Assembly: GCA_964485855.1 (NCBI GenBank) | Contig: CAZAKI010000004.1 | Location: forward strand, 2,343 to 66,342 | Direction: 5' to 3' | DNA: 64,000 nt | Source of the DNA: an uncultured Syntrophomonadaceae bacterium | GTDB taxonomy: Bacteria > Bacillota > Dethiobacteria > DTU022 | Part shown: one piece after another, positions 1 through 64,000 of the stretch | Position numbering within the stretch: the stretch's first letter is position 1 | Layout: each line of letters opens with the position of its first letter | The notes under the pieces: generated by a model | The model's input: the letters and a program-made list of their open reading frames with translations, nothing else | Databases searched by the model: none | What the model was told of the DNA's origin: nothing | Made by a program: the position numbers and the translations under genes

Positions 1-75
1 CTCGGCTGCGCCGGTTACCTTATCAACGCCGTCTCGACGCTTGACCGAAGTTCCCACATATTTTAAATCAGCCAT
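1..75 (-). CDS. Molybdenum hydroxylase (xanthine dehydrogenase/CO dehydrogenase family) molybdopterin-binding large subunit, N-terminal fragment; the gene continues beyond the window
   Basis: Reverse-complement of 1-75 reads MADLKYVGTSVKRRDGVDKVTGAAE, the typical N-terminus of CoxL/XdhA-type large subunits. It sits directly downstream of the 2Fe-2S and FAD subunit genes on the same strand. Confidence 0.55.
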   Translation of the reverse strand, partial: MADLKYVGTSVKRRDGVDKVTGAAE

Positions 76-94
76 TTATATTCCTCCTTTCGCC

Positions 95-562
95 TTATTT
101 TTTCGTAGAGGCCTTGATAGCCTCCCTGATTTCCTGGTATGCACCGCAACGGCAAAGATTGCCGCTAAGTGCCTCATTGATATCTTGATCAGTCGGGTTT
201 GGCTTACGCTGCAGTAAAGCTTTACTGGCCATGATCATGCCCGGGGTGCAGTAACCGCATTGAAAAGCGGCATGATCGATAAAAGCTTGCTGCAGTTTGT
301 CAAGTTCACCATTTTTTGAAAGCCCTTCAATGGTAGTAAGTTCCTTGCCATCCAATTCAACAGCTAAAACCAAGCAGCTGTTTACCGGTTTGCCATCAAG
401 CAAAACGGTACAAGCACCGCACTCGCCAATTTCGCAACCTTCTTTTGTTCCTTTTAAATTCAGTTCTTCACGGATAAATTTTAGCAAAGTCTGACCAACT
501 ATTGCTTCCCTGGTTTCACGATCTCCGTTTACTGTAAAGTTTATGGTTATTTTTTTTGTCAT
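95..562 (-). CDS. Molybdenum hydroxylase small subunit, [2Fe-2S] ferredoxin-type (CoxS/XdhC-like)
   Basis: 157-aa ORF with the CGxCxxC...C and QCGYCTPG motifs of the 2Fe-2S subunit. The track start at 568 is a GTG; the ATG at 562 follows GGGGGTG at a 5-nt spacer. Confidence 0.85.
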   Translation of the reverse strand: MTKKITINFTVNGDRETREAIVGQTLLKFIREELNLKGTKEGCEIGECGACTVLLDGKPVNSCLVLAVELDGKELTTIEGLSKNGELDKLQQAFIDHAAFQCGYCTPGMIMASKALLQRKPNPTDQDINEALSGNLCRCGAYQEIREAIKASTKK

Positions 563-564
563 CT

Positions 565-1395
565 TCACACCCCCATCGTCTGTTCCAATCCACGACGGAT
601 TAGAACTTCGGCAATATGGTAGCGGTATTCACGCGAGCCTCTTAAGTCAGTAATCGGTGATATATCTTCATGGACTAGACTTGCAGCCTTAGCCCAGTCT
701 TTTTCGCCACCTTCATTAATTGCTTTTTCAACCTGCAGAGCCCTTACCGGGGTCGGAGCAACAGCTCCTACCGCAATACGAACCCGATCGCCCCAACTTT
801 GGACTGCCACCCCAACGGTTGAAAGGTCAACCGATCCGGTTCGGGAGGCCTTAATATAGGTTCCTTTTCCCTGAGGGTAGGGCTTAGGTATTAATACAGA
901 ATGCACCAATTCGCCCTTCTTGAGAGCTGTCTTTCCCGGTCCGATAAAGAATTCTTCAATCGGCATTGATCTTTTTTGTTCCGGCCCAACCAGGTTGATC
1001 ACAGCAGCCAAGCTATAGAGCGGTGCTGCAGTATCGGCAGCTGGAGATGCATTACAGATATTGCCGGCTAAGGTTGCCCGGTTGCGAATAGCATAGCTGC
1101 CAACACTGTGGGCTCCTTCAGCCAGAGGCGCAGCATGCTTGATAATCGGTTCAAATAGAGCCACTTGATTGAGAGTAACCGCAGCGCCAATCGTAATGCC
1201 GGCATCATCTTCCTTCAAAACCTGCAGCTCTTCAAGCCCCTTTATATCAACCAGTAAACGGGGGGCAAATTTGCCACCGCGCATACCTACCATCAGGTCT
1301 GTGCCTCCCGCCAGCGGAAAAACCTGTTCGCCACTTTTAAGTTGTTCGAAGGCCTGTTTTAGATTCTCACACTTTACATAGTCGTAAGTAAGCAT
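565..1395 (-). CDS. Molybdenum hydroxylase FAD-binding medium subunit (CoxM/XdhB-like)
   Basis: 276-aa ORF with the FAD-binding PCMH-type domain signature (AGGTDL...). A GGAGGTG Shine-Dalgarno lies 10 nt upstream. Its stop abuts the start of the small-subunit gene. Confidence 0.85.
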   Translation of the reverse strand: MLTYDYVKCENLKQAFEQLKSGEQVFPLAGGTDLMVGMRGGKFAPRLLVDIKGLEELQVLKEDDAGITIGAAVTLNQVALFEPIIKHAAPLAEGAHSVGSYAIRNRATLAGNICNASPAADTAAPLYSLAAVINLVGPEQKRSMPIEEFFIGPGKTALKKGELVHSVLIPKPYPQGKGTYIKASRTGSVDLSTVGVAVQSWGDRVRIAVGAVAPTPVRALQVEKAINEGGEKDWAKAASLVHEDISPITDLRGSREYRYHIAEVLIRRGLEQTMGV

Positions 1396-1437
1396 TTGAC
1401 TGGATCACCTCCATTTAAAATATTTACTTAATTACTA

Positions 1438-2739
1438 TTATTTAGCCAGCTCTTTCAGTGCTGCAACAAATATTTCCATCGGCGGTTTAACAATACCGGC
1501 CCCAACCTGCCCGACCCCGGCATCTTTATGCGCTATACCGGTATTAATACGCGGAACAATTCCTTTTTCCACTACCTTGCGGACATCGATACCAGTCGGG
1601 GTTCCTTTGAAGTCCATGGCGGGGATGTTGAAGTTATTATTTTCCGCCACTGTAATCTCATACATTTCATTGGTTGCTTCAAAAGCATCGGCTGGCGAGC
1701 CACCGATAAAGTTGACAATCGCCGGTGCTGCAGCCATGGCGAAGCCACCGATACCAACCGTTTCAGTAATAACACTGTCCCCGATATCGGGATTGGCATC
1801 GGAAGCCTTGAAGCCTGAGAAGTAAAGCCCGTCGGGGACATTGGCCGGTGCAGTAAACCATTTATCGCCGGTGCTGCTAACCCTGATGCCAAAGTCGGTT
1901 CCGTTGCGGGCCAAGGTAGTAACAACAGTTGAATGCTCAATACCATGGGCAGCCAGAGCCATGCTCTTACAGGCTGCCATAATGGCATTTAGCGAAGTCA
2001 AATCATTACTGTGCATAAAAGCAAGAACTTCAGCAGCAGCAGTTGCCTTACCATCCTTAAAGTATTCAGACACGTTTGAAAGATCGAGGCGCGGCGCATC
2101 GTAATCTTTTTTCTTACCCCATTCGGTTTCAACTATAAACGGAGCAATACTGCGAATGAAAAGAGAGGTTGTTGCCCGATTCCGATTATGGCCATCGTCA
2201 CCCATATGCAAGGCTTGAGCGATGATTGACTTAATATCGATTCCCTTAGCCAAATGTACAGCTTCTTTGATCACCGATGCATAGACTTCATCCAACCACT
2301 TTAAGCGGTTCAGGACCGATTCATCATATGCCCCGTAGCGCAAAACTTTGCCATATCCTTCATTCATATTTGAGTAAGTAAAACCGCCCCACTCCTTGTC
2401 TTCAAGAATGAAAACCATTTGTGAGGGCGTGGTTACTCCGGCCATCGGACCTACGGTGTTGTAGTGATGACAGGGCGCAAATTCAATATCACCTGAAGCT
2501 GCCAGTTTTTCTGCTTCTTCACGGTTTTTAGCTTTTCCTTCATAAATGAGGCCGCCGATAATCGCTCCTTTCAGCGGACCACTCATCCTGTCCCAGGTGA
2601 TTGGCGGTCCGGCATGGAGAAAAAGGTTTTCCTTCATCCCGGGAATAACATCCTTGGCTCGTCCGACATCAACCCAAACTGGACGGGAAAGCATCATCCT
2701 TTTTACTGCTTCCTGATTTGCTTGATCAATCTTACTCAT
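1438..2739 (-). CDS. DUF1116 family protein (YlbE/AllG-like)
   Basis: 433 aa, the size of a full-length YlbE. It has a GGAGGTG Shine-Dalgarno and lies between an fdrA-like gene and the Mo-hydroxylase genes on the same strand. Confidence 0.75.
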   Translation of the reverse strand: MSKIDQANQEAVKRMMLSRPVWVDVGRAKDVIPGMKENLFLHAGPPITWDRMSGPLKGAIIGGLIYEGKAKNREEAEKLAASGDIEFAPCHHYNTVGPMAGVTTPSQMVFILEDKEWGGFTYSNMNEGYGKVLRYGAYDESVLNRLKWLDEVYASVIKEAVHLAKGIDIKSIIAQALHMGDDGHNRNRATTSLFIRSIAPFIVETEWGKKKDYDAPRLDLSNVSEYFKDGKATAAAEVLAFMHSNDLTSLNAIMAACKSMALAAHGIEHSTVVTTLARNGTDFGIRVSSTGDKWFTAPANVPDGLYFSGFKASDANPDIGDSVITETVGIGGFAMAAAPAIVNFIGGSPADAFEATNEMYEITVAENNNFNIPAMDFKGTPTGIDVRKVVEKGIVPRINTGIAHKDAGVGQVGAGIVKPPMEIFVAALKELAK

Positions 2740-2760
2740 AAAAATTACACCTCCGCAAGA

Positions 2761-2928
2761 TTATTTTAATTTATCCAGCAAGCTGAGCAGATCATCATTA
2801 CCCATAGCGGGCGGCTGCCAGCGTACATGCATAACCGGTGTTTCTCTTTCTTTCAAAGTTTCGGCAAACCCTTCTAATCCCATATTTATAATTTTCAATT
2901 CGCTTCTAAAAAGCTTCTCCACTTGCAT
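2761..2928 (-). CDS. Small hypothetical protein, 55 aa (MQVEKLFRSELKIINMGLEGFAETLKERETPVMHVRWQPPAMGNDDLLSLLDKLK); absent from the ORF track
   Basis: ATG preceded by GGAGG (gattGGAGGtcgATG). It exactly fills the gap between the fdrA stop and the DUF1116 start on the same strand. Confidence 0.4.
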   Translation of the reverse strand: MQVEKLFRSELKIINMGLEGFAETLKERETPVMHVRWQPPAMGNDDLLSLLDKLK

Positions 2929-2999
2929 CGACCTCCAATCGGAACAGTAGTTGTGAGTAATAATATTTTAAGCTATTTTCTTCCATCAGCACCAACGTT

Positions 3000-4544
3000 T
3001 CAAGAAAGTAAGGCGCCAATAAATGATACAGCATCGGCATTGCTGGGGAATACTAATACGCCTGCTTTTTCCAACTTGGCAACCTGTTTGTCACGTTGCT
3101 GCGGATCGGCATCAGTTCCACATACTGAAGTAACAAAGATAATCTGTCGATTCTCTTTGGCAGCAATTGATTGTGCTTCATGAATTGCTTCCAATGCTGA
3201 GCCAGCCGGATCAGGGTGGGCATTATAGCCAAGCACTAGGTCGATCATGATTACTGCTGTTTTAGGATCTTTTGCCTCATTGATGATCCTGCTGTTTCTC
3301 AGCGCCGGATCAATCATCGGGTGCAGACGCCCCTGGGTAAATTCATCTTCCCCAAAATCAATAACCGTATGTTTGACACTCTTGTAAACGTCAGCGATTT
3401 TCTCTGCCTGTTTATAACTTAAATTCGTATAGATTGGCTTAACTTGATCCTGTAGCATAATTAGAGCTTCGTACGCCAGGGTTCCGCCAGAATAAAGCGC
3501 TCTTAAGTATTTTTGTTTTTCTGTGAGCTTATTTTTGACCTTAGCCGCCAAATCACTATAGTCTTTAACTACTCCTTCCGTCTCTGCCTGCTTGCCGCGA
3601 GAAAGGCTTACAGCCAAATAAGCTGCTTCCTTCAAGGTGGCGGCAGGGATGCAGCCTGCACTGCGAACCTGTTCAAGATCACCGCCTAAAAAGTTTACGA
3701 CAATCGGCTTATCACTTTTTTCGGCAACAGCCAACACCTTTTCCGTAACCGCCGCATCAGGTGGTTTGGAGACAATAACCACAACTTTTGTTTGATCGTC
3801 TTCCAGGAGGGCTTTCAAACCCATGAGCATACTTATCCCGCCGACTGCTTCCTTGACATCCCGACCACCGGTACCAATTCCCTGACTGATCCCTTCACCC
3901 AGGTTATTGATCAGGGTCGATACCTCCTGCAGTCCGGTTCCGGCTGCAGCAACAATGCCAATTTCGCCTTGCTTTACCTCATTGGCAAAAGCCAGCGGCA
4001 CTCCATTAATAATGGCTGTTCCGCAGTCCGGTCCCATGACCAACAAACCCTTTTCCTCGGCTTTCTTCTTCAGGGAAATTTCCGTTTCCAGGGTAACGTT
4101 ATCACTAAAAATCATCACGTTTAGCCCGGCATCAAGAATTTGGTGTACTTCCCTTTCAACATAACGGCCGGGGATTGATATCAGGGCCATGTTTGCACCT
4201 GGAAAATTCTTAAGAGCCGTTTCAAAGGTACGCGGAACAAATTCGCCAAGCAGATTCTCTCTTTCCACTGATTTATTCAATTCATCCAAAGCTGACTGAA
4301 TTGCTTTTTCTGCTTTTTCCTCATTTTCAGCCTTCACTGCAATAATCAGATCATTGGAACCGGCACCCTTTTCTACCTCTTCACTCCATAACCCACCGGA
4401 TTGTAAAAATTTCTTATTATGATCGGTCCCGATGATTACTTCAGCTTCAATCACACCATCAAAATTTCTGACTGTGTTTGATAAGCGCATTAGGTAAACC
4501 GAATCACGAAATGTGTTTTTTGAAATATAACTTTTTAGAATCAA
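3000..4544 (-). CDS. fdrA: FdrA-like protein (succinyl-CoA-synthetase-alpha-like CoA-binding/ligase domains; AllF-like)
   Basis: 514-517 aa with the NAD/CoA-binding Rossmann and CoA-ligase domain pattern of FdrA. The track start at 4553 is a TTG that directly abuts GGAGG (0-nt spacer). The TTG three codons in has a 9-nt spacer and is the preferred start. Confidence 0.75.
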   Translation of the reverse strand: MILKSYISKNTFRDSVYLMRLSNTVRNFDGVIEAEVIIGTDHNKKFLQSGGLWSEEVEKGAGSNDLIIAVKAENEEKAEKAIQSALDELNKSVERENLLGEFVPRTFETALKNFPGANMALISIPGRYVEREVHQILDAGLNVMIFSDNVTLETEISLKKKAEEKGLLVMGPDCGTAIINGVPLAFANEVKQGEIGIVAAAGTGLQEVSTLINNLGEGISQGIGTGGRDVKEAVGGISMLMGLKALLEDDQTKVVVIVSKPPDAAVTEKVLAVAEKSDKPIVVNFLGGDLEQVRSAGCIPAATLKEAAYLAVSLSRGKQAETEGVVKDYSDLAAKVKNKLTEKQKYLRALYSGGTLAYEALIMLQDQVKPIYTNLSYKQAEKIADVYKSVKHTVIDFGEDEFTQGRLHPMIDPALRNSRIINEAKDPKTAVIMIDLVLGYNAHPDPAGSALEAIHEAQSIAAKENRQIIFVTSVCGTDADPQQRDKQVAKLEKAGVLVFPSNADAVSFIGALLS

Positions 4545-4618
4545 ATAAAACAACCTCCTACTTCATTTATAATTTTTATTGGCCAGAGGAATTTTGCATA
4601 ATTATTTTAGATTTGCTT

Positions 4619-4648
4619 TGACATTTTTAAAAATTAAACATTTATAAG
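4619..4648 (+). promoter_or_regulatory. Candidate sigma-A promoter for the pucR-like gene (TTGACA, 17 nt, TTTATA)
   Basis: TTGACA tttttaaaaattaaaca TTTATAAG sits in the AT-rich divergent intergenic region. A second TTGACA at 4712 (the TTG taken as the ORF-track start) is also a -35-like hexamer, not a start. Confidence 0.35.
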
Positions 4649-4777
4649 CGATTTCCTTTAGATTATATCACTAAATTTTAAAATGTCCTTTGTAATTATA
4701 CTACAAATTAATTGACAAGGTTCTTATTTTCTTGCTATTCTGAAGGTAAAGTTGGTTCCCTTGGGGGGAGAGCAGGC

Positions 4778-6466
4778 ATGCAAAAACAATATGGTATTAC
4801 GGTTAAAGATGCTTTATCGTTGGATGTCGTTAATCGTCTAAAGGTCGTTGGTGGCAAAAACGGTCTTGATCGGGTTATCAAGCTGGTCAACGTGATTGAA
4901 GTGCCCGATATTATGGACTGGTTAATCGACGGAGAGTTTTTGCTGACAACCGGTTATTCTTTTCGGGAGTACCCGGAACTGATGCAATCATTAATCCCAC
5001 GGATGAGTGAGGCAGACAGTGCCGCTTTAGCCATTAAAACCAAACGCTATCTAAACGAAATACCCGACGAGATTATTACCAGTGCCAATCAGTATAAAAT
5101 TCCCCTGCTTGAAGTGCCATATGATCTATCTTTCTCCGAAATAATTGCCCCCATCTTAGGCGTTGTTTTTAGCAAGCAGAATAAAATATTACAAAAACTG
5201 GAGCAAGCTCATAAAAAGCTGATGGACTTAGCGTTAAACGGGAGCCCCCTGGAAGAGCTGTGTAAGGAAACCGGAAAACTCATTGCAAACCCCGTTGCGA
5301 TTGTTGATCGGGAAGGTTTTATCATCGTCAATGACGACTGTCCTGATAAATATAAATTCGAGCTCTTTTTTTCCGACGGCAGCATCGAGATCAAAAAAGA
5401 AAAATTGCGCTTCGGTAACATCAAAGAGGTAAAATATTCTCTTGAATATGCCGCTGAAAAAAATGCCCCGCCGACGATTAAAGCCCTGCGCATTCCAATC
5501 ATTGCTGACAAGTACCAGTTCGGCCACATGGTGGCTATTGTCAACAATCCTGTATTTGAACCTGACATCTTAACGATGGAAAGGGCGGCAACGATCGCCG
5601 CCCTGGAATTTACGAAACGCAAGGCCATCCGTGAAATTGAAAAAAGTTACTATAATGACTTTCTTGAAATACTACTTTCGTGTGATTTTGAAAGCAGCAG
5701 CGAAATAATCAACCGCGGCCGGGTTTTCAACATCAACCTTGAGCTGCCGACAGCCGTAATCCTCATAAACGACAGCAGCTTCGATCAAATTGCTGAAATA
5801 AAGCAGTACATTAATATTAATGGCACCCGCTCCAAGGAAGGCCTGTTGAAATTGATCAATACTTTTTTTGCCCAGGAAAAAATCGAAAACTTTATTGCCG
5901 GTATTAAAGGTAACAATATTGTCATCGTTGGCAGCACACCTGACGACAACGCCAATGCTAACTTAAAAGATATAGTTACTGAACTGGCAGCTTATTTAAA
6001 AAACTCTCTCAGTCCGTCAAAAACATTAAATATCGGCGTCGGCCGCAACTACTCTGATTTGCGTCAGATCAATCGTAGCTTTGAAGAGGCCCGTGAATCA
6101 CTGCGCATTGCCCAGTTGGCAGATCAAAACCAGGTTGTTTTTTTTGATAATCTTGGATTTTATAAAATTCTCAGTGAAAAGAATCGCGGAGATCTGGACA
6201 GCTTTGTTCAAGAATTGTTAAAGCCGGTTTTCGATTACGATCAAACCCGTAAAGGGGAACTGATAAAAACTTTGGAAACTTATTATGAGACAAACCGCAA
6301 TTTAAAGATGACCTCAACTAAACTTTTTACTCACTACAATACCGTATTATATCGAATTAAAAAAATTGAAGAGCTAACTGGTTTATGTTTTGACAACCCC
6401 GAAGATGTTTTGAACCTTGAAATAGCAGTCAATATCCTGAAGCTCTTTCGCAGCCAAAAGGTTTGA
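4778..6466 (+). CDS. PucR/CdaR-family transcriptional regulator (purine catabolism regulator-like)
   Basis: C-terminal PucR-type HTH (…TSTKLFTHYNTVLYRIKKIEELTG…) and a GGDEF-like middle domain. The real start is probably the ATG at 4778, after GGGGGGAGAG. The track start at 4712 lies within a -35-like hexamer. Confidence 0.8.
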   Translation: MQKQYGITVKDALSLDVVNRLKVVGGKNGLDRVIKLVNVIEVPDIMDWLIDGEFLLTTGYSFREYPELMQSLIPRMSEADSAALAIKTKRYLNEIPDEIITSANQYKIPLLEVPYDLSFSEIIAPILGVVFSKQNKILQKLEQAHKKLMDLALNGSPLEELCKETGKLIANPVAIVDREGFIIVNDDCPDKYKFELFFSDGSIEIKKEKLRFGNIKEVKYSLEYAAEKNAPPTIKALRIPIIADKYQFGHMVAIVNNPVFEPDILTMERAATIAALEFTKRKAIREIEKSYYNDFLEILLSCDFESSSEIINRGRVFNINLELPTAVILINDSSFDQIAEIKQYININGTRSKEGLLKLINTFFAQEKIENFIAGIKGNNIVIVGSTPDDNANANLKDIVTELAAYLKNSLSPSKTLNIGVGRNYSDLRQINRSFEEARESLRIAQLADQNQVVFFDNLGFYKILSEKNRGDLDSFVQELLKPVFDYDQTRKGELIKTLETYYETNRNLKMTSTKLFTHYNTVLYRIKKIEELTGLCFDNPEDVLNLEIAVNILKLFRSQKV

Positions 6467-6491
6467 TCGAAAGCTAGAGCTATAAGAATTC

Positions 6492-6526
6492 AAAAAGGGG
6501 CCGGTATAAATTCCGGCCCCTTTTTA
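6492..6526. terminator. Bidirectional rho-independent terminator between pucR-like and the permease gene
   Basis: aaaaa GGGGCCGG tataaat TCCGGCCCC ttttt: a perfect GC-rich stem flanked by an A-run and a T-run. Confidence 0.8.
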
Positions 6527-6546
6527 CTAAAGCGGCTAAGCAGTTA

Positions 6547-7914
6547 TTACTGCTTTTTCTCTCCATACATATGCAATCCGCGTTCTTCCTCAGTTCCCGG
6601 TACAATATTATCGAGAATCAGACCAAGAATCGCGGTTACAGCCATACCGGTTGAACCGATTGAAACTACAATGTTGGACAGCCATTGCGGTTCAAAGGAG
6701 ACTCCGGCTGTCTGGAAGTAGTACGGCAAGCTCAGACCCATAAACAGAATAAAACCAATGATCATCTGGTTACGCATTGAATGCATATCTGCTTTAGCCG
6801 AGTTGCTGAGACCGATTGCAGCAATCATCCCAAAGAGGGTGCAGTATAAGCCACCGACGATGGCTCCGGGAATGGTTGCCACCAATCCTCCAAACTTGCC
6901 GATGATCCCCATCAGAATCAAAATTACAACTCCTACGTTAACCACGTAGCGGCTGGCCACTTTGGTCAGACCAACAAGACCGATATTCTCGGTATAGCTG
7001 GTACTGGCCAGACCACCAAAAAGAGCACCGACAAAGCAACCAAGACCTTCCATCCCGATACCACGGCTGATCTGCTTGTCGGTAAGGGGTGGTCCTTCTG
7101 CCGCTTCGTTAATGGCGTGATAGTCGCCGTAGGATTCGATCATCGAGGCCAGGTAGCCGGCTAGGATGATCAGGACAAAGCCGAACTCAAACTTCGGCAT
7201 ACCCCAGGGCAAAACCCAGCCACCGGGACCCCAGGGCAAACGAATCCATGGTGCATTTCGAACCGCATCGAAGCTGACTTCCCCTAAAACCAATCCCAAC
7301 AGGTAAGCAACAATAATCGCCAGCAAAATTGGGAAGAGGGCAAAGAACGGCTTTTTCGGCCCCAAAATCAGGGAGAAAATAAAGGCAAAAACAATCACCG
7401 TAATCGCCAGCCACCAGTTGGCAGCGGCCATTGGGGCACCGGCCTGGTAGAGCGCCAAACCGATCATGGCGATAACCGGGCCGATAACAACCGGGCTGAC
7501 AAACCGCTGCAGTTTACCGATTAAACCGGTGAATCCAACGATCATTTCGACGATCGCGCCAAGTAAAATCGCACCGGCAATATACTGCATCGACATTTCC
7601 ATTCCACCGGCAATAGTCAAGCCGATAATCGCGAAAAACGGTCCTAAAAATGAGAACGATACACCCTGAATAATCGGCAAACGGGTTCCAAAGTTAACCT
7701 GGAAAAAGGTTGCAATACCGGAAGCAAGCATAACAGAGGCAACCAAAATGGCAATTTGCTCCGGTGTCGCACCGAGTGCCGGCGCGATAATCAACGGGAC
7801 TGAAACAGTAGCGCCGAACATGGTCAGTACATGCTGAATACCCAGACCAACAGACCTGGTAAATGGCTTCGGTACCTCGTCCAGCGTGTAAACCATACTT
7901 CTTTCCTCACTCAT
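6547..7914 (-). CDS. NCS2-family nucleobase:cation symporter (xanthine/uracil/uric acid permease-like)
   Basis: 455 aa with about 12 TM segments and NCS2 motifs. A strong Shine-Dalgarno AAGGAGG precedes the ATG. Confidence 0.85.
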   Translation of the reverse strand: MSEERSMVYTLDEVPKPFTRSVGLGIQHVLTMFGATVSVPLIIAPALGATPEQIAILVASVMLASGIATFFQVNFGTRLPIIQGVSFSFLGPFFAIIGLTIAGGMEMSMQYIAGAILLGAIVEMIVGFTGLIGKLQRFVSPVVIGPVIAMIGLALYQAGAPMAAANWWLAITVIVFAFIFSLILGPKKPFFALFPILLAIIVAYLLGLVLGEVSFDAVRNAPWIRLPWGPGGWVLPWGMPKFEFGFVLIILAGYLASMIESYGDYHAINEAAEGPPLTDKQISRGIGMEGLGCFVGALFGGLASTSYTENIGLVGLTKVASRYVVNVGVVILILMGIIGKFGGLVATIPGAIVGGLYCTLFGMIAAIGLSNSAKADMHSMRNQMIIGFILFMGLSLPYYFQTAGVSFEPQWLSNIVVSIGSTGMAVTAILGLILDNIVPGTEEERGLHMYGEKKQ

Positions 7915-8132
7915 TCGTTAAACCTCCTTAAAGAATATTAATAAAACCACGCGCAAAAAGATTCGGTCAATCACCTCCTCCAACTAATTTCGCATATTCA
8001 GAAAGCAAGCTATTGATTTCGATTAAAATATAAAATTTAGGGAATACTATTTTTTCTCAATATTATTAAATTCAATACCTCGCAGTAAATACCTTTATTA
8101 CAGTATAATAATTTTTATGCAACATTTTTGTT

Positions 8133-8828
8133 TTACCTACACAAAATGCTGTTTTCAGCAAAAAGGTTTAAAGCATAGGTTATGGCAATGGCCAGATCAG
8201 AGCCGGTGCTTGAACCAATCTTCAGCAACCGGTGTAAATGTTCTTCAGCGCAATGTCCTTCGTTAAGTGCTTCCAGGTAGGAACCGACCACCGCAGGTGT
8301 AAGGCCGCGCTTGCCTATTTCCAGCATATGTTGACCAAACAATCCTGTTTCAAAAGGCATTTCAAGTTGAGACAAGTTAAATGACTGCTTGACTCTCCTG
8401 CCATTCACCAAGGCACTATAGGCTATAAATACTCCGTGAATCAGGTCATCGCCGGTTGGCGTCAAGCCGTGTCCCATCCCAGAAATATTTCGACAACTTT
8501 TAATTAATTCCTGCCTCTTTTGATCAATCAAAGCATTGATCAGATCCGGAATATTTTTTTTGATCGCATTCCTGAAGTATTCTTCACCGCCAGGTCTATT
8601 CAGCAGTACAGCTGCAGGAGTATGTAGTTCAATACTTTTTAGGAGACTCAAGTAAAAATTCAGAGCTTTGACAACTTTGGGATCGGTCAGATAGCTAGTA
8701 AACACCGGGGCAAAGGAAATTAACATTTCCCTGCCCCGGTTGATACTCATAGCCGCTTCAGCAGGCTTAAATTTAATCTGTCCAGCTGCGTAAATACCTT
8801 CTGTGCCCACTTTAAGAGCTGCTTTCAA
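8133..8828 (-). CDS. DUF2877 family protein (YlbF/AllH-like); conserved sequence continues upstream to about 9020 without a canonical start
   Basis: The track ORF starts at a TTG. The same frame is open for a further 66 codons, up to a TGA at 9027-9029. That stretch encodes plausible DUF2877 N-terminal sequence (…LSLLSVYDHVFNLAVE…) but contains no ATG/GTG/TTG. Confidence 0.6.
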   Translation of the reverse strand: MKAALKVGTEGIYAAGQIKFKPAEAAMSINRGREMLISFAPVFTSYLTDPKVVKALNFYLSLLKSIELHTPAAVLLNRPGGEEYFRNAIKKNIPDLINALIDQKRQELIKSCRNISGMGHGLTPTGDDLIHGVFIAYSALVNGRRVKQSFNLSQLEMPFETGLFGQHMLEIGKRGLTPAVVGSYLEALNEGHCAEEHLHRLLKIGSSTGSDLAIAITYALNLFAENSILCR

Positions 8829-9021
8829 CCGGCACCAGTCGCGATTGGCAATGCCGATCGTTGCCGGTCCCTTTTCAAACTGTTGATCAGCAATAAAAAG
8901 CAGATGTTTCCAGCTTTCAACTGCGAGATTGAAGACATGATCATATACAGAAAGTAGACTTAGCCGGTAGGTGCCAGCATAGGAATCAAGATCAGCGGCA
9001 GACCAGATCGTTTCAATCGTC

Positions 9022-10215
9022 CTAAATCACACCTTTTTCGCGCCAAGCGGCAATTTTATCAGCGTTATAACCAAGGTTGCTCAATATTTCATCCGTATGC
9101 TGACCGAGTGTAGGCGGCGGCATAGTAATCGCTCCTGGAGTCAGTGAAAGCTTGGTTGGCACACCAATCAGTTTAATCGTCCCGGCCAGAGGGTGTTCCT
9201 GCTCGACCACCATTTCCCGGATTTTAACATGGGGATCGGTCAAAACCTGGTCAATGGTCCTGATCCGACCGCAGGGCACCCCGGAAGTTTCCATGATTTC
9301 AACCCACTGTTCGGTGCTCTTTTGCCTGGTCAACTCTTCAATAATTGCTTTCAGTTCAGCCGGATGCTGGTTGCGGCTTTTCATGTCGACAAAACGCGAG
9401 TCATCGTTTAATTCCGGTTTACCAAGCGCTTCGACAAAACTTTCCCACAGCCTCTGGTTGCCAACAGCAAAGATTACATAACCATCTTTTGTTTCGAAAC
9501 TTTCATAAGGCGTAATCATCGGGTGACGGTTGCCAACCCGGTTCGGAGCTTTACCGGTCGCCAGATAGTTACCGGCCTGGTAGGTCAGAATAGCGATGAT
9601 CGAATCCATCAGGGAAACGTCAACGAACTGACCCTGACCGTTCTTGTTTTTAGCCAGCAGGGCCAGTAGAATCCCTTCGACGGCATGAAAACCGCCAAGA
9701 ACATCGGCAATGGCTACCCCCAGCCGTTGTGGTGGTCCATCGGGAAATCCGGTAATGCTCATCAACCCGGCCTCACCCTGGATCATAACGTCGAAACTTG
9801 GCTTCTCCCGGTAGGGACTATTGTGCCCATAACCGGTGATCGAGCAGTAGATAATATCTTCCTTAATTTTTTTTACATCTTCGTAGGTCAGACCCATTTT
9901 TGCCGTAACCCCGATCCGGAAGTTCTCGACAAATATATCGGCTTCTGCAATCAGCCGCTGTAAAATCTCACGGGCATCCTGTTCACGCAGATTCAGGGTA
10001 ATACTTTTCTTGCTGCGGTTGAATGAAAGGTAATAAGCTGATTCTCCTTCAAGGAAAGGGGGACCTAATTCGCGTGAATCGTCACCCTTGTTTGGGGTTT
10101 CTACTTTAATCACCTCGGCCCCCATATCACCCAGTTTCATTGTACAATAGGGTCCGGCAATAAAACGACTTAAATCAACAACTTTTAAACCTGAAAGCGG
10201 CTTGTCCATCATCAA
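9022..10215 (-). CDS. Family III CoA-transferase (CaiB/BaiF family; formyl-CoA transferase/L-carnitine dehydratase-like)
   Basis: 397 aa. N-terminal LKVVDLSRFIAGPYCTMKLGDMGAEVIKVE is the family III CoA-transferase signature. Confidence 0.85.
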   Translation of the reverse strand: MMMDKPLSGLKVVDLSRFIAGPYCTMKLGDMGAEVIKVETPNKGDDSRELGPPFLEGESAYYLSFNRSKKSITLNLREQDAREILQRLIAEADIFVENFRIGVTAKMGLTYEDVKKIKEDIIYCSITGYGHNSPYREKPSFDVMIQGEAGLMSITGFPDGPPQRLGVAIADVLGGFHAVEGILLALLAKNKNGQGQFVDVSLMDSIIAILTYQAGNYLATGKAPNRVGNRHPMITPYESFETKDGYVIFAVGNQRLWESFVEALGKPELNDDSRFVDMKSRNQHPAELKAIIEELTRQKSTEQWVEIMETSGVPCGRIRTIDQVLTDPHVKIREMVVEQEHPLAGTIKLIGVPTKLSLTPGAITMPPPTLGQHTDEILSNLGYNADKIAAWREKGVI

Positions 10216-10313
10216 TTCCTCCTTTAACTGAAAAAATTGATTCTACAAAGAGTGCTCTATTCCTGCTTTGATTTTTTTCAATCCTCCCTCTTTAATTTTC
10301 GCTCTGGGCGGTG

Positions 10314-10341
10314 TATAATCAAAAAAACAAACATTTGTTCG
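10314..10341 (+). promoter_or_regulatory. -10 box TATAAT followed by a LexA (Cheo-box-like) operator upstream of dinB
   Basis: TATAAT at 10314-10319. CAAACATTTGTTCG at 10328-10341 matches the Firmicutes LexA box CGAAC-N4-GTTCG with two mismatches. It sits directly upstream of a Y-family polymerase gene. Confidence 0.5.
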
Positions 10342-10363
10342 CCTATTAGGTGGTTGGTGTAAC

Positions 10364-11596
10364 GTGAATGAAAAGATAATTTTTTTAGCTGATATGGAAT
10401 CTTTCTACGCCAGTGTCGAGACAGCCCGCAACCCCGCCCTGCGAGGCAAGCCTGTGGCGGTTTGCGGCGACCCGGCCTTGCGTCACGGCATTATCCTGGC
10501 CGCCAGCCGTGAAGCAAAAGCCTACGGTATCAAAACAGGACAGCCGGCTTGGGAAGCAAGACGCATGTGTCCCTGGATCACCTTCGTCCACCCGCACATG
10601 CAGGCTTATATCGATTATTCGCTGCGCATTACCGCGATCTTTGAGCAGTTCACCGATCGGGTAGTTCCTTACTCAATTGACGAACAATTTCTTGATCTGA
10701 GTCATTCCAAATTGCTATACGGCAACCCCCGCGAGGCGGCCCAGGTGCTGATCGATAAAATCTGGAATGAAATTGGCATCCGCTGCCGCATCGGCATGGG
10801 CGAGAATCCACTGCAGGCCAAGATGGCTTGCGACTGCTTCGCCAAAAAACTTCCGGATCTATTTTTCGAGCTGAACAACGACAACTATGCCCTTTACATC
10901 TGGCCCCTGCCGATTATTTCCCTTTTCGGAGTTGGTCACCGCATGCAGCGCAACTTGCAGCGCATCGGCGTGCGCACCATCGGCCACCTTGCTGCCCTGC
11001 CCCGTGAAATGATCGGTCGGCGCTGGGGCATCTGCGGCGAAGTCCTCTGGTTAAATGCTAATGGAATTGACTATTCTTCCGTTGCACCGGATCAGCTCCA
11101 GGAGCAAAAAGGCATCGGCCATATGGCAACCCTGCCCCGCGATTACCGCAAGCAGCAGGAAATTGAGCTGGTGTTGCTGGAGATGACCGAAGAGGTTTGT
11201 CAGCGGACTCGGAGGCACCAAAAAATCGGCACCACTATTCATCTCTACTGCCGGGGAGCCGATTTTGATCACCCTTCCGGCTTTTCCCGCCAGAAAAAAC
11301 TGCCCGTCACTACGGCCAATGCGCTCGATATTTACCCAACTGTACTGCAGTTGTTCCGCAAGCACTGGGATCGCCGACCGCTACGGGCGATCGGCATCAG
11401 TTTAAGCGGCCTTACCGCTTACCGCCAATTGCAACTGGCATTCTCAACCCGCAGCGCACAAGAAGAGACCCTGACCAAAACCGCCGATCTGATTCGGACC
11501 AGGTTCGGTAAAACCAGCCTTTTTCGCGCCTCTTCGTTGAAACCGGGAGCCCAGCTTTTCCAGCGGGCCGGTAAGATCGGGGGGCATGATTCTTGA
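10364..11596 (+). CDS. dinB: Y-family DNA polymerase IV (DinB/UvrX-like)
   Basis: 410 aa with the IMS/UmuC family N-terminus (FLADMESFYASVE…). GTG start follows GGTGG. Confidence 0.85.
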   Translation: MNEKIIFLADMESFYASVETARNPALRGKPVAVCGDPALRHGIILAASREAKAYGIKTGQPAWEARRMCPWITFVHPHMQAYIDYSLRITAIFEQFTDRVVPYSIDEQFLDLSHSKLLYGNPREAAQVLIDKIWNEIGIRCRIGMGENPLQAKMACDCFAKKLPDLFFELNNDNYALYIWPLPIISLFGVGHRMQRNLQRIGVRTIGHLAALPREMIGRRWGICGEVLWLNANGIDYSSVAPDQLQEQKGIGHMATLPRDYRKQQEIELVLLEMTEEVCQRTRRHQKIGTTIHLYCRGADFDHPSGFSRQKKLPVTTANALDIYPTVLQLFRKHWDRRPLRAIGISLSGLTAYRQLQLAFSTRSAQEETLTKTADLIRTRFGKTSLFRASSLKPGAQLFQRAGKIGGHDS

Positions 11597-11937
11597 GTAA
11601 AAAATTTAACCAGCAATTTGCCTGCAGCCGGATGATGCTTCCCGAACACTGTGGCAGTTTGCGGGAACAGGCCGCCGCAAAAATAAAGGCCGAAGAACAG
11701 CGCAAACCCCTGATCGACGAACAACTACAGGAAGAACAACAGCAGCTCCTGGAACAAGCGCTCCGTGGCCGCAAGCGCCTGAGATTTGAAGTGCTTACCA
11801 GATCCGGCCGTGTATCCTTTAGCGGTGTGCCGCGCCGACTAGACGAAAATGCCGGTATGATTCTAATCGATACCGGCAGCAGCAAACTGGAGAAGATCAG
11901 TTCCGCCGCGGTGATCAAGCTCAGCGGTGAATACTGA
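11593..11937 (+). CDS. YolD-like protein (partner of Y-family polymerases)
   Basis: 114 aa. It overlaps the dinB stop by 4 nt (ATGA), and has the size and position typical of yolD/yozL-type genes downstream of uvrX/dinB homologues. Confidence 0.55.
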   Translation: MSKKFNQQFACSRMMLPEHCGSLREQAAAKIKAEEQRKPLIDEQLQEEQQQLLEQALRGRKRLRFEVLTRSGRVSFSGVPRRLDENAGMILIDTGSSKLEKISSAAVIKLSGEY

Positions 11938-11964
11938 TTGACTTCTCTCAGTTAAGCTTAAGGT

Positions 11965-13143
11965 TTATTCCATCTCAACAGTGCAGGCGATACCCTGACC
12001 ACCACCAATGCAGAGTGTTGCCAGACCTTTTTGCACCTTACGCTTTTGCATTTCGTAAAGCAGGGTTACAAATATCCTGGCTCCGCTAGCTCCAATCGGG
12101 TGACCAATGGCAATGGCCCCGCCATTAACGTTGACGATTGAAAGATCAAGGTTAAGTTCCCGACTGACAGCTAAAGCCTGCACGGCAAATGCTTCGTTGG
12201 CCTCGATCAGCTGCAAGTCAGGAACTGTCCATCCGGCTTTGGATAAAGCTTTTCTTGTAGCCGGTATCGGTCCGGTACCCATGATTGCCGGATCTACCCC
12301 GGCAGAGGCATAGCTCTTAATCAGGGCCAGCGGTTTTAAGCCAAGTTCTCTTGCCTTAGAGCTGCTCATCACTACCACTGCTGCAGCACTATCATTTATA
12401 CCGGAAGCATTTCCGGCAGTTACCGTGCCGTCTTTTTTGAAAGCAGGTTTGAGTTTGGCCAGTGCTTCGAGGGTCGTCATGCGTGGATGTTCGTCGACAG
12501 AAAAGATCAGGGGGTCACCCTTTCTCTGAGGCACTTCTACCGGAACAATCTCATCTTTAAAACGACCGTTTTCAATCGCCGCCATTGCTCTCTGCTGGCT
12601 TTCAAGCGCAAATTGATCCTGATCATCGCGGGTGATCTTAAATTTTACGGCAATATTTTCAGCTGTCATTCCCATGTGGTAATCATTGAATGCGCACCAT
12701 AAACCGTCTTTGATCATGGAATCCACCATGTTGCTGTCACCCATGCGCAACCCCCAACGGGCACCATTTACCAGGTAAGGAGCAGCGCTCATATTTTCTG
12801 TGCCGCCGGCCACGATTATTTCGGCTTCACCGGCAATAACAGCATTGGCAGCCAGGGTTATGCTACGTAACCCCGATCCGCAAACCTTATTAACTGCCAG
12901 GCAGGGGGTTTCATTTGGTAGCCCGGCCTTCAGGGCAGCCTGGCGCGCAACATTCTGACCCAAACCAGCCTGCAATACACAGCCCATGATCACTTCATCA
13001 ACCTGTTCAGGTTTTAAACCGGCTCGTTGTAAGGTCTCCTTGATCACCAGCGCTCCAAGGGTTACAGGACTGATATCTTTAAGTGATCCGCCAAAAGTGC
13101 CGACCGCAGTTCTTACAGCACTAACCACTACTGCTTCTTGCAT
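11965..13143 (-). CDS. Acetyl-CoA C-acetyltransferase (thiolase II)
   Basis: 392 aa with canonical thiolase motifs ([21 protein letters not shown], catalytic C-terminal GGGQG). Confidence 0.9.
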
Positions 13144-13166
13144 CTAGATTTCCTCCATTCTTTTTA

Positions 13167-13946
13167 CTAGGCTCGACCGATAATGTAGCGATAAGGATCG
13201 ACTTCGTTACGCAAAATATTTAATTCATCAGTTGTTGGTGGATTACTTTCTTGCAAACCGGCAGACCATAGTAACTCAAAGCCGGTATTCTCAACAATTT
13301 TTTCTTGACTGATTCCGGGATGCATACTTTCAACTTTCATCCGCTTGGTCTGCTCGTCAAATCCAATTACGCAAAGGTTGGTGATCACCTTGTAGGGACC
13401 GCTTCCGGGTGGCAAACCTGCTTCTTCCCTTGCTCCCGGGCCGGTTAGATAACCAGGGGTAGTGATAAAATCAATTTTTTCTGTAAAACGACGTTGATCC
13501 TGGGGAGTAATCATCATCGTCTTCCAACAGAGTGAACCAAGATCATTTGCCCCGCCGCTGCCCGGAAAGCGAACCTTTGGTTTGCGGTAATCGGTGCCGA
13601 TCATCGTCGAATTGATGTTGCCGTACTTATCAATCTGAGCTCCCCCCAGGAAGGTATAGTCAACCAGACCCCTTTGGCAGGTTTCCATGATATCCGGCAT
13701 ACTGCTGGCAGCCAAAGCCCGATAAAAGGTTCTTGAATCACCAACTGAAATCGGCATTGACGGTAATAGTGGACCGATGCCACCGGCTTCGAACATGATC
13801 ATCAAACGCGGTGAATAGAGTTTCTGGGCCAACATGGCCGCAGCACAAGGAGCTCCGGTGCCTACCACAACAATACTGTCATCTTCCAGATAACGCGAAG
13901 CAAGGCAGATCATCAGTTCCATGTCGTTATATTCCATTATCAACAA
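13167..13946 (-). CDS. Family I CoA-transferase subunit B (glutaconate/3-oxoacid CoA-transferase beta-like)
   Basis: 259 aa. It resembles GctB/AtoA-type beta subunits and lies immediately downstream of the subunit A gene. Confidence 0.8.
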   Translation of the reverse strand: MLIMEYNDMELMICLASRYLEDDSIVVVGTGAPCAAAMLAQKLYSPRLMIMFEAGGIGPLLPSMPISVGDSRTFYRALAASSMPDIMETCQRGLVDYTFLGGAQIDKYGNINSTMIGTDYRKPKVRFPGSGGANDLGSLCWKTMMITPQDQRRFTEKIDFITTPGYLTGPGAREEAGLPPGSGPYKVITNLCVIGFDEQTKRMKVESMHPGISQEKIVENTGFELLWSAGLQESNPPTTDELNILRNEVDPYRYIIGRA

Positions 13947-13970
13947 CCTCCTTGGCAGGTTACTAAATAT

Positions 13971-14993
13971 TTATTTTTCAATCAGATTTTCCTGGTGGCG
14001 CAGTTCCTGTAAGCGCTTTAAACCACCAATTTGATCAAGATAACCGTTGAAATCATTAACCCCATAAATATAACGATTAAGAAATTCAGCCAGTTCAGCT
14101 GGGTTGGCTTCTGCCTTTAACCACTCTCGCAAGTGGTCCTCGTCACTAAAATACTCGTAGGGCATATTACCAGGATAGCTGCCGAATGGCACCTCAATCA
14201 CGGCATCAACCAGATAATAAGGAATTACTGTTCTGGTTGGATCACGGCGAATCTGTTCATTGGGAATCAGCTTCTCGGTAGTGATAATCAAGCGCTTGGC
14301 GGCCCTGGCTAAATCGTTATCAGCAACCATGATCCCGTCAATCTGGCAGTTGCCGTAAATATCAGCCCGATGGACATGGATGATACCAACATCCGGGAAA
14401 AGTGCGGGTACCGCAAGATACTTAGCTCCGGTAAAAGGACACTCCATCTCCATCGCTGCACTGTATTTTTGGGTGTCAGTACCCAACATGCAGCGAATCG
14501 GCATAAAAGATAATCCCATTGCAGCCGCTTTGTAGCGCCAGGTGAGGGCGGCATTGGTCCATTCGGTGGTCTCCACTTCTCCGCTTTCGATTGCCAGGCG
14601 GGCAATCTTGGAAAGACCGCGTGCCTCTAATCCCACGACGTAAGCTATATCACAGCGATCAATACATTTACCGGCCACCAGAATCTGAAAATCATGGGTT
14701 GCCGTATGTCCAGCCAAGCCTAAATTCTTCTTCTTCTGGCGCACCATTTCGTGCAACACTGCTGTTGGAATCCGGTTAGCACCAAAACCGCCGACCCCTA
14801 CATAGTCACCATCGTTGATTAATTTATTTACCGCTTCACCAACCGTTGTTGTCTTTTCCACCATTTTACGAGGCTTTTGGTCACGAAAAAATAATCGAGC
14901 CCGATCGGCATCCGGATCAGTAAAAATTCTGCCACTGCCGGCTGGTTTGTAGATTGCCTGCTTTTCCTTTAATAATTCGCTGAAATCTGCCAT
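13971..14993 (-). CDS. Family I CoA-transferase subunit A (glutaconate CoA-transferase alpha-like)
   Basis: Similar to GctA. The preferred start is the ATG at 14993 after GGAGGTGG. The track start at 15020 is a GTG with a 1-nt spacer. Confidence 0.8.
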   Translation of the reverse strand: MADFSELLKEKQAIYKPAGSGRIFTDPDADRARLFFRDQKPRKMVEKTTTVGEAVNKLINDGDYVGVGGFGANRIPTAVLHEMVRQKKKNLGLAGHTATHDFQILVAGKCIDRCDIAYVVGLEARGLSKIARLAIESGEVETTEWTNAALTWRYKAAAMGLSFMPIRCMLGTDTQKYSAAMEMECPFTGAKYLAVPALFPDVGIIHVHRADIYGNCQIDGIMVADNDLARAAKRLIITTEKLIPNEQIRRDPTRTVIPYYLVDAVIEVPFGSYPGNMPYEYFSDEDHLREWLKAEANPAELAEFLNRYIYGVNDFNGYLDQIGGLKRLQELRHQENLIEK

Positions 14994-15099
14994 AAAACCA
15001 CCTCCTGTAATAATATCCACTTCCTTAGAAAGCTATTTCAGTTGCTACCATTAATAACCTCATGATCTATTCTATAGATTAATATTATTCCCTTCAACC

Positions 15100-15147
15100 A
15101 AAAAAGGTTAACCCCTCCTCACGGTTCGGTTGGAACGGATTAACCTT
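15100..15147 (-). terminator. Rho-independent terminator downstream of the acyl-CoA ligase gene
   Basis: AAGGTTAA…TTAACCTT stem. On the minus strand it is followed by a U-run (A-run 15100-15105 on the plus strand). Confidence 0.6.
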
Positions 15148-15172
15148 AATCGCTAGCCACTAGACTAGATTG

Positions 15173-16837
15173 TTAGACTGTAGTTTTTTCCATCTCTTTT
15201 TCCTTCAACACTCTTCTTAAGATTTTTCCAACACCGGATTTCGGAAGCTCATCGATAAATTCTATTACTTTAGGTATTTTGTAGGGGGCGAGCGACTCCC
15301 GGCAGTAGTCCTGCACTTCTTCGGCTGTAAGTTTTTCACCTTCCTGTAAAACCAGATAGGCCTTGACTGTTTCCCCCCGGTATTGATCGGGAACACCAAT
15401 TGTACAGGCTTCAGCAATTTTGGGATGACCGAAAAGAATATCGTCAATCTCATTCGGATAGATGTTAAAGCCACCGGCAATAATAATATCCTTTTTCCGG
15501 TCGACCACTGAGAGGTATCCTTCCTCGTCCATGACACCGATATCACCCGTGTAAAGCCATCCATCTCTTAACACTAATGCTGTTGCCTCAGGATTTTTGT
15601 AATAGCCTTTCATTACTTGGGGTCCCTTAATAATGATTTCACCGGCTTCACCAGCAGGCAGTTCCTTGGTTCCGGTATCTAGATCAACTATTTTTATCTC
15701 GGTATTAGGCACTGGTATCCCTTCAGTGCCGGCTTTTACTTTCCCGCCCCAGGGACTGACCGTTGCCGTCACCGTGCATTCGGTCAAACCATAGATACTG
15801 AGTAAATCAGAACCATTCAGTTCTTTTAAGCGGTTATAAGTATCAATTGGCAGCGGAGCACCACCGGAAAAGTAACCCTTGATAAAGGAAAGGTCCATGG
15901 TCTGAAACTCTTTGTTATTTAGCAAACCATTGTAGATGGTAGGAACTCCGGGCAGGTAATCAGGTTTATATTTTTTGATGGCTTCCAAAACATTTTCCGG
16001 ATCCGGGCGGGGAATAGTGATCGCTTCAAGAGCCATCCAAACTGGTAAATTCTGCATAATGGTAAACCCGGCAGTGTGAAAATAAGGCAAATCGGCTAGC
16101 AGCTTTTCACCTGGTTGGATCCCGGGCAACCAGGCGGCGAATTGCTGCACATTAATTGAAAGGTTCTCGTTGGTCTGCATAACCCCCTTACTGAGGCCCG
16201 TGGTCCCACCGGTATAGAGCAGGGCAGCCAGATCACTCCATGCTGACAGATCTTCTACCGGATCAGTAGAATAATTATCAATCAGGTCTGTAAACTGGTC
16301 TACTCCTTCCTGCGGCTCAATTTTACGATACATAGATTTTTTCACCAGAGGATAGAGCTGTTTCTTGGGAAATGGCAAGTAGTCGTTTATATGACAGGTT
16401 ATTATCCTCTTTAGTCCGGTTTCCTTTTTCAGCTTAAGCATCCGCGGCAGTAAAAGGTCAAGGCCGACAATAATTGTCGATTCAGAATCGTTTAGCTGAT
16501 GTTTTAGCTCTCTTTCCGTGTAAAGCGGGTTGTTCATCACACAAACGGCACCAATACGCATCGTAGCAAAGTTGGCAATTACCGTTTGGGGCAAATTGGG
16601 CATCAACAGGGCGACTTTGTTCCCGGCACAAACTCCTAAGTCAACCAGGGCTCTGGCAAATTGATTGACCAGCTGATCAAGCTGATTATAGCTGATCTTA
16701 TAACCCATCCAATTCAAAGCGGTGTAGGCAGGATACTGTTTAGCAGTCCGGGTTAGAACCCTGGACATGGTTATTTGATCAAAATTAATACTTTCCGGCA
16801 CTCCGGGCGCATACATTTTTACCCAGGGATAAGCCAT
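15173..16837 (-). CDS. AMP-dependent acyl-CoA synthetase/ligase (FadD-like)
   Basis: 554 aa with AMP-binding motifs (YTGGTTGLSKGV, GYGLTE, the TGD…GE…D core). Confidence 0.85.
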   Translation of the reverse strand: MAYPWVKMYAPGVPESINFDQITMSRVLTRTAKQYPAYTALNWMGYKISYNQLDQLVNQFARALVDLGVCAGNKVALLMPNLPQTVIANFATMRIGAVCVMNNPLYTERELKHQLNDSESTIIVGLDLLLPRMLKLKKETGLKRIITCHINDYLPFPKKQLYPLVKKSMYRKIEPQEGVDQFTDLIDNYSTDPVEDLSAWSDLAALLYTGGTTGLSKGVMQTNENLSINVQQFAAWLPGIQPGEKLLADLPYFHTAGFTIMQNLPVWMALEAITIPRPDPENVLEAIKKYKPDYLPGVPTIYNGLLNNKEFQTMDLSFIKGYFSGGAPLPIDTYNRLKELNGSDLLSIYGLTECTVTATVSPWGGKVKAGTEGIPVPNTEIKIVDLDTGTKELPAGEAGEIIIKGPQVMKGYYKNPEATALVLRDGWLYTGDIGVMDEEGYLSVVDRKKDIIIAGGFNIYPNEIDDILFGHPKIAEACTIGVPDQYRGETVKAYLVLQEGEKLTAEEVQDYCRESLAPYKIPKVIEFIDELPKSGVGKILRRVLKEKEMEKTTV

Positions 16838-16917
16838 TTTTAATCCTCCTCATTTCACCTGCAAAGGTTTTATCGAAGCAGTGCATAAATCGTTTGACGT
16901 TACCGTCCCGCAGATTA

Positions 16918-18111
16918 TCAGGTAATGATTAGCTGCAAATCGCTTAACGGATATGTTGAGCAGGTATGGATATAACCATATTCTAGATCTGCGGCCCGTC
17001 GGCCATCACCATCCTTTCTGATCAAGACTGACCCGGATAAGAGTAGAGCCCGACAGAAACCACATTCCCCTGAACGACATTGCGCATCAGGATTAAGGCC
17101 GGCACGTTCTAATGCCGTTAGGATCGTTTCGGCAGCAAGCGCCTTGATCATTCCAGTTTTTTCTCTTCTGGTGTACTGAATTGCGTAAAAAATGTTTCTG
17201 TTATCTTGCGGCTGATCATTATCGGTAAGGGGAATATCTGCCGTGGCTGTCGGTTCAGATCTGATCGATCTCCGGGGGATGCCCAACTTAGCAAGACTGT
17301 TCAGACAAAAAGTGGACATTTCAGGGGGACCACAGATAAAATAGCTATAGTTTAGCGGATCGTCAATCGCTTTTTGCAACACTTCAGCGGTAATAAATCC
17401 CCTGTAACCCTGCCAGCTAGCCGTAGGCTCGCTGAGCACATGAATTAAAGTAAACTGTTCAGGATGTTGTCGTGCCAGCTCGGCTAACTCTGCTTGAAAA
17501 ATAATATTTTTTTCATCACGACTGCCGTATAAGCAGATCATCCTGCGAGGTTTTCCCGTTTTAATCATTTCATTGATTAATGATCTGATCGGTGCAATCC
17601 CGCTGCCACCGGCCAAAGCGATAAGATCAGGTTGATCGCGCAGTGGATCGTAGTAGCAGTTGCCGTGCGGTCCTGTAGCAATGATTTCAAATCCAGGTTG
17701 CCAGCTATCCCAAATATATTCGCTGACAAAACCTCCTTCTTTATAAGCAATAGTCAGTTCATAAAAATTTTTTGAAAGATAAGGAGCTGATGATATTGAA
17801 TAGGGTCTAGAAACCACTTTATTGTTGATCTGTGCTTTTAGGCTCAGATATTGGCCGGCTCGAAAATATGGTAATCCCGTTTCTCTCCTTGAAGATATTA
17901 AGCGGTAAGATCTTACCCCTTTTATTTCCTGCCGGACATCACTAATCATTAATTTCAGGCAGGGTGGATGCAAGGCCAAGGAAAGATCACGGATTGGGTC
18001 CGACATATCGATTACCGCTCCTGAGACGGCCATTTTTTCCATCCGCTCACTGTTTAAGGCAAACATCTTCTCCAAATCCTTGTCTAAACCAGACGCTTCC
18101 ATTAACTGCAC
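16918..18111 (-). CDS. FNR-like FAD/NAD(P)-binding oxidoreductase with C-terminal plant-type [2Fe-2S] ferredoxin domain (PDR/VanB-like reductase)
   Basis: 397 aa with an RxYS FAD motif and an NAD-binding GGSGIAP motif. The C-terminal CRSGECGFCR motif indicates a 2Fe-2S cluster. Confidence 0.7.
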   Translation of the reverse strand: MQLMEASGLDKDLEKMFALNSERMEKMAVSGAVIDMSDPIRDLSLALHPPCLKLMISDVRQEIKGVRSYRLISSRRETGLPYFRAGQYLSLKAQINNKVVSRPYSISSAPYLSKNFYELTIAYKEGGFVSEYIWDSWQPGFEIIATGPHGNCYYDPLRDQPDLIALAGGSGIAPIRSLINEMIKTGKPRRMICLYGSRDEKNIIFQAELAELARQHPEQFTLIHVLSEPTASWQGYRGFITAEVLQKAIDDPLNYSYFICGPPEMSTFCLNSLAKLGIPRRSIRSEPTATADIPLTDNDQPQDNRNIFYAIQYTRREKTGMIKALAAETILTALERAGLNPDAQCRSGECGFCRALLLSGSVLIRKDGDGRRAADLEYGYIHTCSTYPLSDLQLIIT

Positions 18112-19763
18112 CCTCCCTGGAAAGTATTCTCCTGATTTCCTGCATGTAGTTTCTTAAGCTGGTGAAGTACTGTGGCGGCTGCAATACGTCCGGAAATAAT
18201 TGAGGGAGCATAACCATGCCCCATCGAGGCAAAACCACCAACAAATTCTAGTCCTTTAATATATTTTTCGTGATGTAAATTCATCGAACGAGCAACAACT
18301 GAATCCCAGGGATCCTGCTCATAGCCGTACATCACTCCGCGATAAGCTCCTGTATAGCGATGAAAGGTTTGTGGAGTTGCTATTTCAATCTCTTCAATAT
18401 ACTTATCTAGTGGCACGCCAAGGTATTGACTCATCTTTTCAATCATCCCTTGAGCAACACGGGTTTTAGTTTCAATATAGTTGGCCGGAGTAATGTTTTT
18501 CCAGACATCCGACCCAACCAAGCTGGTACTGGACAAAATAGTCGTCCCCGGAGGCGAGCAGCTTGGATTAGCTCTATTCAGGCAGATAACAGCTTGCATC
18601 TCCTGCGCCTCGATACAGAAAAAATTACGGTATGCTTTCTCGGTATCCATAGCAGAACCGATAAAGTAGCCATAGCTATTCAGGTTCAAATCATCAGGAG
18701 AACGATTCAACCCCAAATAGACAACAACAGCACTGGTTCCCAGCTTGCGTGCGTTTGTGTTCTTTAATGCAGCTTCTGGAACAGCTCCGTGCGGATGAAT
18801 CAGCTTTCCGTATACCAGGTGTGGCGAAAGGTTTGCAACTACAAACGGCGCCTTAAATGTTTCACCGGCAGCTGTTTCCACGCCAACTGCCCTTCCTCCT
18901 TCGACAAGTATTTTGGTTATTTCAGTGTTGAAATATAGCTGGCATCCAAGTTCCCTTAATTTCTTTTCCATGGCCGTAGCGAGACCATGTGAATTGAGCC
19001 TGGGAATATAGGCTCCCCTGTTCAAGTAACTATAAAGCATTACGGCAAATATGGTAAAACTTAAGCGGCTGACCGGCACTCCAAGGTAACACCAGTAAGG
19101 GTAGATCATCTGTAAAACCCTTGAATTAAAATTGAATCTACCCACTACATCCGCGACAGTATAACCGGCAGTCGCTACAAAAGAAGGATATTGTTCAAGC
19201 AGTTTATTTAAGTCTGGAGCACCCCTGATACTGCCCAAGTAACTAAGGGCTCTTGAAACCTCCTGGCAAACAGCAAGAAACTTTTGCAAATCGGAGCGAC
19301 AGCCGGGTTCACTTTTCGCTACAGCTTCAATATAATTGTCAATCCCAAAGGGCAGGCTGATATCAATATTATCTTCACTTAGGATCAAGTGGTAAGCTTC
19401 CGGAACCGGGATGAAATCTATATTCATTTTTAATTCGTCTTCAAAATAGCGACGAACTGCTCCTTTTTTTTCCGGTGAGCCGATATCAGAAAGCTCATGC
19501 AACGACACTTCAAATTCAAAACGTCCCCGCACAAAGCTGGTGGCAAATCCTCCAGGCAGATTATGTTTTTCCAACAGTAAGATCTTCGCTCCATCGTTGG
19601 CCAATTTAAGTGCCGCTGACAGACCGCCAAGTCCAGCGCCAATTACCAGGGCATCATAGATTTCATCTTTATTGATTGCCGGTGCGGCTACGTCTTGTTT
19701 CATTTTTTTCACCTCGTCGGTCCATTGATCAAAATGTTTATAGGAATAATCAAGCTGCAGCAA
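18102..19763 (-). CDS. FAD-dependent oxidoreductase, phytoene desaturase (CrtI) / amine-oxidase superfamily
   Basis: 553 aa with N-terminal DALVIGAGLGGLSAALKLANDGAKILLLEKHNLPGG dinucleotide-binding motif typical of CrtI-family enzymes. It overlaps the start of the reductase gene by 10 nt. Confidence 0.75.
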   Translation of the reverse strand: MLQLDYSYKHFDQWTDEVKKMKQDVAAPAINKDEIYDALVIGAGLGGLSAALKLANDGAKILLLEKHNLPGGFATSFVRGRFEFEVSLHELSDIGSPEKKGAVRRYFEDELKMNIDFIPVPEAYHLILSEDNIDISLPFGIDNYIEAVAKSEPGCRSDLQKFLAVCQEVSRALSYLGSIRGAPDLNKLLEQYPSFVATAGYTVADVVGRFNFNSRVLQMIYPYWCYLGVPVSRLSFTIFAVMLYSYLNRGAYIPRLNSHGLATAMEKKLRELGCQLYFNTEITKILVEGGRAVGVETAAGETFKAPFVVANLSPHLVYGKLIHPHGAVPEAALKNTNARKLGTSAVVVYLGLNRSPDDLNLNSYGYFIGSAMDTEKAYRNFFCIEAQEMQAVICLNRANPSCSPPGTTILSSTSLVGSDVWKNITPANYIETKTRVAQGMIEKMSQYLGVPLDKYIEEIEIATPQTFHRYTGAYRGVMYGYEQDPWDSVVARSMNLHHEKYIKGLEFVGGFASMGHGYAPSIISGRIAAATVLHQLKKLHAGNQENTFQGGCS

Positions 19764-19829
19764 AGCAAACAGAAGTTGTTTCTGTATTTAATGCTGCAGC
19801 TTAAGGTAGAATAATTTCAGTTTTTTTAT

Positions 19830-20615
19830 TTAGCGACCTTTAAAAACTGGTTTGCGCTTCTCCAAAAACGCAATGACTCCTTCCCGGTGATCCTCAGTTT
19901 GAAAACAGACACTTTGGGCATATATTTCTAGTTCCATGACCTGGTCCAAGCTTAAACTGCTGCTGGCATTAAGAATCTCTTTGGCCTGGGCCAGGGCAAC
20001 AGCAGGTCCTTCAGCCAACTGGGCAGCTAAGGCTATTGTTTTATCAAGCAAATCTTCATCGGCAAAAAGATCGTTAACAATTCCGACGCGTTTGGCCTCG
20101 GAAGCGCTGATGTTGCTGCCGGAAAAAACCAATTCTTTCGCTTTCTGTAATCCCACCAACCGCGGAAGGAAATAGAGAGCGCCACAATCCGGTATGGCCC
20201 CGACTTTAACAAAGGCCATGCCAAATTTGGCTGACTCGGCGGCATAGATCAGGTCACACATCAGGGCCAAAGAAAATCCGGCGCCAACAGCATAACCATT
20301 TACCGCAGCGAGGACAGGTTTTCCTACCCTGGTAAGTTCAAGGATCTGCCCGTAACCATCTTTTAACCACTGCCGGCCTTCAACCAGTTCAAATCCCTGC
20401 ATCAGGCGGCTTAAATCACCTCCTGAAGAAAATACTTTTCCGGTGCCGGTCAAGACGATCGCGCCAATGTCGGGATCCGCACCGGCATGACGAACTGCAT
20501 CAACTAAATCTTTCGCCAGGGCAGCCTCGAGAGCATTCATCATTTCCGGCCTGTTCAGACGAATCAGGGCAACCCGTTTATCAACTTCATAGATGATCGT
20601 TTCATAGTCTTTCAA
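19830..20615 (-). CDS. Enoyl-CoA hydratase/isomerase (crotonase family)
   Basis: Crotonase fold motifs (ALIRLNRPE…GGDL). The preferred start is the TTG at 20615, 9 nt after GAGGTG, giving MKDYETIIYEVD…. The track start at 20684 overlaps the upstream thiolase gene by 56 nt. Confidence 0.75.
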   Translation of the reverse strand: MKDYETIIYEVDKRVALIRLNRPEMMNALEAALAKDLVDAVRHAGADPDIGAIVLTGTGKVFSSGGDLSRLMQGFELVEGRQWLKDGYGQILELTRVGKPVLAAVNGYAVGAGFSLALMCDLIYAAESAKFGMAFVKVGAIPDCGALYFLPRLVGLQKAKELVFSGSNISASEAKRVGIVNDLFADEDLLDKTIALAAQLAEGPAVALAQAKEILNASSSLSLDQVMELEIYAQSVCFQTEDHREGVIAFLEKRKPVFKGR

Positions 20616-20628
20616 GCGATTCACCACC

Positions 20629-21834
20629 TCATTCTTTACCAAGGATACAGATACTGCAAACATTTTGTGAAGGAACACCGCCAAGATTGTGGCTAAGTCC
20701 CATTTTAGGGTCTTTAACCAGGCGATCTTCAGGCCAGCGTCTGAGCAATTGGTTATAAAGCTCGTAAATCATCCGTAAGCCTGAAGCGCCGATCGGGTGA
20801 CCGAAGCACTTTAATCCTCCGTCAGGCTGACAAGCCACCTGACCGTCAAGATCATAAAAGCCACTAAGGATATCATCGGGAGCTTTTCCGGGTGGCGAAA
20901 TCTGCAAATCTTCCATGGTAACCATTTCGGTAATTGAAAAACAATCATGGACTTCAATCATCCCAATCTCTTCCCGCGGTTTTTTTATTCCCGCTTCAGC
21001 ATAGGCTTTTTCCGCGGCATGCTGGGTAGTCATCAATCCGCTGCCGTCCCATTGATTGAAAATTAGCTCTTCGCCTGAACTGACCGATATCTGCAGTGCT
21101 TTAACCAATACTAACTCTTGGTTTGGTTTCAGTTTCCTGGCAATCTCAGGAGTTGTAACAATTGCCATCGCTGATCCGTCACTGACCCCACAGCAGTCAA
21201 AAAGACCAAGCGGGTAAGCAACAAATGGCGATTCACAAATCTGGACAGTCGAAACTTCTTTGCGCAAGTGGGCCTTCGGATTCTTAACACCATTTTGATG
21301 ACTTTTCCAAGAAATATGGGTAATCGCCTCTTTGATTTTATCCATCGGGATACCATACTTTGCCGAATATGCTGTAGCTAACTGGGCAAACATTCCCGGA
21401 GCTGTGGCATTGGGACTCAGTAAACGTGATAACTGACCAAAAATAGGTGAATCGGGCAATCCACCGTAACCGATATCTTTCAGTTTCTCAACCCCGGCAG
21501 CCAAAACGATATCGTAAGCGCCGGAGGCAACAGCATAGCAGGCCCCGCGGAAGGCTTCAGTTCCGGAAGCACAAAAATTTTCCACTCGCGTAACCGGTAT
21601 AAAGGGCAGATGCAGAGCATTGGACAGGTAACAACCTCCCTTGCCAATGCTGATTTCGTCGATATGATTACCAATCCAGGCTGCATCGATATCTTTTTTT
21701 TCAATCCCGGCGTCTTCTAAGCATTCAAGAAAAGCTTCAAGCAAAAGGTCAACGGAATCATCTTCCCAGCGTTCACCAAAAACAGAGCAACCCATACCGA
21801 GAACTGCTACTTTATCCCTGATTCCATCAGCCAT
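20629..21834 (-). CDS. SCP-x/non-classical thiolase-family protein (archaeal-type/lipid-transfer-protein-type thiolase)
   Basis: 401 aa with a thiolase fold but no classical thiolase II motifs. It resembles the SCP2-type thiolases that partner with DUF35 proteins, and overlaps the upstream DUF35-fusion gene by 8 nt. Confidence 0.75.
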   Translation of the reverse strand: MADGIRDKVAVLGMGCSVFGERWEDDSVDLLLEAFLECLEDAGIEKKDIDAAWIGNHIDEISIGKGGCYLSNALHLPFIPVTRVENFCASGTEAFRGACYAVASGAYDIVLAAGVEKLKDIGYGGLPDSPIFGQLSRLLSPNATAPGMFAQLATAYSAKYGIPMDKIKEAITHISWKSHQNGVKNPKAHLRKEVSTVQICESPFVAYPLGLFDCCGVSDGSAMAIVTTPEIARKLKPNQELVLVKALQISVSSGEELIFNQWDGSGLMTTQHAAEKAYAEAGIKKPREEIGMIEVHDCFSITEMVTMEDLQISPPGKAPDDILSGFYDLDGQVACQPDGGLKCFGHPIGASGLRMIYELYNQLLRRWPEDRLVKDPKMGLSHNLGGVPSQNVCSICILGKE

Positions 21835-23293
21835 CTGTAGGCACCTCCTTCACCGGGACCGCCTTCCAAAAATAAAATGTTGTGTCCCGCTTGGAATCAA
21901 AGTATTTGATCCGAAATGAAAAGCGCACATCCATCCCCACCTGTAAGTCATCGAGGACACAATCGGTGAAATCCATCATGCAACGTCCTCCGTGCTCAAA
22001 ATCAACATTACCATAAATTGCCGGGGGATTAATCGTGGCAGCCAACAGATCGGAAGTAAAACTGACGATTTTTCCCTTCTTGGTTGCCAGGATTACCTTC
22101 TCCATCCGATCAACGGCTCCGCAGTCAGGGTTAACACAAACTCGTTGAGGCGGGTACTGCTGCGTGCCACATTCTAAGCAGCGGCTGCCCTGCAAACTTA
22201 AAATCGCCTTGCGACTGCGCCAGACCAAGGACCAGCGGGTTAGTCGTTCTTCTTCCCCGCGCATCCCGATTTCTAATGGCAGCATGTCGCGCCAGGAGAG
22301 ATACTTATAGAGACTATCAAGTTCCTGTTGGTTTTTAATTGAATCAGTTACTCTTAATCTGTCGTGATATGTACTAATCGCTTCGGTGACTTCAAAGATT
22401 AGGGCATCGCAACCATTACCGTAACTTAAAACCAAAAGGCGTTCTCCCGGGACGGCGTCTTCCAGGGCTTTTGCCAGCATCAACAAGGGATGAGCCGAAC
22501 CGGTATCACCAACATCCATCATCAGATCATCCTGTACCTGTTCGGGAGTAAGCCCCAATTTACGATTAATATTTTTTCTTGCCCCACCATAATAACAGGG
22601 ATAAATTACTTTATGAAAATCAGAGACTTCAAGATCAAATTTTCTGCAGATCCCCTGAATCGCTTCTGGAATCAGGCGATCGTAGCCAAGATCCCTAATC
22701 CAACGTTCTTCCCATTGGCGATCATATTTCGAATTTGCACCACGTAGGTGATCAACAAAGTCGCACGAAAGTGAATAGGATCCTTTAAAAATAGCAATCG
22801 GATCCTTTCCACCGACCATAATCGCTGCTCCGCCATCGGCAAAAACCATTTCCTGGACCGAACCAACCTTACCCATGCGGCAATCTGCAGCACAGGCAAG
22901 AGCCTCTTTTCCCTTTTCTGCTGCTGAATATTCGAGGGCTGCTAGCAGAGCTGCCGTTCCCGATTTTACTGAGCCGGCAAAATCAGCAGTTCTAATTTCT
23001 TCTTCAGCGGCAAGAGCTCCAGCAACAATATTTGCATTTTGTCTTTCTTTATAAGGTGCAGTTGTCGAAGCAAAATATACTGCTCCCAAATCCTGCGGAT
23101 TAAAACCACGCAGGCAGCGAGACCCTGCCGCCACAGCCATCGTGATGGCATCTTCATCACAATTGGCTACCGACTTATCACCAGCCGCATTCATGATAAT
23201 GGCCGGATTAAACCACCCAATAGCACTAAAAATCGTCATCCGGTTAAGTCGGTAACGGGGGATATACCCTGCATAAGAACATATTCCAACCAA
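21827..23293 (-). CDS. HMG-CoA-synthase/KAS-III-like condensing-enzyme domain fused to a C-terminal DUF35 (Zn-ribbon + OB-fold) domain
   Basis: N-terminal VGICSYAGYIPRYRL and catalytic Cys/His context match HMGCS-like enzymes. The C-terminal CLECG…C…C Zn-ribbon with an OB-fold is DUF35. The preferred start is the TTG at 23293 after AAAGGAG; the track start overlaps maoC by 83 nt. Confidence 0.7.
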   Translation of the reverse strand: MVGICSYAGYIPRYRLNRMTIFSAIGWFNPAIIMNAAGDKSVANCDEDAITMAVAAGSRCLRGFNPQDLGAVYFASTTAPYKERQNANIVAGALAAEEEIRTADFAGSVKSGTAALLAALEYSAAEKGKEALACAADCRMGKVGSVQEMVFADGGAAIMVGGKDPIAIFKGSYSLSCDFVDHLRGANSKYDRQWEERWIRDLGYDRLIPEAIQGICRKFDLEVSDFHKVIYPCYYGGARKNINRKLGLTPEQVQDDLMMDVGDTGSAHPLLMLAKALEDAVPGERLLVLSYGNGCDALIFEVTEAISTYHDRLRVTDSIKNQQELDSLYKYLSWRDMLPLEIGMRGEEERLTRWSLVWRSRKAILSLQGSRCLECGTQQYPPQRVCVNPDCGAVDRMEKVILATKKGKIVSFTSDLLAATINPPAIYGNVDFEHGGRCMMDFTDCVLDDLQVGMDVRFSFRIKYFDSKRDTTFYFWKAVPVKEVPTDG

Positions 23294-23318
23294 TTGTCGA
23301 TCGCTCCTTTCTCCAATT

Positions 23319-24164
23319 CTATGGGTTAAGCCAGACTGATGCGTTAGTAAGGCAATACTCTCCACGTTCAGCTGTTTTCGACCGGATGATGATCTGATCA
23401 TCTTTTTCCTGCCACATTTCGGTCACAATGGTTTCACCTGGATAGACATGACGAGAAAACCGGACTTTTATCGCCTTAAATTTTTTTGGATCATTGGCGC
23501 AGTACTCCTGTAAAACCGCTCTGCCGGCAAAACCAAAGGTGCAGAGTCCATGCAAAATCGGCCGGTCAAAACCGCCCATCGCGGCAAAGTTAGGATCGGC
23601 ATGCAGTGGATTAAAATCTCCAGACAACCGATACAACAAAGCCTGCTGGCGTATAGTTTTCATCGCAACTACCTTGTCCGGTTCTCTTTCTGGTGGATCA
23701 AAACAGGGATCGGGACCGCGTTCTCCACCAAACCCCCCTTCGCCACGGATAAAAGTGCTGAAGCGGTTCTTGAAAATATCAACTCCTTTGGAGTTTTTAG
23801 TGATAACATCTATTTCCACTAAAGCTCCCTTGACCTTGTCATAAATCGCCGCGATTTTCGGATAAGAGATTAGAGTTCCTTCACTGGGTATCGGTTGGTA
23901 GAGTTCCAGATACTGTTCACCGTGCAGCAGCATTGCCAGGTTAAAATCCATCCCCTCCATGCCCACAATACTGAATAAGGCACCAAAGGGCGGAACTACC
24001 CCATAGGTTGGAATTACCTCCAATTCACTCTCATATACAAATTTAAGCTCATCGGGTTCAGCACCGGCACCGATTCCCAAAGCATAAAGGATAACATCCT
24101 TTGTAGAATACTTATACTCTAATGAAGTTAACTCTTTTCCCACCAGATTCGGATCTATTGGCAT
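23319..24164 (-). CDS. MaoC-like (R)-specific enoyl-CoA hydratase with tandem hot-dog folds (MFE-2 hydratase-2 type)
   Basis: 281 aa. N-terminal PIDPNLVGKEL…YALGIGAG matches the hydratase-2 N-terminal hot dog, and a MaoC motif lies in the C-terminal half. Confidence 0.8.
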   Translation of the reverse strand: MPIDPNLVGKELTSLEYKYSTKDVILYALGIGAGAEPDELKFVYESELEVIPTYGVVPPFGALFSIVGMEGMDFNLAMLLHGEQYLELYQPIPSEGTLISYPKIAAIYDKVKGALVEIDVITKNSKGVDIFKNRFSTFIRGEGGFGGERGPDPCFDPPEREPDKVVAMKTIRQQALLYRLSGDFNPLHADPNFAAMGGFDRPILHGLCTFGFAGRAVLQEYCANDPKKFKAIKVRFSRHVYPGETIVTEMWQEKDDQIIIRSKTAERGEYCLTNASVWLNP

Positions 24165-24211
24165 TCAAATACCCCCTTTCATCGCTGACACATATTGATA
24201 CTGCCTTCGGG

Positions 24212-25123
24212 TCAGTCCATACTCATCTTAGATAGGACAGTTCCAGCTTGTTCCATAGCTGAAGCATATTCACGTCCACCTTCAAGGTTCATAATCTGAT
24301 CAAGTTTCTCAACAACCATTTCAACTGTTATTTCTTTGTTTGAATCAAAGACTACCCCGGGACCTTCGACAATAGCTGCCCGGCTGAAATATCCTCCCCC
24401 GGCACTAAACATTCTGGCAGTCTCAGTACAGTTTTCCGAACAAAGCCAGGCAACAATCGGAGCCACATATTCCGGCTTGACCTTGCCGATTACATCTTCA
24501 GGCATGACGGTAAAGGTAAGCCTGGTTCCGGCAGTCGGCACTATAGTATTAGCCTTGATATTGTAACGGTTGCCTTCCTGGGCAACGCAGTTCATCATCC
24601 CAGCAATACCCATTTTTGCAGCACCGTAATTCACCTGACCAAAGTTACCGTATAAACCTGCAGCCGAAGCTGTGGAAACAATCCGTCCGTAGGTTTGCGC
24701 TTTCATCTGGGCAAAGGCGGCCTTGGTACAGAAAAATGTTCCATCCAAGTGAACTGATATAATCTTCCGGTAGTCTTCCAGTTCCATTTTCAATAAGCTC
24801 TTGTCCCTTAAAATACCGGCATTGTTAACCAAGATATCGATCCGGCCGTAATTATCGACAGCGGTCTTGATAATTTTTTGTGCACTTTCCCATTCGGCCA
24901 CACTATCATAACTGGCAAGAGCATCACCACCAGCAGCTTTAATTTCATCGACTACCTGCTGGGCCGGAGTGGTATCTGACCCACTGCCGTCAAAAGTACC
25001 TCCTAAATCGTTAACCACAACTTTGGCACCCCGCGAAGCTAGGAGTAGAGCATAAGCCTTGCCCAATCCACCACCGGCACCGGTCACTACAGCGACTTTA
25101 TCGTCAAACCTGATTTCAGACAT
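24212..25123 (-). CDS. SDR-family 3-hydroxyacyl-CoA dehydrogenase (MFE-2 dehydrogenase-domain type)
   Basis: 303 aa. VAVVTGAGGGLGKAYALLLASRGAKVVVNDLGG is the MFE-2/HSD17B4-like SDR N-terminus. A YxxxK catalytic motif is present. Confidence 0.85.
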   Translation of the reverse strand: MSEIRFDDKVAVVTGAGGGLGKAYALLLASRGAKVVVNDLGGTFDGSGSDTTPAQQVVDEIKAAGGDALASYDSVAEWESAQKIIKTAVDNYGRIDILVNNAGILRDKSLLKMELEDYRKIISVHLDGTFFCTKAAFAQMKAQTYGRIVSTASAAGLYGNFGQVNYGAAKMGIAGMMNCVAQEGNRYNIKANTIVPTAGTRLTFTVMPEDVIGKVKPEYVAPIVAWLCSENCTETARMFSAGGGYFSRAAIVEGPGVVFDSNKEITVEMVVEKLDQIMNLEGGREYASAMEQAGTVLSKMSMD

Positions 25124-25180
25124 TTTTGAATAACCTCCTTGAATAGACTAGATATTTTAAGTTTATTGCTTTGAATGCGT

Positions 25181-25216
25181 TTAATCAATATTTTTAATCA
25201 ATTATATATTTTGATA
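25181..25216. promoter_or_regulatory. Candidate operator: direct repeat TTAATCAAT(x2) and inverted repeat AATCAA-N9-TTGATA in the divergent regulator/beta-oxidation intergenic region
   Basis: Visible dyad and direct repeats lie in the 196-bp AT-rich region between the SDR gene (minus strand) and the MerR-TetR regulator gene (plus strand). Confidence 0.35.
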
Positions 25217-25319
25217 ATAAATCCTGAAGTCACAATCATTTTTCACTTAGAAATAAAGGATATATTTAACTAGCGTATAATATTCATATAAAGATCTTTC
25301 TATCCTCGGAGGATTTCGC

Positions 25320-26192
25320 ATGGAATTATCACCGGAAGAAAAAGTGATGCGCATTGGCCAACTAGCGAAAAAAACAGGAATCAGCAAGCAATTGATCCAT
25401 TATTATCTACGGATGGATTACCTGCATAAACCGGTCTATAAAAAAGGAAATCAGGCCTATTATGATCAGAGTCATCTAGAACGTCTGCGATTTTTGAAAA
25501 AATGCAATGAGGAAGCTATCCCCCTGTCCTACGCCTCAGCTATATGGGAACGTAAAACAAAACATTCTCCGGCCCAAAAAATCAAGCGCATACCTAAAGA
25601 TTATTCTGAATCAAGAACAAAAGATCAGATTATCCGTGACGCTTCCCAATTATTCTTACAAAAAGGTTACAGCAACACTACTATTGCTGAAATTATGGAA
25701 AGAGTAGGTATTACTAAGCCATCATTTTATTATTACTATAGGAACAAAAAAGACCTTTACTTGGCCTGCCTGGACAGCATTTTTGAAGCATTTTCAAAAA
25801 AAGCTCTTGACAGCATCAGGAAAGAAAAAACGCCGCTTGGTCGGCTAGAACAGCGTTGGAAGGCTGGCCATGGCCATTCAAAAAGAGTATTAACGTCGAT
25901 CAATTTGCTAAAAGAATCATTACGCCAGGAAGATGCGGAAGAACGTTTGCGGGCAGAAGAAATTTTAAGAAAAGCATGGGTCGATCCACTAACCAGGGAT
26001 CTGGAAAGAGGGATTAAAAGTGGAGTAATTCGGAACATAAACAGCGAGATCGCCAGTTTTACCCTTATTTCAATGCTCGATACATTTTCTTACCGCGAGA
26101 TATTAGACAAAAAATTCGGATCCGCACTGGTGTTGGAAACTGTTTATGATCTTGTTCTACATGGTCTACTACAAGCAAATTCAGAGGGATAG
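25320..26192 (+). CDS. Chimeric transcriptional regulator: N-terminal MerR-type HTH fused to a TetR-type HTH plus TetR C-terminal ligand-binding domain
   Basis: 290 aa. Residues ~9-75 (MRIGQLAKKTGISKQLIHYYLRMDYL…) are MerR-like. Residues ~100-150 (…SNTTIAEIMERVGITKPSFYYYYRNKKDLY) are a TetR HTH, followed by a helical TetR-like C-terminal domain. Confidence 0.75.
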   Translation: MELSPEEKVMRIGQLAKKTGISKQLIHYYLRMDYLHKPVYKKGNQAYYDQSHLERLRFLKKCNEEAIPLSYASAIWERKTKHSPAQKIKRIPKDYSESRTKDQIIRDASQLFLQKGYSNTTIAEIMERVGITKPSFYYYYRNKKDLYLACLDSIFEAFSKKALDSIRKEKTPLGRLEQRWKAGHGHSKRVLTSINLLKESLRQEDAEERLRAEEILRKAWVDPLTRDLERGIKSGVIRNINSEIASFTLISMLDTFSYREILDKKFGSALVLETVYDLVLHGLLQANSEG

Positions 26193-26307
26193 TTTAATAA
26201 ATTTTGATAGTTCATTCTTGTTTCGCCATTTTTCTTTAACCGCTTATATTTAAAACTGTCTCTAACCAGGTTCGGGTGCTTTTTTCTTAAGAACTTTCTT
26301 CAGCAAT

Positions 26308-26341
26308 AAAAAAACGGGGCTAGGAAACCCCGTCTTATTTT
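26308..26341. terminator. Rho-independent terminator hairpin (ACGGGGCTAGGAAACCCCGT) between the regulator gene and tRNA-Leu; usable in both directions
   Basis: A 7-bp GC-rich stem is flanked by an A-run on one side and a T-rich stretch on the other. Confidence 0.7.
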
Positions 26342-26343
26342 GC

Positions 26344-26430
26344 TGGTGCGAGCGAGAGGACTTGAACCTCCACGGGCGTTAAGCCCACTAGGTCCTGAAC
26401 CTAGCGCGTCTGCCATTCCGCCACGCTCGC
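26344..26430 (-). tRNA. tRNA-Leu (anticodon CAG)
   Basis: Reverse complement GCGAGCGTGGCGGAATGGCAGACGCGCTAGGTTCAGGACCTAGTGGGCTTAACGCCCGTGGAGGTTCAAGTCCTCTCGCTCGCACCA folds as a cloverleaf with a long variable arm, anticodon loop TTCAGGA, and an encoded CCA. Confidence 0.9.
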
Positions 26431-26507
26431 CTGTTATTCCTGCCCTGTTATTATAACTACTCTGCAATGGCTAATCAAGTAGCTAATAAAATTTTCTTCC
26501 CTTCTAA

Positions 26508-27431
26508 TCAACACGTTACTAAAGATGGTGCCATTAACTTCAGGGCAGCTGGTTTTATCTCAATTTTCACCGGCAGCTTGCCAATTACTTCGCCATCAAT
26601 GTGAATTGGTACAGGATGATCGGCATCAATTTCAAGGCTGTTTACTTTCGTGGTGATTACCGCTGCATTATCAAGGTGCTTTCCAACTAAAGCCTGAAAA
26701 GCCAATAGCGTAGTTTCTGAACTGTTCTGTTTGCGAATGATAATCAGATCGAGCTGACCGTCATCAATTGAAGCATGCGGTGCGATATTAAAACCGCCTC
26801 CGTAGAAAGCTCCGTTGGCAATTGCCACAATTAAGGTATTCGGCTGTTCTATTTTCCAATTCCGGCAGTTTATTTCTGAACAAAAATCTTCAAATACTTT
26901 GAGTTCATTAAAAAAAGCGGCTACGTAAGCAGCATAGCCTTTAATTATTTTATATTTTTGCGAAGCCAAACTGGCAACCGCTGCATCGAAACCAATCCCT
27001 ACAACATTTAAAAAATAGCTGCCATTGATTAAACCCAAATCGATTAAGCGTGGTTCCCAAGAGCTTAATCCTCTGATTATTTCAGGCCATTGACCGGGAA
27101 GCGAACAGGCTCGCCTGAATCCGTTTCCGGTCCCTAGGGGCAATAAGGCAAAGATATTTTTATTAATATCGATTCCATTAACAACTTCCCGCAGGGTGCC
27201 GTCACCGCCGACTGCAACGATCAGTTCAGCACCGTCATCAACAGCTGTTTTTGCCATATTAATCCCGTCGCCAGAATGGCGTGTAAAATATACCTTATAG
27301 TGCTGATTTAAACGGTCCAGCTCCTCAGCAATAAGCGGCCATGCCTTGCCGGCATGACCGCCTCCGCTAGTTGGGTTGACGACAAAAGCAGTTTTATAAG
27401 GAATCTTTTTGATCGGTGCTGTTGCCTTCAT
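26508..27431 (-). CDS. Diacylglycerol kinase-family lipid kinase (YegS/BmrU/DagK-like)
   Basis: 307 aa. NPTSGGG…GGDGT motifs match the DAGK catalytic domain. Confidence 0.85.
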   Translation of the reverse strand: MKATAPIKKIPYKTAFVVNPTSGGGHAGKAWPLIAEELDRLNQHYKVYFTRHSGDGINMAKTAVDDGAELIVAVGGDGTLREVVNGIDINKNIFALLPLGTGNGFRRACSLPGQWPEIIRGLSSWEPRLIDLGLINGSYFLNVVGIGFDAAVASLASQKYKIIKGYAAYVAAFFNELKVFEDFCSEINCRNWKIEQPNTLIVAIANGAFYGGGFNIAPHASIDDGQLDLIIIRKQNSSETTLLAFQALVGKHLDNAAVITTKVNSLEIDADHPVPIHIDGEVIGKLPVKIEIKPAALKLMAPSLVTC

Positions 27432-27448
27432 TAGTTCAACTCAGGCCT

Positions 27449-28240
27449 TTATTTCTCTTTTTTATCCTGGGCGATTGATTCTCCTGATAACGGTAGCAAA
27501 TGCCGCAATTCAATCGGTAGGGGGAAAGCAATCAACGAACCCTGCTGACTGGCTATTTCGGGGAGGGTGCGCAGCAGGCGTACATAAAAACCGCCTTCCT
27601 CAGTATTAAGAATCCTTGCCGCCTCGGCAATTTTACCCGCAGCCTCTTTTTCTCCTTCAGCCTGAACAATAACTGCTCTTCTTTCCCTTTCAGCAGTTGC
27701 CTGTCTGGAGATTGCCTTTTGCAGGGATTCAGGAATTCCAACGTCTTTAATTTCTACCGCGGTAACCTTAATGCCCCATGGATCGGTTGCTTCATCCAGA
27801 ATGCTTTGGATCTTCATATTCAATTTATCTCTCTCTGAAAGCAGTTCATCCAGTTCAGCCTGACCGGCGACGCTGCGCAAGGTTGTCTGGGCCAATTGGG
27901 CAGTTGCCATCCGATAATCTTCGACATTGTTTACCGCACGGTTCGGATCTATTACCCGATAGTACACAACGGCATTAACATTGGTTGTCACGTTATCCCT
28001 GGTAATCACTTCCTGGGTTGGAACATCAAGGGTGATTATCCGCAGCGAGATCCTTAAAAAGCGATCAATAATCGGAATAACGAATACCAGACCGGGACCT
28101 TTTTCACCAATTAGGCGTCCAAGCCTGAAAACAACCAGTCTTTCGTATTCCCTGACTACTTTTATTGCCGATGTTACGAAAAAAAATAGAACAATAATAA
28201 TCGGAATCAGCAAGCCACTCCTAAAAATAAAATCTGTCAT
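27449..28240 (-). CDS. SPFH/band-7 (stomatin/prohibitin-like) membrane protein
   Basis: 263 aa with an N-terminal TM segment, an SPFH core, and a coiled-coil Ala/Glu-rich C-terminus. It lies downstream of nfeD. Confidence 0.85.
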   Translation of the reverse strand: MTDFIFRSGLLIPIIIVLFFFVTSAIKVVREYERLVVFRLGRLIGEKGPGLVFVIPIIDRFLRISLRIITLDVPTQEVITRDNVTTNVNAVVYYRVIDPNRAVNNVEDYRMATAQLAQTTLRSVAGQAELDELLSERDKLNMKIQSILDEATDPWGIKVTAVEIKDVGIPESLQKAISRQATAERERRAVIVQAEGEKEAAGKIAEAARILNTEEGGFYVRLLRTLPEIASQQGSLIAFPLPIELRHLLPLSGESIAQDKKEK

Positions 28241-28268
28241 CTGATCATTCCTCCTTACGAATTAATAA

Positions 28269-29633
28269 CTATTCATTTGTTTCAAAAGGCAATTTATGTT
28301 TTCCTTCAAGTGGTTTAACCCACAAAACCATATTTTCTGAACTAACCACTTCAACTTCAGCGCCAACTGCAATTTTTGCTTCGTTAACACTTTTAGCTCT
28401 CCACAGTTCACCCCTGGCCTTGATCATCCCTTCCGGATTGATCTCGCTGATTACTATCCCATTGTGCGGTGGATTAAAATAAACACTACCGCTAGTAAAG
28501 CGGCGACGGCTGTCGGCAATTCTCTGCACGACAAAAATAATGATGATCAACAAACCAATTACCGTTCCGATTACAGTAGCCAGGAAAGCAGAGTACCAAT
28601 CCCGGGCCATGAGCGGTTCAACCGGCAGCATTATCGCTCCAGCAATCATTGATATAGCGCCTCCTATACCGAGTATACCGAATCCGGCGGCAAAGATCTC
28701 GGCAATAATCAAAGCAATCCCCAACAATAGTAAAACAAAACCAGTTGTGTTTGTATCGAACAGCCCTATCCCATAAATACCCAACACAACAAGAATTAAG
28801 CCGCTTACTTCCGGTACAATTGTTCCGGGAGCGCTTAGACCAAAATAAATTCCAAGGATCCCGATGATTAAAACGAGAAAGGCAATTTGCGGGTCGCTTA
28901 ACCAGTTTTGCAGCCTCTCACCTAAATTCATATCATCTTTGAGAACCGCTGCATCTTCAGTTTTCAGTTCATAGGTACGTCCCTGTTTTTCGACCTTCAA
29001 GCCGTTTACCTTTAAAAGCAGTTCTTCGAGATCTGCTGCGAGATAATCGATAACTTCTAGTTCTAAAGCCTCACGCGAATCGAGAGTCAGGTTTTCGGTG
29101 ATAAATTGTTCTGCGATACTTACCGGTCTACCTTTTTCTCTGGCAATACTGCGCAGGTGCCCTGCATAAAAGTTGATTGTTTTCTGATCAGCCGATTCCG
29201 CACCTTCAGGTGAAAAGGTTATCGGCTGTGCAGCACCTACCGTAGTACCCGGAGCCATCAGGGCCAAATCTGCAGAGAGTAAGATGAATGCCCCCGCTGA
29301 TCCGGCAATGGCACCCGAAGGTGCAACATGAACCGCTATCGGTAAAGGGGCATTGAGAAATAGTTGGTTAATCTCTAAAGTTGCATCAACTAAGCCACCC
29401 GGTGTCGACATGATCAGCACAAAGAGCTGGGCGTCGGCTTCCAGTGCCAGATCTACTTGACGCTGTAAATAGTTATTCAAACCTGCTGTTACAGTTCCTT
29501 CCATCTCAACCACATAAACTGGCTTTTCCGCTGCGATCGCATCTGGGATGGCAACCAGAAAAAAGAAAACAAATAAAGCTAAAATAATTATTAGTATGAG
29601 ACTGGCATTTCTTAAGATCATTTTTATCTTCAT
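28269..29633 (-). CDS. NfeD-family membrane-bound ClpP-class serine protease (stomatin operon partner)
   Basis: N-terminal ClpP-like domain, multiple TM segments and a C-terminal OB-fold. The preferred start is the ATG at 29633 (MKIKMILRN…) after GAGGGA. The track start at 29696 would place an 18-bp palindrome inside the CDS. Confidence 0.75.
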   Translation of the reverse strand: MKIKMILRNASLILIIILALFVFFFLVAIPDAIAAEKPVYVVEMEGTVTAGLNNYLQRQVDLALEADAQLFVLIMSTPGGLVDATLEINQLFLNAPLPIAVHVAPSGAIAGSAGAFILLSADLALMAPGTTVGAAQPITFSPEGAESADQKTINFYAGHLRSIAREKGRPVSIAEQFITENLTLDSREALELEVIDYLAADLEELLLKVNGLKVEKQGRTYELKTEDAAVLKDDMNLGERLQNWLSDPQIAFLVLIIGILGIYFGLSAPGTIVPEVSGLILVVLGIYGIGLFDTNTTGFVLLLLGIALIIAEIFAAGFGILGIGGAISMIAGAIMLPVEPLMARDWYSAFLATVIGTVIGLLIIIIFVVQRIADSRRRFTSGSVYFNPPHNGIVISEINPEGMIKARGELWRAKSVNEAKIAVGAEVEVVSSENMVLWVKPLEGKHKLPFETNE

Positions 29634-29653
29634 CGGTTGTCCCTCGTATTGTT

Positions 29654-29671
29654 TAATTATGATCATAATTA
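29654..29671. promoter_or_regulatory. Perfect 18-bp palindrome TAATTATGATCATAATTA in the nfeD leader; candidate repressor (Rrf2?) operator
   Basis: The sequence is self-complementary as read. It lies between the divergent nfeD and Rrf2 genes, about 21 nt upstream of the preferred nfeD start. Confidence 0.4.
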
Positions 29672-29735
29672 TACTACAATTAAGAAGGCTTTTCAAATAT
29701 TAGAATAATCTTTCATAAATTTACAGCTTGCACTA

Positions 29736-29764
29736 TTGACCTCCTGCTTGCGCTGCTTTATAAT
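29736..29764 (+). promoter_or_regulatory. Near-consensus sigma-A promoter for the Rrf2 gene (TTGACC, 17 nt, TATAAT)
   Basis: TTGACC at 29736-29741, a 17-nt spacer, and TATAAT at 29759-29764, about 38 nt upstream of the ATG at 29802. Confidence 0.65.
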
Positions 29765-29801
29765 GTAACCATATTAGTTATATTTAACGGGGCTCTGAAT
29801 T

Positions 29802-30233
29802 ATGATAACCAAAAAAGCGGAATATGCCATAATTATTTTAACCGAGCTGGCCTCGCATCCTAAAGGTACTTCGGTGACCAGCAAAGAGATTGCTAGCAAT
29901 AGATCAATCCCCGTTAATTTGGTTGTTCAACTGCTTGCAGTGCTAAAAGGAGCGGGCTGGATTGCCGGTATGCGTGGTCCGTCAGGAGGAATTATCTTAA
30001 CCGCTAATCCTGAAGAGATCAATTTGAGGCAGGTAATCGAAGCTGTTGACGGGCCGATCGGCATAACCCGGTGTCTATTCAGCAGCTTACCCTGTCGTGA
30101 TCAAATCAATTGCCCGTTGAGGAACATTTGGTCAGAAGCGCAACAAGCAATGTTAAAAGTGCTGCAGAATGCTACGATTAGTGATTTGACACAACAACTG
30201 TCAGCCGGTAAACCTGATCTGAAATTTCGTTAA
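29802..30233 (+). CDS. Rrf2-family transcriptional regulator (IscR/CymR-like) with three Cys ligands
   Basis: 143 aa. N-terminal wHTH (KAEYAIIILTELASH…) and the C-x6-C-x5-C cluster-binding motif CLFSSLPCRDQINC. Confidence 0.85.
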   Translation: MITKKAEYAIIILTELASHPKGTSVTSKEIASNRSIPVNLVVQLLAVLKGAGWIAGMRGPSGGIILTANPEEINLRQVIEAVDGPIGITRCLFSSLPCRDQINCPLRNIWSEAQQAMLKVLQNATISDLTQQLSAGKPDLKFR

Positions 30234-30238
30234 GATGG

Positions 30239-30985
30239 TTAACTAGCTTTTATACGACCATCAACGCTGATAATAACCTCCTTTAGTGGTATATCGATCT
30301 TTGCTTCTGCTAATGCGGTTTTTACCAGTCTTGATAATCCAAAGCAGCAACCTACTTCCATATGGACAAGTGTTATGCTTTTTAAATTATTGGTTTTAAA
30401 GATCTCCACTAGTTTTTTATGGTAGATATTAGGATCATCAAGTTTGGGACAGCCGATAATCAAAGCTTTGCCTGCTAAAAATTGCCGGTGAAAATTGGCG
30501 TAAGCAAAAGGCACGCAATCAGCTGCTATAAGCAAGTCAGCCTCTTTTAGAAATCGAGACTGGGGTGACACCAGGTGCAACTGAATCGGCCAGTGGCTTA
30601 ATTCAGCTTCCATGACACTTTGCTCCTCAATTTTTACACCCGCGACTGCTTTTTCCTCATTATGCAGATTCATTTCCAGAGCACTACTGCAGCAGCTATC
30701 ACAAGTGGGCAACATCGAATCTACTGCACTTTTTTCGCGATCATCTAGATACTCTTCCACCGCTTCTTGATCAAAAGGCTCCGCTTCCCTCTCGATTATC
30801 GCGATGGCTCCCTGGGGGCATTCACCCAAGCAATTGCCAAGGCCATCGCAATATACTTCGCTGACTAATCTGGCTTTGCCATCGATCACTTTTAGGGCTC
30901 CTTCAGCGCAAGAAGGAACACACAGACCACAACCATCGCATTTTTCTTCGTCAATCGAGATAATCTTCCGCATTATTTTCTCCAT
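30239..30985 (-). CDS. Fe-S protein: N-terminal 2x[4Fe-4S] ferredoxin domain fused to a Cys-rich C-terminal domain of unknown function
   Basis: CDGCGLCVPSC and CDGLGNCLGEC ferredoxin motifs. The C-terminal 170 aa carry CDSCC and GCCFG cysteine clusters. Confidence 0.55.
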   Translation of the reverse strand: MEKIMRKIISIDEEKCDGCGLCVPSCAEGALKVIDGKARLVSEVYCDGLGNCLGECPQGAIAIIEREAEPFDQEAVEEYLDDREKSAVDSMLPTCDSCCSSALEMNLHNEEKAVAGVKIEEQSVMEAELSHWPIQLHLVSPQSRFLKEADLLIAADCVPFAYANFHRQFLAGKALIIGCPKLDDPNIYHKKLVEIFKTNNLKSITLVHMEVGCCFGLSRLVKTALAEAKIDIPLKEVIISVDGRIKAS

Positions 30986-31011
30986 CGCAAATGCTCCTAA
31001 CTTTTATCATT

Positions 31012-31608
31012 TTAGATACAAGATTTTTCTCCTGTTTTAATCGCTGATAGCAGTTTCATAACAATATTTCCAGCTTCATCAGTTGTCTTGTTGTTTTCAA
31101 GCTGCCGGATCAAAGTAACAGCATCTTTGACTACCGCTTGGGGCATCGAAAGTTTATCGCCAATTGCGGCAAGATATTGTTCCGGATTATCGATTAATGA
31201 CAATCGCTTCAGGGTTAGCACGAAGAAAGCAGTTAAAATTGGCGGTAAATCTACTTTTTTGGTGAGACAAAGAGAATCTGCTTCTTCGATTAGATGATTA
31301 ATCTGGGTTACAACCTCAGGATAAGACTTAGCTTTTACCTTAAACTCCTCTTCTAAGGCCAACCGGATCGATTTTGTCTTCAAACCCTTGGCGCCCGGAC
31401 CTAGACATTGTGCAGCATAAGAACACCACTGGGCACAGCCCATATCAAAGCGAGGATTAGCCACCCTCGTTTTACAGTTCGGGCAGCGCAACCGGATATC
31501 GGTTTTAAAAAATTCAATCATTTCTCCGCACTGTGGACACTTTTCCTCATAAACATCATCAGCTGTCCAGTATCTCATATCCTGCCCGGGACATTTTGTT
31601 GCAAACAT
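31012..31608 (-). CDS. Hypothetical protein with N-terminal CxxC…CxxC zinc-ribbon
   Basis: The preferred start is the ATG at 31608 (MFATKCPGQ…) after GGCGGTG. CPQCG/CPNC zinc-ribbon motifs are present. The track start at 31695 lies inside the ndk terminator. Confidence 0.45.
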   Translation of the reverse strand: MFATKCPGQDMRYWTADDVYEEKCPQCGEMIEFFKTDIRLRCPNCKTRVANPRFDMGCAQWCSYAAQCLGPGAKGLKTKSIRLALEEEFKVKAKSYPEVVTQINHLIEEADSLCLTKKVDLPPILTAFFVLTLKRLSLIDNPEQYLAAIGDKLSMPQAVVKDAVTLIRQLENNKTTDEAGNIVMKLLSAIKTGEKSCI

Positions 31609-31682
31609 GTTTAACACCGCCTTTTTATTACTAACCTTATTGGTTATATTTATTATAGCGCAGTTTTTTATTAATTGCAAAT

Positions 31683-31710
31683 AAAAAAGCGGCATATTGC
31701 CGCTTTTTTA
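31683..31710 (-). terminator. Rho-independent terminator downstream of ndk
   Basis: AAAAAAGCGGCAatatTGCCGCTTTTTTA: perfect stem with A/T runs on both sides. Confidence 0.75.
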
Positions 31711-31733
31711 TTTCCCGGTAAAGCTTTTTCTGA

Positions 31734-32192
31734 TTATTCGTAGAGACAGTGCTCACTGGCAAGTTGATATGAACATAACTCATCTTCTATAAAAAATAAA
31801 TCAATCTCTCGTTCCGCACTATCTAGTGAATCAGAGCCATGCACGATGTTCTTACCGGTAAAAATTGCAAGATCGCCGCGGATTGTTCCCGGTGAAGCCT
31901 GGCGTGGATCGGTTGCTCCAATCAAGGTACGGGCTATTTCTACAGAATCGTCACCTTCCCAAATCATCGCTACCACCGGTGCCGAGGTAATGAAATCAAT
32001 TAATCCATGATAAAAAGGTTTACCCTGGTGTTCACCGTAGTGTCTTGCTGCCATTTCAGGACTGATCTGCATCATTTTCATCGCTACCAATTTTAAGCCT
32101 TTGCTTTCCAGGCGATTAATAACGTTTCCAACTAAACTGCGTTGAACCCCGTCTGGTTTTACCATAATAAATGTTCTTTCCCGATTCTCCAT
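31734..32192 (-). CDS. ndk: Nucleoside diphosphate kinase
   Basis: [13 protein letters not shown]…NIVHGSDS motifs. The preferred start is the ATG at 32192 (MENRERTF…) after GGAGGA. The track ORF is extended upstream into speE. Confidence 0.9.
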
Positions 32193-32211
32193 TACTTTCC
32201 TCCTCAGTAGA

Positions 32212-33126
32212 TCAGTAAATTGTAATGATGTTCTGATCATCAATAACTTTATTTTCTTCTGCCAAAAGCTTGCGGATATCCTTCGGCAGGGCAAAGATAC
32301 TTTTATACGTTTCACCATCAAAGTATTTTAAATTGATATTCCTTTCTTTGATCAGCAAATCAATTTTTTCCGGCGCCAATAAATAAGTTTGATCAATAGA
32401 AGCGACAATAAAGCCCCATTCGGTATTAAAAGACGGTACAAAAGCCCGGTACGATTGGACGAAAGGCATCACCTGGCGGATGGTATTATAAATTGAACTA
32501 TGGGCGTCAATGAATGGTAGGCCATAATCACCAGCCTGCAAGGCCAGCAATCCTTGTGGCGCAAGACGTTTTTTTACCAGTTCAAAATACTGCCTGGTAA
32601 ATAGCTTCAGTGCCGGACCAGACTCAACCGGTTCCGGAACATCACTGATGATCACATCGAAAAGTTGTTCTTTACTCTCAAGAAAATCCCTGGCATCCAT
32701 GTAGAACAGTTTCAGGCGCTGATCTTCAAAACTACCCTGATGCCAACTCGGCAGCAGCTCACGGCAGATATCGACCACCTGCTGATCAAGATCGACCATC
32801 ACAAGCTCTTCCACCAGCGAATGTTTTAGCACTTCGCGCAGGGTTGCACCCTCTCCACCACCAATTACCAGAACACGACGAGGCGCCGGGTTAAGCAGCA
32901 TTGCCGGTTGCACCAGTGCCTCGTGATAAATGTATTCATCGGATTCAGCCGATTGTATTTTACCATCCAGGATCAGGATCCGACCAAAAATATCAGTGTC
33001 GGCAACTTCAATCTGCTGATATTTAGTCTTCAGGCTTTTTAAAAAGTTTACAACCCCAAACATGTGAGCCGTGCCTGGCGAGGTATGTTCAATAAACCAC
33101 TTATGTTCCTCACTGGGCATAATCAA
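32212..33126 (-). CDS. speE: Polyamine aminopropyltransferase (spermidine synthase)
   Basis: 304 aa. [18 protein letters not shown] and a DxxD motif are typical of SpeE. Confidence 0.9.
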
Positions 33127-33143
33127 ACCTCCGTGTCTTAAAA

Positions 33144-33596
33144 CTAATAGTTAGCAACTGTCTTATGATCAAGATTAACATCAAAGATACCGCGCTTAAT
33201 TTCACGGGCTGACATATTGCGTGCAGAAAAAGCTTTTTTCAAGTAGTTGCACGACACCCATGGATCTACAGTTTGACCACAGGTGAACACGTCAACAGCG
33301 GCATAGCCGTACTCAGGCCAGGTGTGAATGGCCAGATGAGACTCTGAAATCACAACTACTCCACTAATACCCTGAGGACAAAACTGATGAAACACAGTTT
33401 CTCTCACCTCAGCCCCAGCTTCAATAGCGGCTTCTACCATGTGCTGTTTGATCAGATTCAGGTTACACAAATCATCTGAAGGACAGCCGTAAAACTCAGC
33501 CAGGATATGGCGGCCTAAAGCGCTCATCTTTAATATCTCCTCGTTCGAATATTTTTTCAGATGCAAAGTGTCAAAATACATTTTAACAAAATCCAA
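33144..33596 (-). CDS. speH: S-adenosylmethionine decarboxylase proenzyme (class 1A, SpeH type)
   Basis: 150 aa with the ES-H self-cleavage motif ([15 protein letters not shown]). Confidence 0.85.
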
Positions 33597-33700
33597 TTAA
33601 AAGTCAATCAGTTTTAAAGTCCAAAAACATTGCGAGATCTGTTCATTTTAAGCTAAAATAGATCTATAGTCCTGGCCAGTGAATCCGCAAGTGAAGGGTT

Positions 33701-35824
33701 GTGCAGATGAGCAATTTAAACTTTCTTTTTAAACCTCAACAGGTAGCAATTATTGGAGCATCAAAGTCTCCGCAAAAAATCGGCTACGCTATTCTAGAGA
33801 ATGTCTTAAAGAGTAACTATAGCGGTAAGATTTACCCGATTAATCCCAAAGAAACTGAAATTATGGACCTGAAGTGTTATTGCTCGATTAAAGAGATTGG
33901 CAATCCGGTCGAACTGGCAGTAATCTCTGTCCCGGCTCCGAAGGTCAATGAAGTTGCCCGAGAATGCGGTAAATCTGGAGTAAAGGGTTTAATAGTAATT
34001 ACTGCCGGTTTCAAAGAAATTGGCCGTGAAGGATTAAAACAGGAGCAAGAACTACTGGCAATATGCAAACAATTTAAGATGCGCATGCTCGGCCCAAATT
34101 GTGTCGGCCTGATGGATACTCACACTCCGCTCAATGCCTCTTTTGCCAGTGGTTTTCCCCAATCCGGCAATATCTCATTTATATCGCAGAGTGGTGCCAT
34201 GTTGGTATCAATTCTTGATTGGAGCTTTGAGATGGGACTCGGCTTTTCTAGCTTTATCAGTCTCGGTAATAAGGCTGACCTCAACGAAGTTGATTTTATT
34301 GAAAGCTGCGCTCAAGATCCGGAAACCAAGGTTATCCTATGCTATATCGAAGATGTAACCGACGGAAAGCGCTTTATCGAAGTCTGTTCAGAAGCCGCCC
34401 TGCTTAAACCGATCATCATCCTTAAATCCGGCACCAGCACAGCAGGTGCTCAGGCTGCCAGTTCTCATACCGGAGCCCTGGCCGGCAGTAACCGGGCTTA
34501 CGATGCTGCCTTTAAACAGTGCGGAGTGCTCCGGGCCGAAAGTATGAGCGAACTTTTTGACTTAGCCCGGGCCTTTTCCACGCAACCTTTACCTCGTCAG
34601 CCAAGGATTGCTATCGTCACCAATGCCGGTGGACCTGCGATTATTACTACTGATGCCGTTGAAAAAAATGGGCTGAAGATGGCCCGCTTCACCAAGGATA
34701 CAGTTGATCTACTGCGGGACAATCTACCTCCGGCCGCGAACATCTATAATCCGGTTGATATTATCGGTGATGCTCGCAATGATCGCTATCACTTTGCCCT
34801 TGAAGCTGTACTCAAAGATCAAAATGTAGATAGCGCCTTAGTCCTGCTATGCCCAGCAGCAGTAACTGAACCGGAGGAAACAGCCAAGACTATCGCCAGC
34901 TTAAGCAATTTTTACCGCGATAAACCAGTATTGGCGGTTTATATGGGTGGAAAAACTCTGGCCGCTGGAAAACGCTATCTTAATGATCATCAAATACCCG
35001 TATTTACTTTCCCCGAACCTTCAGTCCATGCGCTTAAAGGGATGCTCTCGTATTCAAAATATATTAATCGATCAAAACCAGGTGAAATAATCGCATTTGA
35101 CGATATTGACAGAAGTGCCGCTCAAAAGATTATTGACAGTGTGCTAGCCGATCGCCGGGTTGTCTTATTGGGTCACGAAGCATCTGCCCTGATGGCAGCC
35201 TACGGAATTTCGGTTAGCCGGAGTTTCTTGGCTAAAACTGAAAATGAAGCAGCCGATATCGCCGTTAAGGTAGGTCTCCCTGTAGCAATGAAAATTTCTT
35301 CACCACGCATTGCCCATAAAACTGATGTCGGTGGAGTCGAGATTGGCATCAATAGTGAAAACGAGGTTCGTAAAGCTTTCCGCCGCATCATGGAAAAAGT
35401 TTCTTACTACGTTCCGGATGCACCGGTTTACGGAATAGAAATCCAAAATATGGTAGATGAAGGCGTTGAAGTCATTGTTGGGATGTCTCGGGATATTCAG
35501 TTTGGCCCACTGGTAGTCTTTGGACTCGGCGGTATTTATGTCAATCTAATCGAGGATGTGACTTTCAGGCTTGCTTCAGCCCTTCGTTCCAAGGAAGAAG
35601 CAAAAAAGATGATCGCCGAAACAAAAGCTTACACCATGCTGAAAGGTTATCGGGGGAAAAAACCAGCTGATACTGAGGCATTAATCGATGCCATTCTGCG
35701 AACAGCAAGGCTGGTTAGCGATCTTGATTTTATTACCGAAATGGATATTAATCCGATTCGAGTTCATACCAAAGGGATTACAGCTTTAGATGTAAAAATC
35801 ACCATTGAACGAAAAGAACATTAA
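33701..35824 (+). CDS. Acetyl-CoA synthetase (ADP-forming), fused alpha/beta (NDP-forming acyl-CoA synthetase family)
   Basis: 707 aa. The N-terminus has a CoA-binding Rossmann and succinyl-CoA-synthetase-alpha-like domains (IAIIGASKSPQKIGY…). The C-terminus has an ATP-grasp. There is no GNAT domain. Confidence 0.85.
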   Translation: MQMSNLNFLFKPQQVAIIGASKSPQKIGYAILENVLKSNYSGKIYPINPKETEIMDLKCYCSIKEIGNPVELAVISVPAPKVNEVARECGKSGVKGLIVITAGFKEIGREGLKQEQELLAICKQFKMRMLGPNCVGLMDTHTPLNASFASGFPQSGNISFISQSGAMLVSILDWSFEMGLGFSSFISLGNKADLNEVDFIESCAQDPETKVILCYIEDVTDGKRFIEVCSEAALLKPIIILKSGTSTAGAQAASSHTGALAGSNRAYDAAFKQCGVLRAESMSELFDLARAFSTQPLPRQPRIAIVTNAGGPAIITTDAVEKNGLKMARFTKDTVDLLRDNLPPAANIYNPVDIIGDARNDRYHFALEAVLKDQNVDSALVLLCPAAVTEPEETAKTIASLSNFYRDKPVLAVYMGGKTLAAGKRYLNDHQIPVFTFPEPSVHALKGMLSYSKYINRSKPGEIIAFDDIDRSAAQKIIDSVLADRRVVLLGHEASALMAAYGISVSRSFLAKTENEAADIAVKVGLPVAMKISSPRIAHKTDVGGVEIGINSENEVRKAFRRIMEKVSYYVPDAPVYGIEIQNMVDEGVEVIVGMSRDIQFGPLVVFGLGGIYVNLIEDVTFRLASALRSKEEAKKMIAETKAYTMLKGYRGKKPADTEALIDAILRTARLVSDLDFITEMDINPIRVHTKGITALDVKITIERKEH

Positions 35825-35842
35825 AAGCGGGGTGAATTAAAG

Positions 35843-36907
35843 ATGAAGGCGATTTATTTTTCAGGCAAAGCCGGCGGCGGAAAAACAGCAGCTGCCTTGG
35901 GGCTGGGGATGAAAATGATGAGTAAAGGGTTGAAAGTCACTTACTTCAAGCCGCTGGGTTTTCGCAAAGGAACGATTAAGAAGGATGACGATGATGTTCA
36001 ACTAATGAGAGAAATATTTAAACTCCCATTTTCCAGCAATGTTATTTCGCCGATCACGGTTAATGCGCATTATCTGACCGCACATTTTATTAATGAACAA
36101 CAAAACCTGATGCCTCTGATTATGAAGGCTTTTGAGCAATGCACTGAAGGCTATGATCTGGTATTGATTGACGGTAGCATTGAACCTTTTGTCGGCAGTA
36201 ACATTGGGTTAGATGATTTTAGACTCGCTGCTGAGTTTGGAGCTGCAGTAATCCCGGTGATCAGAGCGGATAATGACTTTCAGCTTGACGAAAATATTCT
36301 GTACCTAGACCTCTGGTCAAAAAGCAAGGTCGAACTAATTGGTTGTATCTTTAACAATGTAACCCAGGTTCAATGGAATAAGAGCAGCAGCATTTACAAA
36401 CCGCTCTTTGAAAAAAAAGGTTTTCCGGTCATCGGGGTAATTCCTCGGCGTATCGAAATATCATCACCGACAGTGGCCGAATTCTATGAAGCCTTACATG
36501 GTGAGTTGCTCGCTGCTCCCGATAATCTTAACCGCCTGGTTGAAGAAGTAGTGATCGGCACAATGACCATTGAAAGCGCCCTCGGCTATTTACGCCGGGC
36601 TCCGAACAAGGCATTGATCACCGGTGGAGATCGCAGCGATATGGCCCTAACTGCCTTAGAGACCAGCACCTCGGTCATTATTTTTACCGGCGGCCTTTAT
36701 CCTGACGTACGAGTCTTATCTCAAGCTGAAGAAAAGGGAGTCCCCGTTATACTGGTTCACGAGGACACCTATTCAACCGTTGAAAACCTACAAAGTGTTT
36801 ATCGCAGCATTCATCCGCAGAATAAAGAAGCAATTGATATTGTTGAAAAAAGCATCGAAGATAATGTTGACTGGAAAAAAGTTTACGACTATGTCAAAAG
36901 TAGCTAA
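35843..36907 (+). CDS. P-loop/DRTGG-domain protein resembling the N-terminal regulatory domain of phosphotransacetylase (BioD/CobQ-like fold)
   Basis: 354 aa. N-terminal YFSGKAGGGKT P-loop-like segment and a C-terminal DRTGG-type region (ITGGDRSDM…). It begins 19 nt downstream of the acetyl-CoA synthetase stop. Confidence 0.65.
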   Translation: MKAIYFSGKAGGGKTAAALGLGMKMMSKGLKVTYFKPLGFRKGTIKKDDDDVQLMREIFKLPFSSNVISPITVNAHYLTAHFINEQQNLMPLIMKAFEQCTEGYDLVLIDGSIEPFVGSNIGLDDFRLAAEFGAAVIPVIRADNDFQLDENILYLDLWSKSKVELIGCIFNNVTQVQWNKSSSIYKPLFEKKGFPVIGVIPRRIEISSPTVAEFYEALHGELLAAPDNLNRLVEEVVIGTMTIESALGYLRRAPNKALITGGDRSDMALTALETSTSVIIFTGGLYPDVRVLSQAEEKGVPVILVHEDTYSTVENLQSVYRSIHPQNKEAIDIVEKSIEDNVDWKKVYDYVKSS

Positions 36908-36917
36908 ATCATCGTTT

Positions 36918-38156
36918 TTATTTGTTTTCGTAACGGACGATTTTATTTTCCCAGGTCCTAATCATGATGTAACCATCGCCACTACTGACCAGGTATTCAG
37001 GAAGCATTGGAGTCTTTCCACGTCCAAGCGGAGCATTGACCACAAAAGTCGGAACCGCCAGGCCGGAAGTGTAACCACGGAGTTTTTCCATGATTTCAAT
37101 CCCCTCTTCAACCCTGGTCCGAAAATGGGTAGTGCCCTTAACTGCCTTGGCATGAAAAATGTAATAGGGACGAACCATTATTTTTAAGAGCTCCTGATTC
37201 ATCTTTCTGAACACAAACGGATCATTATTAATGCCCTTTAATAACACCGACTGGTTACCAAGGCTTACCCCGGCCCGGGCTATTTTAAAACAGGCATCCC
37301 TGGCCCTGGGTGTTATCTCCTGGGGATGATTGAAATGGGTATTTACATATAAAGGCAAATGCTCAGAAAGGATTTGACAAAGCTCATCGTCAACCCTTTG
37401 CGGCAAGGTAACCGGAGTTCTTGTTCCAAAACGCTTAATTTCAACATGCGGTATATTGTCAAGTTCATCCAGCAACCAGGCTATTAACTTATTACTTAGC
37501 ATGAAACCATCCCCGCCAGTTAATAGAACATCGCGGATTTCTTTATTCTGATTGATATATTCGAGAGCCTCTTCCAGTTCAGCCCGGGGGGTGGTCAGAT
37601 CATGTTCGCCAATTGAACGTCTCCGCTGACAGTGACGGCAGTACATGGCGCACTGGTTGGTTACTTTAACAATCAGACGATCGGCATAGCGGCGAGTAAC
37701 AGCTGGCACCGGTGAAGTGTATTCCTCAGCCATTGGATCATCATAACCACCATGATCTATGTATTCATTGATCGTGGGGACACATTGCATCTTTACCGGA
37801 TCGTTTTTAACGGCTGGATCAATTAGGCTTAAATAATAAGGTGAAATCGCCCAGCGATACTTAGAACCTGTTTTTTCAATTTCTTCTGCTTCTTTCTTTT
37901 CAAGTGGTAAGAGCTCTTTTAAAACCGCAATGTCAGTGATTCTATTGCTTAAATGCCAGCGCCAATTGTCCCAGTCTTCATCGCTTGCTTTAAAATAGCT
38001 CTTAATCTTCTCCTTATTTTCCAAAATTTGTTTCCAGTTCTTAAAACCGGTGGGTATTTTTTTAGTTGCTTCCTGATAGTCTGCTATATTGCCTCTTAAA
38101 ACCTCGGCTCGAAAGAATGACTTCTGCTGCTTCTCATGTCGTGTTTCTTCGGCCAT
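36918..38156 (-). CDS. kamA: KamA-family radical SAM aminomutase (L-lysine 2,3-aminomutase-like)
   Basis: 412 aa with the KamA-type CxxxCxxC motif (CAMYCRHCQRRR), a PLP-binding region and a Zn-binding C-terminus. Confidence 0.8.
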   Translation of the reverse strand: MAEETRHEKQQKSFFRAEVLRGNIADYQEATKKIPTGFKNWKQILENKEKIKSYFKASDEDWDNWRWHLSNRITDIAVLKELLPLEKKEAEEIEKTGSKYRWAISPYYLSLIDPAVKNDPVKMQCVPTINEYIDHGGYDDPMAEEYTSPVPAVTRRYADRLIVKVTNQCAMYCRHCQRRRSIGEHDLTTPRAELEEALEYINQNKEIRDVLLTGGDGFMLSNKLIAWLLDELDNIPHVEIKRFGTRTPVTLPQRVDDELCQILSEHLPLYVNTHFNHPQEITPRARDACFKIARAGVSLGNQSVLLKGINNDPFVFRKMNQELLKIMVRPYYIFHAKAVKGTTHFRTRVEEGIEIMEKLRGYTSGLAVPTFVVNAPLGRGKTPMLPEYLVSSGDGYIMIRTWENKIVRYENK

Positions 38157-38237
38157 TGAAATTATTACCTCCTGACTTCTAGAGTTAATTTCCTTTATGT
38201 TATTAGTATACTAATAAGCATTTTTACTGTCAAAAAA

Positions 38238-38278
38238 AAGAAGGTTCCCGTAATCCCACTGGACCCGAAAACCTTCTT
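38238..38278 (-). terminator. Rho-independent terminator downstream of the secreted hypothetical protein gene
   Basis: AAGAAGGTT…AACCTTCTT long stem, with an 8-A run on the plus strand (a U-run on the minus-strand transcript). Confidence 0.6.
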
Positions 38279-38300
38279 TAACTACTTTTTCTTGTCTTAA

Positions 38301-38942
38301 TTAAGGCAGCATATCCCAAAAACCGGATTTATGTTTGCCGTCACGCATTTCAGTCGTATCCCAGACCTCGGCGTAGCCGTCAACCCGCATCTGATCTTTA
38401 AGATAACCGGGTATTTCGAGTAGTCTCTTGGTCGTTCCCCCGGTATTGCCAAAATGGTTGGTCATTTTCAGATATTTGCCTTCAGAACTCTGGCTTGAAA
38501 TAATGTCATGATTGATAAAACCAGTTTCACCGGGATCCATCTGGACACCCGTTGACATCTCGACCCCTTGCGCAGGCAGCTTGATAACTGACATAATTAA
38601 TAGTTTCTCATCTTCAGCAGCATCAAGTGCAGTGGTCCCGGTCATGTAAGCCTGAAGGGTTAAAGCTGTAATGCGGTAAACCTCTGCCGCTGGGTTACGT
38701 TTCTGATATTCAACCTCGTTAACGTACTGGCTGCCGCTGGCCGAACCTTTCCCATAAACGCCGAAGAAGGCGCTTCCACCGTGCAGATCAAAATTAATTG
38801 TTCTTTCATGAAAAATATCGCCGATGTACCTGAAATGCATGCTTGAATAACGGTAGCGACTGACTGCCGCCGTTACAGGCATAGCAAAGATCAGTATTAT
38901 CAATAAAGTTACAATAGCGGTGATCAAAACCTTTTTATTCAC
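38301..38942 (-). CDS. Hypothetical secreted protein (signal peptide, no recognisable domain)
   Basis: 213 aa with an N-terminal hydrophobic signal (…LIILIFAMPVTAAVS). No recognisable motifs. Confidence 0.45.
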   Translation of the reverse strand: MNKKVLITAIVTLLIILIFAMPVTAAVSRYRYSSMHFRYIGDIFHERTINFDLHGGSAFFGVYGKGSASGSQYVNEVEYQKRNPAAEVYRITALTLQAYMTGTTALDAAEDEKLLIMSVIKLPAQGVEMSTGVQMDPGETGFINHDIISSQSSEGKYLKMTNHFGNTGGTTKRLLEIPGYLKDQMRVDGYAEVWDTTEMRDGKHKSGFWDMLP

Positions 38943-39018
38943 TACTGTGGCACATCCTTTCCGGTGATAAGCACTGCTTTTTATTTACCTTAGGCATCAC
39001 TTCTCGCTTAATAAATAA

Positions 39019-39095
39019 TGGTCGGAGCGACTGGATTTGAACCAGCGACCTCTTGACCCCCAGTCAAGCGCGCTACCAAACTGCGCCACGCCCCG
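39019..39095 (-). tRNA. tRNA-Pro (anticodon GGG)
   Basis: Reverse complement CGGGGCGTGGCGCAGTTTGGTAGCGCGCTTGACTGGGGGTCAAGAGGTCGCTGGTTCAAATCCAGTCGCTCCGACCA folds as a cloverleaf with anticodon loop CTGGGGG. A TTGACT-17-TAAAAT promoter lies upstream at 39140-39170. Confidence 0.9.
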
Positions 39096-39201
39096 TTAAA
39101 ATTCATTTGCATTGATGCGCATAATTACTTCCTAATTTTAAAGCAAAGAGCTTGAAAAGTCAACGCAACGGGCCTAGCAAAATTATCGACTGAACTAGCG
39201 A

Positions 39202-40395
39202 TTATATCTTGAAATAACTGAACAACTGGCCAAAATTCAATCCGGCGATTATTTTATTGCTATTGCGGTTGTAAAGCTGGCGATTTCCTTCTTCGAGGTG
39301 ATAAGATTTAATGCCATGTGAAATTGACAAAAAGGTCTCAATATACGCTGCCAGCTGATCGCAGGCTCTGATAATTTCGCCGTCCAGGGGACTGTACTGA
39401 TCATGGTTATAATGATCACTAATCTCCTGGGAACTGACCTTAACTACCCGGTTATCCCGCATAATTTTTCCGGAGAACTCATTCTCGGTAAAATAACGCA
39501 GCTCCTGATGCCAGGTGGATGGCAGCAGGGGAAAAATGCGTTCCTCTAACTGACGATGTTCGATCTCTTTAATCAGCTCTTCAATACCCGCTACCGATCG
39601 TTTAACCGGTGATACGATGTCCCGGGTCAGCACTTCCGGTAAATCGTGAAAAAGACCGGCAAAATAATTGTTATAAAGGCGTTTTGGGCAGGCATCCAGC
39701 TCCAGAGAACAGAGATAGCTCATCATAGCCACGATTAGCATGTGCCCCATTACCGAAGTTTTTGGAACACGCGGTGACTGGGCCCAACGTTGTTGAAAAC
39801 GTAATTGACCTACCAGGTCGAGGAAATTGCCGGTCTTCTTGCCTAAAATCAGTTTCTGGACCCCAGCCAGATCATAGTGTTCCTCAATTTGATTGGCGAT
39901 TGTAGCCCTGGTCTCTTCCAGGCCGTAAAGACCTTCATTCAAACGATAGATTATGGAAAATTCCCAGTTAGTAGCCAGGTAGTGTGCGGCTTTCAGGATT
40001 CTTTTTTCCAAGGTGCTGCTTTCAGCTGTCTGATAGTAATCTTCCATTGCCGTGATCATTTCAATCTTTAGATCTGCAACCCGTTCTTTTAACTGTTCAA
40101 TGACCCATCGATTCAGTTGCTCTCCTTTTTCAGCCATTAGTTTGTAATATACTGGGGGCTTGATGTCAGTTAAGACGATGCGATGCAAAAATTCAAACAG
40201 CCCACCTTCGATTAGCTGCGGCCAATTAATTTGGGCACCGCGGTCAGCTTGCTCGATCTTAGCCAACACATAAGCATAAAACATTTTATGAGACTGCTTA
40301 TCAAGTTCGGTAAAGTGCTCGGGCCGAATATGATCATTCCATCGCTGGATACTTGCCGCTTCAAAAAGCAGCTCCAACAGTTCTTTTCTGATCAC
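39202..40395 (-). CDS. HD-domain phosphohydrolase: YfbR-like 5'-deoxynucleotidase domain with a long, partly HD-like N-terminal extension
   Basis: 397 aa. The C-terminal HD motif FHDLPEVLTRDIVSPVK matches YfbR HDASEVLTGDLPTPVK. The N-terminal RWNDH…DKQSHKM resembles a degenerate first half of an HD domain. Confidence 0.6.
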   Translation of the reverse strand: MIRKELLELLFEAASIQRWNDHIRPEHFTELDKQSHKMFYAYVLAKIEQADRGAQINWPQLIEGGLFEFLHRIVLTDIKPPVYYKLMAEKGEQLNRWVIEQLKERVADLKIEMITAMEDYYQTAESSTLEKRILKAAHYLATNWEFSIIYRLNEGLYGLEETRATIANQIEEHYDLAGVQKLILGKKTGNFLDLVGQLRFQQRWAQSPRVPKTSVMGHMLIVAMMSYLCSLELDACPKRLYNNYFAGLFHDLPEVLTRDIVSPVKRSVAGIEELIKEIEHRQLEERIFPLLPSTWHQELRYFTENEFSGKIMRDNRVVKVSSQEISDHYNHDQYSPLDGEIIRACDQLAAYIETFLSISHGIKSYHLEEGNRQLYNRNSNKIIAGLNFGQLFSYFKI

Positions 40396-40420
40396 CTTTA
40401 TTCACCCTCTCTGATGCAAT

Positions 40421-41023
40421 TTAGGGCTGCTGCTTTCGGCGAAGATTAAGCTTTGATTCGGTTCCGTTTAGCAAACGTTTGATATTGGCATGATGGCGAG
40501 CAATGATTAAGAACGCTGCAGCTAAACCAAAATAGATATAAACCGGATCAAAACCAAAAATCCAAAAATATAACGGCAACAGTAATGAACCGGTTATTGA
40601 TGCCAGCGAAACATACCCGGTAAATCCCAAGATCAACGCCGCAGAGGCGAACAGGGCAAGCGTTACTCCTACTGAGATCGCCAGCAATACTCCAATCGCC
40701 GTAGCCGCAGCCTTACCTCCTTTAAAACCGATAAAAACCGGAAAACTATGGCCAAGCATGGCCAACAATCCTGCAGCCAACTGCAAAATTGGCTGGCCGC
40801 CAGCCACCCTGGCTATGGAGACAGCGGCAAACCCTTTAAGCAGATCCAAGATAAAGACCGGTAAAGCCACCTTCCAGCCCATTATTCTTAGAATATTTGT
40901 TGCCCCGATATTACCACTGCCGTGTTCACGAATGTCAGTTTTGCCAATCAGTTTGCCAAAAATATAGCCAAAAGGAATTGATCCTAAAAGATAAGCAATC
41001 ATTAATATCATTAAATCCATCAA
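40421..41023 (-). CDS. plsY: Glycerol-3-phosphate acyltransferase PlsY
   Basis: 200 aa. LLGSIPFGYIFGKL…HGSGNIGATN is the PlsY signature. Confidence 0.9.
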   Translation of the reverse strand: MMDLMILMIAYLLGSIPFGYIFGKLIGKTDIREHGSGNIGATNILRIMGWKVALPVFILDLLKGFAAVSIARVAGGQPILQLAAGLLAMLGHSFPVFIGFKGGKAAATAIGVLLAISVGVTLALFASAALILGFTGYVSLASITGSLLLPLYFWIFGFDPVYIYFGLAAAFLIIARHHANIKRLLNGTESKLNLRRKQQP

Positions 41024-42351
41024 CTGAAAGCCCTCCGCTCTCTTTTTTTAAACTTAATCCGGATTGGTGTGCCTGTGAAGCCAAATGACTCACGAATACG
41101 GTTCTCGAGGTAACGCATGTACGAAAAATGAATTAATTCCGGTTCATTGGCAAAAAAAACAAAACTGGGCGGTTTGACAGCAGGTTGCGTCACATAATAG
41201 ATCCGGACTCGTTTACCTTTTACTGTTGCTGGGGGATTAACGGCAATCGCATCCTCGAGCAGCTCATTTAATAGTGAGGTTGAAATACGCTTGTGCAGCT
41301 CCTGCCAGGTTTGAAGAATTAAAGGGTAGATTTTTTGTAACCGCCAGCCGGTTAAAGCGGAAATAAATACTACTTGAGCATAAGGCACAAAGCTAAATTG
41401 GCGTTTTAAGTTAATAATAAAATCAGCACGGGCATTTTCAGCGTCCCGTACCAAATCCCACTTATTAATTACCAGGATTAAGCCGCGACCAGTCTGGTCC
41501 ACATATCCGGCCAGTCTTTGGTCCTGTTCGGTTATTCCGTCTAGAGCATCGATTAAAAGCAGCGCCAGATCCGCTCGCTGAACCGCTTTAAGCGATCGGA
41601 GGACACTATAGTATTCAACAGATTCCCTGACTTTACTTTTACGCCGCATTCCTGCGGTATCGATCAAAAGGTACGGCTGTTGATCATACGAATAGAAAGT
41701 ATCAATAGCGTCTCTGGTTGTACCCGGAATATCGCTGACGATCACTCTTTCTTCGCCCAACATTTTATTAATTAACGAAGATTTACCAACATTAGGACGT
41801 CCAATCACAGCAACCTTGACCGCATCAGGCAAATAATCTTCTGCTGCTTGAATTTTCGGATCCAGTTTGCTACTGATTAGATCAAGCAGTTCTCCTGTTC
41901 CCTTACCGTGAACTGCTGATAAAGGAAGAGGATCGCCAAAACCGAGACCGTAAAAATTGTACTTCATACTATCCTGTTCGAACTGATCGATCTTATTGAC
42001 AACCGGGATAACCTCTTTACCACTTCTCCTCAGCATAGCGCTGATTTCTTCATCTAAGGCGGTAAGCCCCTCTCGACCGTCCACGAGAAAAATAATTAGG
42101 GTTGCCTCTTCGATCGCCAGTTGGACCTGGTTTCTAACCAGGGTGGAAATCTGATCAACACGGCCAAACGTTATACCACCGGTATCAACTATAATCAGGC
42201 TTTTACCATTCCATTCAGTCTGACCATATAGCCTGTCCCGGGTTACACCAGGAACCTTTTCTTCAATCGCCGTTCTGGCTGTAGTCAACCGATTGAAAAG
42301 TGTTGACTTACCAACATTGGGGCGTCCCACAATGGCAACAATATTATTCAA
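41020..42351 (-). CDS. der: Ribosome-biogenesis GTPase Der (EngA), tandem GTPase domains plus KH-like domain
   Basis: 443 aa with two G1 motifs (GRPNVGKS) and typical Der architecture. Confidence 0.9.
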   Translation of the reverse strand: MNNIVAIVGRPNVGKSTLFNRLTTARTAIEEKVPGVTRDRLYGQTEWNGKSLIIVDTGGITFGRVDQISTLVRNQVQLAIEEATLIIFLVDGREGLTALDEEISAMLRRSGKEVIPVVNKIDQFEQDSMKYNFYGLGFGDPLPLSAVHGKGTGELLDLISSKLDPKIQAAEDYLPDAVKVAVIGRPNVGKSSLINKMLGEERVIVSDIPGTTRDAIDTFYSYDQQPYLLIDTAGMRRKSKVRESVEYYSVLRSLKAVQRADLALLLIDALDGITEQDQRLAGYVDQTGRGLILVINKWDLVRDAENARADFIINLKRQFSFVPYAQVVFISALTGWRLQKIYPLILQTWQELHKRISTSLLNELLEDAIAVNPPATVKGKRVRIYYVTQPAVKPPSFVFFANEPELIHFSYMRYLENRIRESFGFTGTPIRIKFKKRERRAFS

Positions 42352-42369
42352 GTTTATCTCCCCGGACTT

Positions 42370-43722
42370 TTAATTTTCTTCTCTATTCTTTAGAATAGTC
42401 TCCAATTTTTCTAACAAATCAAGCGGTCCTTCAACCGCCTTAACCGGCACTCCCAGTTTTGTTTCCAGTTCATTTAAGCTAAGATTATCCAGGAAAAGAT
42501 CTCCGCCATTCCTTAGAAGGTTATTCGCGATGAAGATTAAATCTCCCTTCTCCCTTTCTTCAAGCGATCTGATCAGATCGCTGCCGGTTAGCAAGCCTGA
42601 AACGGTAACATCCTGTCCAAAAAAGTTATTTTCAATAATGAGCAGGTCAGTGCTTAAATCTTTAATTCCGGATAGATAGATTTTCAAACCGGACAGTAGA
42701 CTTGCAGCTGCTTTTCCACCTACCAAAATCACTTTAAACCCTTTACCGCTGACTTGTGGGTTTCGCTGTTTTAACTCGGCCAGCTGATTGAGAAACAGCC
42801 TGGCCATCCCAACTCCGTTTTCCAGCTGTGGGTAATCCTCATAATGATCATTTTCGGGGTAAGGCAAACCGGCTAGATTATAGAACTCATCTGCCAAAAA
42901 AACAAAACGACTTTTGCGGGTTTGTAAAAACTGATCCTGGATCAAACCAATCTCATTGACCAGATCAAAAGCTTCAACTTTAGAAAATTTTTTAATTGCA
43001 TAAAGACCTTGGCGATAATCGGTCAAGCCCACTGGAACCAGGGCGACACTGATCAGACTGTTACCTAGCCGATCAAGAGTGTTTAATGTTTCCTCCAGCT
43101 CCTTACCGGTATTGATGCCCGGACAAAGCACAATTTGAACATGCATTTTTATACCGGCAGTACATAAAGTATAAAAATTATTCAAACCTTTAACCGCAAG
43201 CTTATTACCAAACATTTTTACTCTTAATTGGGGATTAGTTGTATGCAGTGAGATATAAAGAGGGCTAAGTTGCAACTTAATAATTCTTTTCATTTCCCCG
43301 GTTGAAAGTCGGTTTAAAGTAATGAAGTTTCCGTAGAGAAAAGATAACCGGTAATCATCATCTTTAACATACAAGGCATTGCGCATACCGTCAGGATTTT
43401 GATCAATAAAACAGAAGATACAGCGGTTCGGACAAAGTTTCAGCTGATCGATGGTTATCGGATCAAAACGCAGTCCTAAACTGGTTTCCGGTTTTTTGAT
43501 AATTTTTTTACGGATCAATTTTCCCTGATCAGTTTTAAGCAACAAATTCAAACGTTGATCGGCTTCAAGAATTTTAAAATCGATAATGTCCCCAATCTTT
43601 TGACCGCCTAAACGCATCAGTCGCCAACCGGCTTTGATGCCGACCTTTGCAGCGGGTGAGTCGGGAACAACATTATCGATCAGGTGTCCTTTTTCCAAAA
43701 CATAATTTATAGCCATACGCAA
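42370..43722 (-). CDS. DUF512-family protein (PDZ + radical-SAM-like domain) commonly upstream of der in Clostridia
   Basis: 450 aa with an N-terminal PDZ-like segment and a CPNRCIFCF Cys motif. Confidence 0.7.
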   Translation of the reverse strand: MRMAINYVLEKGHLIDNVVPDSPAAKVGIKAGWRLMRLGGQKIGDIIDFKILEADQRLNLLLKTDQGKLIRKKIIKKPETSLGLRFDPITIDQLKLCPNRCIFCFIDQNPDGMRNALYVKDDDYRLSFLYGNFITLNRLSTGEMKRIIKLQLSPLYISLHTTNPQLRVKMFGNKLAVKGLNNFYTLCTAGIKMHVQIVLCPGINTGKELEETLNTLDRLGNSLISVALVPVGLTDYRQGLYAIKKFSKVEAFDLVNEIGLIQDQFLQTRKSRFVFLADEFYNLAGLPYPENDHYEDYPQLENGVGMARLFLNQLAELKQRNPQVSGKGFKVILVGGKAAASLLSGLKIYLSGIKDLSTDLLIIENNFFGQDVTVSGLLTGSDLIRSLEEREKGDLIFIANNLLRNGGDLFLDNLSLNELETKLGVPVKAVEGPLDLLEKLETILKNREEN

Positions 43723-43737
43723 ATTTTCCTTAAGAAT

Positions 43738-43761
43738 GAGGGGCGAAAACTAATTCGCCCC
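43738..43761 (-). terminator. Candidate terminator hairpin downstream of the ispH/S1 gene (GGGGCGAAaactaaTTCGCCCC)
   Basis: Perfect 8-bp GC-rich stem, but the U-tract on the minus strand is weak. Confidence 0.45.
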
Positions 43762-43855
43762 CGGTCTTTAATAGTCTGTGTTCGATCAGCATGACAAAAG
43801 TTTTACTTTTAGCTGGAAACCATTTAATCGAAAATTCTTCTTTATTCGGTTATAT

Positions 43856-45925
43856 CTAATTATTCTTTTCAGCTTCTGTCACTTCTGCATTAGGTTCTTC
43901 AGCCGGCTCAACCAGCTCTTCTGAATCAGCCGGATAATCTCCGTTCTCAAAAAGATCACCGAAAACATCACCTAAAGTAACATTACCGTTTTCCGACCCA
44001 TTAAAATCAGCAGCATTTCCGGCATAGGCAATACCACCGGCTTCTTTGATGCTGAGGCTGATTCGCTTGTTTTTCGCTTTAATTTCGATTACTTTTACTT
44101 CAACTTCTTCACCCTCCTGTAAAACTTCAGAAGGATGCTTGACATGAAAATCAGCCAACTGTGATATATGAGCCAAACCTTCCACTCCGGGTTTTAATTC
44201 AACAAAGGCACCAAAATTTGCCAGTCTGGTCACTTTACCTTTAATAATTTGTCCGCTTTCCAACCCTTCAATAGCTTTAAGCCAGGGATCAGGAAGGGTT
44301 TTCCGGATGCTCAGGCTGATTCGTTCTTTTTCCGGTTGGACTTCCAGCACTTCGACCTCGACCTGTTCTCCTACTTTTAGAGCTTCACCAGGATGCTTAA
44401 TCCTTCCCCAGGCAATCTCGGATACATGAACGAGGCCGTCTATCCCGCCGATATCAACAAAAGCCCCAAAGTTAGTTAATCTTTTAACTTTACCGCTGAT
44501 TACCGAGCCGGTTTCGATGGCTTTTAAAGTTTCCTCCTTCTTCTTCGCTTCTTCTTCAGCAACTATTGCCTTACGACTCAGAATCATTTTGCCTTTTTCC
44601 CGGTCGAATTCAATTAATTTAAACTGAAGCGGTTGTTCTTTAAAAACATTGAAATCCGGAATGTAAGCTGTATCAACCAGCGAGCCAGGCATAAAGCCTT
44701 CCACCCCTGAACCGAGATCAATAACCAACCCGGCCCCGACAACCTGTTTTACTTTTCCTTCAATCATCAATGATTCATCATGAGCTTCTTCCAGTTCACG
44801 CATCCGCTTTTCACGGGCCAACCGTTTATGTGAAACGACTACTTTCCCCTCTTGATCTTCATTCTCCAGAACGGTAACCTCGATGACGTCTTCCGGAACA
44901 AAAAGATCGGCTAAAGTTTTACCTTCAGCTAAATGCACCTCGTCACTGGGAAGAATAGCCTCGGTTTTACTGCCAATATCAACAAAAACTTCATCCGCGG
45001 TGACCCTGGCTACCTTTCCGGTAACCTGTTCTCCAACCAGTGCCACCTTCACTTCACCATCAAATTGAAACAACTCGTCATTCTTTACTTCTGCGTTCTC
45101 ATTTTCCATACTTTCCACAACCTCCTTGATCGTCCATGGGGGAGTTGAGGCACCGGCGGTAACACCAATAACCCCGTAGCTCTTAATAAAAGAATGTTTC
45201 AACTCCCTTGCACTATTTACCCGGCAAGCTGGTTTCAGCTTCCGGCATCTATCGAAAAGGGTTTTCGTATTTGCGCTTGTCTCACTGCCAACAACAATAA
45301 ACGCATCAACCCTTTCAGCCATTTTTACAACTTCATCCTGCCTTAGTTTGGTCTCCGGACAAATTGTATTATAAACCAAACCCTCATGATTTGCATCCCG
45401 AAAGATAGTTTCAGCCTGCCTGAACTGTTCGGCATTACAAGTGGTCTGGGCAATCAACGCTGCAGGCTGTTCAGTAATCATGGCCGCGAGCTGTTCGGTT
45501 GAAGATGCAACTTGCGCCCTGCCGCCGGCCCAGCCTAATAACCCTTTTACTTCCGGGTGATCCGGGTTGCCAAAGATGATTATATTATAACCATCAGCAG
45601 CTAACTGGGCAGCAGTCTGCTGAACTTTTTTAACCCTGGGACAAGTTAGATCGATTACTTTTAGATTGGGAATCTGCTTTAAGTTCTCGATTAAGCCAGG
45701 GGTTGCTCCATGGGTCCTGATTGCCAAAAAAGAGCCTTCTACGTTATCAGGATGTTCCACGGTTTTTACCGCATGTTTTTCCAGGTAGCGCCCAACCGCT
45801 TCATTATGCACCAGAGGGCCAAGAACAGATCCACTGCCGCTAAGAGCCGCTTCTTCCAAGACAGCCTCGAGCGCCTTTTGTACCCCGGAACAAAAACCGG
45901 CATGCTTGGCATTGACTATTTTCAA
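43856..45925 (-). CDS. ispH: Bifunctional 4-hydroxy-3-methylbut-2-enyl diphosphate reductase (IspH/LytB) fused to ribosomal protein S1 domains
   Basis: 689 aa. The N-terminal 280 aa are IspH (HAGFCSGVQKA…, with three conserved Cys). The C-terminal part is four S1 repeats. This fusion is common in Clostridia. Confidence 0.9.
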   Translation of the reverse strand: MKIVNAKHAGFCSGVQKALEAVLEEAALSGSGSVLGPLVHNEAVGRYLEKHAVKTVEHPDNVEGSFLAIRTHGATPGLIENLKQIPNLKVIDLTCPRVKKVQQTAAQLAADGYNIIIFGNPDHPEVKGLLGWAGGRAQVASSTEQLAAMITEQPAALIAQTTCNAEQFRQAETIFRDANHEGLVYNTICPETKLRQDEVVKMAERVDAFIVVGSETSANTKTLFDRCRKLKPACRVNSARELKHSFIKSYGVIGVTAGASTPPWTIKEVVESMENENAEVKNDELFQFDGEVKVALVGEQVTGKVARVTADEVFVDIGSKTEAILPSDEVHLAEGKTLADLFVPEDVIEVTVLENEDQEGKVVVSHKRLAREKRMRELEEAHDESLMIEGKVKQVVGAGLVIDLGSGVEGFMPGSLVDTAYIPDFNVFKEQPLQFKLIEFDREKGKMILSRKAIVAEEEAKKKEETLKAIETGSVISGKVKRLTNFGAFVDIGGIDGLVHVSEIAWGRIKHPGEALKVGEQVEVEVLEVQPEKERISLSIRKTLPDPWLKAIEGLESGQIIKGKVTRLANFGAFVELKPGVEGLAHISQLADFHVKHPSEVLQEGEEVEVKVIEIKAKNKRISLSIKEAGGIAYAGNAADFNGSENGNVTLGDVFGDLFENGDYPADSEELVEPAEEPNAEVTEAEKNN

Positions 45926-45926
45926 T

Positions 45927-46526
45927 TTATAATTGCCCCGGTAGCATCCTGCTGATATTATTCATAATCAAATAACTCATTTCTTCAAGTTGCTCTTTCT
46001 TTTCTGTTTTTTGTTCATAAACCAATGGAGGCAGAGTAAAAGGTTTTCCAATATAGACTTTTAGCGGTCTGAATAAGCGGTATGGACCCTCAATTGCAAC
46101 AGGCAAAATCGGAACCCCGCTGCGCACGGCAATTAAAGCCGCACCGTTAAATGCTTTGCGCAGCGCTCCACTTTTACTGCGTGTACCCTCCGGGAAAATA
46201 CCAAGGACTTTTTCTTCCTTTAAAATCGTGTATGCCCTTTTAACTGCATAAAGATCCGTTTCCTGCCGGTTAACTGGAAAAGCGCCTACCATCAAGAGTA
46301 GCTTTTTTAGAATGATATTCTCAAAAAGTTCTTTTTTAGCCATGTAATAAATATGATACTTCACAGGAATGGCCGCCCCGACTGCCATCGGATCCAGCAT
46401 GCTGATGTGGTTAGCGCAGATAATAAAAGGTTTCCGGGCCGGAATATTGTCCCTGCCCCGGATCCTTAATAAGAAAAATAGTTTTAAAATAATTAGAAAT
46501 ACAAAACGGCCTATAATGTAAAGCAT
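45927..46526 (-). CDS. plsC: 1-acyl-sn-glycerol-3-phosphate acyltransferase
   Basis: 199 aa with the HxxxxD motif (NHISMLD) and the PEGTR motif. Confidence 0.85.
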   Translation of the reverse strand: MLYIIGRFVFLIILKLFFLLRIRGRDNIPARKPFIICANHISMLDPMAVGAAIPVKYHIYYMAKKELFENIILKKLLLMVGAFPVNRQETDLYAVKRAYTILKEEKVLGIFPEGTRSKSGALRKAFNGAALIAVRSGVPILPVAIEGPYRLFRPLKVYIGKPFTLPPLVYEQKTEKKEQLEEMSYLIMNNISRMLPGQL

Positions 46527-46546
46527 CTTTCACCTTGCTTCCAAAA

Positions 46547-47227
46547 CTACTTAGCTTTTTGGGCAATTTCAACGATCAGATTAACTACCGCTTCGATCGT
46601 CAGATCGGTTGTATCAACAACAAGAGCATCAGGCACAATAAGCAGGGGTGAATCTTTACGTTGCGAATCAATGATATCGCGTTTTTCTATTTCAGTGGAT
46701 ACTTCCTGCAGAGTCATAGTTACTCCTTTTACTTTTTGCTCTCTGTATCTTCTTTTACTTCTTTCTTCCAATGAAGCGTCAAGATAGATTTTATAATTAG
46801 CATCAGGCAAAACCCGGGAAGCAATATCTCTTCCTTCCATAATAATGCCATCGGTTTCGGCAGCAATTGACTGTTGCAGGGCAACAAGGCGTTTCCTGAC
46901 TATTGATATGGCAGAAACCGGTGAAACCAATTCATTTACGGCAGGCATACGGATTGCTTCGGTTACATCTTCGCCGTTTAAGTAAACCTCTTTCCCGGAA
47001 CCTAGAGTAATATCGGTATTGGCTAGCATTTCCTGCAGGGCATCAAGATCGTCAAGATCGATATTTTTACGAATCACTTGCAAGGTAACTGCTCTGTACA
47101 TCGCTCCAGTATCAAGATACTTAATGTTCAATCGCTTTGCCACTTCTCGGGCAACAGTGCTTTTTCCTGATCCGGCCGGACCGTCAATAGCTATTTTCAG
47201 TTTATCCATTTTATCAGCATCTTTCAC
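46547..47227 (-). CDS. cmk: Cytidylate kinase
   Basis: 226 aa. IAIDGPAGSGKST P-loop and Cmk-specific insert. Confidence 0.9.
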   Translation of the reverse strand: MKDADKMDKLKIAIDGPAGSGKSTVAREVAKRLNIKYLDTGAMYRAVTLQVIRKNIDLDDLDALQEMLANTDITLGSGKEVYLNGEDVTEAIRMPAVNELVSPVSAISIVRKRLVALQQSIAAETDGIIMEGRDIASRVLPDANYKIYLDASLEERSKRRYREQKVKGVTMTLQEVSTEIEKRDIIDSQRKDSPLLIVPDALVVDTTDLTIEAVVNLIVEIAQKAK

Positions 47228-47338
47228 GTGATTGAGGGTTGCCTTGGAGCGTTCCTATTCTCTCATTATTAACAGTAATTTGCAAGCTTTCGCCCCTACC
47301 GTTCTGCTTTTAACAAAACAGAAATACCATATCGCTGA

Positions 47339-48106
47339 TTAAGATTCGATTTGCACCATTTTTTTCAGATAAGAAATCTCTTCTGCGCTTAAGCGGCGGT
47401 ACTTTCCTTCATCCAGTTCTCCCATATTTAGACCGGCAAAACTTACTCTGGTCAATTGTTTAACCGGATGACCGATTGCCGCGAGCATCAATTTAACCTG
47501 TCTCTTGCGGCCCTCAGTCAGAGTAATTTCAATCAGGGCCAGGTTCATCTCACGGTTAGCCTTGATCAGAGTTAAGGCGGCAGGTGCAGTCTTCGTTCCT
47601 GCAATCATCATGCCGCGTCTTAAGTGTTCCAGTTTTTCAGTTCCGGGTATACCGTAAACCAAAGCCTGGTATCTTTTTTCTACCTGGTACTTGGGATGAG
47701 TTAGCCTATATGCAAGTTCACCGTCATTAGTCAATAATAACATGCCGCTGGTATCGGCATCGAGACGGCCCACCGGGTATAAACGGAAATCCTGAAGATC
47801 GGCGATCAAATCAAGGACTGTTGGTCGATTATGGGTATCCTGAACCGTAGAAAGATAACCGGGCGGTTTATTTAGTAGATAATAAATCTTAGTTTCTTGC
47901 GGGGAGACTTCAATCCCATCAACAGTTACAATATCGTTTACGCTGACGGCAGTTTGCGGGAGCATCGCTACTCGGCCGTTTAACTTAACCCGACCCTGTT
48001 TGATCAGCTCTTCTGACTTTCGGCGCGACGCAACTCCTGACAGGGCTAAATACTTAGCAAGCCGCATTCCATCAGTTTCCATTTTCTGATGTAGTCTCAT
48101 GCTCAT
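47339..48106 (-). CDS. rluB: 23S rRNA pseudouridine synthase RluB (S4 domain + RsuA-type catalytic domain)
   Basis: S4 domain (RLAKYLALSGVASRRKSEELI) and catalytic GRLD motif. The true start may be the ATG near 48067 (MRLAKYL…). Confidence 0.85.
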   Translation of the reverse strand: MSMRLHQKMETDGMRLAKYLALSGVASRRKSEELIKQGRVKLNGRVAMLPQTAVSVNDIVTVDGIEVSPQETKIYYLLNKPPGYLSTVQDTHNRPTVLDLIADLQDFRLYPVGRLDADTSGMLLLTNDGELAYRLTHPKYQVEKRYQALVYGIPGTEKLEHLRRGMMIAGTKTAPAALTLIKANREMNLALIEITLTEGRKRQVKLMLAAIGHPVKQLTRVSFAGLNMGELDEGKYRRLSAEEISYLKKMVQIES

Positions 48107-48629
48107 TTTCAGCTTCAGCGTCTGCTTGCAATGACGGCAATTCAGCTAAATCTTTTAAACCAAAGTACTTCAAAAAATCGGGGGTTGTACTATATAGCAG
48201 CGGACGACCCGGACCTTCCTTCCGCCCGCTAATTCTAATTAATTTACGCTTCACCAGGTTTTCTAAAACATGCTCGCTGCGCACCCCACGAATCGATTCA
48301 ATTTCAATCCTGGTCACCGGCTGTTTATAGGCTATAATTGCCAACGCCTCCAGGGCGGCAGTTGAAAGATTACTAGAAACATCTTCGCTGAATGCTTTCT
48401 CCAGGTAAGGTGCAAGTTCCGGTACTGTTCCCATCTGGAAACCGGCTGCAGTTTCAATCACCTGGATTCCCCGGGCTGTTTTTTTGAGATCTTCAGCCAG
48501 CTCAAGAAATAGCTTACTAATTTCTTCCGGTGATACCGCTAGGATATTCGCAATTTTACCAGCTTTAACCGGCTCTTCACTTAAAAAAAGAATCGCTTCA
48601 AGGATTTTCTTCTGTTCAGTCTTATGCAT
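48072..48629 (-). CDS. scpB: Segregation and condensation protein B
   Basis: 185 aa with tandem winged-helix ScpB fold motifs (ILEAILFLSEEPV…). Confidence 0.85.
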   Translation of the reverse strand: MHKTEQKKILEAILFLSEEPVKAGKIANILAVSPEEISKLFLELAEDLKKTARGIQVIETAAGFQMGTVPELAPYLEKAFSEDVSSNLSTAALEALAIIAYKQPVTRIEIESIRGVRSEHVLENLVKRKLIRISGRKEGPGRPLLYSTTPDFLKYFGLKDLAELPSLQADAEAENEHETTSENGN

Positions 48630-49404
48630 GTACGGAATCCTCTAAACCCTTCATTTCATTCAAGCTGGCAAAGATGGGACCAAAAAGGCTTTCCTGTAAC
48701 AAAGTTATTCTCTTCTGCCTGGCCATTTCAAGCAGGGCAATAAAGGTAATAATAATCGGCCAGAGTCCACAACCGCTAACAAACTTATCCATCGGAAGCG
48801 GTCTATTAAATTTAACCAGGATGTTTTCAATATCATTCATCTTGTCTGCGATGATAAAATCTTCTACCGCATTAAAAAGGGGTGCGTACTGTTCAGAATT
48901 TGTAGCTTCAGCAAAGCGGTTCATAATATCACTAAGGTGGTTGGCACCTTCCCAAATTGTATAAACTGAGTCCTGCTGGGTAAAGACCATGACTTTCTGG
49001 CCGCCGGTTGAGCGAAGATAAATTTTCTGCTGCTCTTCTTCATAGCGTTGCAGTTGTTGAGCGATCTCTTTATAAAAACGATATTCCTCAAGGCGCAGAA
49101 ATAGTTCTTCCGCGGAATGGATCTCAAATAGTTCATCTTCCTCATCGATTTCTTCTGTCTTGGCCGGTCTTGGCAGCAGCAGCTTTGATTTAAGGCGCAG
49201 CAAGGTTGCTGCCATAACCAAAAACTCACTGGCAATATCAAGGTTCAGCTCTTTCATCGAATGGAGATAATCTAAATACTGGTCGGTTATTTCTGCTATT
49301 GAAATTGACCAGATATCAACTTCAGCTCTCTTGATCAAGTGAAACAAAAGGTCAAATGGACCTTCAAAAACAGGAAGCTTAATCTTATATTCTACCTGCA
49401 GCAA
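48622..49404 (-). CDS. scpA: Segregation and condensation protein A
   Basis: 260 aa. It is kleisin-like and overlaps scpB by 8 nt, the typical scpAB arrangement. Confidence 0.85.
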   Translation of the reverse strand: MLQVEYKIKLPVFEGPFDLLFHLIKRAEVDIWSISIAEITDQYLDYLHSMKELNLDIASEFLVMAATLLRLKSKLLLPRPAKTEEIDEEDELFEIHSAEELFLRLEEYRFYKEIAQQLQRYEEEQQKIYLRSTGGQKVMVFTQQDSVYTIWEGANHLSDIMNRFAEATNSEQYAPLFNAVEDFIIADKMNDIENILVKFNRPLPMDKFVSGCGLWPIIITFIALLEMARQKRITLLQESLFGPIFASLNEMKGLEDSVHA

Positions 49405-49434
49405 ACTAGTCTCACTCCCGCCAAACGGATCAGG

Positions 49435-50421
49435 CTACTTTAAACCGATAGCCTCCATAACGCACTTAAGCCTTTTTTTTGCCTGGAGATCGGCTTTTTC
49501 AGCACCGCGTTGTAATAAATCGTCTAGATCACTTGGTGTAGCGATAAGCTCTAAATATCGATCTCTAAGCGGTTTTAAATGATCGATAACCACTTCGGCC
49601 AATTCTTCTTTTAAATCCTTGTAGCTCTTCCCTGAAAAGTGATGTTCGATATCCTGTGGTTTCTTTGCTGTTAAGAGCTGGTACATGGTCAACAGGTTAT
49701 TAATACCCGGCCTGCTATCATCAAAACAGATTTCACGCAGGGAGTCTGTGGTTGCCCTTTTGATCTTATTGCGGATCTCATCAGGGCTGTCCAACAGAAA
49801 TATTGAATCATCTTTTCTTTCCTCACTCTTACTCATTTTTTTCTCCGGGTTGATCAATCCCATAACTCGTCCGCCAACAGGAGGGATCAAGGCCTCGGGC
49901 AGAATAAAGGTCTCGCCATAGCGGTGGTTAAAACGCTGGGCAATATCACGGCAGAGTTCAACATGCTGTTTTTGATCTTCACCGACCGGCACCAGGTGGG
50001 CATCATAGAGTAAAATATCCGCTGCCTGCAAAACGGGATAATCAAAAAGGCCTACGCTGACTTCGTCTTTTTGTTTTTCAGATTTTTCTTTAAACTGAGT
50101 CATCCGATGAAGCCAACCCATAGGGGTAATGCAGTTTAATAACCAGGCCAGTTCGGAATGAGCCCGGACATGAGACTGGATAAAAATCACCGAATGCTCT
50201 TCATCCAGGCCGGAAGCAATCAGCAGACCGGCTACCTCGCGGATATTGGCTCTTAGCTCTACCGGATCCTGGGGAACGGTTATGGTATGCAGGTCAACTA
50301 CACAAAAATAATTATCATAAAGATCCTGCATTGCTTTCCAGTTACGAATCGCACCTAAATAATTGCCCAAATGAAGATGTCCCGATGCCTGGATTCCTGA
50401 AAATACTGTTTTTTTTGTCAA
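49435..50421 (-). CDS. trpS: Tryptophan--tRNA ligase
   Basis: 328 aa. HIGH-type motif (HLGNYLGA) and KMSKS motif are present. Confidence 0.9.
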   Translation of the reverse strand: MTKKTVFSGIQASGHLHLGNYLGAIRNWKAMQDLYDNYFCVVDLHTITVPQDPVELRANIREVAGLLIASGLDEEHSVIFIQSHVRAHSELAWLLNCITPMGWLHRMTQFKEKSEKQKDEVSVGLFDYPVLQAADILLYDAHLVPVGEDQKQHVELCRDIAQRFNHRYGETFILPEALIPPVGGRVMGLINPEKKMSKSEERKDDSIFLLDSPDEIRNKIKRATTDSLREICFDDSRPGINNLLTMYQLLTAKKPQDIEHHFSGKSYKDLKEELAEVVIDHLKPLRDRYLELIATPSDLDDLLQRGAEKADLQAKKRLKCVMEAIGLK

Positions 50422-50474
50422 AACGGCTGATCCTCCTTCTACTGCGTATTAGCCATTAACGATCTATTTTTAGG

Positions 50475-51104
50475 CTAGAGTCCGGGAATAAATCCGATGA
50501 TGGTCGAAAATAGATTTACTACCAAATTGTAAAGCGGATAGATAATCAGACCCAGAACCCTTGTAATAATCAGTCCCAGTAAAATCAGTGGGGCATACTG
50601 TTCAAGTTGACGGTATAAACCAAGGTAGGAATTAGGAAGTACAGACATCAGTATTTTTGAACCGTCAAGTGGCGGAATTGGAATCAGGTTAAAAATTGCA
50701 AGCAAAATATTCAGCTGCATCATAACAAGCATAAATTGGAATATCAGTCCTCCGGTTAAACCGGATTGATAAAATAGGGTAATAATCAATAAACTAATGA
50801 AGCCGAGGACAAAATTGACCAGCGGTCCGGCAAAGGATACCCAGCGTAAACCCCGGCGATATTGATTAAAATTATTCGGGTTAATCGGTACCGGTTTAGC
50901 CCAGCCAAAACCGACCAGAAGGATCATTATCGTCCCGATCGGATCGAGATGGTTAAGTGGATTAAGATTCATCCTACCCTGCATTTTTGCAGTCGCATCA
51001 CCAAAATAGTAGGCCATGCGGGCATGGGCAAATTCATGAACGGTAATGGCAATCAGTAATGCAGGAATACGCAGTGCTATAACAACAGGATCTAATCCGA
51101 GCAT
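50475..51104 (-). CDS. M50-family site-2-protease-like membrane zinc metalloprotease
   Basis: 209 aa with an HEFAH motif in a TM helix and a second LDG motif. An AAGGAGG Shine-Dalgarno precedes it. Confidence 0.8.
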   Translation of the reverse strand: MLGLDPVVIALRIPALLIAITVHEFAHARMAYYFGDATAKMQGRMNLNPLNHLDPIGTIMILLVGFGWAKPVPINPNNFNQYRRGLRWVSFAGPLVNFVLGFISLLIITLFYQSGLTGGLIFQFMLVMMQLNILLAIFNLIPIPPLDGSKILMSVLPNSYLGLYRQLEQYAPLILLGLIITRVLGLIIYPLYNLVVNLFSTIIGFIPGL

Positions 51105-51259
51105 CCGTTGTAACCTCCTTCATCCCAATTCTTCAGCTTTGCCAAGTGAAAAATTGTTTTCCTAAAGTATTGACTCATTTTTAACCTTTTAATTATAGCA
51201 AACCTCCCAACAGATTCCAAACCAGTCATGAGAAAAACTATTACTTCAAAATTCGATTA

Positions 51260-52012
51260 CTATTCTTCCTTCCGGATATTCAAACCAAGCAGTCGCAGCC
51301 TATGCCATATTTGATCAGCACAGGGTTCCTGATCAATTAACATCAACTCTTTTAACAAGCGTTTGCGATCAACCAGGCTGAGCAGTTGTTCTGCGATTGC
51401 TGTTTTAAGCAAGCCAGCAGTGTTTTGTTCCAAATTAAAATTACAACGCTGCTCAAAGCGTATTGCCCTGATTATCCTCAGCGGATCATCTTCAAAACTG
51501 GCCTTATGTATTATTCTGATTAACTGATGGTTAATATCTTCCAAACCGTGATGATAATCAATAATCAGCCCGGTTTGACCGGGCATCAGGGAACAGGCCA
51601 GGGCATTGACCGTAAAGTCACGCCTGCTTAGATCATCCTTTAGATCGGAAGGTTTGATAATGGGTTGAGTTGCCGGAGCCTTATAGCATTCTTTGCGGGC
51701 AGTAATCAAATCCAATTTAGTTTTATTCCCGAGCTGCAGAGATGCTGTAGCATATTTTTTATAGACTGTTAGCTTTCCGGAAAGTTTTTTGTGGAGCAGT
51801 TCAGCTATCGAAAGCGCATTACCAACGACAACCAAGTCGAAATCATTTTCAGGTGGATGTTCAATTAATAAGTCCCGGATTACTCCTCCAACCAGGTATA
51901 CTTCCATTCCTACGGACGCAGCAAGCGTCCCTGCCAAATCAAGTATATTCAGGCAATCTGCCGGCATTTTTTCTTTAATTAACCCGGCAATATTAGTAAC
52001 TTGCCGGCCCAT
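51260..52012 (-). CDS. tRNA nucleotidyltransferase/poly(A) polymerase head-domain protein (short, 250 aa)
   Basis: GGVIRDLLI…DFDLVV Pol-beta-like nucleotidyltransferase motifs. It shares a 1-nt start/stop overlap with deoB. Confidence 0.7.
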   Translation of the reverse strand: MGRQVTNIAGLIKEKMPADCLNILDLAGTLAASVGMEVYLVGGVIRDLLIEHPPENDFDLVVVGNALSIAELLHKKLSGKLTVYKKYATASLQLGNKTKLDLITARKECYKAPATQPIIKPSDLKDDLSRRDFTVNALACSLMPGQTGLIIDYHHGLEDINHQLIRIIHKASFEDDPLRIIRAIRFEQRCNFNLEQNTAGLLKTAIAEQLLSLVDRKRLLKELMLIDQEPCADQIWHRLRLLGLNIRKEE

Positions 52013-53226
52013 CAGGTTTTTGAAAACCAGTTGAACGGTTTACCCTCGCCCGAGCGCTCTATTTTCAACCAGGCGGCAGCAGTTGCCGCCAAGTCGGCAT
52101 AACTTTTTCTTAAACCTAAGTTTGGTTCAAACTCTTTACTGGCCAAAGCTGGACTCCAGGTAATGATCGGTACAAATTCCCTGGTATGATCCGTGGTCGG
52201 GAAAGTGGGGTCGCAACCATGATCGGCCGTAATTAATAAAAGATCTTCGTTCTTTAGTTTTTTGAGGATGCTACCAAGATTAAGATCAAATTCTTCAAGT
52301 GCTCTCGCAAATCCGGCACTATCATTCCGGTGCCCGTAAACAGTATCAAAATCACCATAGGTTGCCCACAAAAGCCCAGTGGGGCAATGATCGATCAGTA
52401 ATTCAAGATCTGCATTGATTAACTGATTATTGCCACCAGGACGCTTTTCAGTAATCCCGCGATGGGTAAAGATATCTGCAACCTTACCGACAACAGCCAC
52501 AGGATAACCAGCTGCTTTCGCTTGATCAAGCAGGGTTTCACCAGGGGGCTCAAGCGAATAATCATGTCTTCCCGCTGTTCGCTGGTAAGCGCCGTCATCG
52601 CCAATAAAAGGCCTGGCTATCACCCTACCAACAGCATAACTTCCGGTTAGGATAGCGCGCGCTTTTTCGCACCACTGGTAGAGCATTTCCCTGGAAACAA
52701 CCTTCTCATGGGCCGCAATCTGAAAAACTGAATCAGCAGAAGTATAAACAATCGGAAACCCTGTTTTTAGATGTTCAGCGCCGAGTTCCTTAATAATCTC
52801 AGTGCCAGAGGCCGCAACATTACCCAGCGTTCGTCGCCCGATTGCTTTTTCAAACTGATCGATTACTGCTGACGGGAAACCCTGTGGAAACAGGGGGAAG
52901 GGGTGCTCAAGAACCAAACCAGCTAATTCCCAATGCCCACTGGTAGTATCCTTCCCGGGTGACAAAGGTTGCATTCGACCATAGGCACTACCGTCGATTA
53001 ACTTAATACGATCAGCTTCTTTCAGCTTGAGCACCGCAGCCAAACCAAGACTGAAGAGATTTTGCAGTTTAAGCGGTTGATGTTTCTCGATGACATGTTT
53101 CAGGGTGTTAGCACCCTGATCTCCATATACATCGGCATCAGGAAGTGCGCCAACACCGGCGCCATCCAAAACAATTACAATAACTCGTTTTAAAGGAACA
53201 TCAGGCTCGGGGGTGAGTTTTGTCAT
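52012..53226 (-). CDS. deoB: Phosphopentomutase
   Basis: VIVIVLDGAGVGALPDA… metal-binding N-terminus and alkaline-phosphatase-superfamily motifs. The preferred start is the ATG at 53226 (MTKLTPE…). The track ORF is extended. Confidence 0.85.
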   Translation of the reverse strand: MTKLTPEPDVPLKRVIVIVLDGAGVGALPDADVYGDQGANTLKHVIEKHQPLKLQNLFSLGLAAVLKLKEADRIKLIDGSAYGRMQPLSPGKDTTSGHWELAGLVLEHPFPLFPQGFPSAVIDQFEKAIGRRTLGNVAASGTEIIKELGAEHLKTGFPIVYTSADSVFQIAAHEKVVSREMLYQWCEKARAILTGSYAVGRVIARPFIGDDGAYQRTAGRHDYSLEPPGETLLDQAKAAGYPVAVVGKVADIFTHRGITEKRPGGNNQLINADLELLIDHCPTGLLWATYGDFDTVYGHRNDSAGFARALEEFDLNLGSILKKLKNEDLLLITADHGCDPTFPTTDHTREFVPIITWSPALASKEFEPNLGLRKSYADLAATAAAWLKIERSGEGKPFNWFSKT

Positions 53227-54106
53227 AAATCTCCCTAATTTTTCTTCTGGTAATCTGGGTATAAATCTGGGTAGTTGAAATATCGGAATGACCAAGCATT
53301 TCCTGGACCGAGCGTAAATCAGCACCATTTTCTAATAGATGAGTGGCAAAAGAATGTCTTAGGGTATGGGGTGTAATTTCACCCTGGATTTTTGATTTAC
53401 GGGCATACTTTTTTAATATCTTCCAAAAACCTTGTCTGGTCATCCGATTGCCGAGCTGGTTGACGAAGAGCGCCGATTCGCCGTTGGTCTTTAAGAGACG
53501 TGGCCGTGATTTGCCGACATACTCATTAACATAGTTAATCGCCACGGAACCGATGGGGACAATACGCTCTTTCATCCCTTTTCCCGAACAGCGTAAAAAC
53601 CCGACCTGAGGATCAAAATCACTGATATTTAGAGAAACTAACTCCGAAACTCTGATTCCCGAAGCATATAAAAGCTCCAGCATTGCTTTATCTCTCAAAC
53701 CATTGTGTTCTCCAGGCACAGGCTGATTTAAAAGCTGATCAATTTCAGAAGTAGTCAAGACCCTCGGTAATTTCTTTTCGATTCGCGGAGATTCCAGTTC
53801 CAGTGCCGGATTGTTTTCGATTAAACCCTCCTGCAGTAAATACGTAAAAAAAGAACGGATTGAGGCTACACAGCGGGATATTGTCGCTGTAGCCCGGCCA
53901 TTCTTCTTCAATTCCGCTAAAAAAAGAGTCAGCGCCTCCCGATCAACTTCCTCCGGTTTACTGATCTGCTGTTTCTTCATAAAAGAAATAAAAGTGTTCA
54001 AATCACGACGATATGATTCGAGAGTATTTTTTGACAGCCCTTTTTCAACGGCCAGATAATGAGAGTAATTGTTGATCTGAGTTTGCATAAATAATGAGGC
54101 CCTCAC
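53201..54106 (-). CDS. xerD: Tyrosine recombinase XerD (chromosome dimer resolution)
   Basis: 301 aa with catalytic R…HxxR…Y (HTLRHSFATHLLENGADLRSVQEMLGHSDISTTQIYT). The xerD-deoB neighbourhood is the typical Firmicutes arrangement. Confidence 0.85.
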   Translation of the reverse strand: MRASLFMQTQINNYSHYLAVEKGLSKNTLESYRRDLNTFISFMKKQQISKPEEVDREALTLFLAELKKNGRATATISRCVASIRSFFTYLLQEGLIENNPALELESPRIEKKLPRVLTTSEIDQLLNQPVPGEHNGLRDKAMLELLYASGIRVSELVSLNISDFDPQVGFLRCSGKGMKERIVPIGSVAINYVNEYVGKSRPRLLKTNGESALFVNQLGNRMTRQGFWKILKKYARKSKIQGEITPHTLRHSFATHLLENGADLRSVQEMLGHSDISTTQIYTQITRRKIREIYDKTHPRA

Positions 54107-54204
54107 AGCAAATAAGTATTTATTTATTCAACGGTGGGAAAGAAAATACCTTCCTATCAATCGACTAGATTAAAATTATCTTTAAATTTATCCGCGAGCC
54201 ATGT

Positions 54205-54741
54205 TTATTTACAGGTATAGTTGAGCAAAGCGATGATCGTTTTACCGTCCCTGATCTTACCCTGTTTGATTAATTCCAGGGCTTCGGAAAGAGGATAACT
54301 AAGCAACGCTAAATTTTCATCGGGATCGCAAACAGAAAATTTTGTGTGGCTCAATTTCTCCGCTTTAAAGAGGAAAATCTGCTCATTGCAGAAACCGGGA
54401 GAGGGATAAAAATCAAGCATTTCTTTCCATATTTCGGCCTCGAAGCCGGTCTCTTCAGCCAGTTCGCGTTTAGCGCAATCAAGTGGTTTTTCTCCCGCTT
54501 CAAGTTTGCCGGCCGGTATTTCCAGCAAAAGATCACCGACGGCCTGGCGATGTTGCTGAACAAGATAAACTTCTCCCGAGTCGGACAGGGCGAGAATGGC
54601 AACAGCTCCTGGATGTTCAACAATTTCACGGTAAGCGACTAGATCATTTTTTACCTTAACCCGATCCTGGCGAATATTAAAGATCCTACCGCGATAAATA
54701 TAGTTGGATGAAAGTGTCTCTTCCTTCAGTCGGTCGTTAAT
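54205..54741 (-). CDS. nudF: NUDIX hydrolase, ADP-ribose pyrophosphatase (NudF/YqkG-like); the conserved N-terminus has no canonical start, and the candidate start is ATT at 54739-54741
   Basis: Nudix box GKLEAGEKPLDCAKRELAEETGF. The frame stays open upstream of the track TTG (54528) and encodes canonical NudF sequence (…NYIYRGRIFNIRQDRVKVKNDLVAYREIVEHPGAVAILAL…) up to a TAG at 54745-54747. The only initiator-like codon is ATT, 9 nt after GGGAGG. Confidence 0.6.
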   Translation of the reverse strand: MNDRLKEETLSSNYIYRGRIFNIRQDRVKVKNDLVAYREIVEHPGAVAILALSDSGEVYLVQQHRQAVGDLLLEIPAGKLEAGEKPLDCAKRELAEETGFEAEIWKEMLDFYPSPGFCNEQIFLFKAEKLSHTKFSVCDPDENLALLSYPLSEALELIKQGKIRDGKTIIALLNYTCK

Positions 54742-54763
54742 GAGCTATAACCTCCCAATTTAC

Positions 54764-56878
54764 TTAATTCAAGTTAAACCGTTTCATTTTTTCATAAAGC
54801 CAGGAGCGACTGATCCCTAAAAGACGGGCTGCTTCACTTCGATTGCCGCCGGCCTTCCTTAATGAACCTAAGATCGCCGCTCTTTCTTGTTCTGTGCGTG
54901 AATCACGATAGGCATGAGAAACTCTATTGTAATTTTCTACCAGCTGAGTATTGTTTTTTTCAGGCGAACTGCTCTGCCTCAAATGTGGTGGTAAATGTTC
55001 AATCCCGATTAGATGGTCAGAAGCAAAATTCAAAGCCCTCTCAATAATATTTTCCAGTTCCCGGACATTACCGGGCCAATGATATTTTTGCAAAGATAAA
55101 AGCGCCAGGGAATCAATCTCGGTGACCTGCATGTTAAATATAAGATTATATTTTCTCAGAAAAGCATAAACCAGTGGTAAAATGTCATCGATCCTCTCCC
55201 TCAGCGGAGGGATAATCAGGTGAATTACGTTTAGCCTGAAATATAGATCTTTACGAAAGGTGCCTTCTCTAACCTTTTTTTCCAGATCTTGATTGGTGGC
55301 AGCCAGGAAGCGGACATCCACTTTTTCGGTCTTAGTCCCACCAATTCTTTCAAAAGTTTGTTCTTCGAGAGCCCTGAGCAGCTTACCTTGTAGGGCAATC
55401 GGCAGATCACCAATCTCATCTAAGAATAGGGTTCCACCGTCAGCCAGATCCAGTCGGCCTCGTTTCCCTTCCCGGCGGGCGCCAGTAAAAGCGCCCTCTT
55501 CATAACCAAAAAATTCCGATTCAAGCAAGTTTTCGGGAATAGCAGCACAATTAACTCTTAGGAAGGCTTGATTACGACGCGGCCCCTCCTGGTGGATAGC
55601 CTGGGCAAGCAGTTCTTTCCCCACTCCGCTTTCTCCGCTGATTAAGACAGTAGAAAGTCCCCTTGCTGCCTGCTTCGCCTCATTAATTAAATCCAGCATC
55701 ACGGAATTAACGGTTATTATATCTTTAAAAACATAGGGTTTTTCTCGGAAACGTTCTTTTTTCAGTTCTTCCTGAAAGTGGGCTAGCCGGTTATTCATCG
55801 TCTCCAGCCTGGAAGCCAACTCACGCAGTTCGTCTACCCGTCTAAAGCTAATCTTGCCAACCGCCCCGATCACCTGTCCATCTCTGACTATGGGTAGCCT
55901 TGAAACAACATATGGTTTGCCGTCTATAAACTGGATGTCATTTAATTCGGGAATGCCAGTTTTTACAACAATATGCAAGCGGCTATTTTCCAATATTTTA
56001 TTGATCGGCTGGTTTATTACAATATTTTCTTCCCGTTTTATAAAATCGAGAAAAATCCGGTTAACCAGAACCACTGAAGCGCTCTCATCAACAACAACCA
56101 GTGCGTCATAACCGATATCAAGCACTGTTTCTAAAGTTTGGTTTAACCGCTTCACGGTTCCCATTTCCTCGGCGATCGTTTCCAACTCGGTAACGTCCTG
56201 GAAAAAAGCAATAGCTCCTACAATTTCACCCCCATCAATTAAAGGAGTTTTATTGACCATCGCTGTTATTTCACCAACTTGATATTTACTGCCTATGCTG
56301 ATCTGCCCACAGGTGAGTACCGGTTGCAGATCGAGTCCCGGCAAGACTGCTTCAACCATTCTCCCCTCGACCTTGGCCGGAAGCAAATTAAACAATTGCT
56401 CTGCGGCACGGTTTATATAGGTAATCGTACCAGAATAATCAACGGACACCAGGGCATTGTGCATTGCCTTGCAGATTACCTGCAGACGGCTGTTAAGCAG
56501 TTGCTCTTCCTTAAATAAAGCGGTAATCAATTCAACCTTTGTAAAAAGGCCAACCACTCGCTCATCGCCATCAACCACCACACCAGTTCCGACGGGAATC
56601 TTTCTAACCAAATCAATAACTTCCTGATAATCAAGATCTTTTTTAATCTTGACCACGTTGTGGTTATAATAATTATTAACTGTCTCCTGAAGAGATGTTC
56701 CCTTGATTAAAGCATCGTAGAGATTCGTTTTAGTAAATATACCGGCCAGTACACCGTCTTTATTGAGTACAGGCAGACCGTCACGCTGGCTATTACGTAA
56801 AAGATTAACAGCCTTTTGCAGGCTATCCTCCGGGCGCAGTGTTGCAAAATCACGGGTCATCATATCTTCCAGTCGCAA
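54764..56878 (-). CDS. Sigma-54-dependent transcriptional activator with tandem CBS, PAS, AAA+ and Fis-type HTH domains
   Basis: 704 aa. Two N-terminal CBS modules, a Walker A GESGVGKE, the GAFTGA motif (YEEGAFTGA) and a C-terminal HTH. Confidence 0.85.
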   Translation of the reverse strand: MRLEDMMTRDFATLRPEDSLQKAVNLLRNSQRDGLPVLNKDGVLAGIFTKTNLYDALIKGTSLQETVNNYYNHNVVKIKKDLDYQEVIDLVRKIPVGTGVVVDGDERVVGLFTKVELITALFKEEQLLNSRLQVICKAMHNALVSVDYSGTITYINRAAEQLFNLLPAKVEGRMVEAVLPGLDLQPVLTCGQISIGSKYQVGEITAMVNKTPLIDGGEIVGAIAFFQDVTELETIAEEMGTVKRLNQTLETVLDIGYDALVVVDESASVVLVNRIFLDFIKREENIVINQPINKILENSRLHIVVKTGIPELNDIQFIDGKPYVVSRLPIVRDGQVIGAVGKISFRRVDELRELASRLETMNNRLAHFQEELKKERFREKPYVFKDIITVNSVMLDLINEAKQAARGLSTVLISGESGVGKELLAQAIHQEGPRRNQAFLRVNCAAIPENLLESEFFGYEEGAFTGARREGKRGRLDLADGGTLFLDEIGDLPIALQGKLLRALEEQTFERIGGTKTEKVDVRFLAATNQDLEKKVREGTFRKDLYFRLNVIHLIIPPLRERIDDILPLVYAFLRKYNLIFNMQVTEIDSLALLSLQKYHWPGNVRELENIIERALNFASDHLIGIEHLPPHLRQSSSPEKNNTQLVENYNRVSHAYRDSRTEQERAAILGSLRKAGGNRSEAARLLGISRSWLYEKMKRFNLN

Positions 56879-56893
56879 GTGAAGCCCTCCAGT

Positions 56894-58612
56894 TTAAATG
56901 ATCGGTTCTCGTGCCTGCTTAAATCGCAAAGCTCTTTCCATTAAACTGTCAACATGCTGCAAACTAACCTGGTCAATACTGGCCCCGTCAAGCATACGGG
57001 CCAGTTCATTGCGACGCTCATTAGCGCTGAGTAATGATGCCCTGGTCATTGTTCTTTCACCACTGACTTCTTTATATAAGCAGATATGAGAATCAGCCAT
57101 TGAAGCAATTTGTGGGCTGTGAGTTACACACATCACCTGGTGGTGTTTCGCCAGACCGGCTAACTTTTCAGCAACGGCCTGAATTGTTGCCCCGCCTATA
57201 CCTGAATCAACTTCATCGAAAATAAGCGTTGGGATTAAATCCTGACGGGCAAGCGCAGTTTTTAGCGCCAGCATCACCCTGGCAACTTCACCGCCCGAGA
57301 TAATCTTCGCCAATGGTTTTACTGCTTCACCCTGGTTGGCTGAAAAAAGGAATTCTACGGTATCCATACCAAGTGGCCCAACTTCTTCCCGGCGGCCGAT
57401 GTTTACTTTGAAGCTGGCATTAGGCAGTGCCAGCTCCTTAAGACACTCTTCAATCAGTTGCTCGAGATTTTTCGCGCTTTCACATCTTTTTTTGCTTAAC
57501 TCTGTGCTTTCAGCAATTAATTGATCGTTAAGCAGAACCAATTCCGCTTCGATCTTTTCAATCATCGCCTCACTGTTCACCAATCTTTCAATCTCGTTTT
57601 CGGTCTTAGTAGCAAAAGAAATAACTGCTTCCAATGACCCTCCGTATTTGCGTTTTAAATTATTGATCAAGTTAAACCGTTCTTGAATCATCTGCAATTC
57701 TGCAGGATCAAACTCAAATCCTGACTGGTAAGTACGCAGTTCGTGCGATACCTCTTCCAGTTGGGCTGCAGCCGAAGCAACTAGCTCCAGCAGCGGTTCA
57801 AGTTTATGATCGATTCCGGCCGCTTCGCTCAACAGTGCAGAATTGTGGCTAAGACGATCAACCAGTGATTCGATCTCCTGAGACTCATCTCCACGATATA
57901 GGTTGCAATAAAGACGGGAAACAAGCATCGATAACTTCTCAGCATTGGACAATATCCGTTCCCGTTCAGCAAGCTCTTCGTCTTCACCAGTTTTTAACGC
58001 AGCGCCCTGAATCTCTTTCAGCTGAAAATTATAAAGGTCCAGGCGTCTAGCTCTTTCAGCTTCATCATCACCATATCCTGATAGCTCTTTTTTTAAATCA
58101 CCTTTACGCCGCCACAGTTCGCCAATTTTCTTGCGTGACTGTCCAATCGAGTCTCCTCCGAAGGCGTCTAGTAGCTCGATATGCTGATCCTGCCGCAGCA
58201 ATGATTGATGCTGGTGCTGTCCATGCAAGTCGACCAAAAGCTGTCCAAGGTCCTTTAAAAAAGAGATTGGAACGGCCCTGCCATTAACCCTGGCAACACT
58301 GCGTCCATTTCTATAAACCTCCCGGGCAATAATCAGCTCGTTTTCGTAATCAATGCCTGCCTCTGCCAGCAGGGTGTTGACTTGCTTTTGCACCGCCGGC
58401 TCAGCATTAACGATCCCCTCAATATATGCCTCCGTACTACCCTGGCGGATCTGTTCTACAGTCGCTCGCTCACCGAGCAACAGATTAATTGCACCAATGA
58501 TAATCGATTTACCGGCACCGGTTTCTCCACTTAAGACGTTCAATCCCGGGCTAAAACTGATGGCAAGATCTTCAATTAGGGCATAATTGGCTACTTTGAG
58601 TTCTGCGAGCAT
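56894..58612 (-). CDS. recN: DNA repair protein RecN
   Basis: 572 aa. SMC-like N-terminal Walker A (GETGAGKS), coiled coil, and a C-terminal signature. Confidence 0.9.
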   Translation of the reverse strand: MLAELKVANYALIEDLAISFSPGLNVLSGETGAGKSIIIGAINLLLGERATVEQIRQGSTEAYIEGIVNAEPAVQKQVNTLLAEAGIDYENELIIAREVYRNGRSVARVNGRAVPISFLKDLGQLLVDLHGQHQHQSLLRQDQHIELLDAFGGDSIGQSRKKIGELWRRKGDLKKELSGYGDDEAERARRLDLYNFQLKEIQGAALKTGEDEELAERERILSNAEKLSMLVSRLYCNLYRGDESQEIESLVDRLSHNSALLSEAAGIDHKLEPLLELVASAAAQLEEVSHELRTYQSGFEFDPAELQMIQERFNLINNLKRKYGGSLEAVISFATKTENEIERLVNSEAMIEKIEAELVLLNDQLIAESTELSKKRCESAKNLEQLIEECLKELALPNASFKVNIGRREEVGPLGMDTVEFLFSANQGEAVKPLAKIISGGEVARVMLALKTALARQDLIPTLIFDEVDSGIGGATIQAVAEKLAGLAKHHQVMCVTHSPQIASMADSHICLYKEVSGERTMTRASLLSANERRNELARMLDGASIDQVSLQHVDSLMERALRFKQAREPII

Positions 58613-58631
58613 GCCTCAACCTCCCAGTACC

Positions 58632-59483
58632 TCATGCTTTAAGTTTTTGATGTAGCATGCGGTAAAATGAATAATCCTTAAATGATACCAGTTTTACTGA
58701 TTGTTCGGCTCGGTTGACAATGATTTGATCTTCATCTTCCAGGGTATATCTGACCTGGCCATCAACGGTTAACATTACGTCAACCTGGCGTGAATCGATA
58801 TGCAGCCTTACCTGGTCGCTCCCGTTAATCACTACCGAACGATTATAAAGACTGTGCGGACAAATTGGGGTCACGATAAAAAGCTGCATGGTCGGATTAA
58901 CTATCGGCCCGCCGGCCGAAAGGGAATAACCGGTTGAGCCGGTAGGCGTAGCAACTATAATGCCGTCTCCATAATAACTTTCCATGAACTCACTATTTAT
59001 ATATGCTTCGACTTTGATAATCCGGGAAAAAGGTCCACGAGAGACGACAATGTCATTCAGGCTAAGGTAAGAAGCAAGTTCTTTCGCATTCCGATAAAGC
59101 TTTGCTTCCAACATCATTCTTTCCTGGTAACCATAACGGCCGGTTGTGACATATTCTAAAAACCGTTCCATCTGGTCTACCTCGATTTCTGCTAAGAAAC
59201 CTTTGTGGCCTAAATTGATTCCAAGCACCGGTTTATGCCAACAGGCAAGATCGCGTGCCACTCTTAGGATTGTGCCATCGCCACCGATCACAATGATCAT
59301 TTCCAAACGACCATTCCATGATTTAAGTTGATCCGCCAACGAGGTTTCACTGTAAAAATCAACCAATTCAGAACCGGCGATCTGCAGATCTATATGGCGC
59401 TGTTCCAGGAACCTGGAGATTTCACCAACGACCAGCCTGGCATTCTTCTTTCGCCAATTCGGAATAAGCCCGATGGATTTCAT
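58632..59483 (-). CDS. nadK: NAD+ kinase
   Basis: 283 aa. GGDGT motif and an NE/D short motif are present. Confidence 0.9.
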   Translation of the reverse strand: MKSIGLIPNWRKKNARLVVGEISRFLEQRHIDLQIAGSELVDFYSETSLADQLKSWNGRLEMIIVIGGDGTILRVARDLACWHKPVLGINLGHKGFLAEIEVDQMERFLEYVTTGRYGYQERMMLEAKLYRNAKELASYLSLNDIVVSRGPFSRIIKVEAYINSEFMESYYGDGIIVATPTGSTGYSLSAGGPIVNPTMQLFIVTPICPHSLYNRSVVINGSDQVRLHIDSRQVDVMLTVDGQVRYTLEDEDQIIVNRAEQSVKLVSFKDYSFYRMLHQKLKA

Positions 59484-59550
59484 TAAAGTCCTCCCCTTAA
59501 TTCGAGCTTAACATAACTTCTTCCCGATCGTTTTTAAATCCTTCAGGAAA

Positions 59551-60384
59551 TTAGCGATCACCTGACAATAAATTTAAATGTGCATCTTGCACTACTTTTT
59601 TTATTTTTTCCTCACTATTTTCAGCATCAACCAACTGTTTTTCAGCATCAAGCTCTAAGTACAAAAAATATTCAATATTGCCTTTCGGACCAACCAGGTG
59701 TGAGTAAGTCAATTGCCGACATCGATAACCATTATCAGCAGCCGCAAGCATTAGATCGCCAAGCACTTTTTCATGAAGCCGTGGATTACGGATCACACCT
59801 CTGCCTCTGGTCGCTTCAATTCGTCCCACTTCAAATTGCGGTTTTACTAAGGAGACTACTCTCGATATCTCGCATTGATTAAGAGCCGGAAATACCATCT
59901 TTAACGAAATAAACGAGACATCAACGACTGCCAGATCTGGTTTCTCTGAAAAGTTTTCCGGTTTTAAATTACGAACATTGAACCGTTCTAAAAAAACTAC
60001 CCGGGGGTCGTTTCTTAGCTTGTATGCCAGTTGTCCATAACCGACATCAACGGCATATACTTTTTCAGCACCGTTTTGCAAAAGACAATCGGTAAAACCA
60101 CCGGTCGAGGCACCAATGTCAACAATTGTAAGTCGTCGGACATCCAGCTTAAAATCGCTGATCGCTCCAGCCAGCTTTAATCCGCCCCGACTGACATAGG
60201 AATTACCAGGATCACTGAACTCAACATCAGCCTCACAATCAATACTAGTCCCAGCTTTATCTACATGATGACCATTAACCCGTACTGCACCGGTCATGAT
60301 CAGCGACTGGATACGATTACGGCTTAGTTCCGGGTATTTTTTTTGTAAGAGAAGATCCAACCTTATTTTCTGACTTTTCTTCAA
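59551..60384 (-). CDS. tlyA: TlyA-family rRNA 2'-O-methyltransferase (S4 domain + FtsJ-like MTase; 'hemolysin A')
   Basis: 277 aa. N-terminal S4 (RLDLLL…) and a SAM-binding DIGASTGGFTD motif. Confidence 0.85.
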   Translation of the reverse strand: MKKSQKIRLDLLLQKKYPELSRNRIQSLIMTGAVRVNGHHVDKAGTSIDCEADVEFSDPGNSYVSRGGLKLAGAISDFKLDVRRLTIVDIGASTGGFTDCLLQNGAEKVYAVDVGYGQLAYKLRNDPRVVFLERFNVRNLKPENFSEKPDLAVVDVSFISLKMVFPALNQCEISRVVSLVKPQFEVGRIEATRGRGVIRNPRLHEKVLGDLMLAAADNGYRCRQLTYSHLVGPKGNIEYFLYLELDAEKQLVDAENSEEKIKKVVQDAHLNLLSGDR

Positions 60385-62285
60385 TTGATCCTATTTGCCC
60401 TTTTAAGTTTGGTAAAATCAATAATCGATTCATAAATCCCTTCTGCATCTAAGCCCTGACATGTTAACATCTGGCTCCGTGTACCGTGACCAACAAAATG
60501 ATCATCAATGCCAAGCCGCCGGATTGGGATAAAAAGATCATTTTTTGCAAGCAGATCAGCGATCCCGCTGCCAAATCCACCGGAGAGAATATTTTCCTCA
60601 ACCGTTACGACCATCCGGCACTGTCGAGCCCATTTAATAATTAACTTTTCATCCAGGGGTTTGACAAACCTGGCGTTGATCACTGTGGCTTTTAAATTTT
60701 GCCAGGATAATCTTTCGGCAGCCGCAAGCACTGATTGCAGTACTGTCCCGGCAGAAACGATTAGCAGATCAGACCCCTGCCGAACCAGCTCACCTTTACC
60801 CCAGGGCAGAAGGTTAAGCGGTCCCGTTTCAATACCGGTTACCTTGTCACGCGGGTAACGGATGGCAACCGGTCCTGAAGCTAATTGCAGGGCGGTGAAG
60901 AGCAGGTTTTGCTGCTCCCGTTCATTAGCCGGGGCCATTATTGTCATATTTGGCATAGTGCGTAAATATGAAAGATCAAACAGACCTTGATGTGTTTCCC
61001 CATCTTCCCCAACAATCCCGGCCCGATCAACAGCAAAAACAACAGGTAGATTCTGTAAGCAGGTGTCGTGAATCAGTTGATCGTATGCGCGCTGAAGGAA
61101 TGTGCTGTAGACGGCAAATACTGGGCGCAAACCACCGGCAGCAAGAGCGGCAGCCATTGTCACGGCGTGTTGTTCAGCAATACCAACATCATAAAAGCGA
61201 TCGGGAAATTCTTTACTGAAGTTTTTTAATCCCGTTCCGGTTGACATTGCTGCCGTTATTGCCACGATCTTCGGATCTAAACGGGCAAGTTCAACCATGG
61301 TGTGGCCAAAATGATCAGTGTAAGATTTTATTTTTTTCTTTTTCAATGGCAATCCATTGCTGAGATCAAAGGGCCCGACGCCGTGAAAAACTTCCGGTTC
61401 AATTTCTGCAAAGTGGTAACCCTTTCCCTTTTCTGTCACAACATGGACCAATACCGGTCCGCGCATTTTGTCTGCTTGCTTCAGCACATTATCGATTGCA
61501 ATCAGGTCATGCCCGTCGACAGGACCGAAATAGGTAAAACCGAGTTCTTCAAAAAGCATTCCGGGCACGATTAGGTACTTTAATCCTCCCTTGATTCTTT
61601 CCGCAGTTTCAACCAATTTTTTACCGATATGGGGAATCCGGGTTACATAATTTTCAAAGTCTTTTTTTAGTCTTGAATACTTTGGATCCGACCTGATTCG
61701 ACTAAGGTAAGCAGAAAGGCTGCCTACATTTGAGCTAATCGACATTTTATTGTCATTCAAAATTACTGTGATGTCAGCTTTGATATGACCGGCATGATTT
61801 AAAGCTTCAAATGACATTCCCCCGGTCAGGGCTCCATCGCCGATTACAGCAACAACCCGAAAATTTTCATGCTGTTGATCACGGGCCAGCGCCAGGCCGA
61901 GAGCAGCAGAGATTGAAGTACTGCTATGTCCGGTTAAGAAAGGATCATGCTCGCTTTCTGAAGGCTTCGGGAAGCCGCAAAGACCTCCCTGGAGACGCAG
62001 GGTATGAAATTCTTTCCAACGACCGGTTAATAGTTTATGAGCATAACTTTGGTGTCCCACATCCCAGATGATTTTATCGCGCGGGCTTTCATAAAAACGA
62101 TGTAAGGCTACGGCAAGCTCAACTACACCCAGGCTGGCAGCCAGGTGCCCCCCATTGTCAGCAACTGTTTTAATCATATGCTGCCTCAGTGCTGATGCAA
62201 CCTCTTGCAACTGTTGATCAGAGAGCTTCTTTAAATCTTCCGGCAATGACAGTTTACCGATATAGTTTTCCATATTATTCCTCAA
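60381..62285 (-). CDS. dxs: 1-deoxy-D-xylulose-5-phosphate synthase
   Basis: 634 aa. The ThDP-binding GDG…N motif and transketolase-like domains are present. Confidence 0.9.
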   Translation of the reverse strand: MRNNMENYIGKLSLPEDLKKLSDQQLQEVASALRQHMIKTVADNGGHLAASLGVVELAVALHRFYESPRDKIIWDVGHQSYAHKLLTGRWKEFHTLRLQGGLCGFPKPSESEHDPFLTGHSSTSISAALGLALARDQQHENFRVVAVIGDGALTGGMSFEALNHAGHIKADITVILNDNKMSISSNVGSLSAYLSRIRSDPKYSRLKKDFENYVTRIPHIGKKLVETAERIKGGLKYLIVPGMLFEELGFTYFGPVDGHDLIAIDNVLKQADKMRGPVLVHVVTEKGKGYHFAEIEPEVFHGVGPFDLSNGLPLKKKKIKSYTDHFGHTMVELARLDPKIVAITAAMSTGTGLKNFSKEFPDRFYDVGIAEQHAVTMAAALAAGGLRPVFAVYSTFLQRAYDQLIHDTCLQNLPVVFAVDRAGIVGEDGETHQGLFDLSYLRTMPNMTIMAPANEREQQNLLFTALQLASGPVAIRYPRDKVTGIETGPLNLLPWGKGELVRQGSDLLIVSAGTVLQSVLAAAERLSWQNLKATVINARFVKPLDEKLIIKWARQCRMVVTVEENILSGGFGSGIADLLAKNDLFIPIRRLGIDDHFVGHGTRSQMLTCQGLDAEGIYESIIDFTKLKRANRIN

Positions 62286-62309
62286 TCCCGAACAAAACCT
62301 TTAATCTCT

Positions 62310-62885
62310 TTATTCGTTACTTCTTTTGATTCGACCAAAGGGATTCTCGATTCTGGTCATAATTTTTGCCACAAACAATATAATTTCTGTAGAGTATTTA
62401 ATAGCGAGCGCTTTCCCCAAGGCTTTTCCACCAACAGTGATTGCAGCAACAATCGCCGTTAAGAAAATACCGATATAAAATTCGGCCTGGTGGGTTGTAA
62501 ATAAAGTCACTAGCCTGTAAACAATAATCGCTGCAATTGTTCCGCTGACGATACCACTAATATCGCCAATCACATCATTGCAAAAATTTGCCACCTGATC
62601 TGCATTCTTAACCAGGTAAACTCCTTTTTTTGCTCCGTACACCCTTCGAGCAGCCTTGGCATTAAGCGGTGCCACCTTGGCTGCTGCTGCCGCCGTTCCA
62701 ACCAAGTCAAAAATAATCCCTAATGAAACAATAAAAAGCAAAATCAAGAACGATATAAAAATTGATCCGACTTTGCTTATCATGTAGTGAGAAATAAAAC
62801 CGAACAATATTGCCAAAAAGAAAGTCCAAATAATCGACATATATACCCAGCGGGTTTTACGACGTTTTTTTAAATAATCAGCCAA
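62310..62885 (-). CDS. oapA: Small polytopic membrane protein in the position of OapA (OLE-associated protein A)
   Basis: 191 aa with four predicted TM helices. It lies directly downstream of the long ncRNA-like region and upstream of dxs-tlyA-nadK-recN. TTG start follows AAGGTGA at a 6-nt spacer. Confidence 0.6.
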   Translation of the reverse strand: MADYLKKRRKTRWVYMSIIWTFFLAILFGFISHYMISKVGSIFISFLILLFIVSLGIIFDLVGTAAAAAKVAPLNAKAARRVYGAKKGVYLVKNADQVANFCNDVIGDISGIVSGTIAAIIVYRLVTLFTTHQAEFYIGIFLTAIVAAITVGGKALGKALAIKYSTEIILFVAKIMTRIENPFGRIKRSNE

Positions 62886-62899
62886 ACTTCATCACCTTG

Positions 62900-63478
62900 A
62901 TGTACATAAAAACATAAGTGGTAGCAAGCCAGGTAAACTTTGCGGCTTAGGTCCAGCAGGATTTCCCGGATAATCACCTGTCGTTACCGAACAGGCAGTT
63001 CCCTTTTCAGACCATCCCGGCAGTGTCACCATCTGCAGAGCTGGATTACCACTTAGCTCACACTTTAATCCCTGGATTACTTCTCCTTAGAGAGCAGTCT
63101 AGGAGATTTCCTCACTGGTGCCTAATCTCCCCTAGCCCCTTTTGCAGAAAGGGTTTAAGAAGCACTAACTCCCTCCTCCACCAATTCCACTCAAGGCAGG
63201 CTACACTGCACACAGCTATTTACCGCATGCAGGTTCATACCCAGCCAGTAACTTTTGCTTTCAGGCATCTGGCCACCGTACTGGGTCTCCGCGGAGGCAG
63301 GGTCAACGCCTACATGCCATTGTAGATCGCCCCATCCTCCTTAACTCCCAGCAGCAGCCCCCAACTGGGCGTCGGCAGCCACCACCAGGAACTTCATCGA
63401 TGTGCCCTTAACGGATTTTTAGGCCCGCTTTCGGAGAGGGACACCAACTAGAATACTGCACCACTTATGTCCATGCTC
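62900..63478 (-). ncRNA. ole: Candidate OLE (ornate large extremophilic) RNA, ~580 nt
   Basis: A 650-bp ORF-free, G-rich (on the minus strand) region with its own TTGTGA-17-TATAAT promoter. It is flanked by folD upstream and by an oapA-like gene followed by dxs, tlyA, nadK and recN downstream, the conserved genomic context of OLE RNA in anaerobic Firmicutes. The only ORF is a 100-aa plus-strand artefact. Confidence 0.65.
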
Positions 63479-63485
63479 AAGACCA

Positions 63486-63514
63486 ATTATAGCATATGAC
63501 GCGGTTAATCACAA
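63486..63514 (-). promoter_or_regulatory. Sigma-A promoter driving the ole-oapA transcript (TTGTGA, 17 nt, TATAAT on the minus strand)
   Basis: Minus-strand reading gives aaaTTGTGAttaaccgcgtcatatgcTATAATtggtc, located between the folD stop (63541) and the ncRNA region. Confidence 0.55.
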
Positions 63515-63540
63515 TTTCAGTCTGCAGCTTAACATTTTCG

Positions 63541-64000
63541 CTAAAGAAGCCCGTGGGCCATTTTACAGGCTTTCAGAGCATTCTTCATTAGCATCCGGTT
63601 AGTAACCGAACCAACGCCGCCCGGAACCGGGGTAATTGCTTTAGTTTTATCTTTAACTGCATCAAAGGATACATCCCCGACTGTTTTCGTTTTCGGTTTA
63701 CCTTTATCATTAAGGACCGGCTCACCTTTTCCATCTAACACCTTGACCCGGTTGATCCCGACATCAATTACTACAGCCCCGTCCTTTATTAGATCAGGAC
63801 CAATCAAATCAGCTTTGCCGGCAGCGACAATCAAGATATCAGCTCCCGTGGTATGCTTAACCAAGTTCCCCTTCATGCTGGTAAATACGTGGGTGATTGA
63901 AGTTGTTGCATTACGATTAACAGCCAAGTAAGCTACCGGTTTGCCAACAATATTTGAATGACCGACGACTACAATTTCTGCTCCTTCAAAGAAATCTTTC
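63541..64000 (-). CDS. folD: Bifunctional methylenetetrahydrofolate dehydrogenase/cyclohydrolase FolD, C-terminal part; the gene continues beyond the window
   Basis: …[24 protein letters not shown]… is the conserved FolD C-terminal region. The reading frame stays open to position 64000. Confidence 0.8.

Follow-up and report, generated by a model that had tools for sequence, protein, structure and literature searches.

At a little short of an even chance, we read the genes of Table 1 as the central part of a locus, conserved among anaerobic Bacillota, that breaks down an N-heterocycle; a pyrimidine of the uracil or thymine type is the most probable substrate. A pyrimidine substrate is suggested by the uracil permease of the Carboxydothermus islandicus cluster, by 22 of 27 related loci and by the ENxG motif in TMS10 of the window permease (the window being the whole 64-kb stretch analysed). 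The formation of carbamoyl phosphate by the triad FdrA, AllG (DUF1116) and AllH (DUF2877) would agree with the activity of E. coli AllFGH, the carbamate kinase neighbours and the replacement of the triad in variant locus L073, and the company of a CoA-transferase and an MmdA-like Na+-decarboxylase suggests that the carbon skeleton ends up as a malonyl unit.

Gene organization

Every gene named in the original prediction was found by Pfam and NCBIfam profile searches where it had been placed; PucR alone lies on the plus strand and the remaining named genes on the minus strand. The triad had been described as split around PucR and the permease and as operonically joined to a three-subunit molybdenum hydroxylase, and the gene coordinates agree with both statements. 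The subunits follow 3′ of DUF1116 in the order FAD, FeS, Mo, with 42 nt between AllG and FAD, an overlap of 4 nt between FAD and FeS and 19 nt from FeS to Mo, and no credible terminator was seen between FdrA and FeS. A single hairpin (6526..6491) terminates both the CoA-transferase-AllH-permease unit and PucR. A candidate promoter on the minus strand (4689..4662) has AGGACA, a 16 nt spacer and TATAAT with TG, and AGGAGG stands 9 nt ahead of the TTG start of FdrA on the same strand. The ATG chosen for PucR agrees with the 562-aa gene called in L001.

Table 1. Features of the locus (window positions).
Feature	Position	Strand	Evidence or remark
Mo (MoCo-binding) subunit, first 25 codons of 765 aa	1..75	-	ATG at 75, runs off window
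[2Fe-2S] subunit, Mo hydroxylase	95..568	-	PF01799, PF00111
FAD subunit, Mo hydroxylase	565..1395	-	PF00941, PF03450
AllG/DUF1116 homologue	1438..2739	-	PF06545, 299 bits
53-aa ORF, detached FdrA C-terminal tail	2761..2922	-	NF004760 profile positions 509-555
FdrA/AllF homologue, 514 aa	3000..4544 (ORF 3000-4553)	-	NF004760 506 bits, cut-off 433; PF00549, PF02629
AT-rich divergent promoter region, FdrA/PucR	4545..4777		promoter-like site inside
PucR-family transcriptional regulator	4778..6466 (ORF 4712-6466)	+	PF07905, PF17853, PF13556
Strong hairpin terminator shared by the two converging genes, permease and PucR	6491..6526		stem 14 pairs, 8 G-C, then T-rich tail
NCS2/NAT nucleobase permease, uncharacterised subfamily	6547..7914	-	PF00860, 300 bits
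AllH/DUF2877 homologue	8133..9026 (8133-8828 from first canonical start)	-	PF11392, 50 bits
Family III (CaiB/BaiF) CoA-transferase	9022..10215	-	PF02515, 451 bits; heads CoA-transferase-AllH-permease unit

In the DNA of identical metagenome contigs it was possible to see that the operon runs on past position 1, where the Mo large subunit and selenium-insertion genes had been suggested as things to look for. The 765-aa Mo subunit is followed there by YqeB, an 89-aa protein and a YqeC-MocA fusion. Searches of the 64-kb window with tblastn detected no E. coli AllK, YahI, YqeA, AllB, AllC, AllD, AllE, AllA, YahJ, YgeW, HyuA or SsnA, and none of the cyclase, CN-hydrolase and decarboxylase subunits of the type found in related clusters. 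Allantoin genes and carbamate kinase, whose absence from the window had been noted before, are also absent from the 10 kb beyond position 1, as are a ring-opening hydrolase, an amidase and a decarboxylase. The arrangement is therefore not that of E. coli allFGHK, and this is not a textbook allantoin/oxalurate locus.

The triad, the hydroxylase and their companions

The closest solved structure to FdrA is 3dmy, E. coli FdrA, and to AllG it is 3clq (E = 6e-123). Identity of FdrA is 38% with E. coli AllF, 43% with YahF and 46-48% with the proteins of Anoxybacter fermentans and Halanaerobiales; for AllG the values are 43% with E. coli AllG, 47% with YahG and 54-57% with the A. fermentans, C. islandicus and Halanaerobiales proteins. 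The window FdrA lacks its C-terminal tail, which is encoded as a separate 53-aa ORF that starts at GTG behind a GGAGG ribosome-binding site of its own. In E. coli AllF and the L008 FdrA this segment is the C-terminus, in E. coli YahG it is the N-terminus, and in L009, A. fermentans and a Halanaerobiales MAG it stands alone. No BLASTP match was obtained between the window AllH and E. coli AllH. The AllH frame is open from 9026 and its first ATG, GTG or TTG comes only at 8828; the AllH of L011 and L008 align without a break from 9020 and 9017, residues N33, G53 and P54, invariant in the family, come before that codon, and in L020, L021 and L014 a canonical start codon is missing at the corresponding place too.

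Purified E. coli AllF-AllG-AllH was shown experimentally to be an oxamate carbamoyltransferase, with carbamoyl phosphate and oxamate as the substrates of the assay (Kim & Kim 2024, PMC11326118). The window holds the same three families, with FdrA above the NCBIfam FdrA subfamily cut-off, and the expected chemistry is alike, namely phosphorolysis of an acylurea to carbamoyl phosphate. It differs from allFGHK by the lack of allK and allB/C/D/E, by the distribution of the triad over two transcription units with the tail apart, by the co-operonic Mo hydroxylase, and by a substrate that is probably ureidomalonate instead of oxalurate. The uncharacterised paralogous cluster yahE-yahF-yahG-yahI-yahJ of E. 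coli, with carbamate kinase and an amidohydrolase, is slightly nearer in sequence and shares the logic of ring/amide hydrolase, triad and carbamate kinase as well as the mobile tail, fused there to YahG; it lacks a Mo hydroxylase, a CoA-transferase and PucR.

The Mo subunit (measured in L001) scored 545 bits on the 4-hydroxybenzoyl-CoA reductase alpha model (cut-off 995) and 540 on XdhA (cut-off 780), and the FAD subunit only 110 on the corresponding beta model (cut-off 405). In HMM and PDB comparisons the Mo subunit is matched best by the reductase of Thauera aromatica (PDB 1rm6), but the scores are far under the equivalog cut-offs and the gene context is of nucleobase type, not aromatic-acid type. 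In L001, YqeB gave 351 bits on TIGR03309 (cut-off 220) and YqeC 152 on TIGR03172 (cut-off 73). YqeB and YqeC-MocA are markers of selenium-dependent Mo hydroxylases, in which a three-subunit enzyme of the xanthine dehydrogenase family is likewise followed by YqeB, YqeC and MocA (Haft & Self 2008, PMC2276186), and the window hydroxylase is probably selenium-dependent. Enzymes of the window clade, C. islandicus, A. fermentans and Halanaerobiales share the pocket motifs GGGFGGK-A, R-Q, RGFGM(C/S)E and GE, which are unlike those of E. coli XdhA and XdhD (28% identity to the Mo subunit); this argues for a single hydroxylase subfamily. Between the window Mo subunit and its counterparts in uracil-linked clusters identity is only 48-52%, and the substrate may therefore differ. 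The 2,8-dioxopurine (reductive urate) locus of E. coli and C. difficile (PMC12507026) is comparable in its nucleobase catabolism and in gaining ATP from a ureido group via carbamoyl phosphate; the window, however, lacks YgfK, SsnA, YgeW, YgeX, YgeY and HyuA, and its carbamoyltransferase is of AllFGH type instead of the knotted YgeW type.

The permease reached no NCBIfam equivalog cut-off. Its identity to UacT, a urate transporter (33%), is marginally higher than to XanQ (29%), UraA (28%) and the uracil-type permeases (27-28%). Its TMS10 motif ENIGLVGLTK carries E as in UraA/RutG, where XanQ and UacT carry Q; the TMS8 motif is ESYGD. The CoA-transferase matched the succinate-glutarate (385), oxalate (306) and mesaconate (305) models best, all under cut-off. 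The CoA-transferases of the L008, C. islandicus and A. fermentans clusters show 62-64% identity to one another and 43-46% to the window protein; judged by these identities the window protein is divergent from the fuller-cluster enzyme, which counts against the model proposed below.

Gene context in relatives and proposed route

AllG was directly followed by FAD-FeS-Mo in all 27 genome loci with AllG identity of at least 81% and downstream sequence present, and all 10 metagenome loci in which Mo identity was 67% or higher and the flank at least 8 kb long contained triad genes. The link between triad and hydroxylase is real. About 25 species-level MAGs repeat the gene order of the window (identity 88-95% for AllG, 78-93% for Mo, 72-82% for FdrA); the genes do not stand together by chance. 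A carbamate kinase (in L031, 419 bits on TIGR00746, cut-off 358) lies directly between PucR and FdrA in sister clusters L031, L033, L034 and L035, and the C. islandicus cluster includes one as well; its absence from the window is a lineage-specific loss or relocation and not evidence of other chemistry. In L073 a YgeW-like carbamoyltransferase and a carbamate kinase take the place of the triad, L031 and L034 hold an ATCase-like carbamoyltransferase, and in L051 and L052 the hydroxylase is present with no triad within reach.

At Mo identities of 47-55%, 22 of 27 metagenome loci have a UraA/RutG-type uracil permease next to the hydroxylase, and the C. islandicus permease, 60% identical to E. coli UraA, scores 659 bits on the NCBI uracil permease equivalog (cut-off 477). 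The clusters of C. islandicus and A. fermentans are fuller: they also contain a cyclase-family hydrolase, a CN-hydrolase, a CoA-transferase and a Na+-pumping complex resembling methylmalonyl-CoA decarboxylase. C. islandicus, A. fermentans, L132 and the Halanaerobiales MAG encode, alongside the family III CoA-transferase, an MmdA-like carboxyltransferase (755 bits), a biotin carrier and the beta subunit of a Na+-decarboxylase (514 bits, cut-off 191). The original prediction had proposed a purine or other N-heterocycle, with nicotinate among the compounds to be tried; the context in relatives points to a pyrimidine, not to a purine or nicotinate.

Our best model, whose every step is drawn from gene context, is uracil to barbiturate to ureidomalonate, then carbamoyl phosphate plus malonamate, and finally malonyl-CoA. 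The NCS2 permease would import the base and the Mo hydroxylase would convert uracil to barbiturate (malonylurea). The ring would be opened to the acylurea ureidomalonate, in fuller clusters probably by the cyclase-family (PF04199) hydrolase. The complex of FdrA, its 53-aa tail, AllG and AllH, acting like E. coli oxamate carbamoyltransferase, would cleave this one-carbon-longer homologue of oxalurate with phosphate, releasing carbamoyl phosphate and malonamate. Carbamate kinase would turn the former into ATP, and malonamate would be deamidated, in fuller clusters probably by the CN-hydrolase; cyclase and CN-hydrolase are tentatively assigned by logic only. The CoA-transferase would form malonyl-CoA from malonate, and in C. 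islandicus, A. fermentans and the Halanaerobiales MAG the biotin-dependent decarboxylase would then decarboxylate it with Na+ pumping. PucR would control the two transcription units, divergent or convergent. The same intermediates, including the malonyl unit, are predicted as in the aerobic oxidative pathway of Rhodococcus and Mycobacterium, where uracil dehydrogenase, barbiturase and ureidomalonase convert uracil via barbiturate and ureidomalonate to malonate and urea (PMC3758960). Here, in contrast, the hosts are strict anaerobes, an AtzD/barbiturase-family protein was seen in none of the annotated clusters, the ureido group would leave as carbamoyl phosphate, conserving energy, instead of as urea, and malonate would be processed by CoA-transferase and Na+-pumping decarboxylase.

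Alternative explanations

The triad could instead convert oxalurate and phosphate to oxamate and carbamoyl phosphate, fed by a purine hydroxylase of xanthine/urate type through an anaerobic route to oxalurate, with the CoA-transferase activating oxalate or oxamate. Purine catabolism typically involves PucR regulators and NCS2 permeases, the window permease leans slightly to UacT and XanQ, the L009 permease has the Q-type motif, the CoA-transferase family includes oxalate CoA-transferases (NF008511: window 306 bits, C. islandicus 392, both below the cut-off of 522), and the ATCase-like enzyme of L031 and L034 might point to the processing of two ureido groups. We nevertheless consider this unlikely: the hydroxylase reaches no xanthine dehydrogenase equivalog cut-off, is distant from XdhA and XdhD, and has Ala at the position equivalent to the xanthine-binding Glu802 of bovine xanthine dehydrogenase. 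We know of no anaerobic route from urate to oxalurate, MmdA-type biotin-dependent decarboxylases use malonyl-type CoA esters and not oxalyl-CoA, and uracil-type permeases predominate among relatives.

The original prediction took FdrA for a succinyl-CoA synthetase (SCS)-like carboxylate activator requiring CoA and NTP. The triad, or the triad with the CoA-transferase of the locus, would then be an acid-CoA ligase making a heteroaromatic acyl-CoA, and a Mo enzyme like 4-hydroxybenzoyl-CoA reductase would hydroxylate or reductively dehydroxylate the ester. FdrA does have SCS-alpha-like CoA-binding and CoA-ligase domains, and the best match of the Mo subunit fits, but that model's cut-offs are widely missed, no ATP-grasp or SCS-beta partner is present, and relatives carry uracil permeases without aromatic-acid transporters. 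The activity measured for AllFGH, the carbamate kinase adjoining FdrA and the L073 replacement likewise oppose it, and we regard it as improbable; of the earlier interpretation, the non-textbook locus and the triad-hydroxylase link hold, and the carboxylate-activating triad finds no support. A decaying locus, with carbamate kinase, cyclase and amidase lost, the AllH start codon lost and the pathway idle, would explain the accessory genes missing relative to L008, L031, L034, L035 and the cultured species, the AllH frame, and an AllH only 42-52% identical in relatives whose AllG is about 95% identical. It appears very improbable: all genes are intact ORFs, strong ribosome-binding sites are present, AllH retains all family-invariant motifs, even those ahead of its first canonical start, and the reduced layout is kept at high identity across the MAGs.

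Against the pyrimidine reading, besides the divergent CoA-transferase, stand the low identity of the window permease and Mo subunit to those of uracil-type clusters, the Q-type motif in L009, the enzymes absent from the window and its 10-kb extension, and L051 and L052, where the hydroxylase has no triad within reach. Under this reading, the window lineage holds only transport, hydroxylase, triad and CoA-transferase, and the steps it lacks must either lie in another part of the genome or not be needed; with only this reduced core, the substrate call for the window organism is therefore tentative. We found no description of the locus or of the pathway in the literature, and the genomes of the relatives suggest an undescribed anaerobic route for the breakdown of uracil-type bases.

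Layout of the locus and its transcription units

Every gene named in the original prediction was recovered by ORF listing and profile searches (see the table), and all three AllFGH-type protein families, FdrA (AllF), AllG (DUF1116) and AllH (DUF2877), were found in one locus, in two minus-strand groups with the PucR regulator gene between them. A strong hairpin forms the end of both PucR and the CoA-transferase-AllH-permease unit. AllG and the FAD gene are 42 nt apart, the FAD and FeS genes overlap by 4 nt, and 19 nt separate FeS from Mo; no convincing terminator was seen from FdrA to the FeS gene. The Mo hydroxylase thus shares an operon with FdrA and AllG, as had been predicted. A PucR operator common to the FdrA/PucR region and the regions upstream of the CoA-transferase and of the permease was considered and rejected, only AT-rich k-mers being in common, and an Rfam scan of window positions 1-12000 gave no riboswitch or leader RNA.

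Directly upstream of the CoA-transferase, in opposite orientation, there is a DinB (Pol IV) and YolD pair. Of the related loci, 13 also have a DinB homologue beside the cluster and 6 a YolD homologue (no fewer than 7 once the window species is included), and this recurrence indicates a stable placement. Next to the pair runs a group of acyl-CoA metabolism genes with likeness to side-chain beta-oxidation clusters: thiolase, CoA-transferase A and B subunits, AMP-forming ligase, ferredoxin-reductase-like protein, amine-oxidase-like flavoprotein, enoyl-CoA hydratase, MaoC hydratase, SDR and an SCP-x-type thiolase with a ChsH2/DUF35-like partner. These genes were rejected as members of the locus because the oppositely oriented DinB-YolD pair intervenes and because the related locus L011 has a different gene at that position. 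In L011 an OTCase-fold gene lies just upstream of DinB. From ~27 to 48 kb the window holds housekeeping genes.

Features of the locus, its surroundings and related clusters (coordinates without a locus handle are those of the window)
Feature	Coordinates	Strand	Remarks
Mo subunit, first 25 codons	75-1	minus	
[2Fe-2S] subunit, XDH-family enzyme	568-95	minus	
FAD subunit, XDH-family enzyme	1395-565	minus	
AllG/DUF1116	2739-1438	minus	PF06545 299 bits
53-aa tail ORF	2922-2761	minus	
FdrA	4544-3000	minus	PF00549/PF02629; NF004760 506 bits vs 433
PucR regulator	4778-6466	plus	
Hairpin	6526-6491		
NCS2 permease	7914-6547	minus	
AllH/DUF2877	8828-8133	minus	open frame from 9026; PF11392 50 bits vs 25
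Family III CoA-transferase	10215-9022	minus	
DinB and YolD pair	10364-11937	plus	
Acyl-CoA metabolism gene run	11965-25123	minus	
89-aa protein	L001:15943-16212		
YqeC-MocA fusion	L001:16230-17615		461 aa
Heliorhodopsin	L001:21048-21302		PF18761; weak MORN match
ATCase-like carbamoyltransferase	L031:564-1625, L034:539-1558		TIGR00670 246-251 bits vs 237
Nitroreductase/TM1586-family flavoprotein	L045:4647-5123, L048:17258-17737		

FdrA and AllG are separated by a 53-aa ORF that aligns with the final 47 positions of the FdrA profile; it is equipped with a separate GGAGG ribosome-binding site and starts at GTG. In E. coli AllF and in the FdrA of the related locus L008 this segment makes up the C-terminal end, and in E. 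coli YahG the N-terminal end; as a separate ORF it occurs in the window, in a Clostridiaceae MAG, in Anoxybacter fermentans and in a Halanaerobiales MAG. Considering that the segment shifts between FdrA and AllG, a physical link between the two proteins is suggested, in which the tail would act as the connector. Selenocysteine read-through and frameshifting were both rejected as explanations of how FdrA ends, since the 53-aa ORF uses a different frame, carries initiation signals of its own and stands free in distant genomes too.

In AllH, homology to the full-length proteins of the family runs from 9020 downward and the first ATG, GTG or TTG is located at 8828; the conserved N-terminal 66 codons (8829-9026, minus), with the family-invariant N33, G53 and P54, lie upstream of it. 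The frame opens one codon past a TGA in the same phase and extends over the stop codon of the CoA-transferase. A canonical start is likewise missing in three related loci (L020, L021 and L014). A non-canonical start codon is the likeliest explanation, for example ATT at 9017; alternatively, the gene may have been recently truncated. Between the window and the related MAG loci L014-L040, AllH identity was 34-52% where AllG reached 88-95% and the Mo subunit 80-93%, so that by sequence comparison AllH is evolving much faster than its partner proteins. Other fast-evolving proteins were YqeB (56-68%) and YqeC-MocA (40-60%). An AlphaFold2 model of AllH from a 13-sequence alignment had a mean pLDDT of 56, too low for a fold search.

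The molybdenum hydroxylase and its accessory genes

Six metagenome contigs with identical AllG, L001 among them, continue the locus past window position 1. The Mo large subunit and the selenium-insertion genes that were sought there were both found: the Mo subunit is 765 aa at full length and is followed by YqeB, a conserved 89-aa protein, a YqeC-MocA fusion and a divergent MoaE. YqeB scored 351 bits against TIGR03309 (cut-off 220) and YqeC 152 bits against TIGR03172 (cut-off 73), while the C-terminal, MocA half of the fusion fell just below its cut-off (178 bits versus 186). Selenium-dependent Mo hydroxylases are proposed to rely on YqeB and YqeC as accessory proteins (PMC2276186). The arrangement of such a system, a Mo/FAD/FeS enzyme with adjacent YqeB and YqeC, is thus present here, with the accessory genes outside the window on the identical contigs. 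The joining of YqeC to MocA, the Mo-cofactor cytidylyltransferase, is a feature of this lineage. Most related loci encode the 89-aa protein at this position, flanked by YqeB and YqeC-MocA. It gave a weak zinc-ribbon match (PF14599, 20 bits versus 27) and may serve selenium-dependent Mo hydroxylases as an accessory factor that has so far gone unrecognised. About 8.3 kb past window position 1 we also observed a heliorhodopsin gene, the host being a seemingly strictly anaerobic Syntrophomonadaceae-like MAG.

The Mo subunit remained below every equivalog cut-off (XdhA 540 bits versus 780, PucD 406 versus 784). Its best solved relative was 1rm6, and identity to both E. coli XdhA and XdhD was 28%. 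For 4-hydroxybenzoyl-CoA reductase, the equivalog level was reached by neither subunit (alpha 545 bits versus 995, window beta 110 versus 405). All clade members have Ala after GGGFGGK, at the site that corresponds to the xanthine-binding Glu802 of bovine XDH, and the equivalents of Arg880 and Glu1261 (bovine numbering) are retained. The same pocket motifs, Ala for the xanthine-binding Glu with Arg and the catalytic Glu kept, are common to the window clade and the uracil-linked enzymes.

Distribution and composition of related clusters

The FdrA/DUF1116/DUF2877 family is very widespread, with at least 8,000 scored AllG matches at E ≤ 1e-10. A scan of species-representative genomes gave 30 loci, nearly all from uncultured Syntrophomonadaceae or Bacillota MAGs and several from soda-lake sediments. 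Annotation against the reference set revealed one gene order in ~25 species-level MAGs: CoA-transferase, AllH, permease, PucR (divergent), FdrA, tail, AllG, FAD, FeS, Mo, YqeB, 89-aa protein and YqeC/MocA. The hydroxylase directly followed AllG in all 27 loci with downstream sequence.

In four more divergent sister clusters (L031, L033, L034 and L035) PucR and FdrA directly flank a carbamate kinase (L031: TIGR00746 419 bits versus 358), and the space from FdrA to AllG is occupied by a CN-hydrolase or a PF04199 cyclase; L008 has both hydrolases. In L031 and L034 an ATCase-like carbamoyltransferase lies between the CoA-transferase and AllH.

Mo-subunit homologues at ~50% identity were present in cultured anaerobes. 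The Carboxydothermus islandicus cluster runs AllG, CoA-transferase, cyclase, carbamate kinase, CN-hydrolase, nitroreductase-like protein, MmdA-like carboxyltransferase, OAD-gamma, biotin carrier, OAD-beta, FAD, FeS, Mo and permease. The order in A. fermentans, shared by the Halanaerobiales MAG, is FAD, FeS, Mo, permease, HutP, decarboxylase genes, PucR, AllH, FdrA, a 59-aa ORF, AllG, CoA-transferase, cyclase, CN-hydrolase and nitroreductase-like protein. The latter, a small nitroreductase/TM1586-family flavoprotein kept at the end of the clusters of C. islandicus, A. fermentans and the Halanaerobiales MAG, has no role in the pathway proposed below.

A metagenome scan with the Mo-subunit alignment yielded 80 loci. 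The distant set comprised 27 loci with Mo identity of 47-55% and at least 8 kb of flank, and in 22 of these a UraA/RutG-like permease adjoins the hydroxylase. Triad genes occurred in 14, permease and triad together in 10 and neither in a single locus; the recurrent order was FAD, FeS, Mo, UraA-like permease, PucR, AllH, FdrA, AllG, cyclase and CoA-transferase. Two hydroxylase-bearing relatives (L051 and L052) have no triad within reach, and the link between triad and hydroxylase is therefore frequent and not obligatory at that distance. In L073 (metagenome contig ERZ773359 NODE-6397) the place of the triad is taken by a knotted carbamoyltransferase of the YgeW-like kind together with a carbamate kinase, beside FAD-FeS-Mo, a UraA-like permease, YqeB and PucR; the triad is absent from this 10.4-kb contig, and its non-orthologous replacement may have taken place.

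The permease of C. islandicus reached the uracil-permease equivalog (659 bits versus 477) with 60% identity to E. coli UraA, and that of A. fermentans had 43% identity to UraA and 42% to RutG. The window permease falls into another NCS2 subfamily and scored 136 bits against the UraA equivalog (NF007995, cut-off 477); the window CoA-transferase is divergent too. Of the UraA binding motifs, EHxGH and ENxG, the window permease presents ENIG, but ESYGD. Its NAT motif, as defined in PMC5972032, has the Glu form of UraA/RutG and not the Gln form of XanQ/UacT.

A candidate anaerobic route for pyrimidines

Barbiturate is malonylurea, and opening of its ring gives ureidomalonate, which is oxalurate lengthened by one CH2. 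Ureidomalonate is known as an intermediate in the oxidative pyrimidine pathway of aerobes (PMC3758960), and the full clusters plausibly hold an enzyme for each step of an anaerobic version. Uracil would be taken up and hydroxylated at C6 by the Mo enzyme, and the ring would be opened by the cyclase-family hydrolase. By analogy with E. coli, the triad is expected to convert acylurea and phosphate into amide and carbamoyl phosphate; after this phosphorolysis, carbamate kinase would yield ATP. Malonamate would then be deamidated by the CN-hydrolase, CoA transferred onto malonate, and malonyl-CoA decarboxylated with Na+ translocation (methylmalonyl-CoA if thymine were the substrate).

In the window lineage both hydrolases, the carbamate kinase and the decarboxylase were not found in ~74 kb. 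Searches by tblastn with E. coli carbamate kinases, allantoin enzymes, YgeW, HyuA and SsnA gave no match in the 64 kb, and no carbamate kinase appeared in the window or 10 kb beyond, so the linkage of AllFGH-type genes to a catabolic carbamate kinase (allK/yahI) is absent from the window. At the annotation level, no AtzD/barbiturase Pfam family was present among the called genes of L001, L008, the Clostridiaceae MAG, C. islandicus, A. fermentans and the Halanaerobiales MAG. The genes for the missing functions may lie in another part of the genome, or this lineage may act on a different substrate. We hold the pyrimidine model as stated for the window locus tentatively, somewhat short of an even call, and are considerably more confident of its general form, namely hydroxylation of a heterocycle followed by cleavage of an acylurea to carbamoyl phosphate.

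The demonstrated reaction is the E. coli one, and all cluster assignments are inferred from gene context. Purified E. coli AllF-AllG-AllH interconvert oxalurate plus phosphate and oxamate plus carbamoyl phosphate (PMC11326118). Set beside this reaction, the CoA-ligase role originally proposed for the triad appears quite improbable. The same chemistry lends itself to a purine or oxalurate reading of the locus, which we consider unlikely. Different from the E. coli anaerobic allantoin/oxalurate pathway (allB, allC, allE, allD, allFGHK), the allantoin enzymes are absent near the window locus: E. coli allantoinase, allantoate amidohydrolase, ureidoglycine aminohydrolase and ureidoglycolate dehydrogenase had no tblastn match in the window, in agreement with the original prediction for allantoinase, ureidoglycolate dehydrogenase and carbamate kinase, and none was among the called genes of L001. 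In contrast to xanthine dehydrogenase (XdhABC/PucCDE), the window enzyme lacks both equivalog similarity and the purine-binding Glu. A decaying locus, with which a truncated AllH could be reconciled, is very improbable in our judgement, next to a gene order that recurs in ~25 species-level MAGs.

Four routes of pyrimidine degradation are known, oxidative, reductive, Rut and URC (PMC12507026, a 2025 paper). The clusters possibly represent a fifth, anaerobic and energy-conserving, a proposal which we hold slightly less firmly than the model for the window locus. In it, the uracil dehydrogenase would be a Mo hydroxylase that depends on selenium in some lineages, an AllFGH paralogue would act as ureidomalonate phosphorylase, passing the ureido group through carbamoyl phosphate to ATP, and malonyl-CoA decarboxylation would drive a Na+ pump; the route would be streamlined in the window lineage, uncultured Syntrophomonadaceae-like bacteria, many from soda-lake sediments. 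No description linking FdrA/DUF1116/DUF2877 with Mo hydroxylases, barbiturate or uracil was found in the full-text literature searched, which largely leaves out subscription journals. Neither the enzyme families nor the chemistry of oxidative pyrimidine breakdown is new; their anaerobic, potentially energy-conserving combination is undescribed in the literature searched. Since the cultured A. fermentans and C. islandicus have the full cluster, the model is directly testable. If true, it would give the recently de-orphaned FdrA/DUF1116/DUF2877 family a second physiological role and substrate, offer gene candidates for the long-unassigned uracil dehydrogenase, add an anaerobic counterpart to the four known pathways and provide fermenters with a way to draw ATP and an ion gradient from a pyrimidine.

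Follow-up and report, generated by a model that had tools for sequence, protein, structure and literature searches.

A β-oxidation-like gene island of an anaerobic Bacillota bacterium and its CrtI-like/FNR flavoenzyme pair: a possible unit for unsaturated fatty-acid catabolism

What does a CrtI-family flavoprotein do in a β-oxidation-like gene island that has no acyl-CoA dehydrogenase (ACAD), and does it stand in for the missing enzyme? This question is raised by a 64 kb stretch of DNA (hereafter the window) from an uncultured anaerobic Bacillota bacterium, which DXS similarity places near Dethiobacteria. The island is a single strand-coherent block at 11965–25123, as an earlier sequence-only reading had described it, and lies on the minus strand. 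That reading counted thirteen genes; we find 11 co-directional genes, all with strong matches in profile and family searches, plus a divergent regulator. Several starts in the naive ORF list are over-long, and gene calls on an identical contig give proteins of 488, 261, 533, 394, 340, and 256 aa. Most of the earlier domain calls stand, and three are corrected (HMGCS-like::DUF35, crotonase, and CoA-transferase). The regulator (25320–26192, plus strand) fuses an N-terminal MerR domain (Pfam MerR_1, residues 10–74) to a C-terminal TetR domain (TetR_N, residues 104–150), and orthologs with 54%–69% identity occupy the same divergent position in L004, L009, L010, L096, and L097. It is presumed to be an acyl-CoA- or fatty-acid-responsive repressor of the island. 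The regulator and seven genes form a core that is conserved in five lineages at 47%–89% identity.

Family matches support the view that the island combines R-specific enzymes of the MFE-2 type with a DUF35-associated SCP2-type thiolase. The SDR (24212–25123) is an MFE-2-type (3R)-hydroxyacyl-CoA dehydrogenase (PDB 2et6, E=1e-137; 1zbq, E=7e-91; 1gz6, E=2e-90), and its VVVNDLGG motif, with Asp at the end of strand β2, suggests NAD(H) as cofactor. The MaoC protein (23319–24164) is an R-specific enoyl-CoA hydratase 2 with a double hot-dog fold (Pfam MFE-2_hydrat-2_N and MaoC_dehydratas), and matches the human MFE-2 hydratase-2 (1s9c, E=5e-75). Both had been named correctly. Together with the next two genes they make up a four-gene module that stands alone in other Bacillota, with a thiolase II nearby. 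The third gene (21827–23293, a 488 aa gene call) does encode the proposed fusion of an HMG-CoA-synthase-like domain to DUF35 (zinc ribbon and OB fold), with PhlA (9skh, E=4e-38; 5m3k) and archaeal HMGS (6esq_I) as best PDB matches and a C-terminus resembling DUF35 (6esq_E), but the synthase domain is not catalytic: the HMGS tetrad E-C-H-N reads T-V-P-D here, and T-(V/L/I)-P-D in 12/12 aligned family members. With this tetrad wholly lost, the protein is, judged by its residues, the scaffold subunit of the bacterial ACAT/HMGS-DUF35 thiolytic complex described recently. The ACAT subunit would be the SCP2/archaeal-type thiolase (20629–21834), whose gene overlaps that of the scaffold by 8 nt. The SCP-x-type call is confirmed (NF004810, 633 bits, cut-off 403; 6esq_A, E=1e-57), with further matches to SCP2-thiolase 6hsj and BbsB 7pxp; the translation retains the C-A-S (NFCASGT), HDCF, and GHP motifs, and the enzyme is predicted to be competent. 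The PfACAT/HMGS-DUF35-type complex, which likewise joins a dead HMGS-DUF35 fusion to a competent ACAT, cleaves acetoacetyl-CoA and does not condense acetyl-CoA (PMC12960953). Its authors regard it as an evolutionary intermediate without a pathway, and the published work on it makes no mention of SDR, hydratase-2, isomerase, CrtI-like, or ligase neighbors.

The island's ECH_1 protein (19830–20615) has the crotonase fold and family expected, but not the residues of a hydratase. Aligned to rat hydratase 1dub, E144 is replaced by S and E164 by F, and a PaaG-type Asp is present in IPDCG; the pattern is identical in all four orthologs compared (the window, L004, L009, and L010), and the top structure matches include PaaG 6sl9 and 4fzw_C. 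Because both hydratase glutamates are missing and the PaaG-type aspartate is present, this protein looks like an enoyl-CoA isomerase, non-canonical as a hydratase. The acyl-CoA ligase (15173–16837; AMP-binding and AMP-binding_C) proved to be FadD/LcfA-like, its best NCBIfam matches being long-chain-fatty-acid–CoA ligases. Its orthologs (56%–79% identity) adjoin the CrtI-like/FNR pair in Bacillota (L004, L010, and L011) and Syntrophales (L005, L013, L014, L015, and L017). Three further genes are accessory. Two CoA_trans subunits, A (13971–14993) and B (13167–13937), are present as described; their type is that of glutaconate CoA-transferase (GctAB; 1poi_A, E=4e-35, with AibA-like 5mzw and IpdA 6con among the other matches of subunit A), and an AtoDA/ScoAB-like assignment was rejected. 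Subunit A is absent from L004, L009, L010, L096, and L097 and occurs only in the island version of the window lineage; subunit B is found only in same-organism contigs (L001, L002, L094, and L095). The classical thiolase was also rightly called: it is a thiolase II (acetoacetyl-CoA thiolase; 11965–13143; Thiolase_N/C; TIGR01930, 502 bits, cut-off 240), suited to a terminal step, and its L004 ortholog (74% identity) lies upstream on the opposite strand.

The most unusual part of the island is the CrtI-like/FNR pair, a widespread module of anaerobes that is found beside fatty-acid genes. Profile and fold matches identify the 533 aa product of 18102–19703 as a CrtI-fold FAD protein, the catalytic subunit of a two-component oxidoreductase. 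It reaches 122 bits for crtI_fam (cut-off 238) and 116 bits for carot_isom; its AF2 model (pLDDT 82.7) has 4rep as best fold match (TM 0.75–0.81, 21% identity), and its own family spans bacteria and Asgard archaea at 42%–70% identity. The reductase (16918–18102) consists of FAD_binding_6, NAD_binding_1, and a C-terminal plant-type 2Fe-2S domain, with PaaE, GbcB, and Hcr as nearest named families, so that both original calls stand; its start and the CrtI-like gene's stop overlap. The two genes are adjacent or fused in 85/88 loci from Bacillota, Syntrophales, Asgard archaea, Spirochaetes, and Chloroflexi, and natural fusions of about 915–950 aa, with the reductase at the N-terminus, make up 19 Syntrophales/Deltaproteobacteria clusters. 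Given this adjacency and these fusions, the two proteins make up a single functional unit, encoded by two genes that are almost never found apart in a wide range of anaerobic phyla. A literature search found no published description of it.

Across the 88 loci the hosts are anaerobes and the neighbors include the fatty-acid kinase FakA/FakB, regulators resembling FadR, acyl-CoA ligases, crotonases of isomerase type, and, among Syntrophales, even ACADs. DegV(FakB) and/or FakA lies directly downstream on the same strand in 6/8 Spirochaete loci, a GntR/FCD/FadR_C regulator adjoins the pair in eight loci, and FadD-like ligases, isomerase-like ECHs, and long ACADs occur near it in Syntrophales and Bacillota. 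A FadH/OYE-family enzyme lies beside it in Natronincola and PcrB adjoins it in L054, while the Syntrophales locus L014 has an additional SDR::SCP2 fusion and a family-III CoA-transferase. Lipid genes are absent from most Asgard and Chloroflexi neighborhoods. The Fak, FadR-like, and ligase/ECH/ACAD contexts are three independent, phylogenetically separate neighborhoods that point to fatty acyl substrates for the pair. The sequence-only reading had suggested a branched or bulky substrate, a suggestion that is weakened by the FadD/LcfA-like ligase and by the FakA/DegV and FadR-like neighbors elsewhere; its argument from the DUF35-thiolase pairing loses force as well, since the same type of complex cleaves plain acetoacetyl-CoA (PMC12960953). 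We agree with it that the substrate is not inferable from sequence.

The absence of an ACAD extends well beyond the island. Domain searches, and tblastn with ACAD and ETF queries, found no ACAD/ETF genes anywhere in the 64 kb window, immediately beside the island or farther off, and in L004, L009, L010, L096, and L097 none lies closer than about 10 kb to the orthologous island. It had been proposed that the CrtI-like protein and its reductase replace ACAD/ETF as the island's acyl-CoA desaturase. This absence, and the introduction of C=C bonds by CrtI enzymes, would fit such a role, but we consider it very improbable. Up to three ACAD genes adjoin the pair in Syntrophales, and pair and ACAD therefore co-occur, with no substitution; most of the 88 loci, and most lineages, have the pair without adjacent β-oxidation genes. 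The acyl-CoA couple has an E0' of about −10 mV and NAD+ one of −320 mV, so oxidation of acyl-CoA by NAD+ is strongly endergonic, and an NAD(P)-linked FNR could not take up acyl-CoA/enoyl-CoA electrons without energy input. Domain annotation of the window found no nearby quinone- or ETF-linked partner. The FNR-type NAD(P)H:2Fe-2S partner points instead to delivery of electrons to the CrtI-like subunit.

Our preferred reading, to which we would give slightly less than an even chance, is that the island is a regulated catabolic unit of nested modules for unsaturated long-chain carboxylic acids, in the simplest case unsaturated fatty acids, with the pair as its C=C reductase. For the pair, the most probable reaction is the reduction of fatty acyl double bonds, in substrates presented either as free acids or as CoA esters. 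The FadD-like ligase would form the acyl-CoA, and the PaaG/ECI-type isomerase would shift double bonds into conjugation with the thioester. Acting as a fatty-acyl saturase, the two-component flavoenzyme would then remove C=C bonds that would stall β-oxidation, with electrons probably passing from NAD(P)H through the flavin and 2Fe-2S cluster of the FNR protein to the FAD in the CrtI-fold subunit, a cofactor chain that would parallel that of FadH-type 2,4-dienoyl-CoA reductase. Hydration and oxidation through R-3-hydroxy intermediates would fall to the unfused MFE-2 enzymes (hydratase-2 and the NAD-dependent dehydrogenase), and thiolysis to the SCP2/archaeal-type thiolase on its dead scaffold. 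In the window genome only, the GctAB-type transferase and thiolase II would process short-chain end products. For α,β-dehydrogenation we assume an ACAD/ETF elsewhere in the genome, or a partial bypass if substrates arrive already unsaturated. Several observations speak against this reading: the CrtI fold does not reveal chemistry, and other members of the superfamily catalyze desaturation, isomerisation (CrtISO; PAI), or, in limonene dehydrogenase CtmAB, hydroxylation; the Fak neighborhoods imply free fatty acids as substrates, the island CoA esters; full saturation by the pair would leave a dedicated R-specific module unexplained; most Asgard and Chloroflexi neighborhoods have no lipid genes; and the host's placement near Dethiobacteria does not make it an established fatty-acid oxidiser. 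In its favor, the reductase belongs to the NAD(P)H-to-2Fe-2S electron-donor class of PaaE, Hcr, and GbcB, the isomerase has a role in unsaturated-chain degradation, the SDR shares its NAD-type Asp with MFE-2, and the scaffold and thiolase share the residue pattern of the thiolytic complex (PMC12960953).

Degradation of isoprenoid or polyene acids, with a redox-neutral or oxidative CrtI-like step, seems to us unlikely, if still worth serious attention. The CrtI-fold enzyme would then resemble CtmAB (O2-independent allylic hydroxylation) or CrtISO (cis–trans isomerisation, with reduced flavin needed), and the FNR/2Fe-2S partner would merely keep the flavin reduced or remove electrons. Eukaryotes use MFE-2 and SCPx for 2-methyl-branched chains, and the counterparts of these enzymes here might degrade 2-methyl-branched, already α,β-unsaturated acyl-CoAs, derived, for example, from carotenoids, phytol, or polyprenols; such substrates need little or no ACAD, which gives a neat account of its absence. 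The SDR::SCP2 fusion and family-III transferase of L014 and the PcrB of L054 would fit, as would the carotenoid enzymes (crtI_fam, CrtISO, and 4rep) that are the nearest named families and folds. There is also a precedent in CtmAB, flavoproteins of COG1233 (the phytoene dehydrogenase family) whose genes accompany those of a 2Fe-2S ferredoxin and an NADH:ferredoxin reductase (PMC4109377). The Fak/DegV and FadR-like neighborhoods, however, suit ordinary fatty acids better. The ligase is FadD-like, the family-III transferase in the island's vicinity resembles SUGCT rather than racemases, and domain annotation finds in the island neither alcohol nor aldehyde dehydrogenases by which a hydroxylated hydrocarbon could be converted to an acid. 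Enzymes that need reduced flavin only catalytically (CrtISO, oleate hydratase, and IDI-2) are not known to have a reductase of their own, still less a fused one.

An anabolic role is improbable. It would make the island a CoA-dependent, ACP-independent elongation cycle of archaeal type, in which the thiolase/DUF35 complex would carry out condensation, the SDR reduction, and MaoC dehydration, while the pair would serve as enoyl-CoA reductase; each of these four steps has one candidate in the island, which lacks an ACAD, the four-gene module does stand alone in other Bacillota, and Sulfolobus acidocaldarius makes fatty acids with a complex of KT/DUF35, R-specific SDR, and MaoC plus a separate enoyl-CoA reductase (bioRxiv 10.1101/2024.07.05.601840). 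Yet the bacterial dead-HMGS complex is thiolytic only (PMC12960953), the SDR motif is of NAD type against the NADPH specificity of the archaeal reductase, and an isomerase-like ECH has no role in synthesis. The ligase is co-conserved with the pair, ACADs surround it in Syntrophales, and the pair also accompanies FakAB, a setting that has no CoA cycle. It is scarcely credible that the island is a described pathway in altered form, either the β-oxidation of benzylsuccinate (bbs) or the degradation of steroid side chains; gene content effectively refutes this, and gene order differs too. DUF35, MaoC, and SCP2-type thiolases are found in both pathways, and the weaker PDB or NCBIfam matches include BbsB and BbsD, but the BbsB score of 134 bits falls below its cut-off of 750. 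The island has nothing in bbs order that corresponds to a BbsEF-type transferase, the ACAD BbsG, or BbsH. Its DUF35 is joined to a dead HMGS, whereas BbsA is free and ChsH2 is fused to MaoC, and domain annotation of the window shows neither ring-degradation genes nor an Ltp2 aldolase or ACADs of the Chs/FadE kind.

Known systems resemble the island part by part. In PfACAT/HMGS-DUF35 of Pseudomonas fluorescens, which has PhlACB, MucABC, and archaeal thiolase/HMGS/DUF35 as relatives, a fused HMGS-like::DUF35 protein likewise lies next to an SCP2/archaeal-type thiolase, and, as here, E-C-H-N is lost and the CxS, HDxF, and GHx motifs are kept; the island version differs in sharing an operon with the MFE-2-type SDR, hydratase-2, isomerase, CrtI-like/FNR pair, and ligase. 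Peroxisomal MFE-2 (HSD17B4) and SCPx show very strong similarity in the dehydrogenase and hydratase-2 domains and also use an SCP2-type thiolase, whereas the island has these domains as separate proteins, in an anaerobic bacterium and without an acyl-CoA oxidase; the SCP2 lipid-transfer domain is absent from the island and present in Syntrophales L014. The Sulfolobus system draws on the same thiolase, DUF35, R-specific SDR, and MaoC families, but the direction is probably opposite, its SDR is NADPH-type, its scaffold lacks the extra dead HMGS domain, and its reductase is an MDR enzyme rather than a CrtI-fold/FNR pair. CrtI, CrtD, and CrtISO share the fold and FAD-binding motif of the CrtI-like protein at only 17%–21% identity and with scores below NCBIfam cut-offs; unlike them, it has an obligate NAD(P)H reductase partner, anaerobic hosts, and fatty-acid rather than carotenoid genes nearby. 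By gene make-up, CtmAB with CtmE (2Fe-2S ferredoxin) and CtmF (NADH:ferredoxin reductase) of Castellaniella defragrans is likewise an O2-independent phytoene-dehydrogenase-family flavoenzyme in a lipid/terpene degradation island, though its catalytic subunits are two paralogs, its ferredoxin and reductase are distinct proteins where the island has one catalytic subunit and a single FNR::2Fe-2S protein, and it oxidises a hydrocarbon methyl group. FadH-type 2,4-dienoyl-CoA reductase is not homologous (OYE TIM barrel, 4Fe-4S, and a pyridine-nucleotide-disulfide-type domain), but it may be a functional analogy: it passes electrons from NAD(P)H through a flavin, an Fe-S cluster, and a second flavin to C=C, in an auxiliary role beside enoyl-CoA isomerases in unsaturated fatty-acid β-oxidation, the role that we propose for the pair.

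The block at 11965-25123 contains 11 long minus-strand ORFs with short gaps or overlaps between them, rather than the thirteen genes counted in the sequence-only reading, which is largely right but requires three functional corrections. In transcription order these encode an SDR (24212-25123), a MaoC/hydratase-2 (23319-24164), an HMGS-like::DUF35 fusion (21827-23293, here called the scaffold), an SCP2/archaeal-type thiolase (20629-21834, ACAT), an ECH-family protein (19830-20615), a CrtI-fold FAD protein (18102-19703), an FNR+2Fe-2S reductase (16918-18102), a FadD-like ligase (15173-16837), two CoA_trans subunits (13971-14993 and 13167-13937), and finally thiolase II (11965-13143). A MerR::TetR fusion regulator (25320-26192) is divergent from this island. 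Several ORF starts were refined from gene calls on an otherwise identical public contig (k141_1194393, locus L001), which differs from the window by a single-base indel in the 80-bp spacer between the FNR and ligase genes (~16838-16917), as inferred from a one-base shift in the coordinate mapping. Scans of 11500-26300 for promoter and terminator consensus sequences came out close to chance expectation (34 versus 24±5; 23 versus 16±4) and gave no usable operon boundaries, and a look at the regulator-SDR intergenic region turned up only weak AT-rich palindromes.

The remainder of the window consists of housekeeping genes and a purine/oxamate catabolic cluster. The latter spans 95-8828 and comprises xanthine-dehydrogenase-type 2Fe-2S (95-568) and FAD (565-1395) subunits, AllG (1438-2739), an FdrA/AllF-like CoA-ligase-fold protein (3000-4553), a PucR regulator (4712-6466), a xanthine/uracil permease (6547-7914) and AllH (8133-8828); AllF, AllG and AllH form an oxamate carbamoyltransferase set, here in an anaerobic member of the Bacillota. 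Directly downstream of the last island gene, in the opposite orientation, are a Y-family DNA polymerase (IMS/DinB-like) and a YolD-like protein (10364-11937, plus strand), an arrangement also present on L001 and L002, two contigs of the same organism. These genes lie between the island and a family-III CoA-transferase (9022-10215, minus strand; 1.7 kb downstream), which is closest to succinate-hydroxymethylglutarate CoA-transferase (SUGCT, 9br6, E = 6e-99) and is 34% identical to the family-III transferase within a Syntrophales island (L014). An AMACR role for it was rejected, as it is SUGCT/formyl-CoA-transferase-like and matches racemases only at ~1e-30. Just past the regulator are a DagK/YegS-like lipid kinase, an SPFH/Band-7 protein and an NfeD membrane protease (26508-29696, minus strand); the lipid kinase adjoins a proposed lipid-catabolic island in the window, an adjacency not conserved in the orthologous island L004. 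Unrelated to the island are an ADP-forming acetyl-CoA synthetase-like protein (~705 aa) followed by an AAA_26/DRTGG protein (33701-36907, plus strand), and an IspH(LytB)::S1 fusion protein (43856-45925, minus strand). By DXS, the nearest named relatives of the host, an uncultured member of the Bacillota, are unclassified Bacillota and Dethiobacteria MAGs (67%-72% identity), so a Syntrophomonadaceae lifestyle was not assumed; the closest related island sits in a MAG labelled Syntrophomonadaceae.

The first two enzymes are very close to the domains of eukaryotic MFE-2, as had been proposed. The SDR matches solved MFE-2 dehydrogenase domains (2et6, E = 1e-137; 1zbq, E = 7e-91; 1gz6, E = 2e-90; 3oml, E = 2e-87), and its KVVVNDLGG segment aligns identically to theirs, including the NAD-type β2 Asp. 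From SDR cofactor rules, we take the Asp of VVVNDLGG to be a mark of NAD(H) use. The MaoC protein is a double hot-dog of MFE-2_hydrat-2_N plus MaoC, matching solved hydratase-2 structures (1s9c, E = 5e-75; also 7mku and 1pn2). The two MFE-2 domains are here split between separate genes, and domain scans detected no SCP2 domain in either protein.

The HMGS-like::DUF35 fusion was likewise borne out, but its HMGS domain has lost the catalytic tetrad: Thr, Val, Pro and Asp stand where Glu, Cys, His and Asn would be, and all 12 family members aligned to archaeal HMGS 6esq_I, which come from several phyla, have T-(V/L/I)-P-D. The domain most resembles PhlA and the HMGS subunit of the archaeal thiolase/HMGS/DUF35 complex. 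Its gene overlaps that of ACAT by 8 nt (21827-21834), and the best solved relative of ACAT is the thiolase of the same archaeal complex (6esq_A, E = 1e-57). By the motif criteria of PMC12960953 (CxS, HDxF, GHx), ACAT keeps its CxS nucleophile, HDxF and GHx, read as NFCASGT, VHDCF and FGHPIGASG in translation. A Pseudomonas fluorescens ACAT/HMGS-DUF35 complex reported in January 2026 cleaves acetoacetyl-CoA and does not condense acetyl-CoA; it stands for ~1,000 bacterial loci without an assigned pathway, was viewed as an "evolutionary intermediate", and is described with no mention of hydratase or SDR neighbors (PMC12960953). The island supplies a candidate pathway context for these loci, namely an R-specific β-oxidation operon with a split MFE-2, here and in other Bacillota, where SDR, hydratase-2, scaffold and thiolase form a four-gene operon (L090-L092). 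It is plausible that the orphan complexes are the thiolase of R-specific β-oxidation. The scaffold-thiolase pair also occurs alone (L093, L099, L100). Wherever it is found without SDR and MaoC, the fusion gene directly follows a conserved ~108-aa ORF that matches no Pfam family (L093:8601-8930, L099:7553-7879, L100:7617-7943), and in L099 and L100 a nitroreductase gene comes before that ORF. A Myxococcus Aib-like isovaleryl-CoA route (HMGS, AibAB-like transferase and reductase) was considered and set aside, as the HMGS domain is catalytically dead and both transferase and thiolase II fall outside the conserved core.

The ECH-family protein had been called a crotonase. It does have the crotonase fold, but not the two glutamates of an S-specific hydratase: in a good alignment to rat enoyl-CoA hydratase, catalytic E144 is replaced by S and E164 by F, and the same residues are found in the ECHs of L004, L009 and L010. 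All four island orthologs carry a PaaG-type Asp in an IPDCG or VPDCG loop, and PaaG structures are matched (6sl9, 6sla and 4fzw_C; E = 3e-51 to 5e-45). The Asp of the (V/I)PD(A/C)G loop is presumably catalytic, as in PaaG/DCI. PaaG itself is rejected, with the TIGR02280 model scoring 199 bits against a cut-off of 345. Because the hydratase glutamates are replaced and the PaaG-type Asp is present in 4 of 4 orthologs, the protein reads as an enoyl-CoA isomerase-type enzyme, which would leave the R-specific enzyme as the sole hydratase of the island. The CoA_trans subunits are of the glutaconate-CoA-transferase type (GctAB; 1poi_A, E = 4e-35), with 3-oxoacid transferase models far under their cut-offs (45 versus 128 and 27 versus 244).

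The lack of an acyl-CoA dehydrogenase (ACAD) and its electron-transfer partner ETF in or beside the island was confirmed. Pfam scans of window ORFs found neither domain across the 64 kb, and tblastn queries of three ACADs plus ETF α/β matched nothing in the window or in L004, L009, L010, L011, L096 and L097. The full core (regulator, SDR, hydratase-2, scaffold, thiolase, isomerase-like ECH, CrtI-like protein and FNR) is kept in five Bacillota lineages, represented by the window, L004, L009 with L096/L097, and L010, at identities of 47%-89%; both the domain content and this conservation are direct observations. A ligase follows the core in three of the five lineages, the CoA-transferase is limited to the window's organism, and a thiolase II ortholog occurs elsewhere only in L004. 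Since sub-modules recur separately, as the scaffold-thiolase pair alone, as the four-gene operon, and as the CrtI-like/FNR pair elsewhere, the island is a nested assembly of modules.

The CrtI-fold FAD protein is a remote member of the CrtI superfamily, under the family cut-offs and without carotenoid context. It has the full-length fold with an N-terminal VIGAGLGGL (GxGxxG FAD motif), and its AF2 model (pLDDT 82.7) fits best to 4rep (TM 0.75-0.81, 21% identity; profile E = 1.5e-27) and less well to 4dgk (TM 0.55-0.70). Scores fall short for crtI_fam (TIGR02734; 122 bits versus 238), carot_isom (116 versus 587) and the CrtD models (86-99 versus 500-580), and no carotenoid biosynthesis genes (crtB, crtE, cyclases) were seen in the window or among recurrent neighbors in 80+ loci. 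We found no characterized close relative, and no paper describing the pair in the literature searched; the putative isoprene reductase of Acetobacterium belongs to a different, glutamate-synthase-like family and was dismissed as a relative. Close homologs are abundant and well conserved (42%-70% identity) in uncultured Bacillota, Syntrophomonadaceae, Syntrophales/Smithellaceae, Spirochaetes, Anaerolineae/Chloroflexota and Promethearchaeota/Hermodarchaeota, and in a few cultured anaerobes, namely Natronincola peptidivorans and Clostridium oceanicum. Relatives occur in at least 576 species-representative genomes, and a metagenome scan with a single protein as query gave only 5 loci, 2 of them new. 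An FNR/2Fe-2S ortholog lies directly beside the CrtI-like gene in 85 of the 88 loci examined, and the two are fused (~920 aa) in 19 Syntrophales/Deltaproteobacteria protein clusters; hence the two proteins form one two-component enzyme. The nearest named families of the FNR partner are PaaE, Hcr and GbcB, a class whose members relay NAD(P)H electrons, via a flavin and a 2Fe-2S cluster, to the enzyme at the end of the chain.

What surrounds the pair has a common denominator, the fatty acyl chain: its activation by CoA-ligase or fatty-acid kinase, FadR-type sensing, and β-oxidation. Syntrophales loci combine the pair with an orthologous ligase (56%-63% identity), crotonase-fold proteins that likewise miss the hydratase glutamates, a FabK-like reductase, an SDR::SCP2 fusion, an SCP2-type thiolase and up to three long ACADs. 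One Syntrophales ECH carries what we take to be the D/E/D triad of Δ3,5-Δ2,4-dienoyl-CoA isomerase. In L014, a more "peroxisome-like" version of the island, the SDR::SCP2 fusion (27-1418), an MFE-2-like dehydrogenase with a sterol-carrier domain, adjoins an SCP2-type thiolase, ACAD, family-III CoA-transferase, ligase, ECH, metallophosphoesterase and FNR::CrtI fusion. In 6 of 8 Spirochaete loci the pair is directly followed by co-directional genes for DegV (FakB), FakA or both; eight loci, spread over Bacillota, Spirochaetota and Syntrophales, have a GntR regulator with a FadR_C domain beside the pair; and in Natronincola the neighbors are a FadH/OYE-family enzyme and an SDR. Asgard neighbors are uninformative (cation efflux, Ldh_2, glycyl radical enzyme, MBL-fold and Fer4 proteins). 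A ~990-aa PFL-like glycyl radical enzyme lies ~340 bp upstream on the opposite strand in seven Promethearchaeota/Hodarchaeota loci (L023, L025, L026, L035, L037, L040, L052), and a cation-efflux protein and Ldh_2 dehydrogenase follow the pair in 13 Asgard loci; these linkages may be shared synteny only. Seven loci in archaeal MAGs, Asgard and unclassified, have an MBL-fold gene beside the pair, and in a Syntrophomonadaceae MAG an MBL-fold hydrolase and PcrB (heptaprenylglyceryl/GGGP synthase family) lie directly upstream (L054:7880-9610), a possible isoprenoid-lipid link that current models do not explain.

Strict pairing and fusion argue for a stoichiometric electron supply. Given these features, the fatty-acyl neighborhoods and the electron-donor class of the partner, we tentatively propose that the pair reduces a fatty-acyl C=C with NAD(P)H inside the pathway; its chemistry, direction, head group and chain type are what we infer from this evidence. 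The FadD-like ligase would activate the acid, the ECH isomerase and CrtI-like/FNR reductase would remove or shift double bonds, the hydratase-2 and NAD-dependent (3R)-dehydrogenase would handle enoyl and R-3-hydroxy intermediates, and the scaffolded thiolase would carry out cleavage. Thiolase II and the CoA-transferase might complete short end products in the window's organism, and ACAD/ETF would have to come from elsewhere, or would be less required because the substrates are already unsaturated.

The suggestion that the CrtI-like enzyme replaces ACAD is very improbable and went unsupported: although ACAD and ETF are lacking here, the pair is found together with ACADs, occurs where there are no β-oxidation genes, and would face unfavorable thermodynamics. 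A redox-neutral or oxidative CrtI-like step, acting in the breakdown of methyl-branched isoprenoid or polyene acids, has precedents in limonene dehydrogenase (CtmAB/CtmE/CtmF) and CrtISO and would account elegantly for the missing ACAD, yet the Fak and FadR contexts sit less well with it, as does the lack of alcohol and aldehyde dehydrogenases, and we regard it as unlikely. An archaeal-type CoA-dependent elongation cycle seems less likely still, given the thiolytic-only character of this type of ACAT/HMGS-DUF35 complex, the NAD-type SDR, the presence of isomerase and ligase, and the ACAD neighbors of the pair. That the island is a bbs or steroid side-chain operon is scarcely credible, as the gene content is mismatched; the BbsB model scores 134 bits against a cut-off of 750, and the island has neither the ACAD nor the BbsEF of the bbs set.

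Interest therefore shifts to the pair, a candidate anaerobic fatty-acyl C=C reductase of very wide distribution. As physiology, biohydrogenation has been known for decades, as has the formation of saturated acids from oleate in anaerobic digesters, and saturation before β-oxidation has long been suspected in the syntrophic breakdown of unsaturated long-chain fatty acids. If the proposal is correct, the pair would be a molecular candidate for anaerobic biohydrogenation of unsaturated fatty acids and for this early saturation step, giving biohydrogenation and oleate saturation a named enzyme and a marker gene carried by 576 or more species-level genomes, those of Asgard archaea among them. The broader idea, that it is an unrecognized, widespread NAD(P)H-dependent "fatty-acid saturase" of anaerobes from Bacillota, Syntrophales and Spirochaetes to Asgard, wired here to a scaffolded R-specific "peroxisome-like" β-oxidation, is possible but doubtful. 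The joining of eukaryote-like (MFE-2, SCP2-thiolase) and archaeal-like (thiolase/HMGS/DUF35) parts in anaerobic bacteria bears on the relation of peroxisomal β-oxidation to archaeal CoA-based fatty-acid metabolism.

Compared with known systems, every β-oxidation part belongs to a known family or is a variant of one (split MFE-2, PfACAT-type scaffolded thiolase, PaaG-like isomerase, GctAB-like transferase), and the combination is new. MFE-2 unites dehydrogenase, hydratase-2 and SCP2 in one polypeptide, whereas the island has separate dehydrogenase and hydratase-2 genes and no SCP2. With the PfACAT type it shares an HMGS-like::DUF35 fusion beside ACAT, loss of the HMGS tetrad and retention of the thiolase motifs. 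The island differs from the described bbs and steroid side-chain operons: bbs groups the family-III transferase BbsEF, the ACAD BbsG, BbsH, BbsCD and BbsAB, whereas in the island DUF35 is joined to a catalytically dead HMGS; the steroid side-chain system (ChsH1/H2-Ltp2, ChsE, FadA5) has a MaoC-DUF35 hydratase, the Ltp2 aldolase and ChsE ACADs, whereas the island has a MaoC without DUF35, no ACADs, and a thiolase that keeps its catalytic Cys and His. The proposed cofactor chain of the pair would be analogous to that of FadH, working beside isomerases. By component lists, the pair has the same kinds of parts as limonene dehydrogenase (Ctm), which uses two COG1233 subunits, a separate 2Fe-2S ferredoxin and an NADH:ferredoxin reductase, whereas the pair has one catalytic subunit and a fused FNR::2Fe-2S.

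Follow-up and report, generated by a model that had tools for sequence, protein, structure and literature searches.

A canonical OLE RNA gene and its oapA neighbor in an uncultured bacterium of the Bacillota

Gene content of the locus and its relatives

The window analyzed here, a 64,000-nucleotide stretch of contig sequence from an uncultured Syntrophomonadaceae bacterium, carries close to one end a block of genes that are all read on the minus strand. Its center is ole (62902..63480), a 579-nt match to Rfam RF01071 that is of full-length type although its P9 apex is short, followed by oapA (62310..62885), which encodes a protein of 191 aa with a TTG start, four TM helices and a DxxxD motif. 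Downstream of this pair are dxs for 1-deoxy-D-xylulose-5-phosphate synthase (60381..62285; TIGR00204, 850.8 bits; probable ATG at 62273), tlyA for an rRNA 2'-O-methyltransferase (59551..60384; TIGR00478, 236.8 bits), nadK for NAD kinase (58632..59483; PF01513 and PF20143 together with the NCBIfam NAD kinase models) and recN (56894..58612; TIGR00634, 532.8 bits). The spacing between the genes that follow ole ranges from a 4-nt overlap to 67 nt, and the dxs gene call is 630 aa on contigs carrying the identical locus. On the other side, the 3' part of folD (63541..64000, truncated by the window end; PF02882, E 2e-42) has its stop codon at 63541-63543, directly upstream of the OLE promoter, leaving a folD-to-oapA gap of 655 bp when measured to the start of the oapA ORF at 62885. 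The gene order folD / ole-oapA-dxs-tlyA-nadK-recN on the minus strand, as proposed in the initial annotation, was confirmed by the Pfam and NCBIfam matches.

Two features of this neighborhood had been singled out as departures from the usual arrangement. The placement of folD rather than ispA upstream of ole proved correct as far as adjacency is concerned and does not amount to a real departure, as ispA lies two genes further up: longer contigs with the identical locus read nusB-tsaD-xseA-xseB-ispA-fchA-folD-OLE-oapA-dxs-tlyA-nadK-recN, and the contigs of two related loci (L001 and L002) carry a complete folD, then fchA and ispA upstream. The insertion between ispA and ole (63541-64000 in the window, 6779-9345 in L001) consists of folD and fchA, the latter encoding an FTCD_C cyclohydrolase. 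Two synteny types could be distinguished, with ispA-fchA-folD-OLE in the window and its closer relatives and folD-xseA-xseB-ispA-OLE in more distant relatives. The order folD-xseA-xseB-ispA is the usual one in Bacillus genomes. The position of folD was rejected as the mark of an unusual locus; fchA-folD has moved locally within one sub-clade. The other feature, the absence of argR between nadK and recN, is real, since these two genes are only 19 nt apart (58613-58631). The corresponding gap does not exceed 199 nt in 59 of 60 relatives, which implies that the lack of argR at this position is clade-wide; no clade member has argR in the locus, with one possible exception (L085, gap of 532 nt). 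The argR product is an unpublished candidate OLE partner (PMC12265935). In addition, none of the ten small or otherwise unassigned ORFs scanned in the window (55-213 aa) matched oapB (KOW), oapC (L7Ae) or argR; linkage of oapB or oapC to ole is not expected.

Several other genes in the window were recorded. A 704-aa CBS-PAS sigma-54-dependent activator (54764-56878, minus strand) lies directly downstream of recN, with PrdR as its top NCBIfam match, under the cut-off of that model, and is followed by NUDIX and xerD genes. In many Bacilli and Clostridia, the position after recN is occupied by spoIVB and spo0A. A bifunctional fusion of IspH and ribosomal protein S1 (43856-45925, minus strand; NF000907, 671 bits) represents a second isoprenoid-pathway gene, approximately 14 kb from dxs and 16 kb from ole. 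Besides OLE, the sole Rfam matches in the window are two tRNA genes (26347-26430 and 39022-39095, minus strand).

Scanning GTDB at one genome per species with an OapA alignment returned 80 related loci, the best of which shares 72% identity, and an identical 191-aa protein was found on nine contigs, all of them metagenomic. Nearly all of the 80 loci come from metagenome-assembled genomes (MAGs) titled Syntrophomonadaceae, Bacillota or Dethiobacteria, and the closest relatives of the window locus belong to MAGs labeled Syntrophomonadaceae or Dethiobacteria. When the window OLE was used as an nhmmer query, a homolog was detected directly upstream of oapA and on the same strand in all 74 informative loci. 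The remaining six (L017, L051, L062, L068, L073 and L081), with less than 200 nt upstream of oapA, were uninformative and lack an OLE match because their contigs end there. Similarly, 20 contigs start inside OLE (L009, L013, L022, L023, L027, L028, L030, L031, L039, L040, L046, L048, L052, L054, L058, L060, L072, L074, L076 and L083), and roughly one in three of the related metagenome contigs is interrupted in or beside this gene, presumably because the RNAs of co-occurring species are too conserved for assemblers. OLE would consequently be under-counted in fragmented MAGs. Five loci (L019, L021, L034, L050 and L070) were found in MAGs titled Candidatus Limnocylindrales, Ilumatobacteraceae, Desulfovibrio or Desulfovibrionaceae; they show the same Bacillota gene order and are likely to be binning contamination, similar to the 24 non-Bacillota OLE hits that were set aside by Fernando and Breaker.

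Sequence and structure of the OLE RNA

OLE (ornate, large, extremophilic) RNA is a structured bacterial RNA of ~600 nt, with some 25 helices and about one nucleotide in four nearly invariant, that is located at the membrane together with OapA. Approximately 2,800 representatives have been catalogued across GTDB genomes (PMC11332333). The covariance-model search that the initial annotation had called for gave a strongly positive answer: cmscan against Rfam 15 placed OLE (RF01071) at 62902-63480 on the minus strand with 471.2 bits (E 5.3e-136), compared with a gathering cut-off of 50 bits, in an untruncated alignment that spans model positions 1-616 of 616. This was the sole match in the region and was reproduced by an Rfam scan of the whole window. 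Of the upper-case (highly conserved) consensus positions of RF01071 in this alignment, 227 out of 245 (92.7%) are identical in the window RNA, whose length of 579 nt falls within the ~600-nt class. The stretch is therefore an intact and canonical OLE RNA, a member of a family that was already known.

Recognized elements of the family could be located. The P4 hairpin carries an A-rich loop (CUAAAAAU), the loops of P5.1 and P6.1 read GCCCA and UGGC, respectively, P7 and P8 are present, and P14.1 is capped by a GUAA (GNRA) loop. In the Rfam alignment, the P13 hairpin has a GUGA tetraloop closed by a G-C pair and a bulge on its 5' side. A GNRA tetraloop plus a single-nucleotide bulge in P13 constitutes the binding site of OapB (PMC7936274), and the predicted OapB site is thus retained in the window RNA. 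J4a/5 (AUCGAUGAAGUUCC) and J5/6 (GGGAGUUAAGG) match the consensus exactly; as conserved nucleotides of these two junctions, which flank P5, form the k-turn of OapC (PMC9723947), the nucleotides of a putative OapC k-turn are present as well.

The initial annotation had started from a region of about 600 bp with no credible ORF and a strong strand bias in C. The former observation was upheld. The 655-bp gap contains a single ORF, an antisense frame of 100 aa (63023-63325, plus strand), and the equivalent segment is open in the same register in just seven of 54 relatives, which marks the frame as spurious and not a gene. The compositional bias is real and, at 31.3% C and 20.6% G on the plus strand of the OLE stretch versus 24.5% C and 20.2% G in the whole window, moderate rather than strong, the RNA itself being G-rich.

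A structure for this clade was derived by aligning 55 of its OLE RNAs with MAFFT, which gave a mean column identity of 75%. RNAalifold predicted 173 pairs in 26 helices, 85 of these pairs showing compensatory double changes, whereas shuffled alignments gave 51.4 such pairs and none of 500 shuffles reached the observed number. Paired cells amounted to 97.9% on this structure compared with 90.9% in the shuffles, and sliding the partners by one to three columns left only 27-41 double-change pairs. The closing helix has 13 bp, 11 of which covary, and was taken as P1. Long-range helices 1-5, which are unpaired in the structure line of Rfam, were recovered by the clade alignment and are taken to be P1-P3. 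In P13 (helix 22 of the clade structure), five of six pairs covary. At the base of this hairpin, near position 62950 (minus strand; columns 512/531), the window OLE has a U.C mismatch, and it is the sole sequence among the 55 without a standard pair there.

The most distinctive part of the RNA is the P9 arm. Its apex in the window (63150-63190, minus strand) comprises 9 nt, 35 nt shorter than the 44 nt of the Rfam consensus. The segment enclosed by the conserved GGUGGAG and UUAAACC is only 22-36 nt long in 54 of the 55 clade members (columns 317-378), where it forms a 5-7 bp hairpin that is mostly capped by a tetraloop and is variable in sequence, with a covarying stem. A palindromic tetranucleotide occurs in the predicted P9 loop of six of the 55 sequences, and the loop of the window has none. 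The A-rich P4 loop and the P5.1-P6.1 kissing loops, which are further dimer contacts of OLE, are invariant in sequence within the clade.

Promoter, transcription and the OapA protein

A promoter scan identified a sigma-A-type promoter, TTGTGA-17 nt-TATAAT with a TG extended -10, at 63486..63514 on the minus strand, which agrees with consensus at 10 of 12 positions and coincides with the promoter proposed in the initial annotation. The predicted transcription start (~63479) corresponds to position 1 of the OLE model, and the promoter lies about 7 nt ahead of the RNA. Such a scan of the region alone performs at chance level (two promoters found, 2.3 expected), and the promoter is credible because it is conserved in relatives rather than because of a lone consensus match. 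All 54 loci whose sequence reaches 90 nt or more beyond the conserved GUGGUGCAG core on its upstream side have TTGnnn-17/18-TAnnnT at the equivalent position, including 52 with the extended TG, 46 with an exact TATAAT and 51 with a 17-nt spacer. The distance from the end of the -10 element to the GUGGUGCAG core is 13-25 nt (mode 21) in 52 of these loci, and 35 and 40 nt in the remaining two.

On the 3' side, the Shine-Dalgarno sequence of oapA (AAGGTGA; 62892..62898, minus strand), read from the sequence 6 nt before the TTG codon, starts 4 nt past the OLE match, and oapA itself starts 16 nt past it. The terminator scan found no terminator-like site between OLE and oapA, so transcripts from the promoter would have to continue into oapA, and the two genes are predicted to be co-transcribed. 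A terminator-like site inside oapA (62486-62469) was disregarded as being at chance level (one found, 1.4 expected). The promoter of the window locus is in keeping with the situation in B. halodurans, where OLE is expressed from a proximal promoter of its own. That promoter increases expression over 100-fold, and ethanol induces it approximately 7-fold; the RNA is also co-transcribed with neighboring genes and is unusually stable, appearing as a single abundant species (PMC3413148). Possession of its own promoter, demonstrated there for OLE, was accordingly rejected as an unusual trait of the window locus.

The 191-aa protein downstream of ole has the four hydrophobic segments expected of the four-TM protein described initially (residues 14-32, 41-59, 105-129 and 138-156 by hydropathy), and its AF2 model is all-helical. 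The DxxxD motif that had been suggested as a diagnostic in the TM helices is present as D104-V-I-G-D108, with D104, V105, G107 and D108 invariant across 19 homologs of 53-71% identity; the alignment of homologs contains 57 invariant columns, indicating clear purifying selection. Pfam and NCBIfam at default thresholds assigned the protein to no family. In a relaxed Pfam scan, it matched CNNM (PF01595) at E 0.001 with 19.2 bits, below the cut-off of 28.4, and no CBS domain was detected. No relative turned up when PDB sequences were searched with a profile, and the predicted fold superposes on MtCorB (7M1U) and CorC (7CFG). OapA has been defined by a length of about 190 aa with four TM helices, by a DxxxD motif that is absent from true CNNM domains, by a distant similarity to CNNM that comes without CBS domains, and by a CorB-like fold (PMC11332333; PMC12265935). 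Identification of the 191-aa protein as OapA is supported by its agreement with these published descriptions and by its position directly after ole. A large protein collection contains 5,620 homologs, nearly all of them unnamed and 180-200 aa long. The family thus has more than 5600 members, yet no Pfam or NCBIfam model, and its annotations are inconsistent, including 'CBS domain containing-hemolysin-like protein', 'YacL', 'CorB' and 'hypothetical'.

Interpretation and comparison with known systems

Taken together, the region is in all probability an ole-oapA locus that functions in an uncultured, presumably anaerobic member of the Bacillota. The conserved extended -10 sigma-A promoter would drive synthesis of the 579-nt OLE RNA and then, without an intervening terminator, of oapA-dxs-tlyA-nadK-recN. 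By analogy with H. halodurans and Clostridium, OLE may be made at a high level from its own promoter, in addition to longer operon transcripts, and would accumulate as a stable species that dimerizes. Dimers of OapA may then bind OLE at palindromes close to P2 and P4a, tethering the RNA at or across the cytoplasmic membrane as in the systems studied by experiment. With OapB, OapC, bS21 and other partners, the resulting OLE RNP might confer tolerance of stress, such as short-chain alcohols, cold, excess Mg2+ and poor carbon sources. It is also conceivable that OapA serves as a CNNM-like divalent-cation transporter.

Other readings of the same evidence were considered. It could be argued that OLE here is only a long cis-regulatory 5' leader of an oapA-dxs-tlyA-nadK-recN operon and gives rise to no separate stable RNA, as no terminator-like site precedes oapA, whose Shine-Dalgarno sequence is only 4 nt beyond the OLE match, and the downstream gaps are short (4-nt overlap to 67 nt). 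However, the same arrangement in B. halodurans yields a single abundant and very stable OLE (PMC3413148), the 13-bp closing P1 with its 11 covarying pairs bounds a compact RNA from end to end, and about 25% invariant nucleotides together with 26 helices far exceed the needs of any known leader, which leaves the leader reading only a slim chance. That the region is instead protein-coding, through the 100-codon antisense ORF at 63023-63325 (plus strand), and that the RNA match is incidental is hardly credible: such an ORF does exist, but its register is uninterrupted by stops in just seven of 54 relatives, substitutions track base-pair covariation and not codon structure, and the Rfam E-value is 5e-136.

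Decay of the RNA must also be weighed, as defective ole genes, though rare, are on record for genomes without oapA. A non-functional remnant could account for a P9 arm that falls 35 nt below the Rfam consensus, for four non-canonical P7 pairs in the Rfam alignment, and for the U.C mismatch at the base of P13 that is unique among the 55 sequences. On the other hand, the match extends over the full model (471 bits) and preserves 227 of the 245 conserved positions, the promoter is conserved, and the adjacent oapA is intact, its 57 invariant columns pointing to clear purifying selection. Moreover, all but one of the 55 clade members have the short P9, and its stem covaries, which makes it a trait of the lineage rather than a sign of decay. 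A decaying remnant was consequently judged very improbable, and a functional ole-oapA locus remains the preferred interpretation.

As a member of its family, the window OLE is a standard and already known case that is detected at once by the curated Rfam model. The practical consequence is one of annotation: the gene should be labeled ole, and the 191-aa 'hypothetical protein' should be labeled oapA. OLE is an intriguing membrane RNP, but this copy has little import beyond the correction. The clade alignment (55 sequences, 85 covarying pairs) is of use in that it recovers the long-range helices independently, and the uniformly short P9 of the clade bears on the need for the P9 kissing-loop dimer contact.

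In the cryo-EM dimer of C. acetobutylicum OLE, one of the bridges (B3) is a symmetric kissing-loop contact between the L9.3 loops (PMC12286853), which is backed by covariation among palindromes (PMC12286853; PMC12265935). In contrast to that RNA, the clade of the window has a reduced P9 and no conserved palindromic loop, suggesting that the L9.3 contact is probably missing there. Whether an otherwise full-length OLE without a palindromic L9.3 means that one of the four cryo-EM dimer contacts is naturally dispensable or replaced appears to us an evenly balanced question. If it does, these short-P9 RNAs would offer a ready natural deletion series for probing the role of the P9 arch. A shortened P9 is shared with OLE variant 1 (TANB77-type), described by Fernando and Breaker in 2024, which has shorter P7, P8 and P9 (PMC11332333). 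Unlike variant 1, the window RNA has P7 and P8 of normal length and retains the P13 GNRA tetraloop and bulge, and the host genomes of its clade are not those of reduced gut symbionts. Because P7, P8 and the P13 site for OapB are kept in full, the RNA is classed as full-length, albeit with a minimal P9. As natural short-P9 variants are known, the P9 dimer contact is not family-defining, and the minimal P9 represents a modest variation within a known family, a lead rather than a finding.

Comparison of OapA with the CNNM/DUF21 domains of the MpfA, CorB and CorC Mg2+ transporters reveals a weak PF01595 similarity and a superposable predicted fold; unlike MpfA and CorB, OapA has no CBS or CorC_HlyC domains and possesses a fourth TM helix, as published (PMC11332333). 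With the OLE RNAs of H. halodurans and C. acetobutylicum, the window RNA shares its length class, the full model and the conserved nucleotides, the A-rich P4 loop, the P5.1 and P6.1 loops, P7 and P8, the P13 GUGA tetraloop with its bulge and the GNRA loop of P14.1, as well as a proximal promoter, oapA immediately 3' and a neighborhood of isoprenoid, translation and DNA-repair genes. It differs from them in that fchA-folD lies between ispA and ole and that argR does not occur at the nadK-recN junction.
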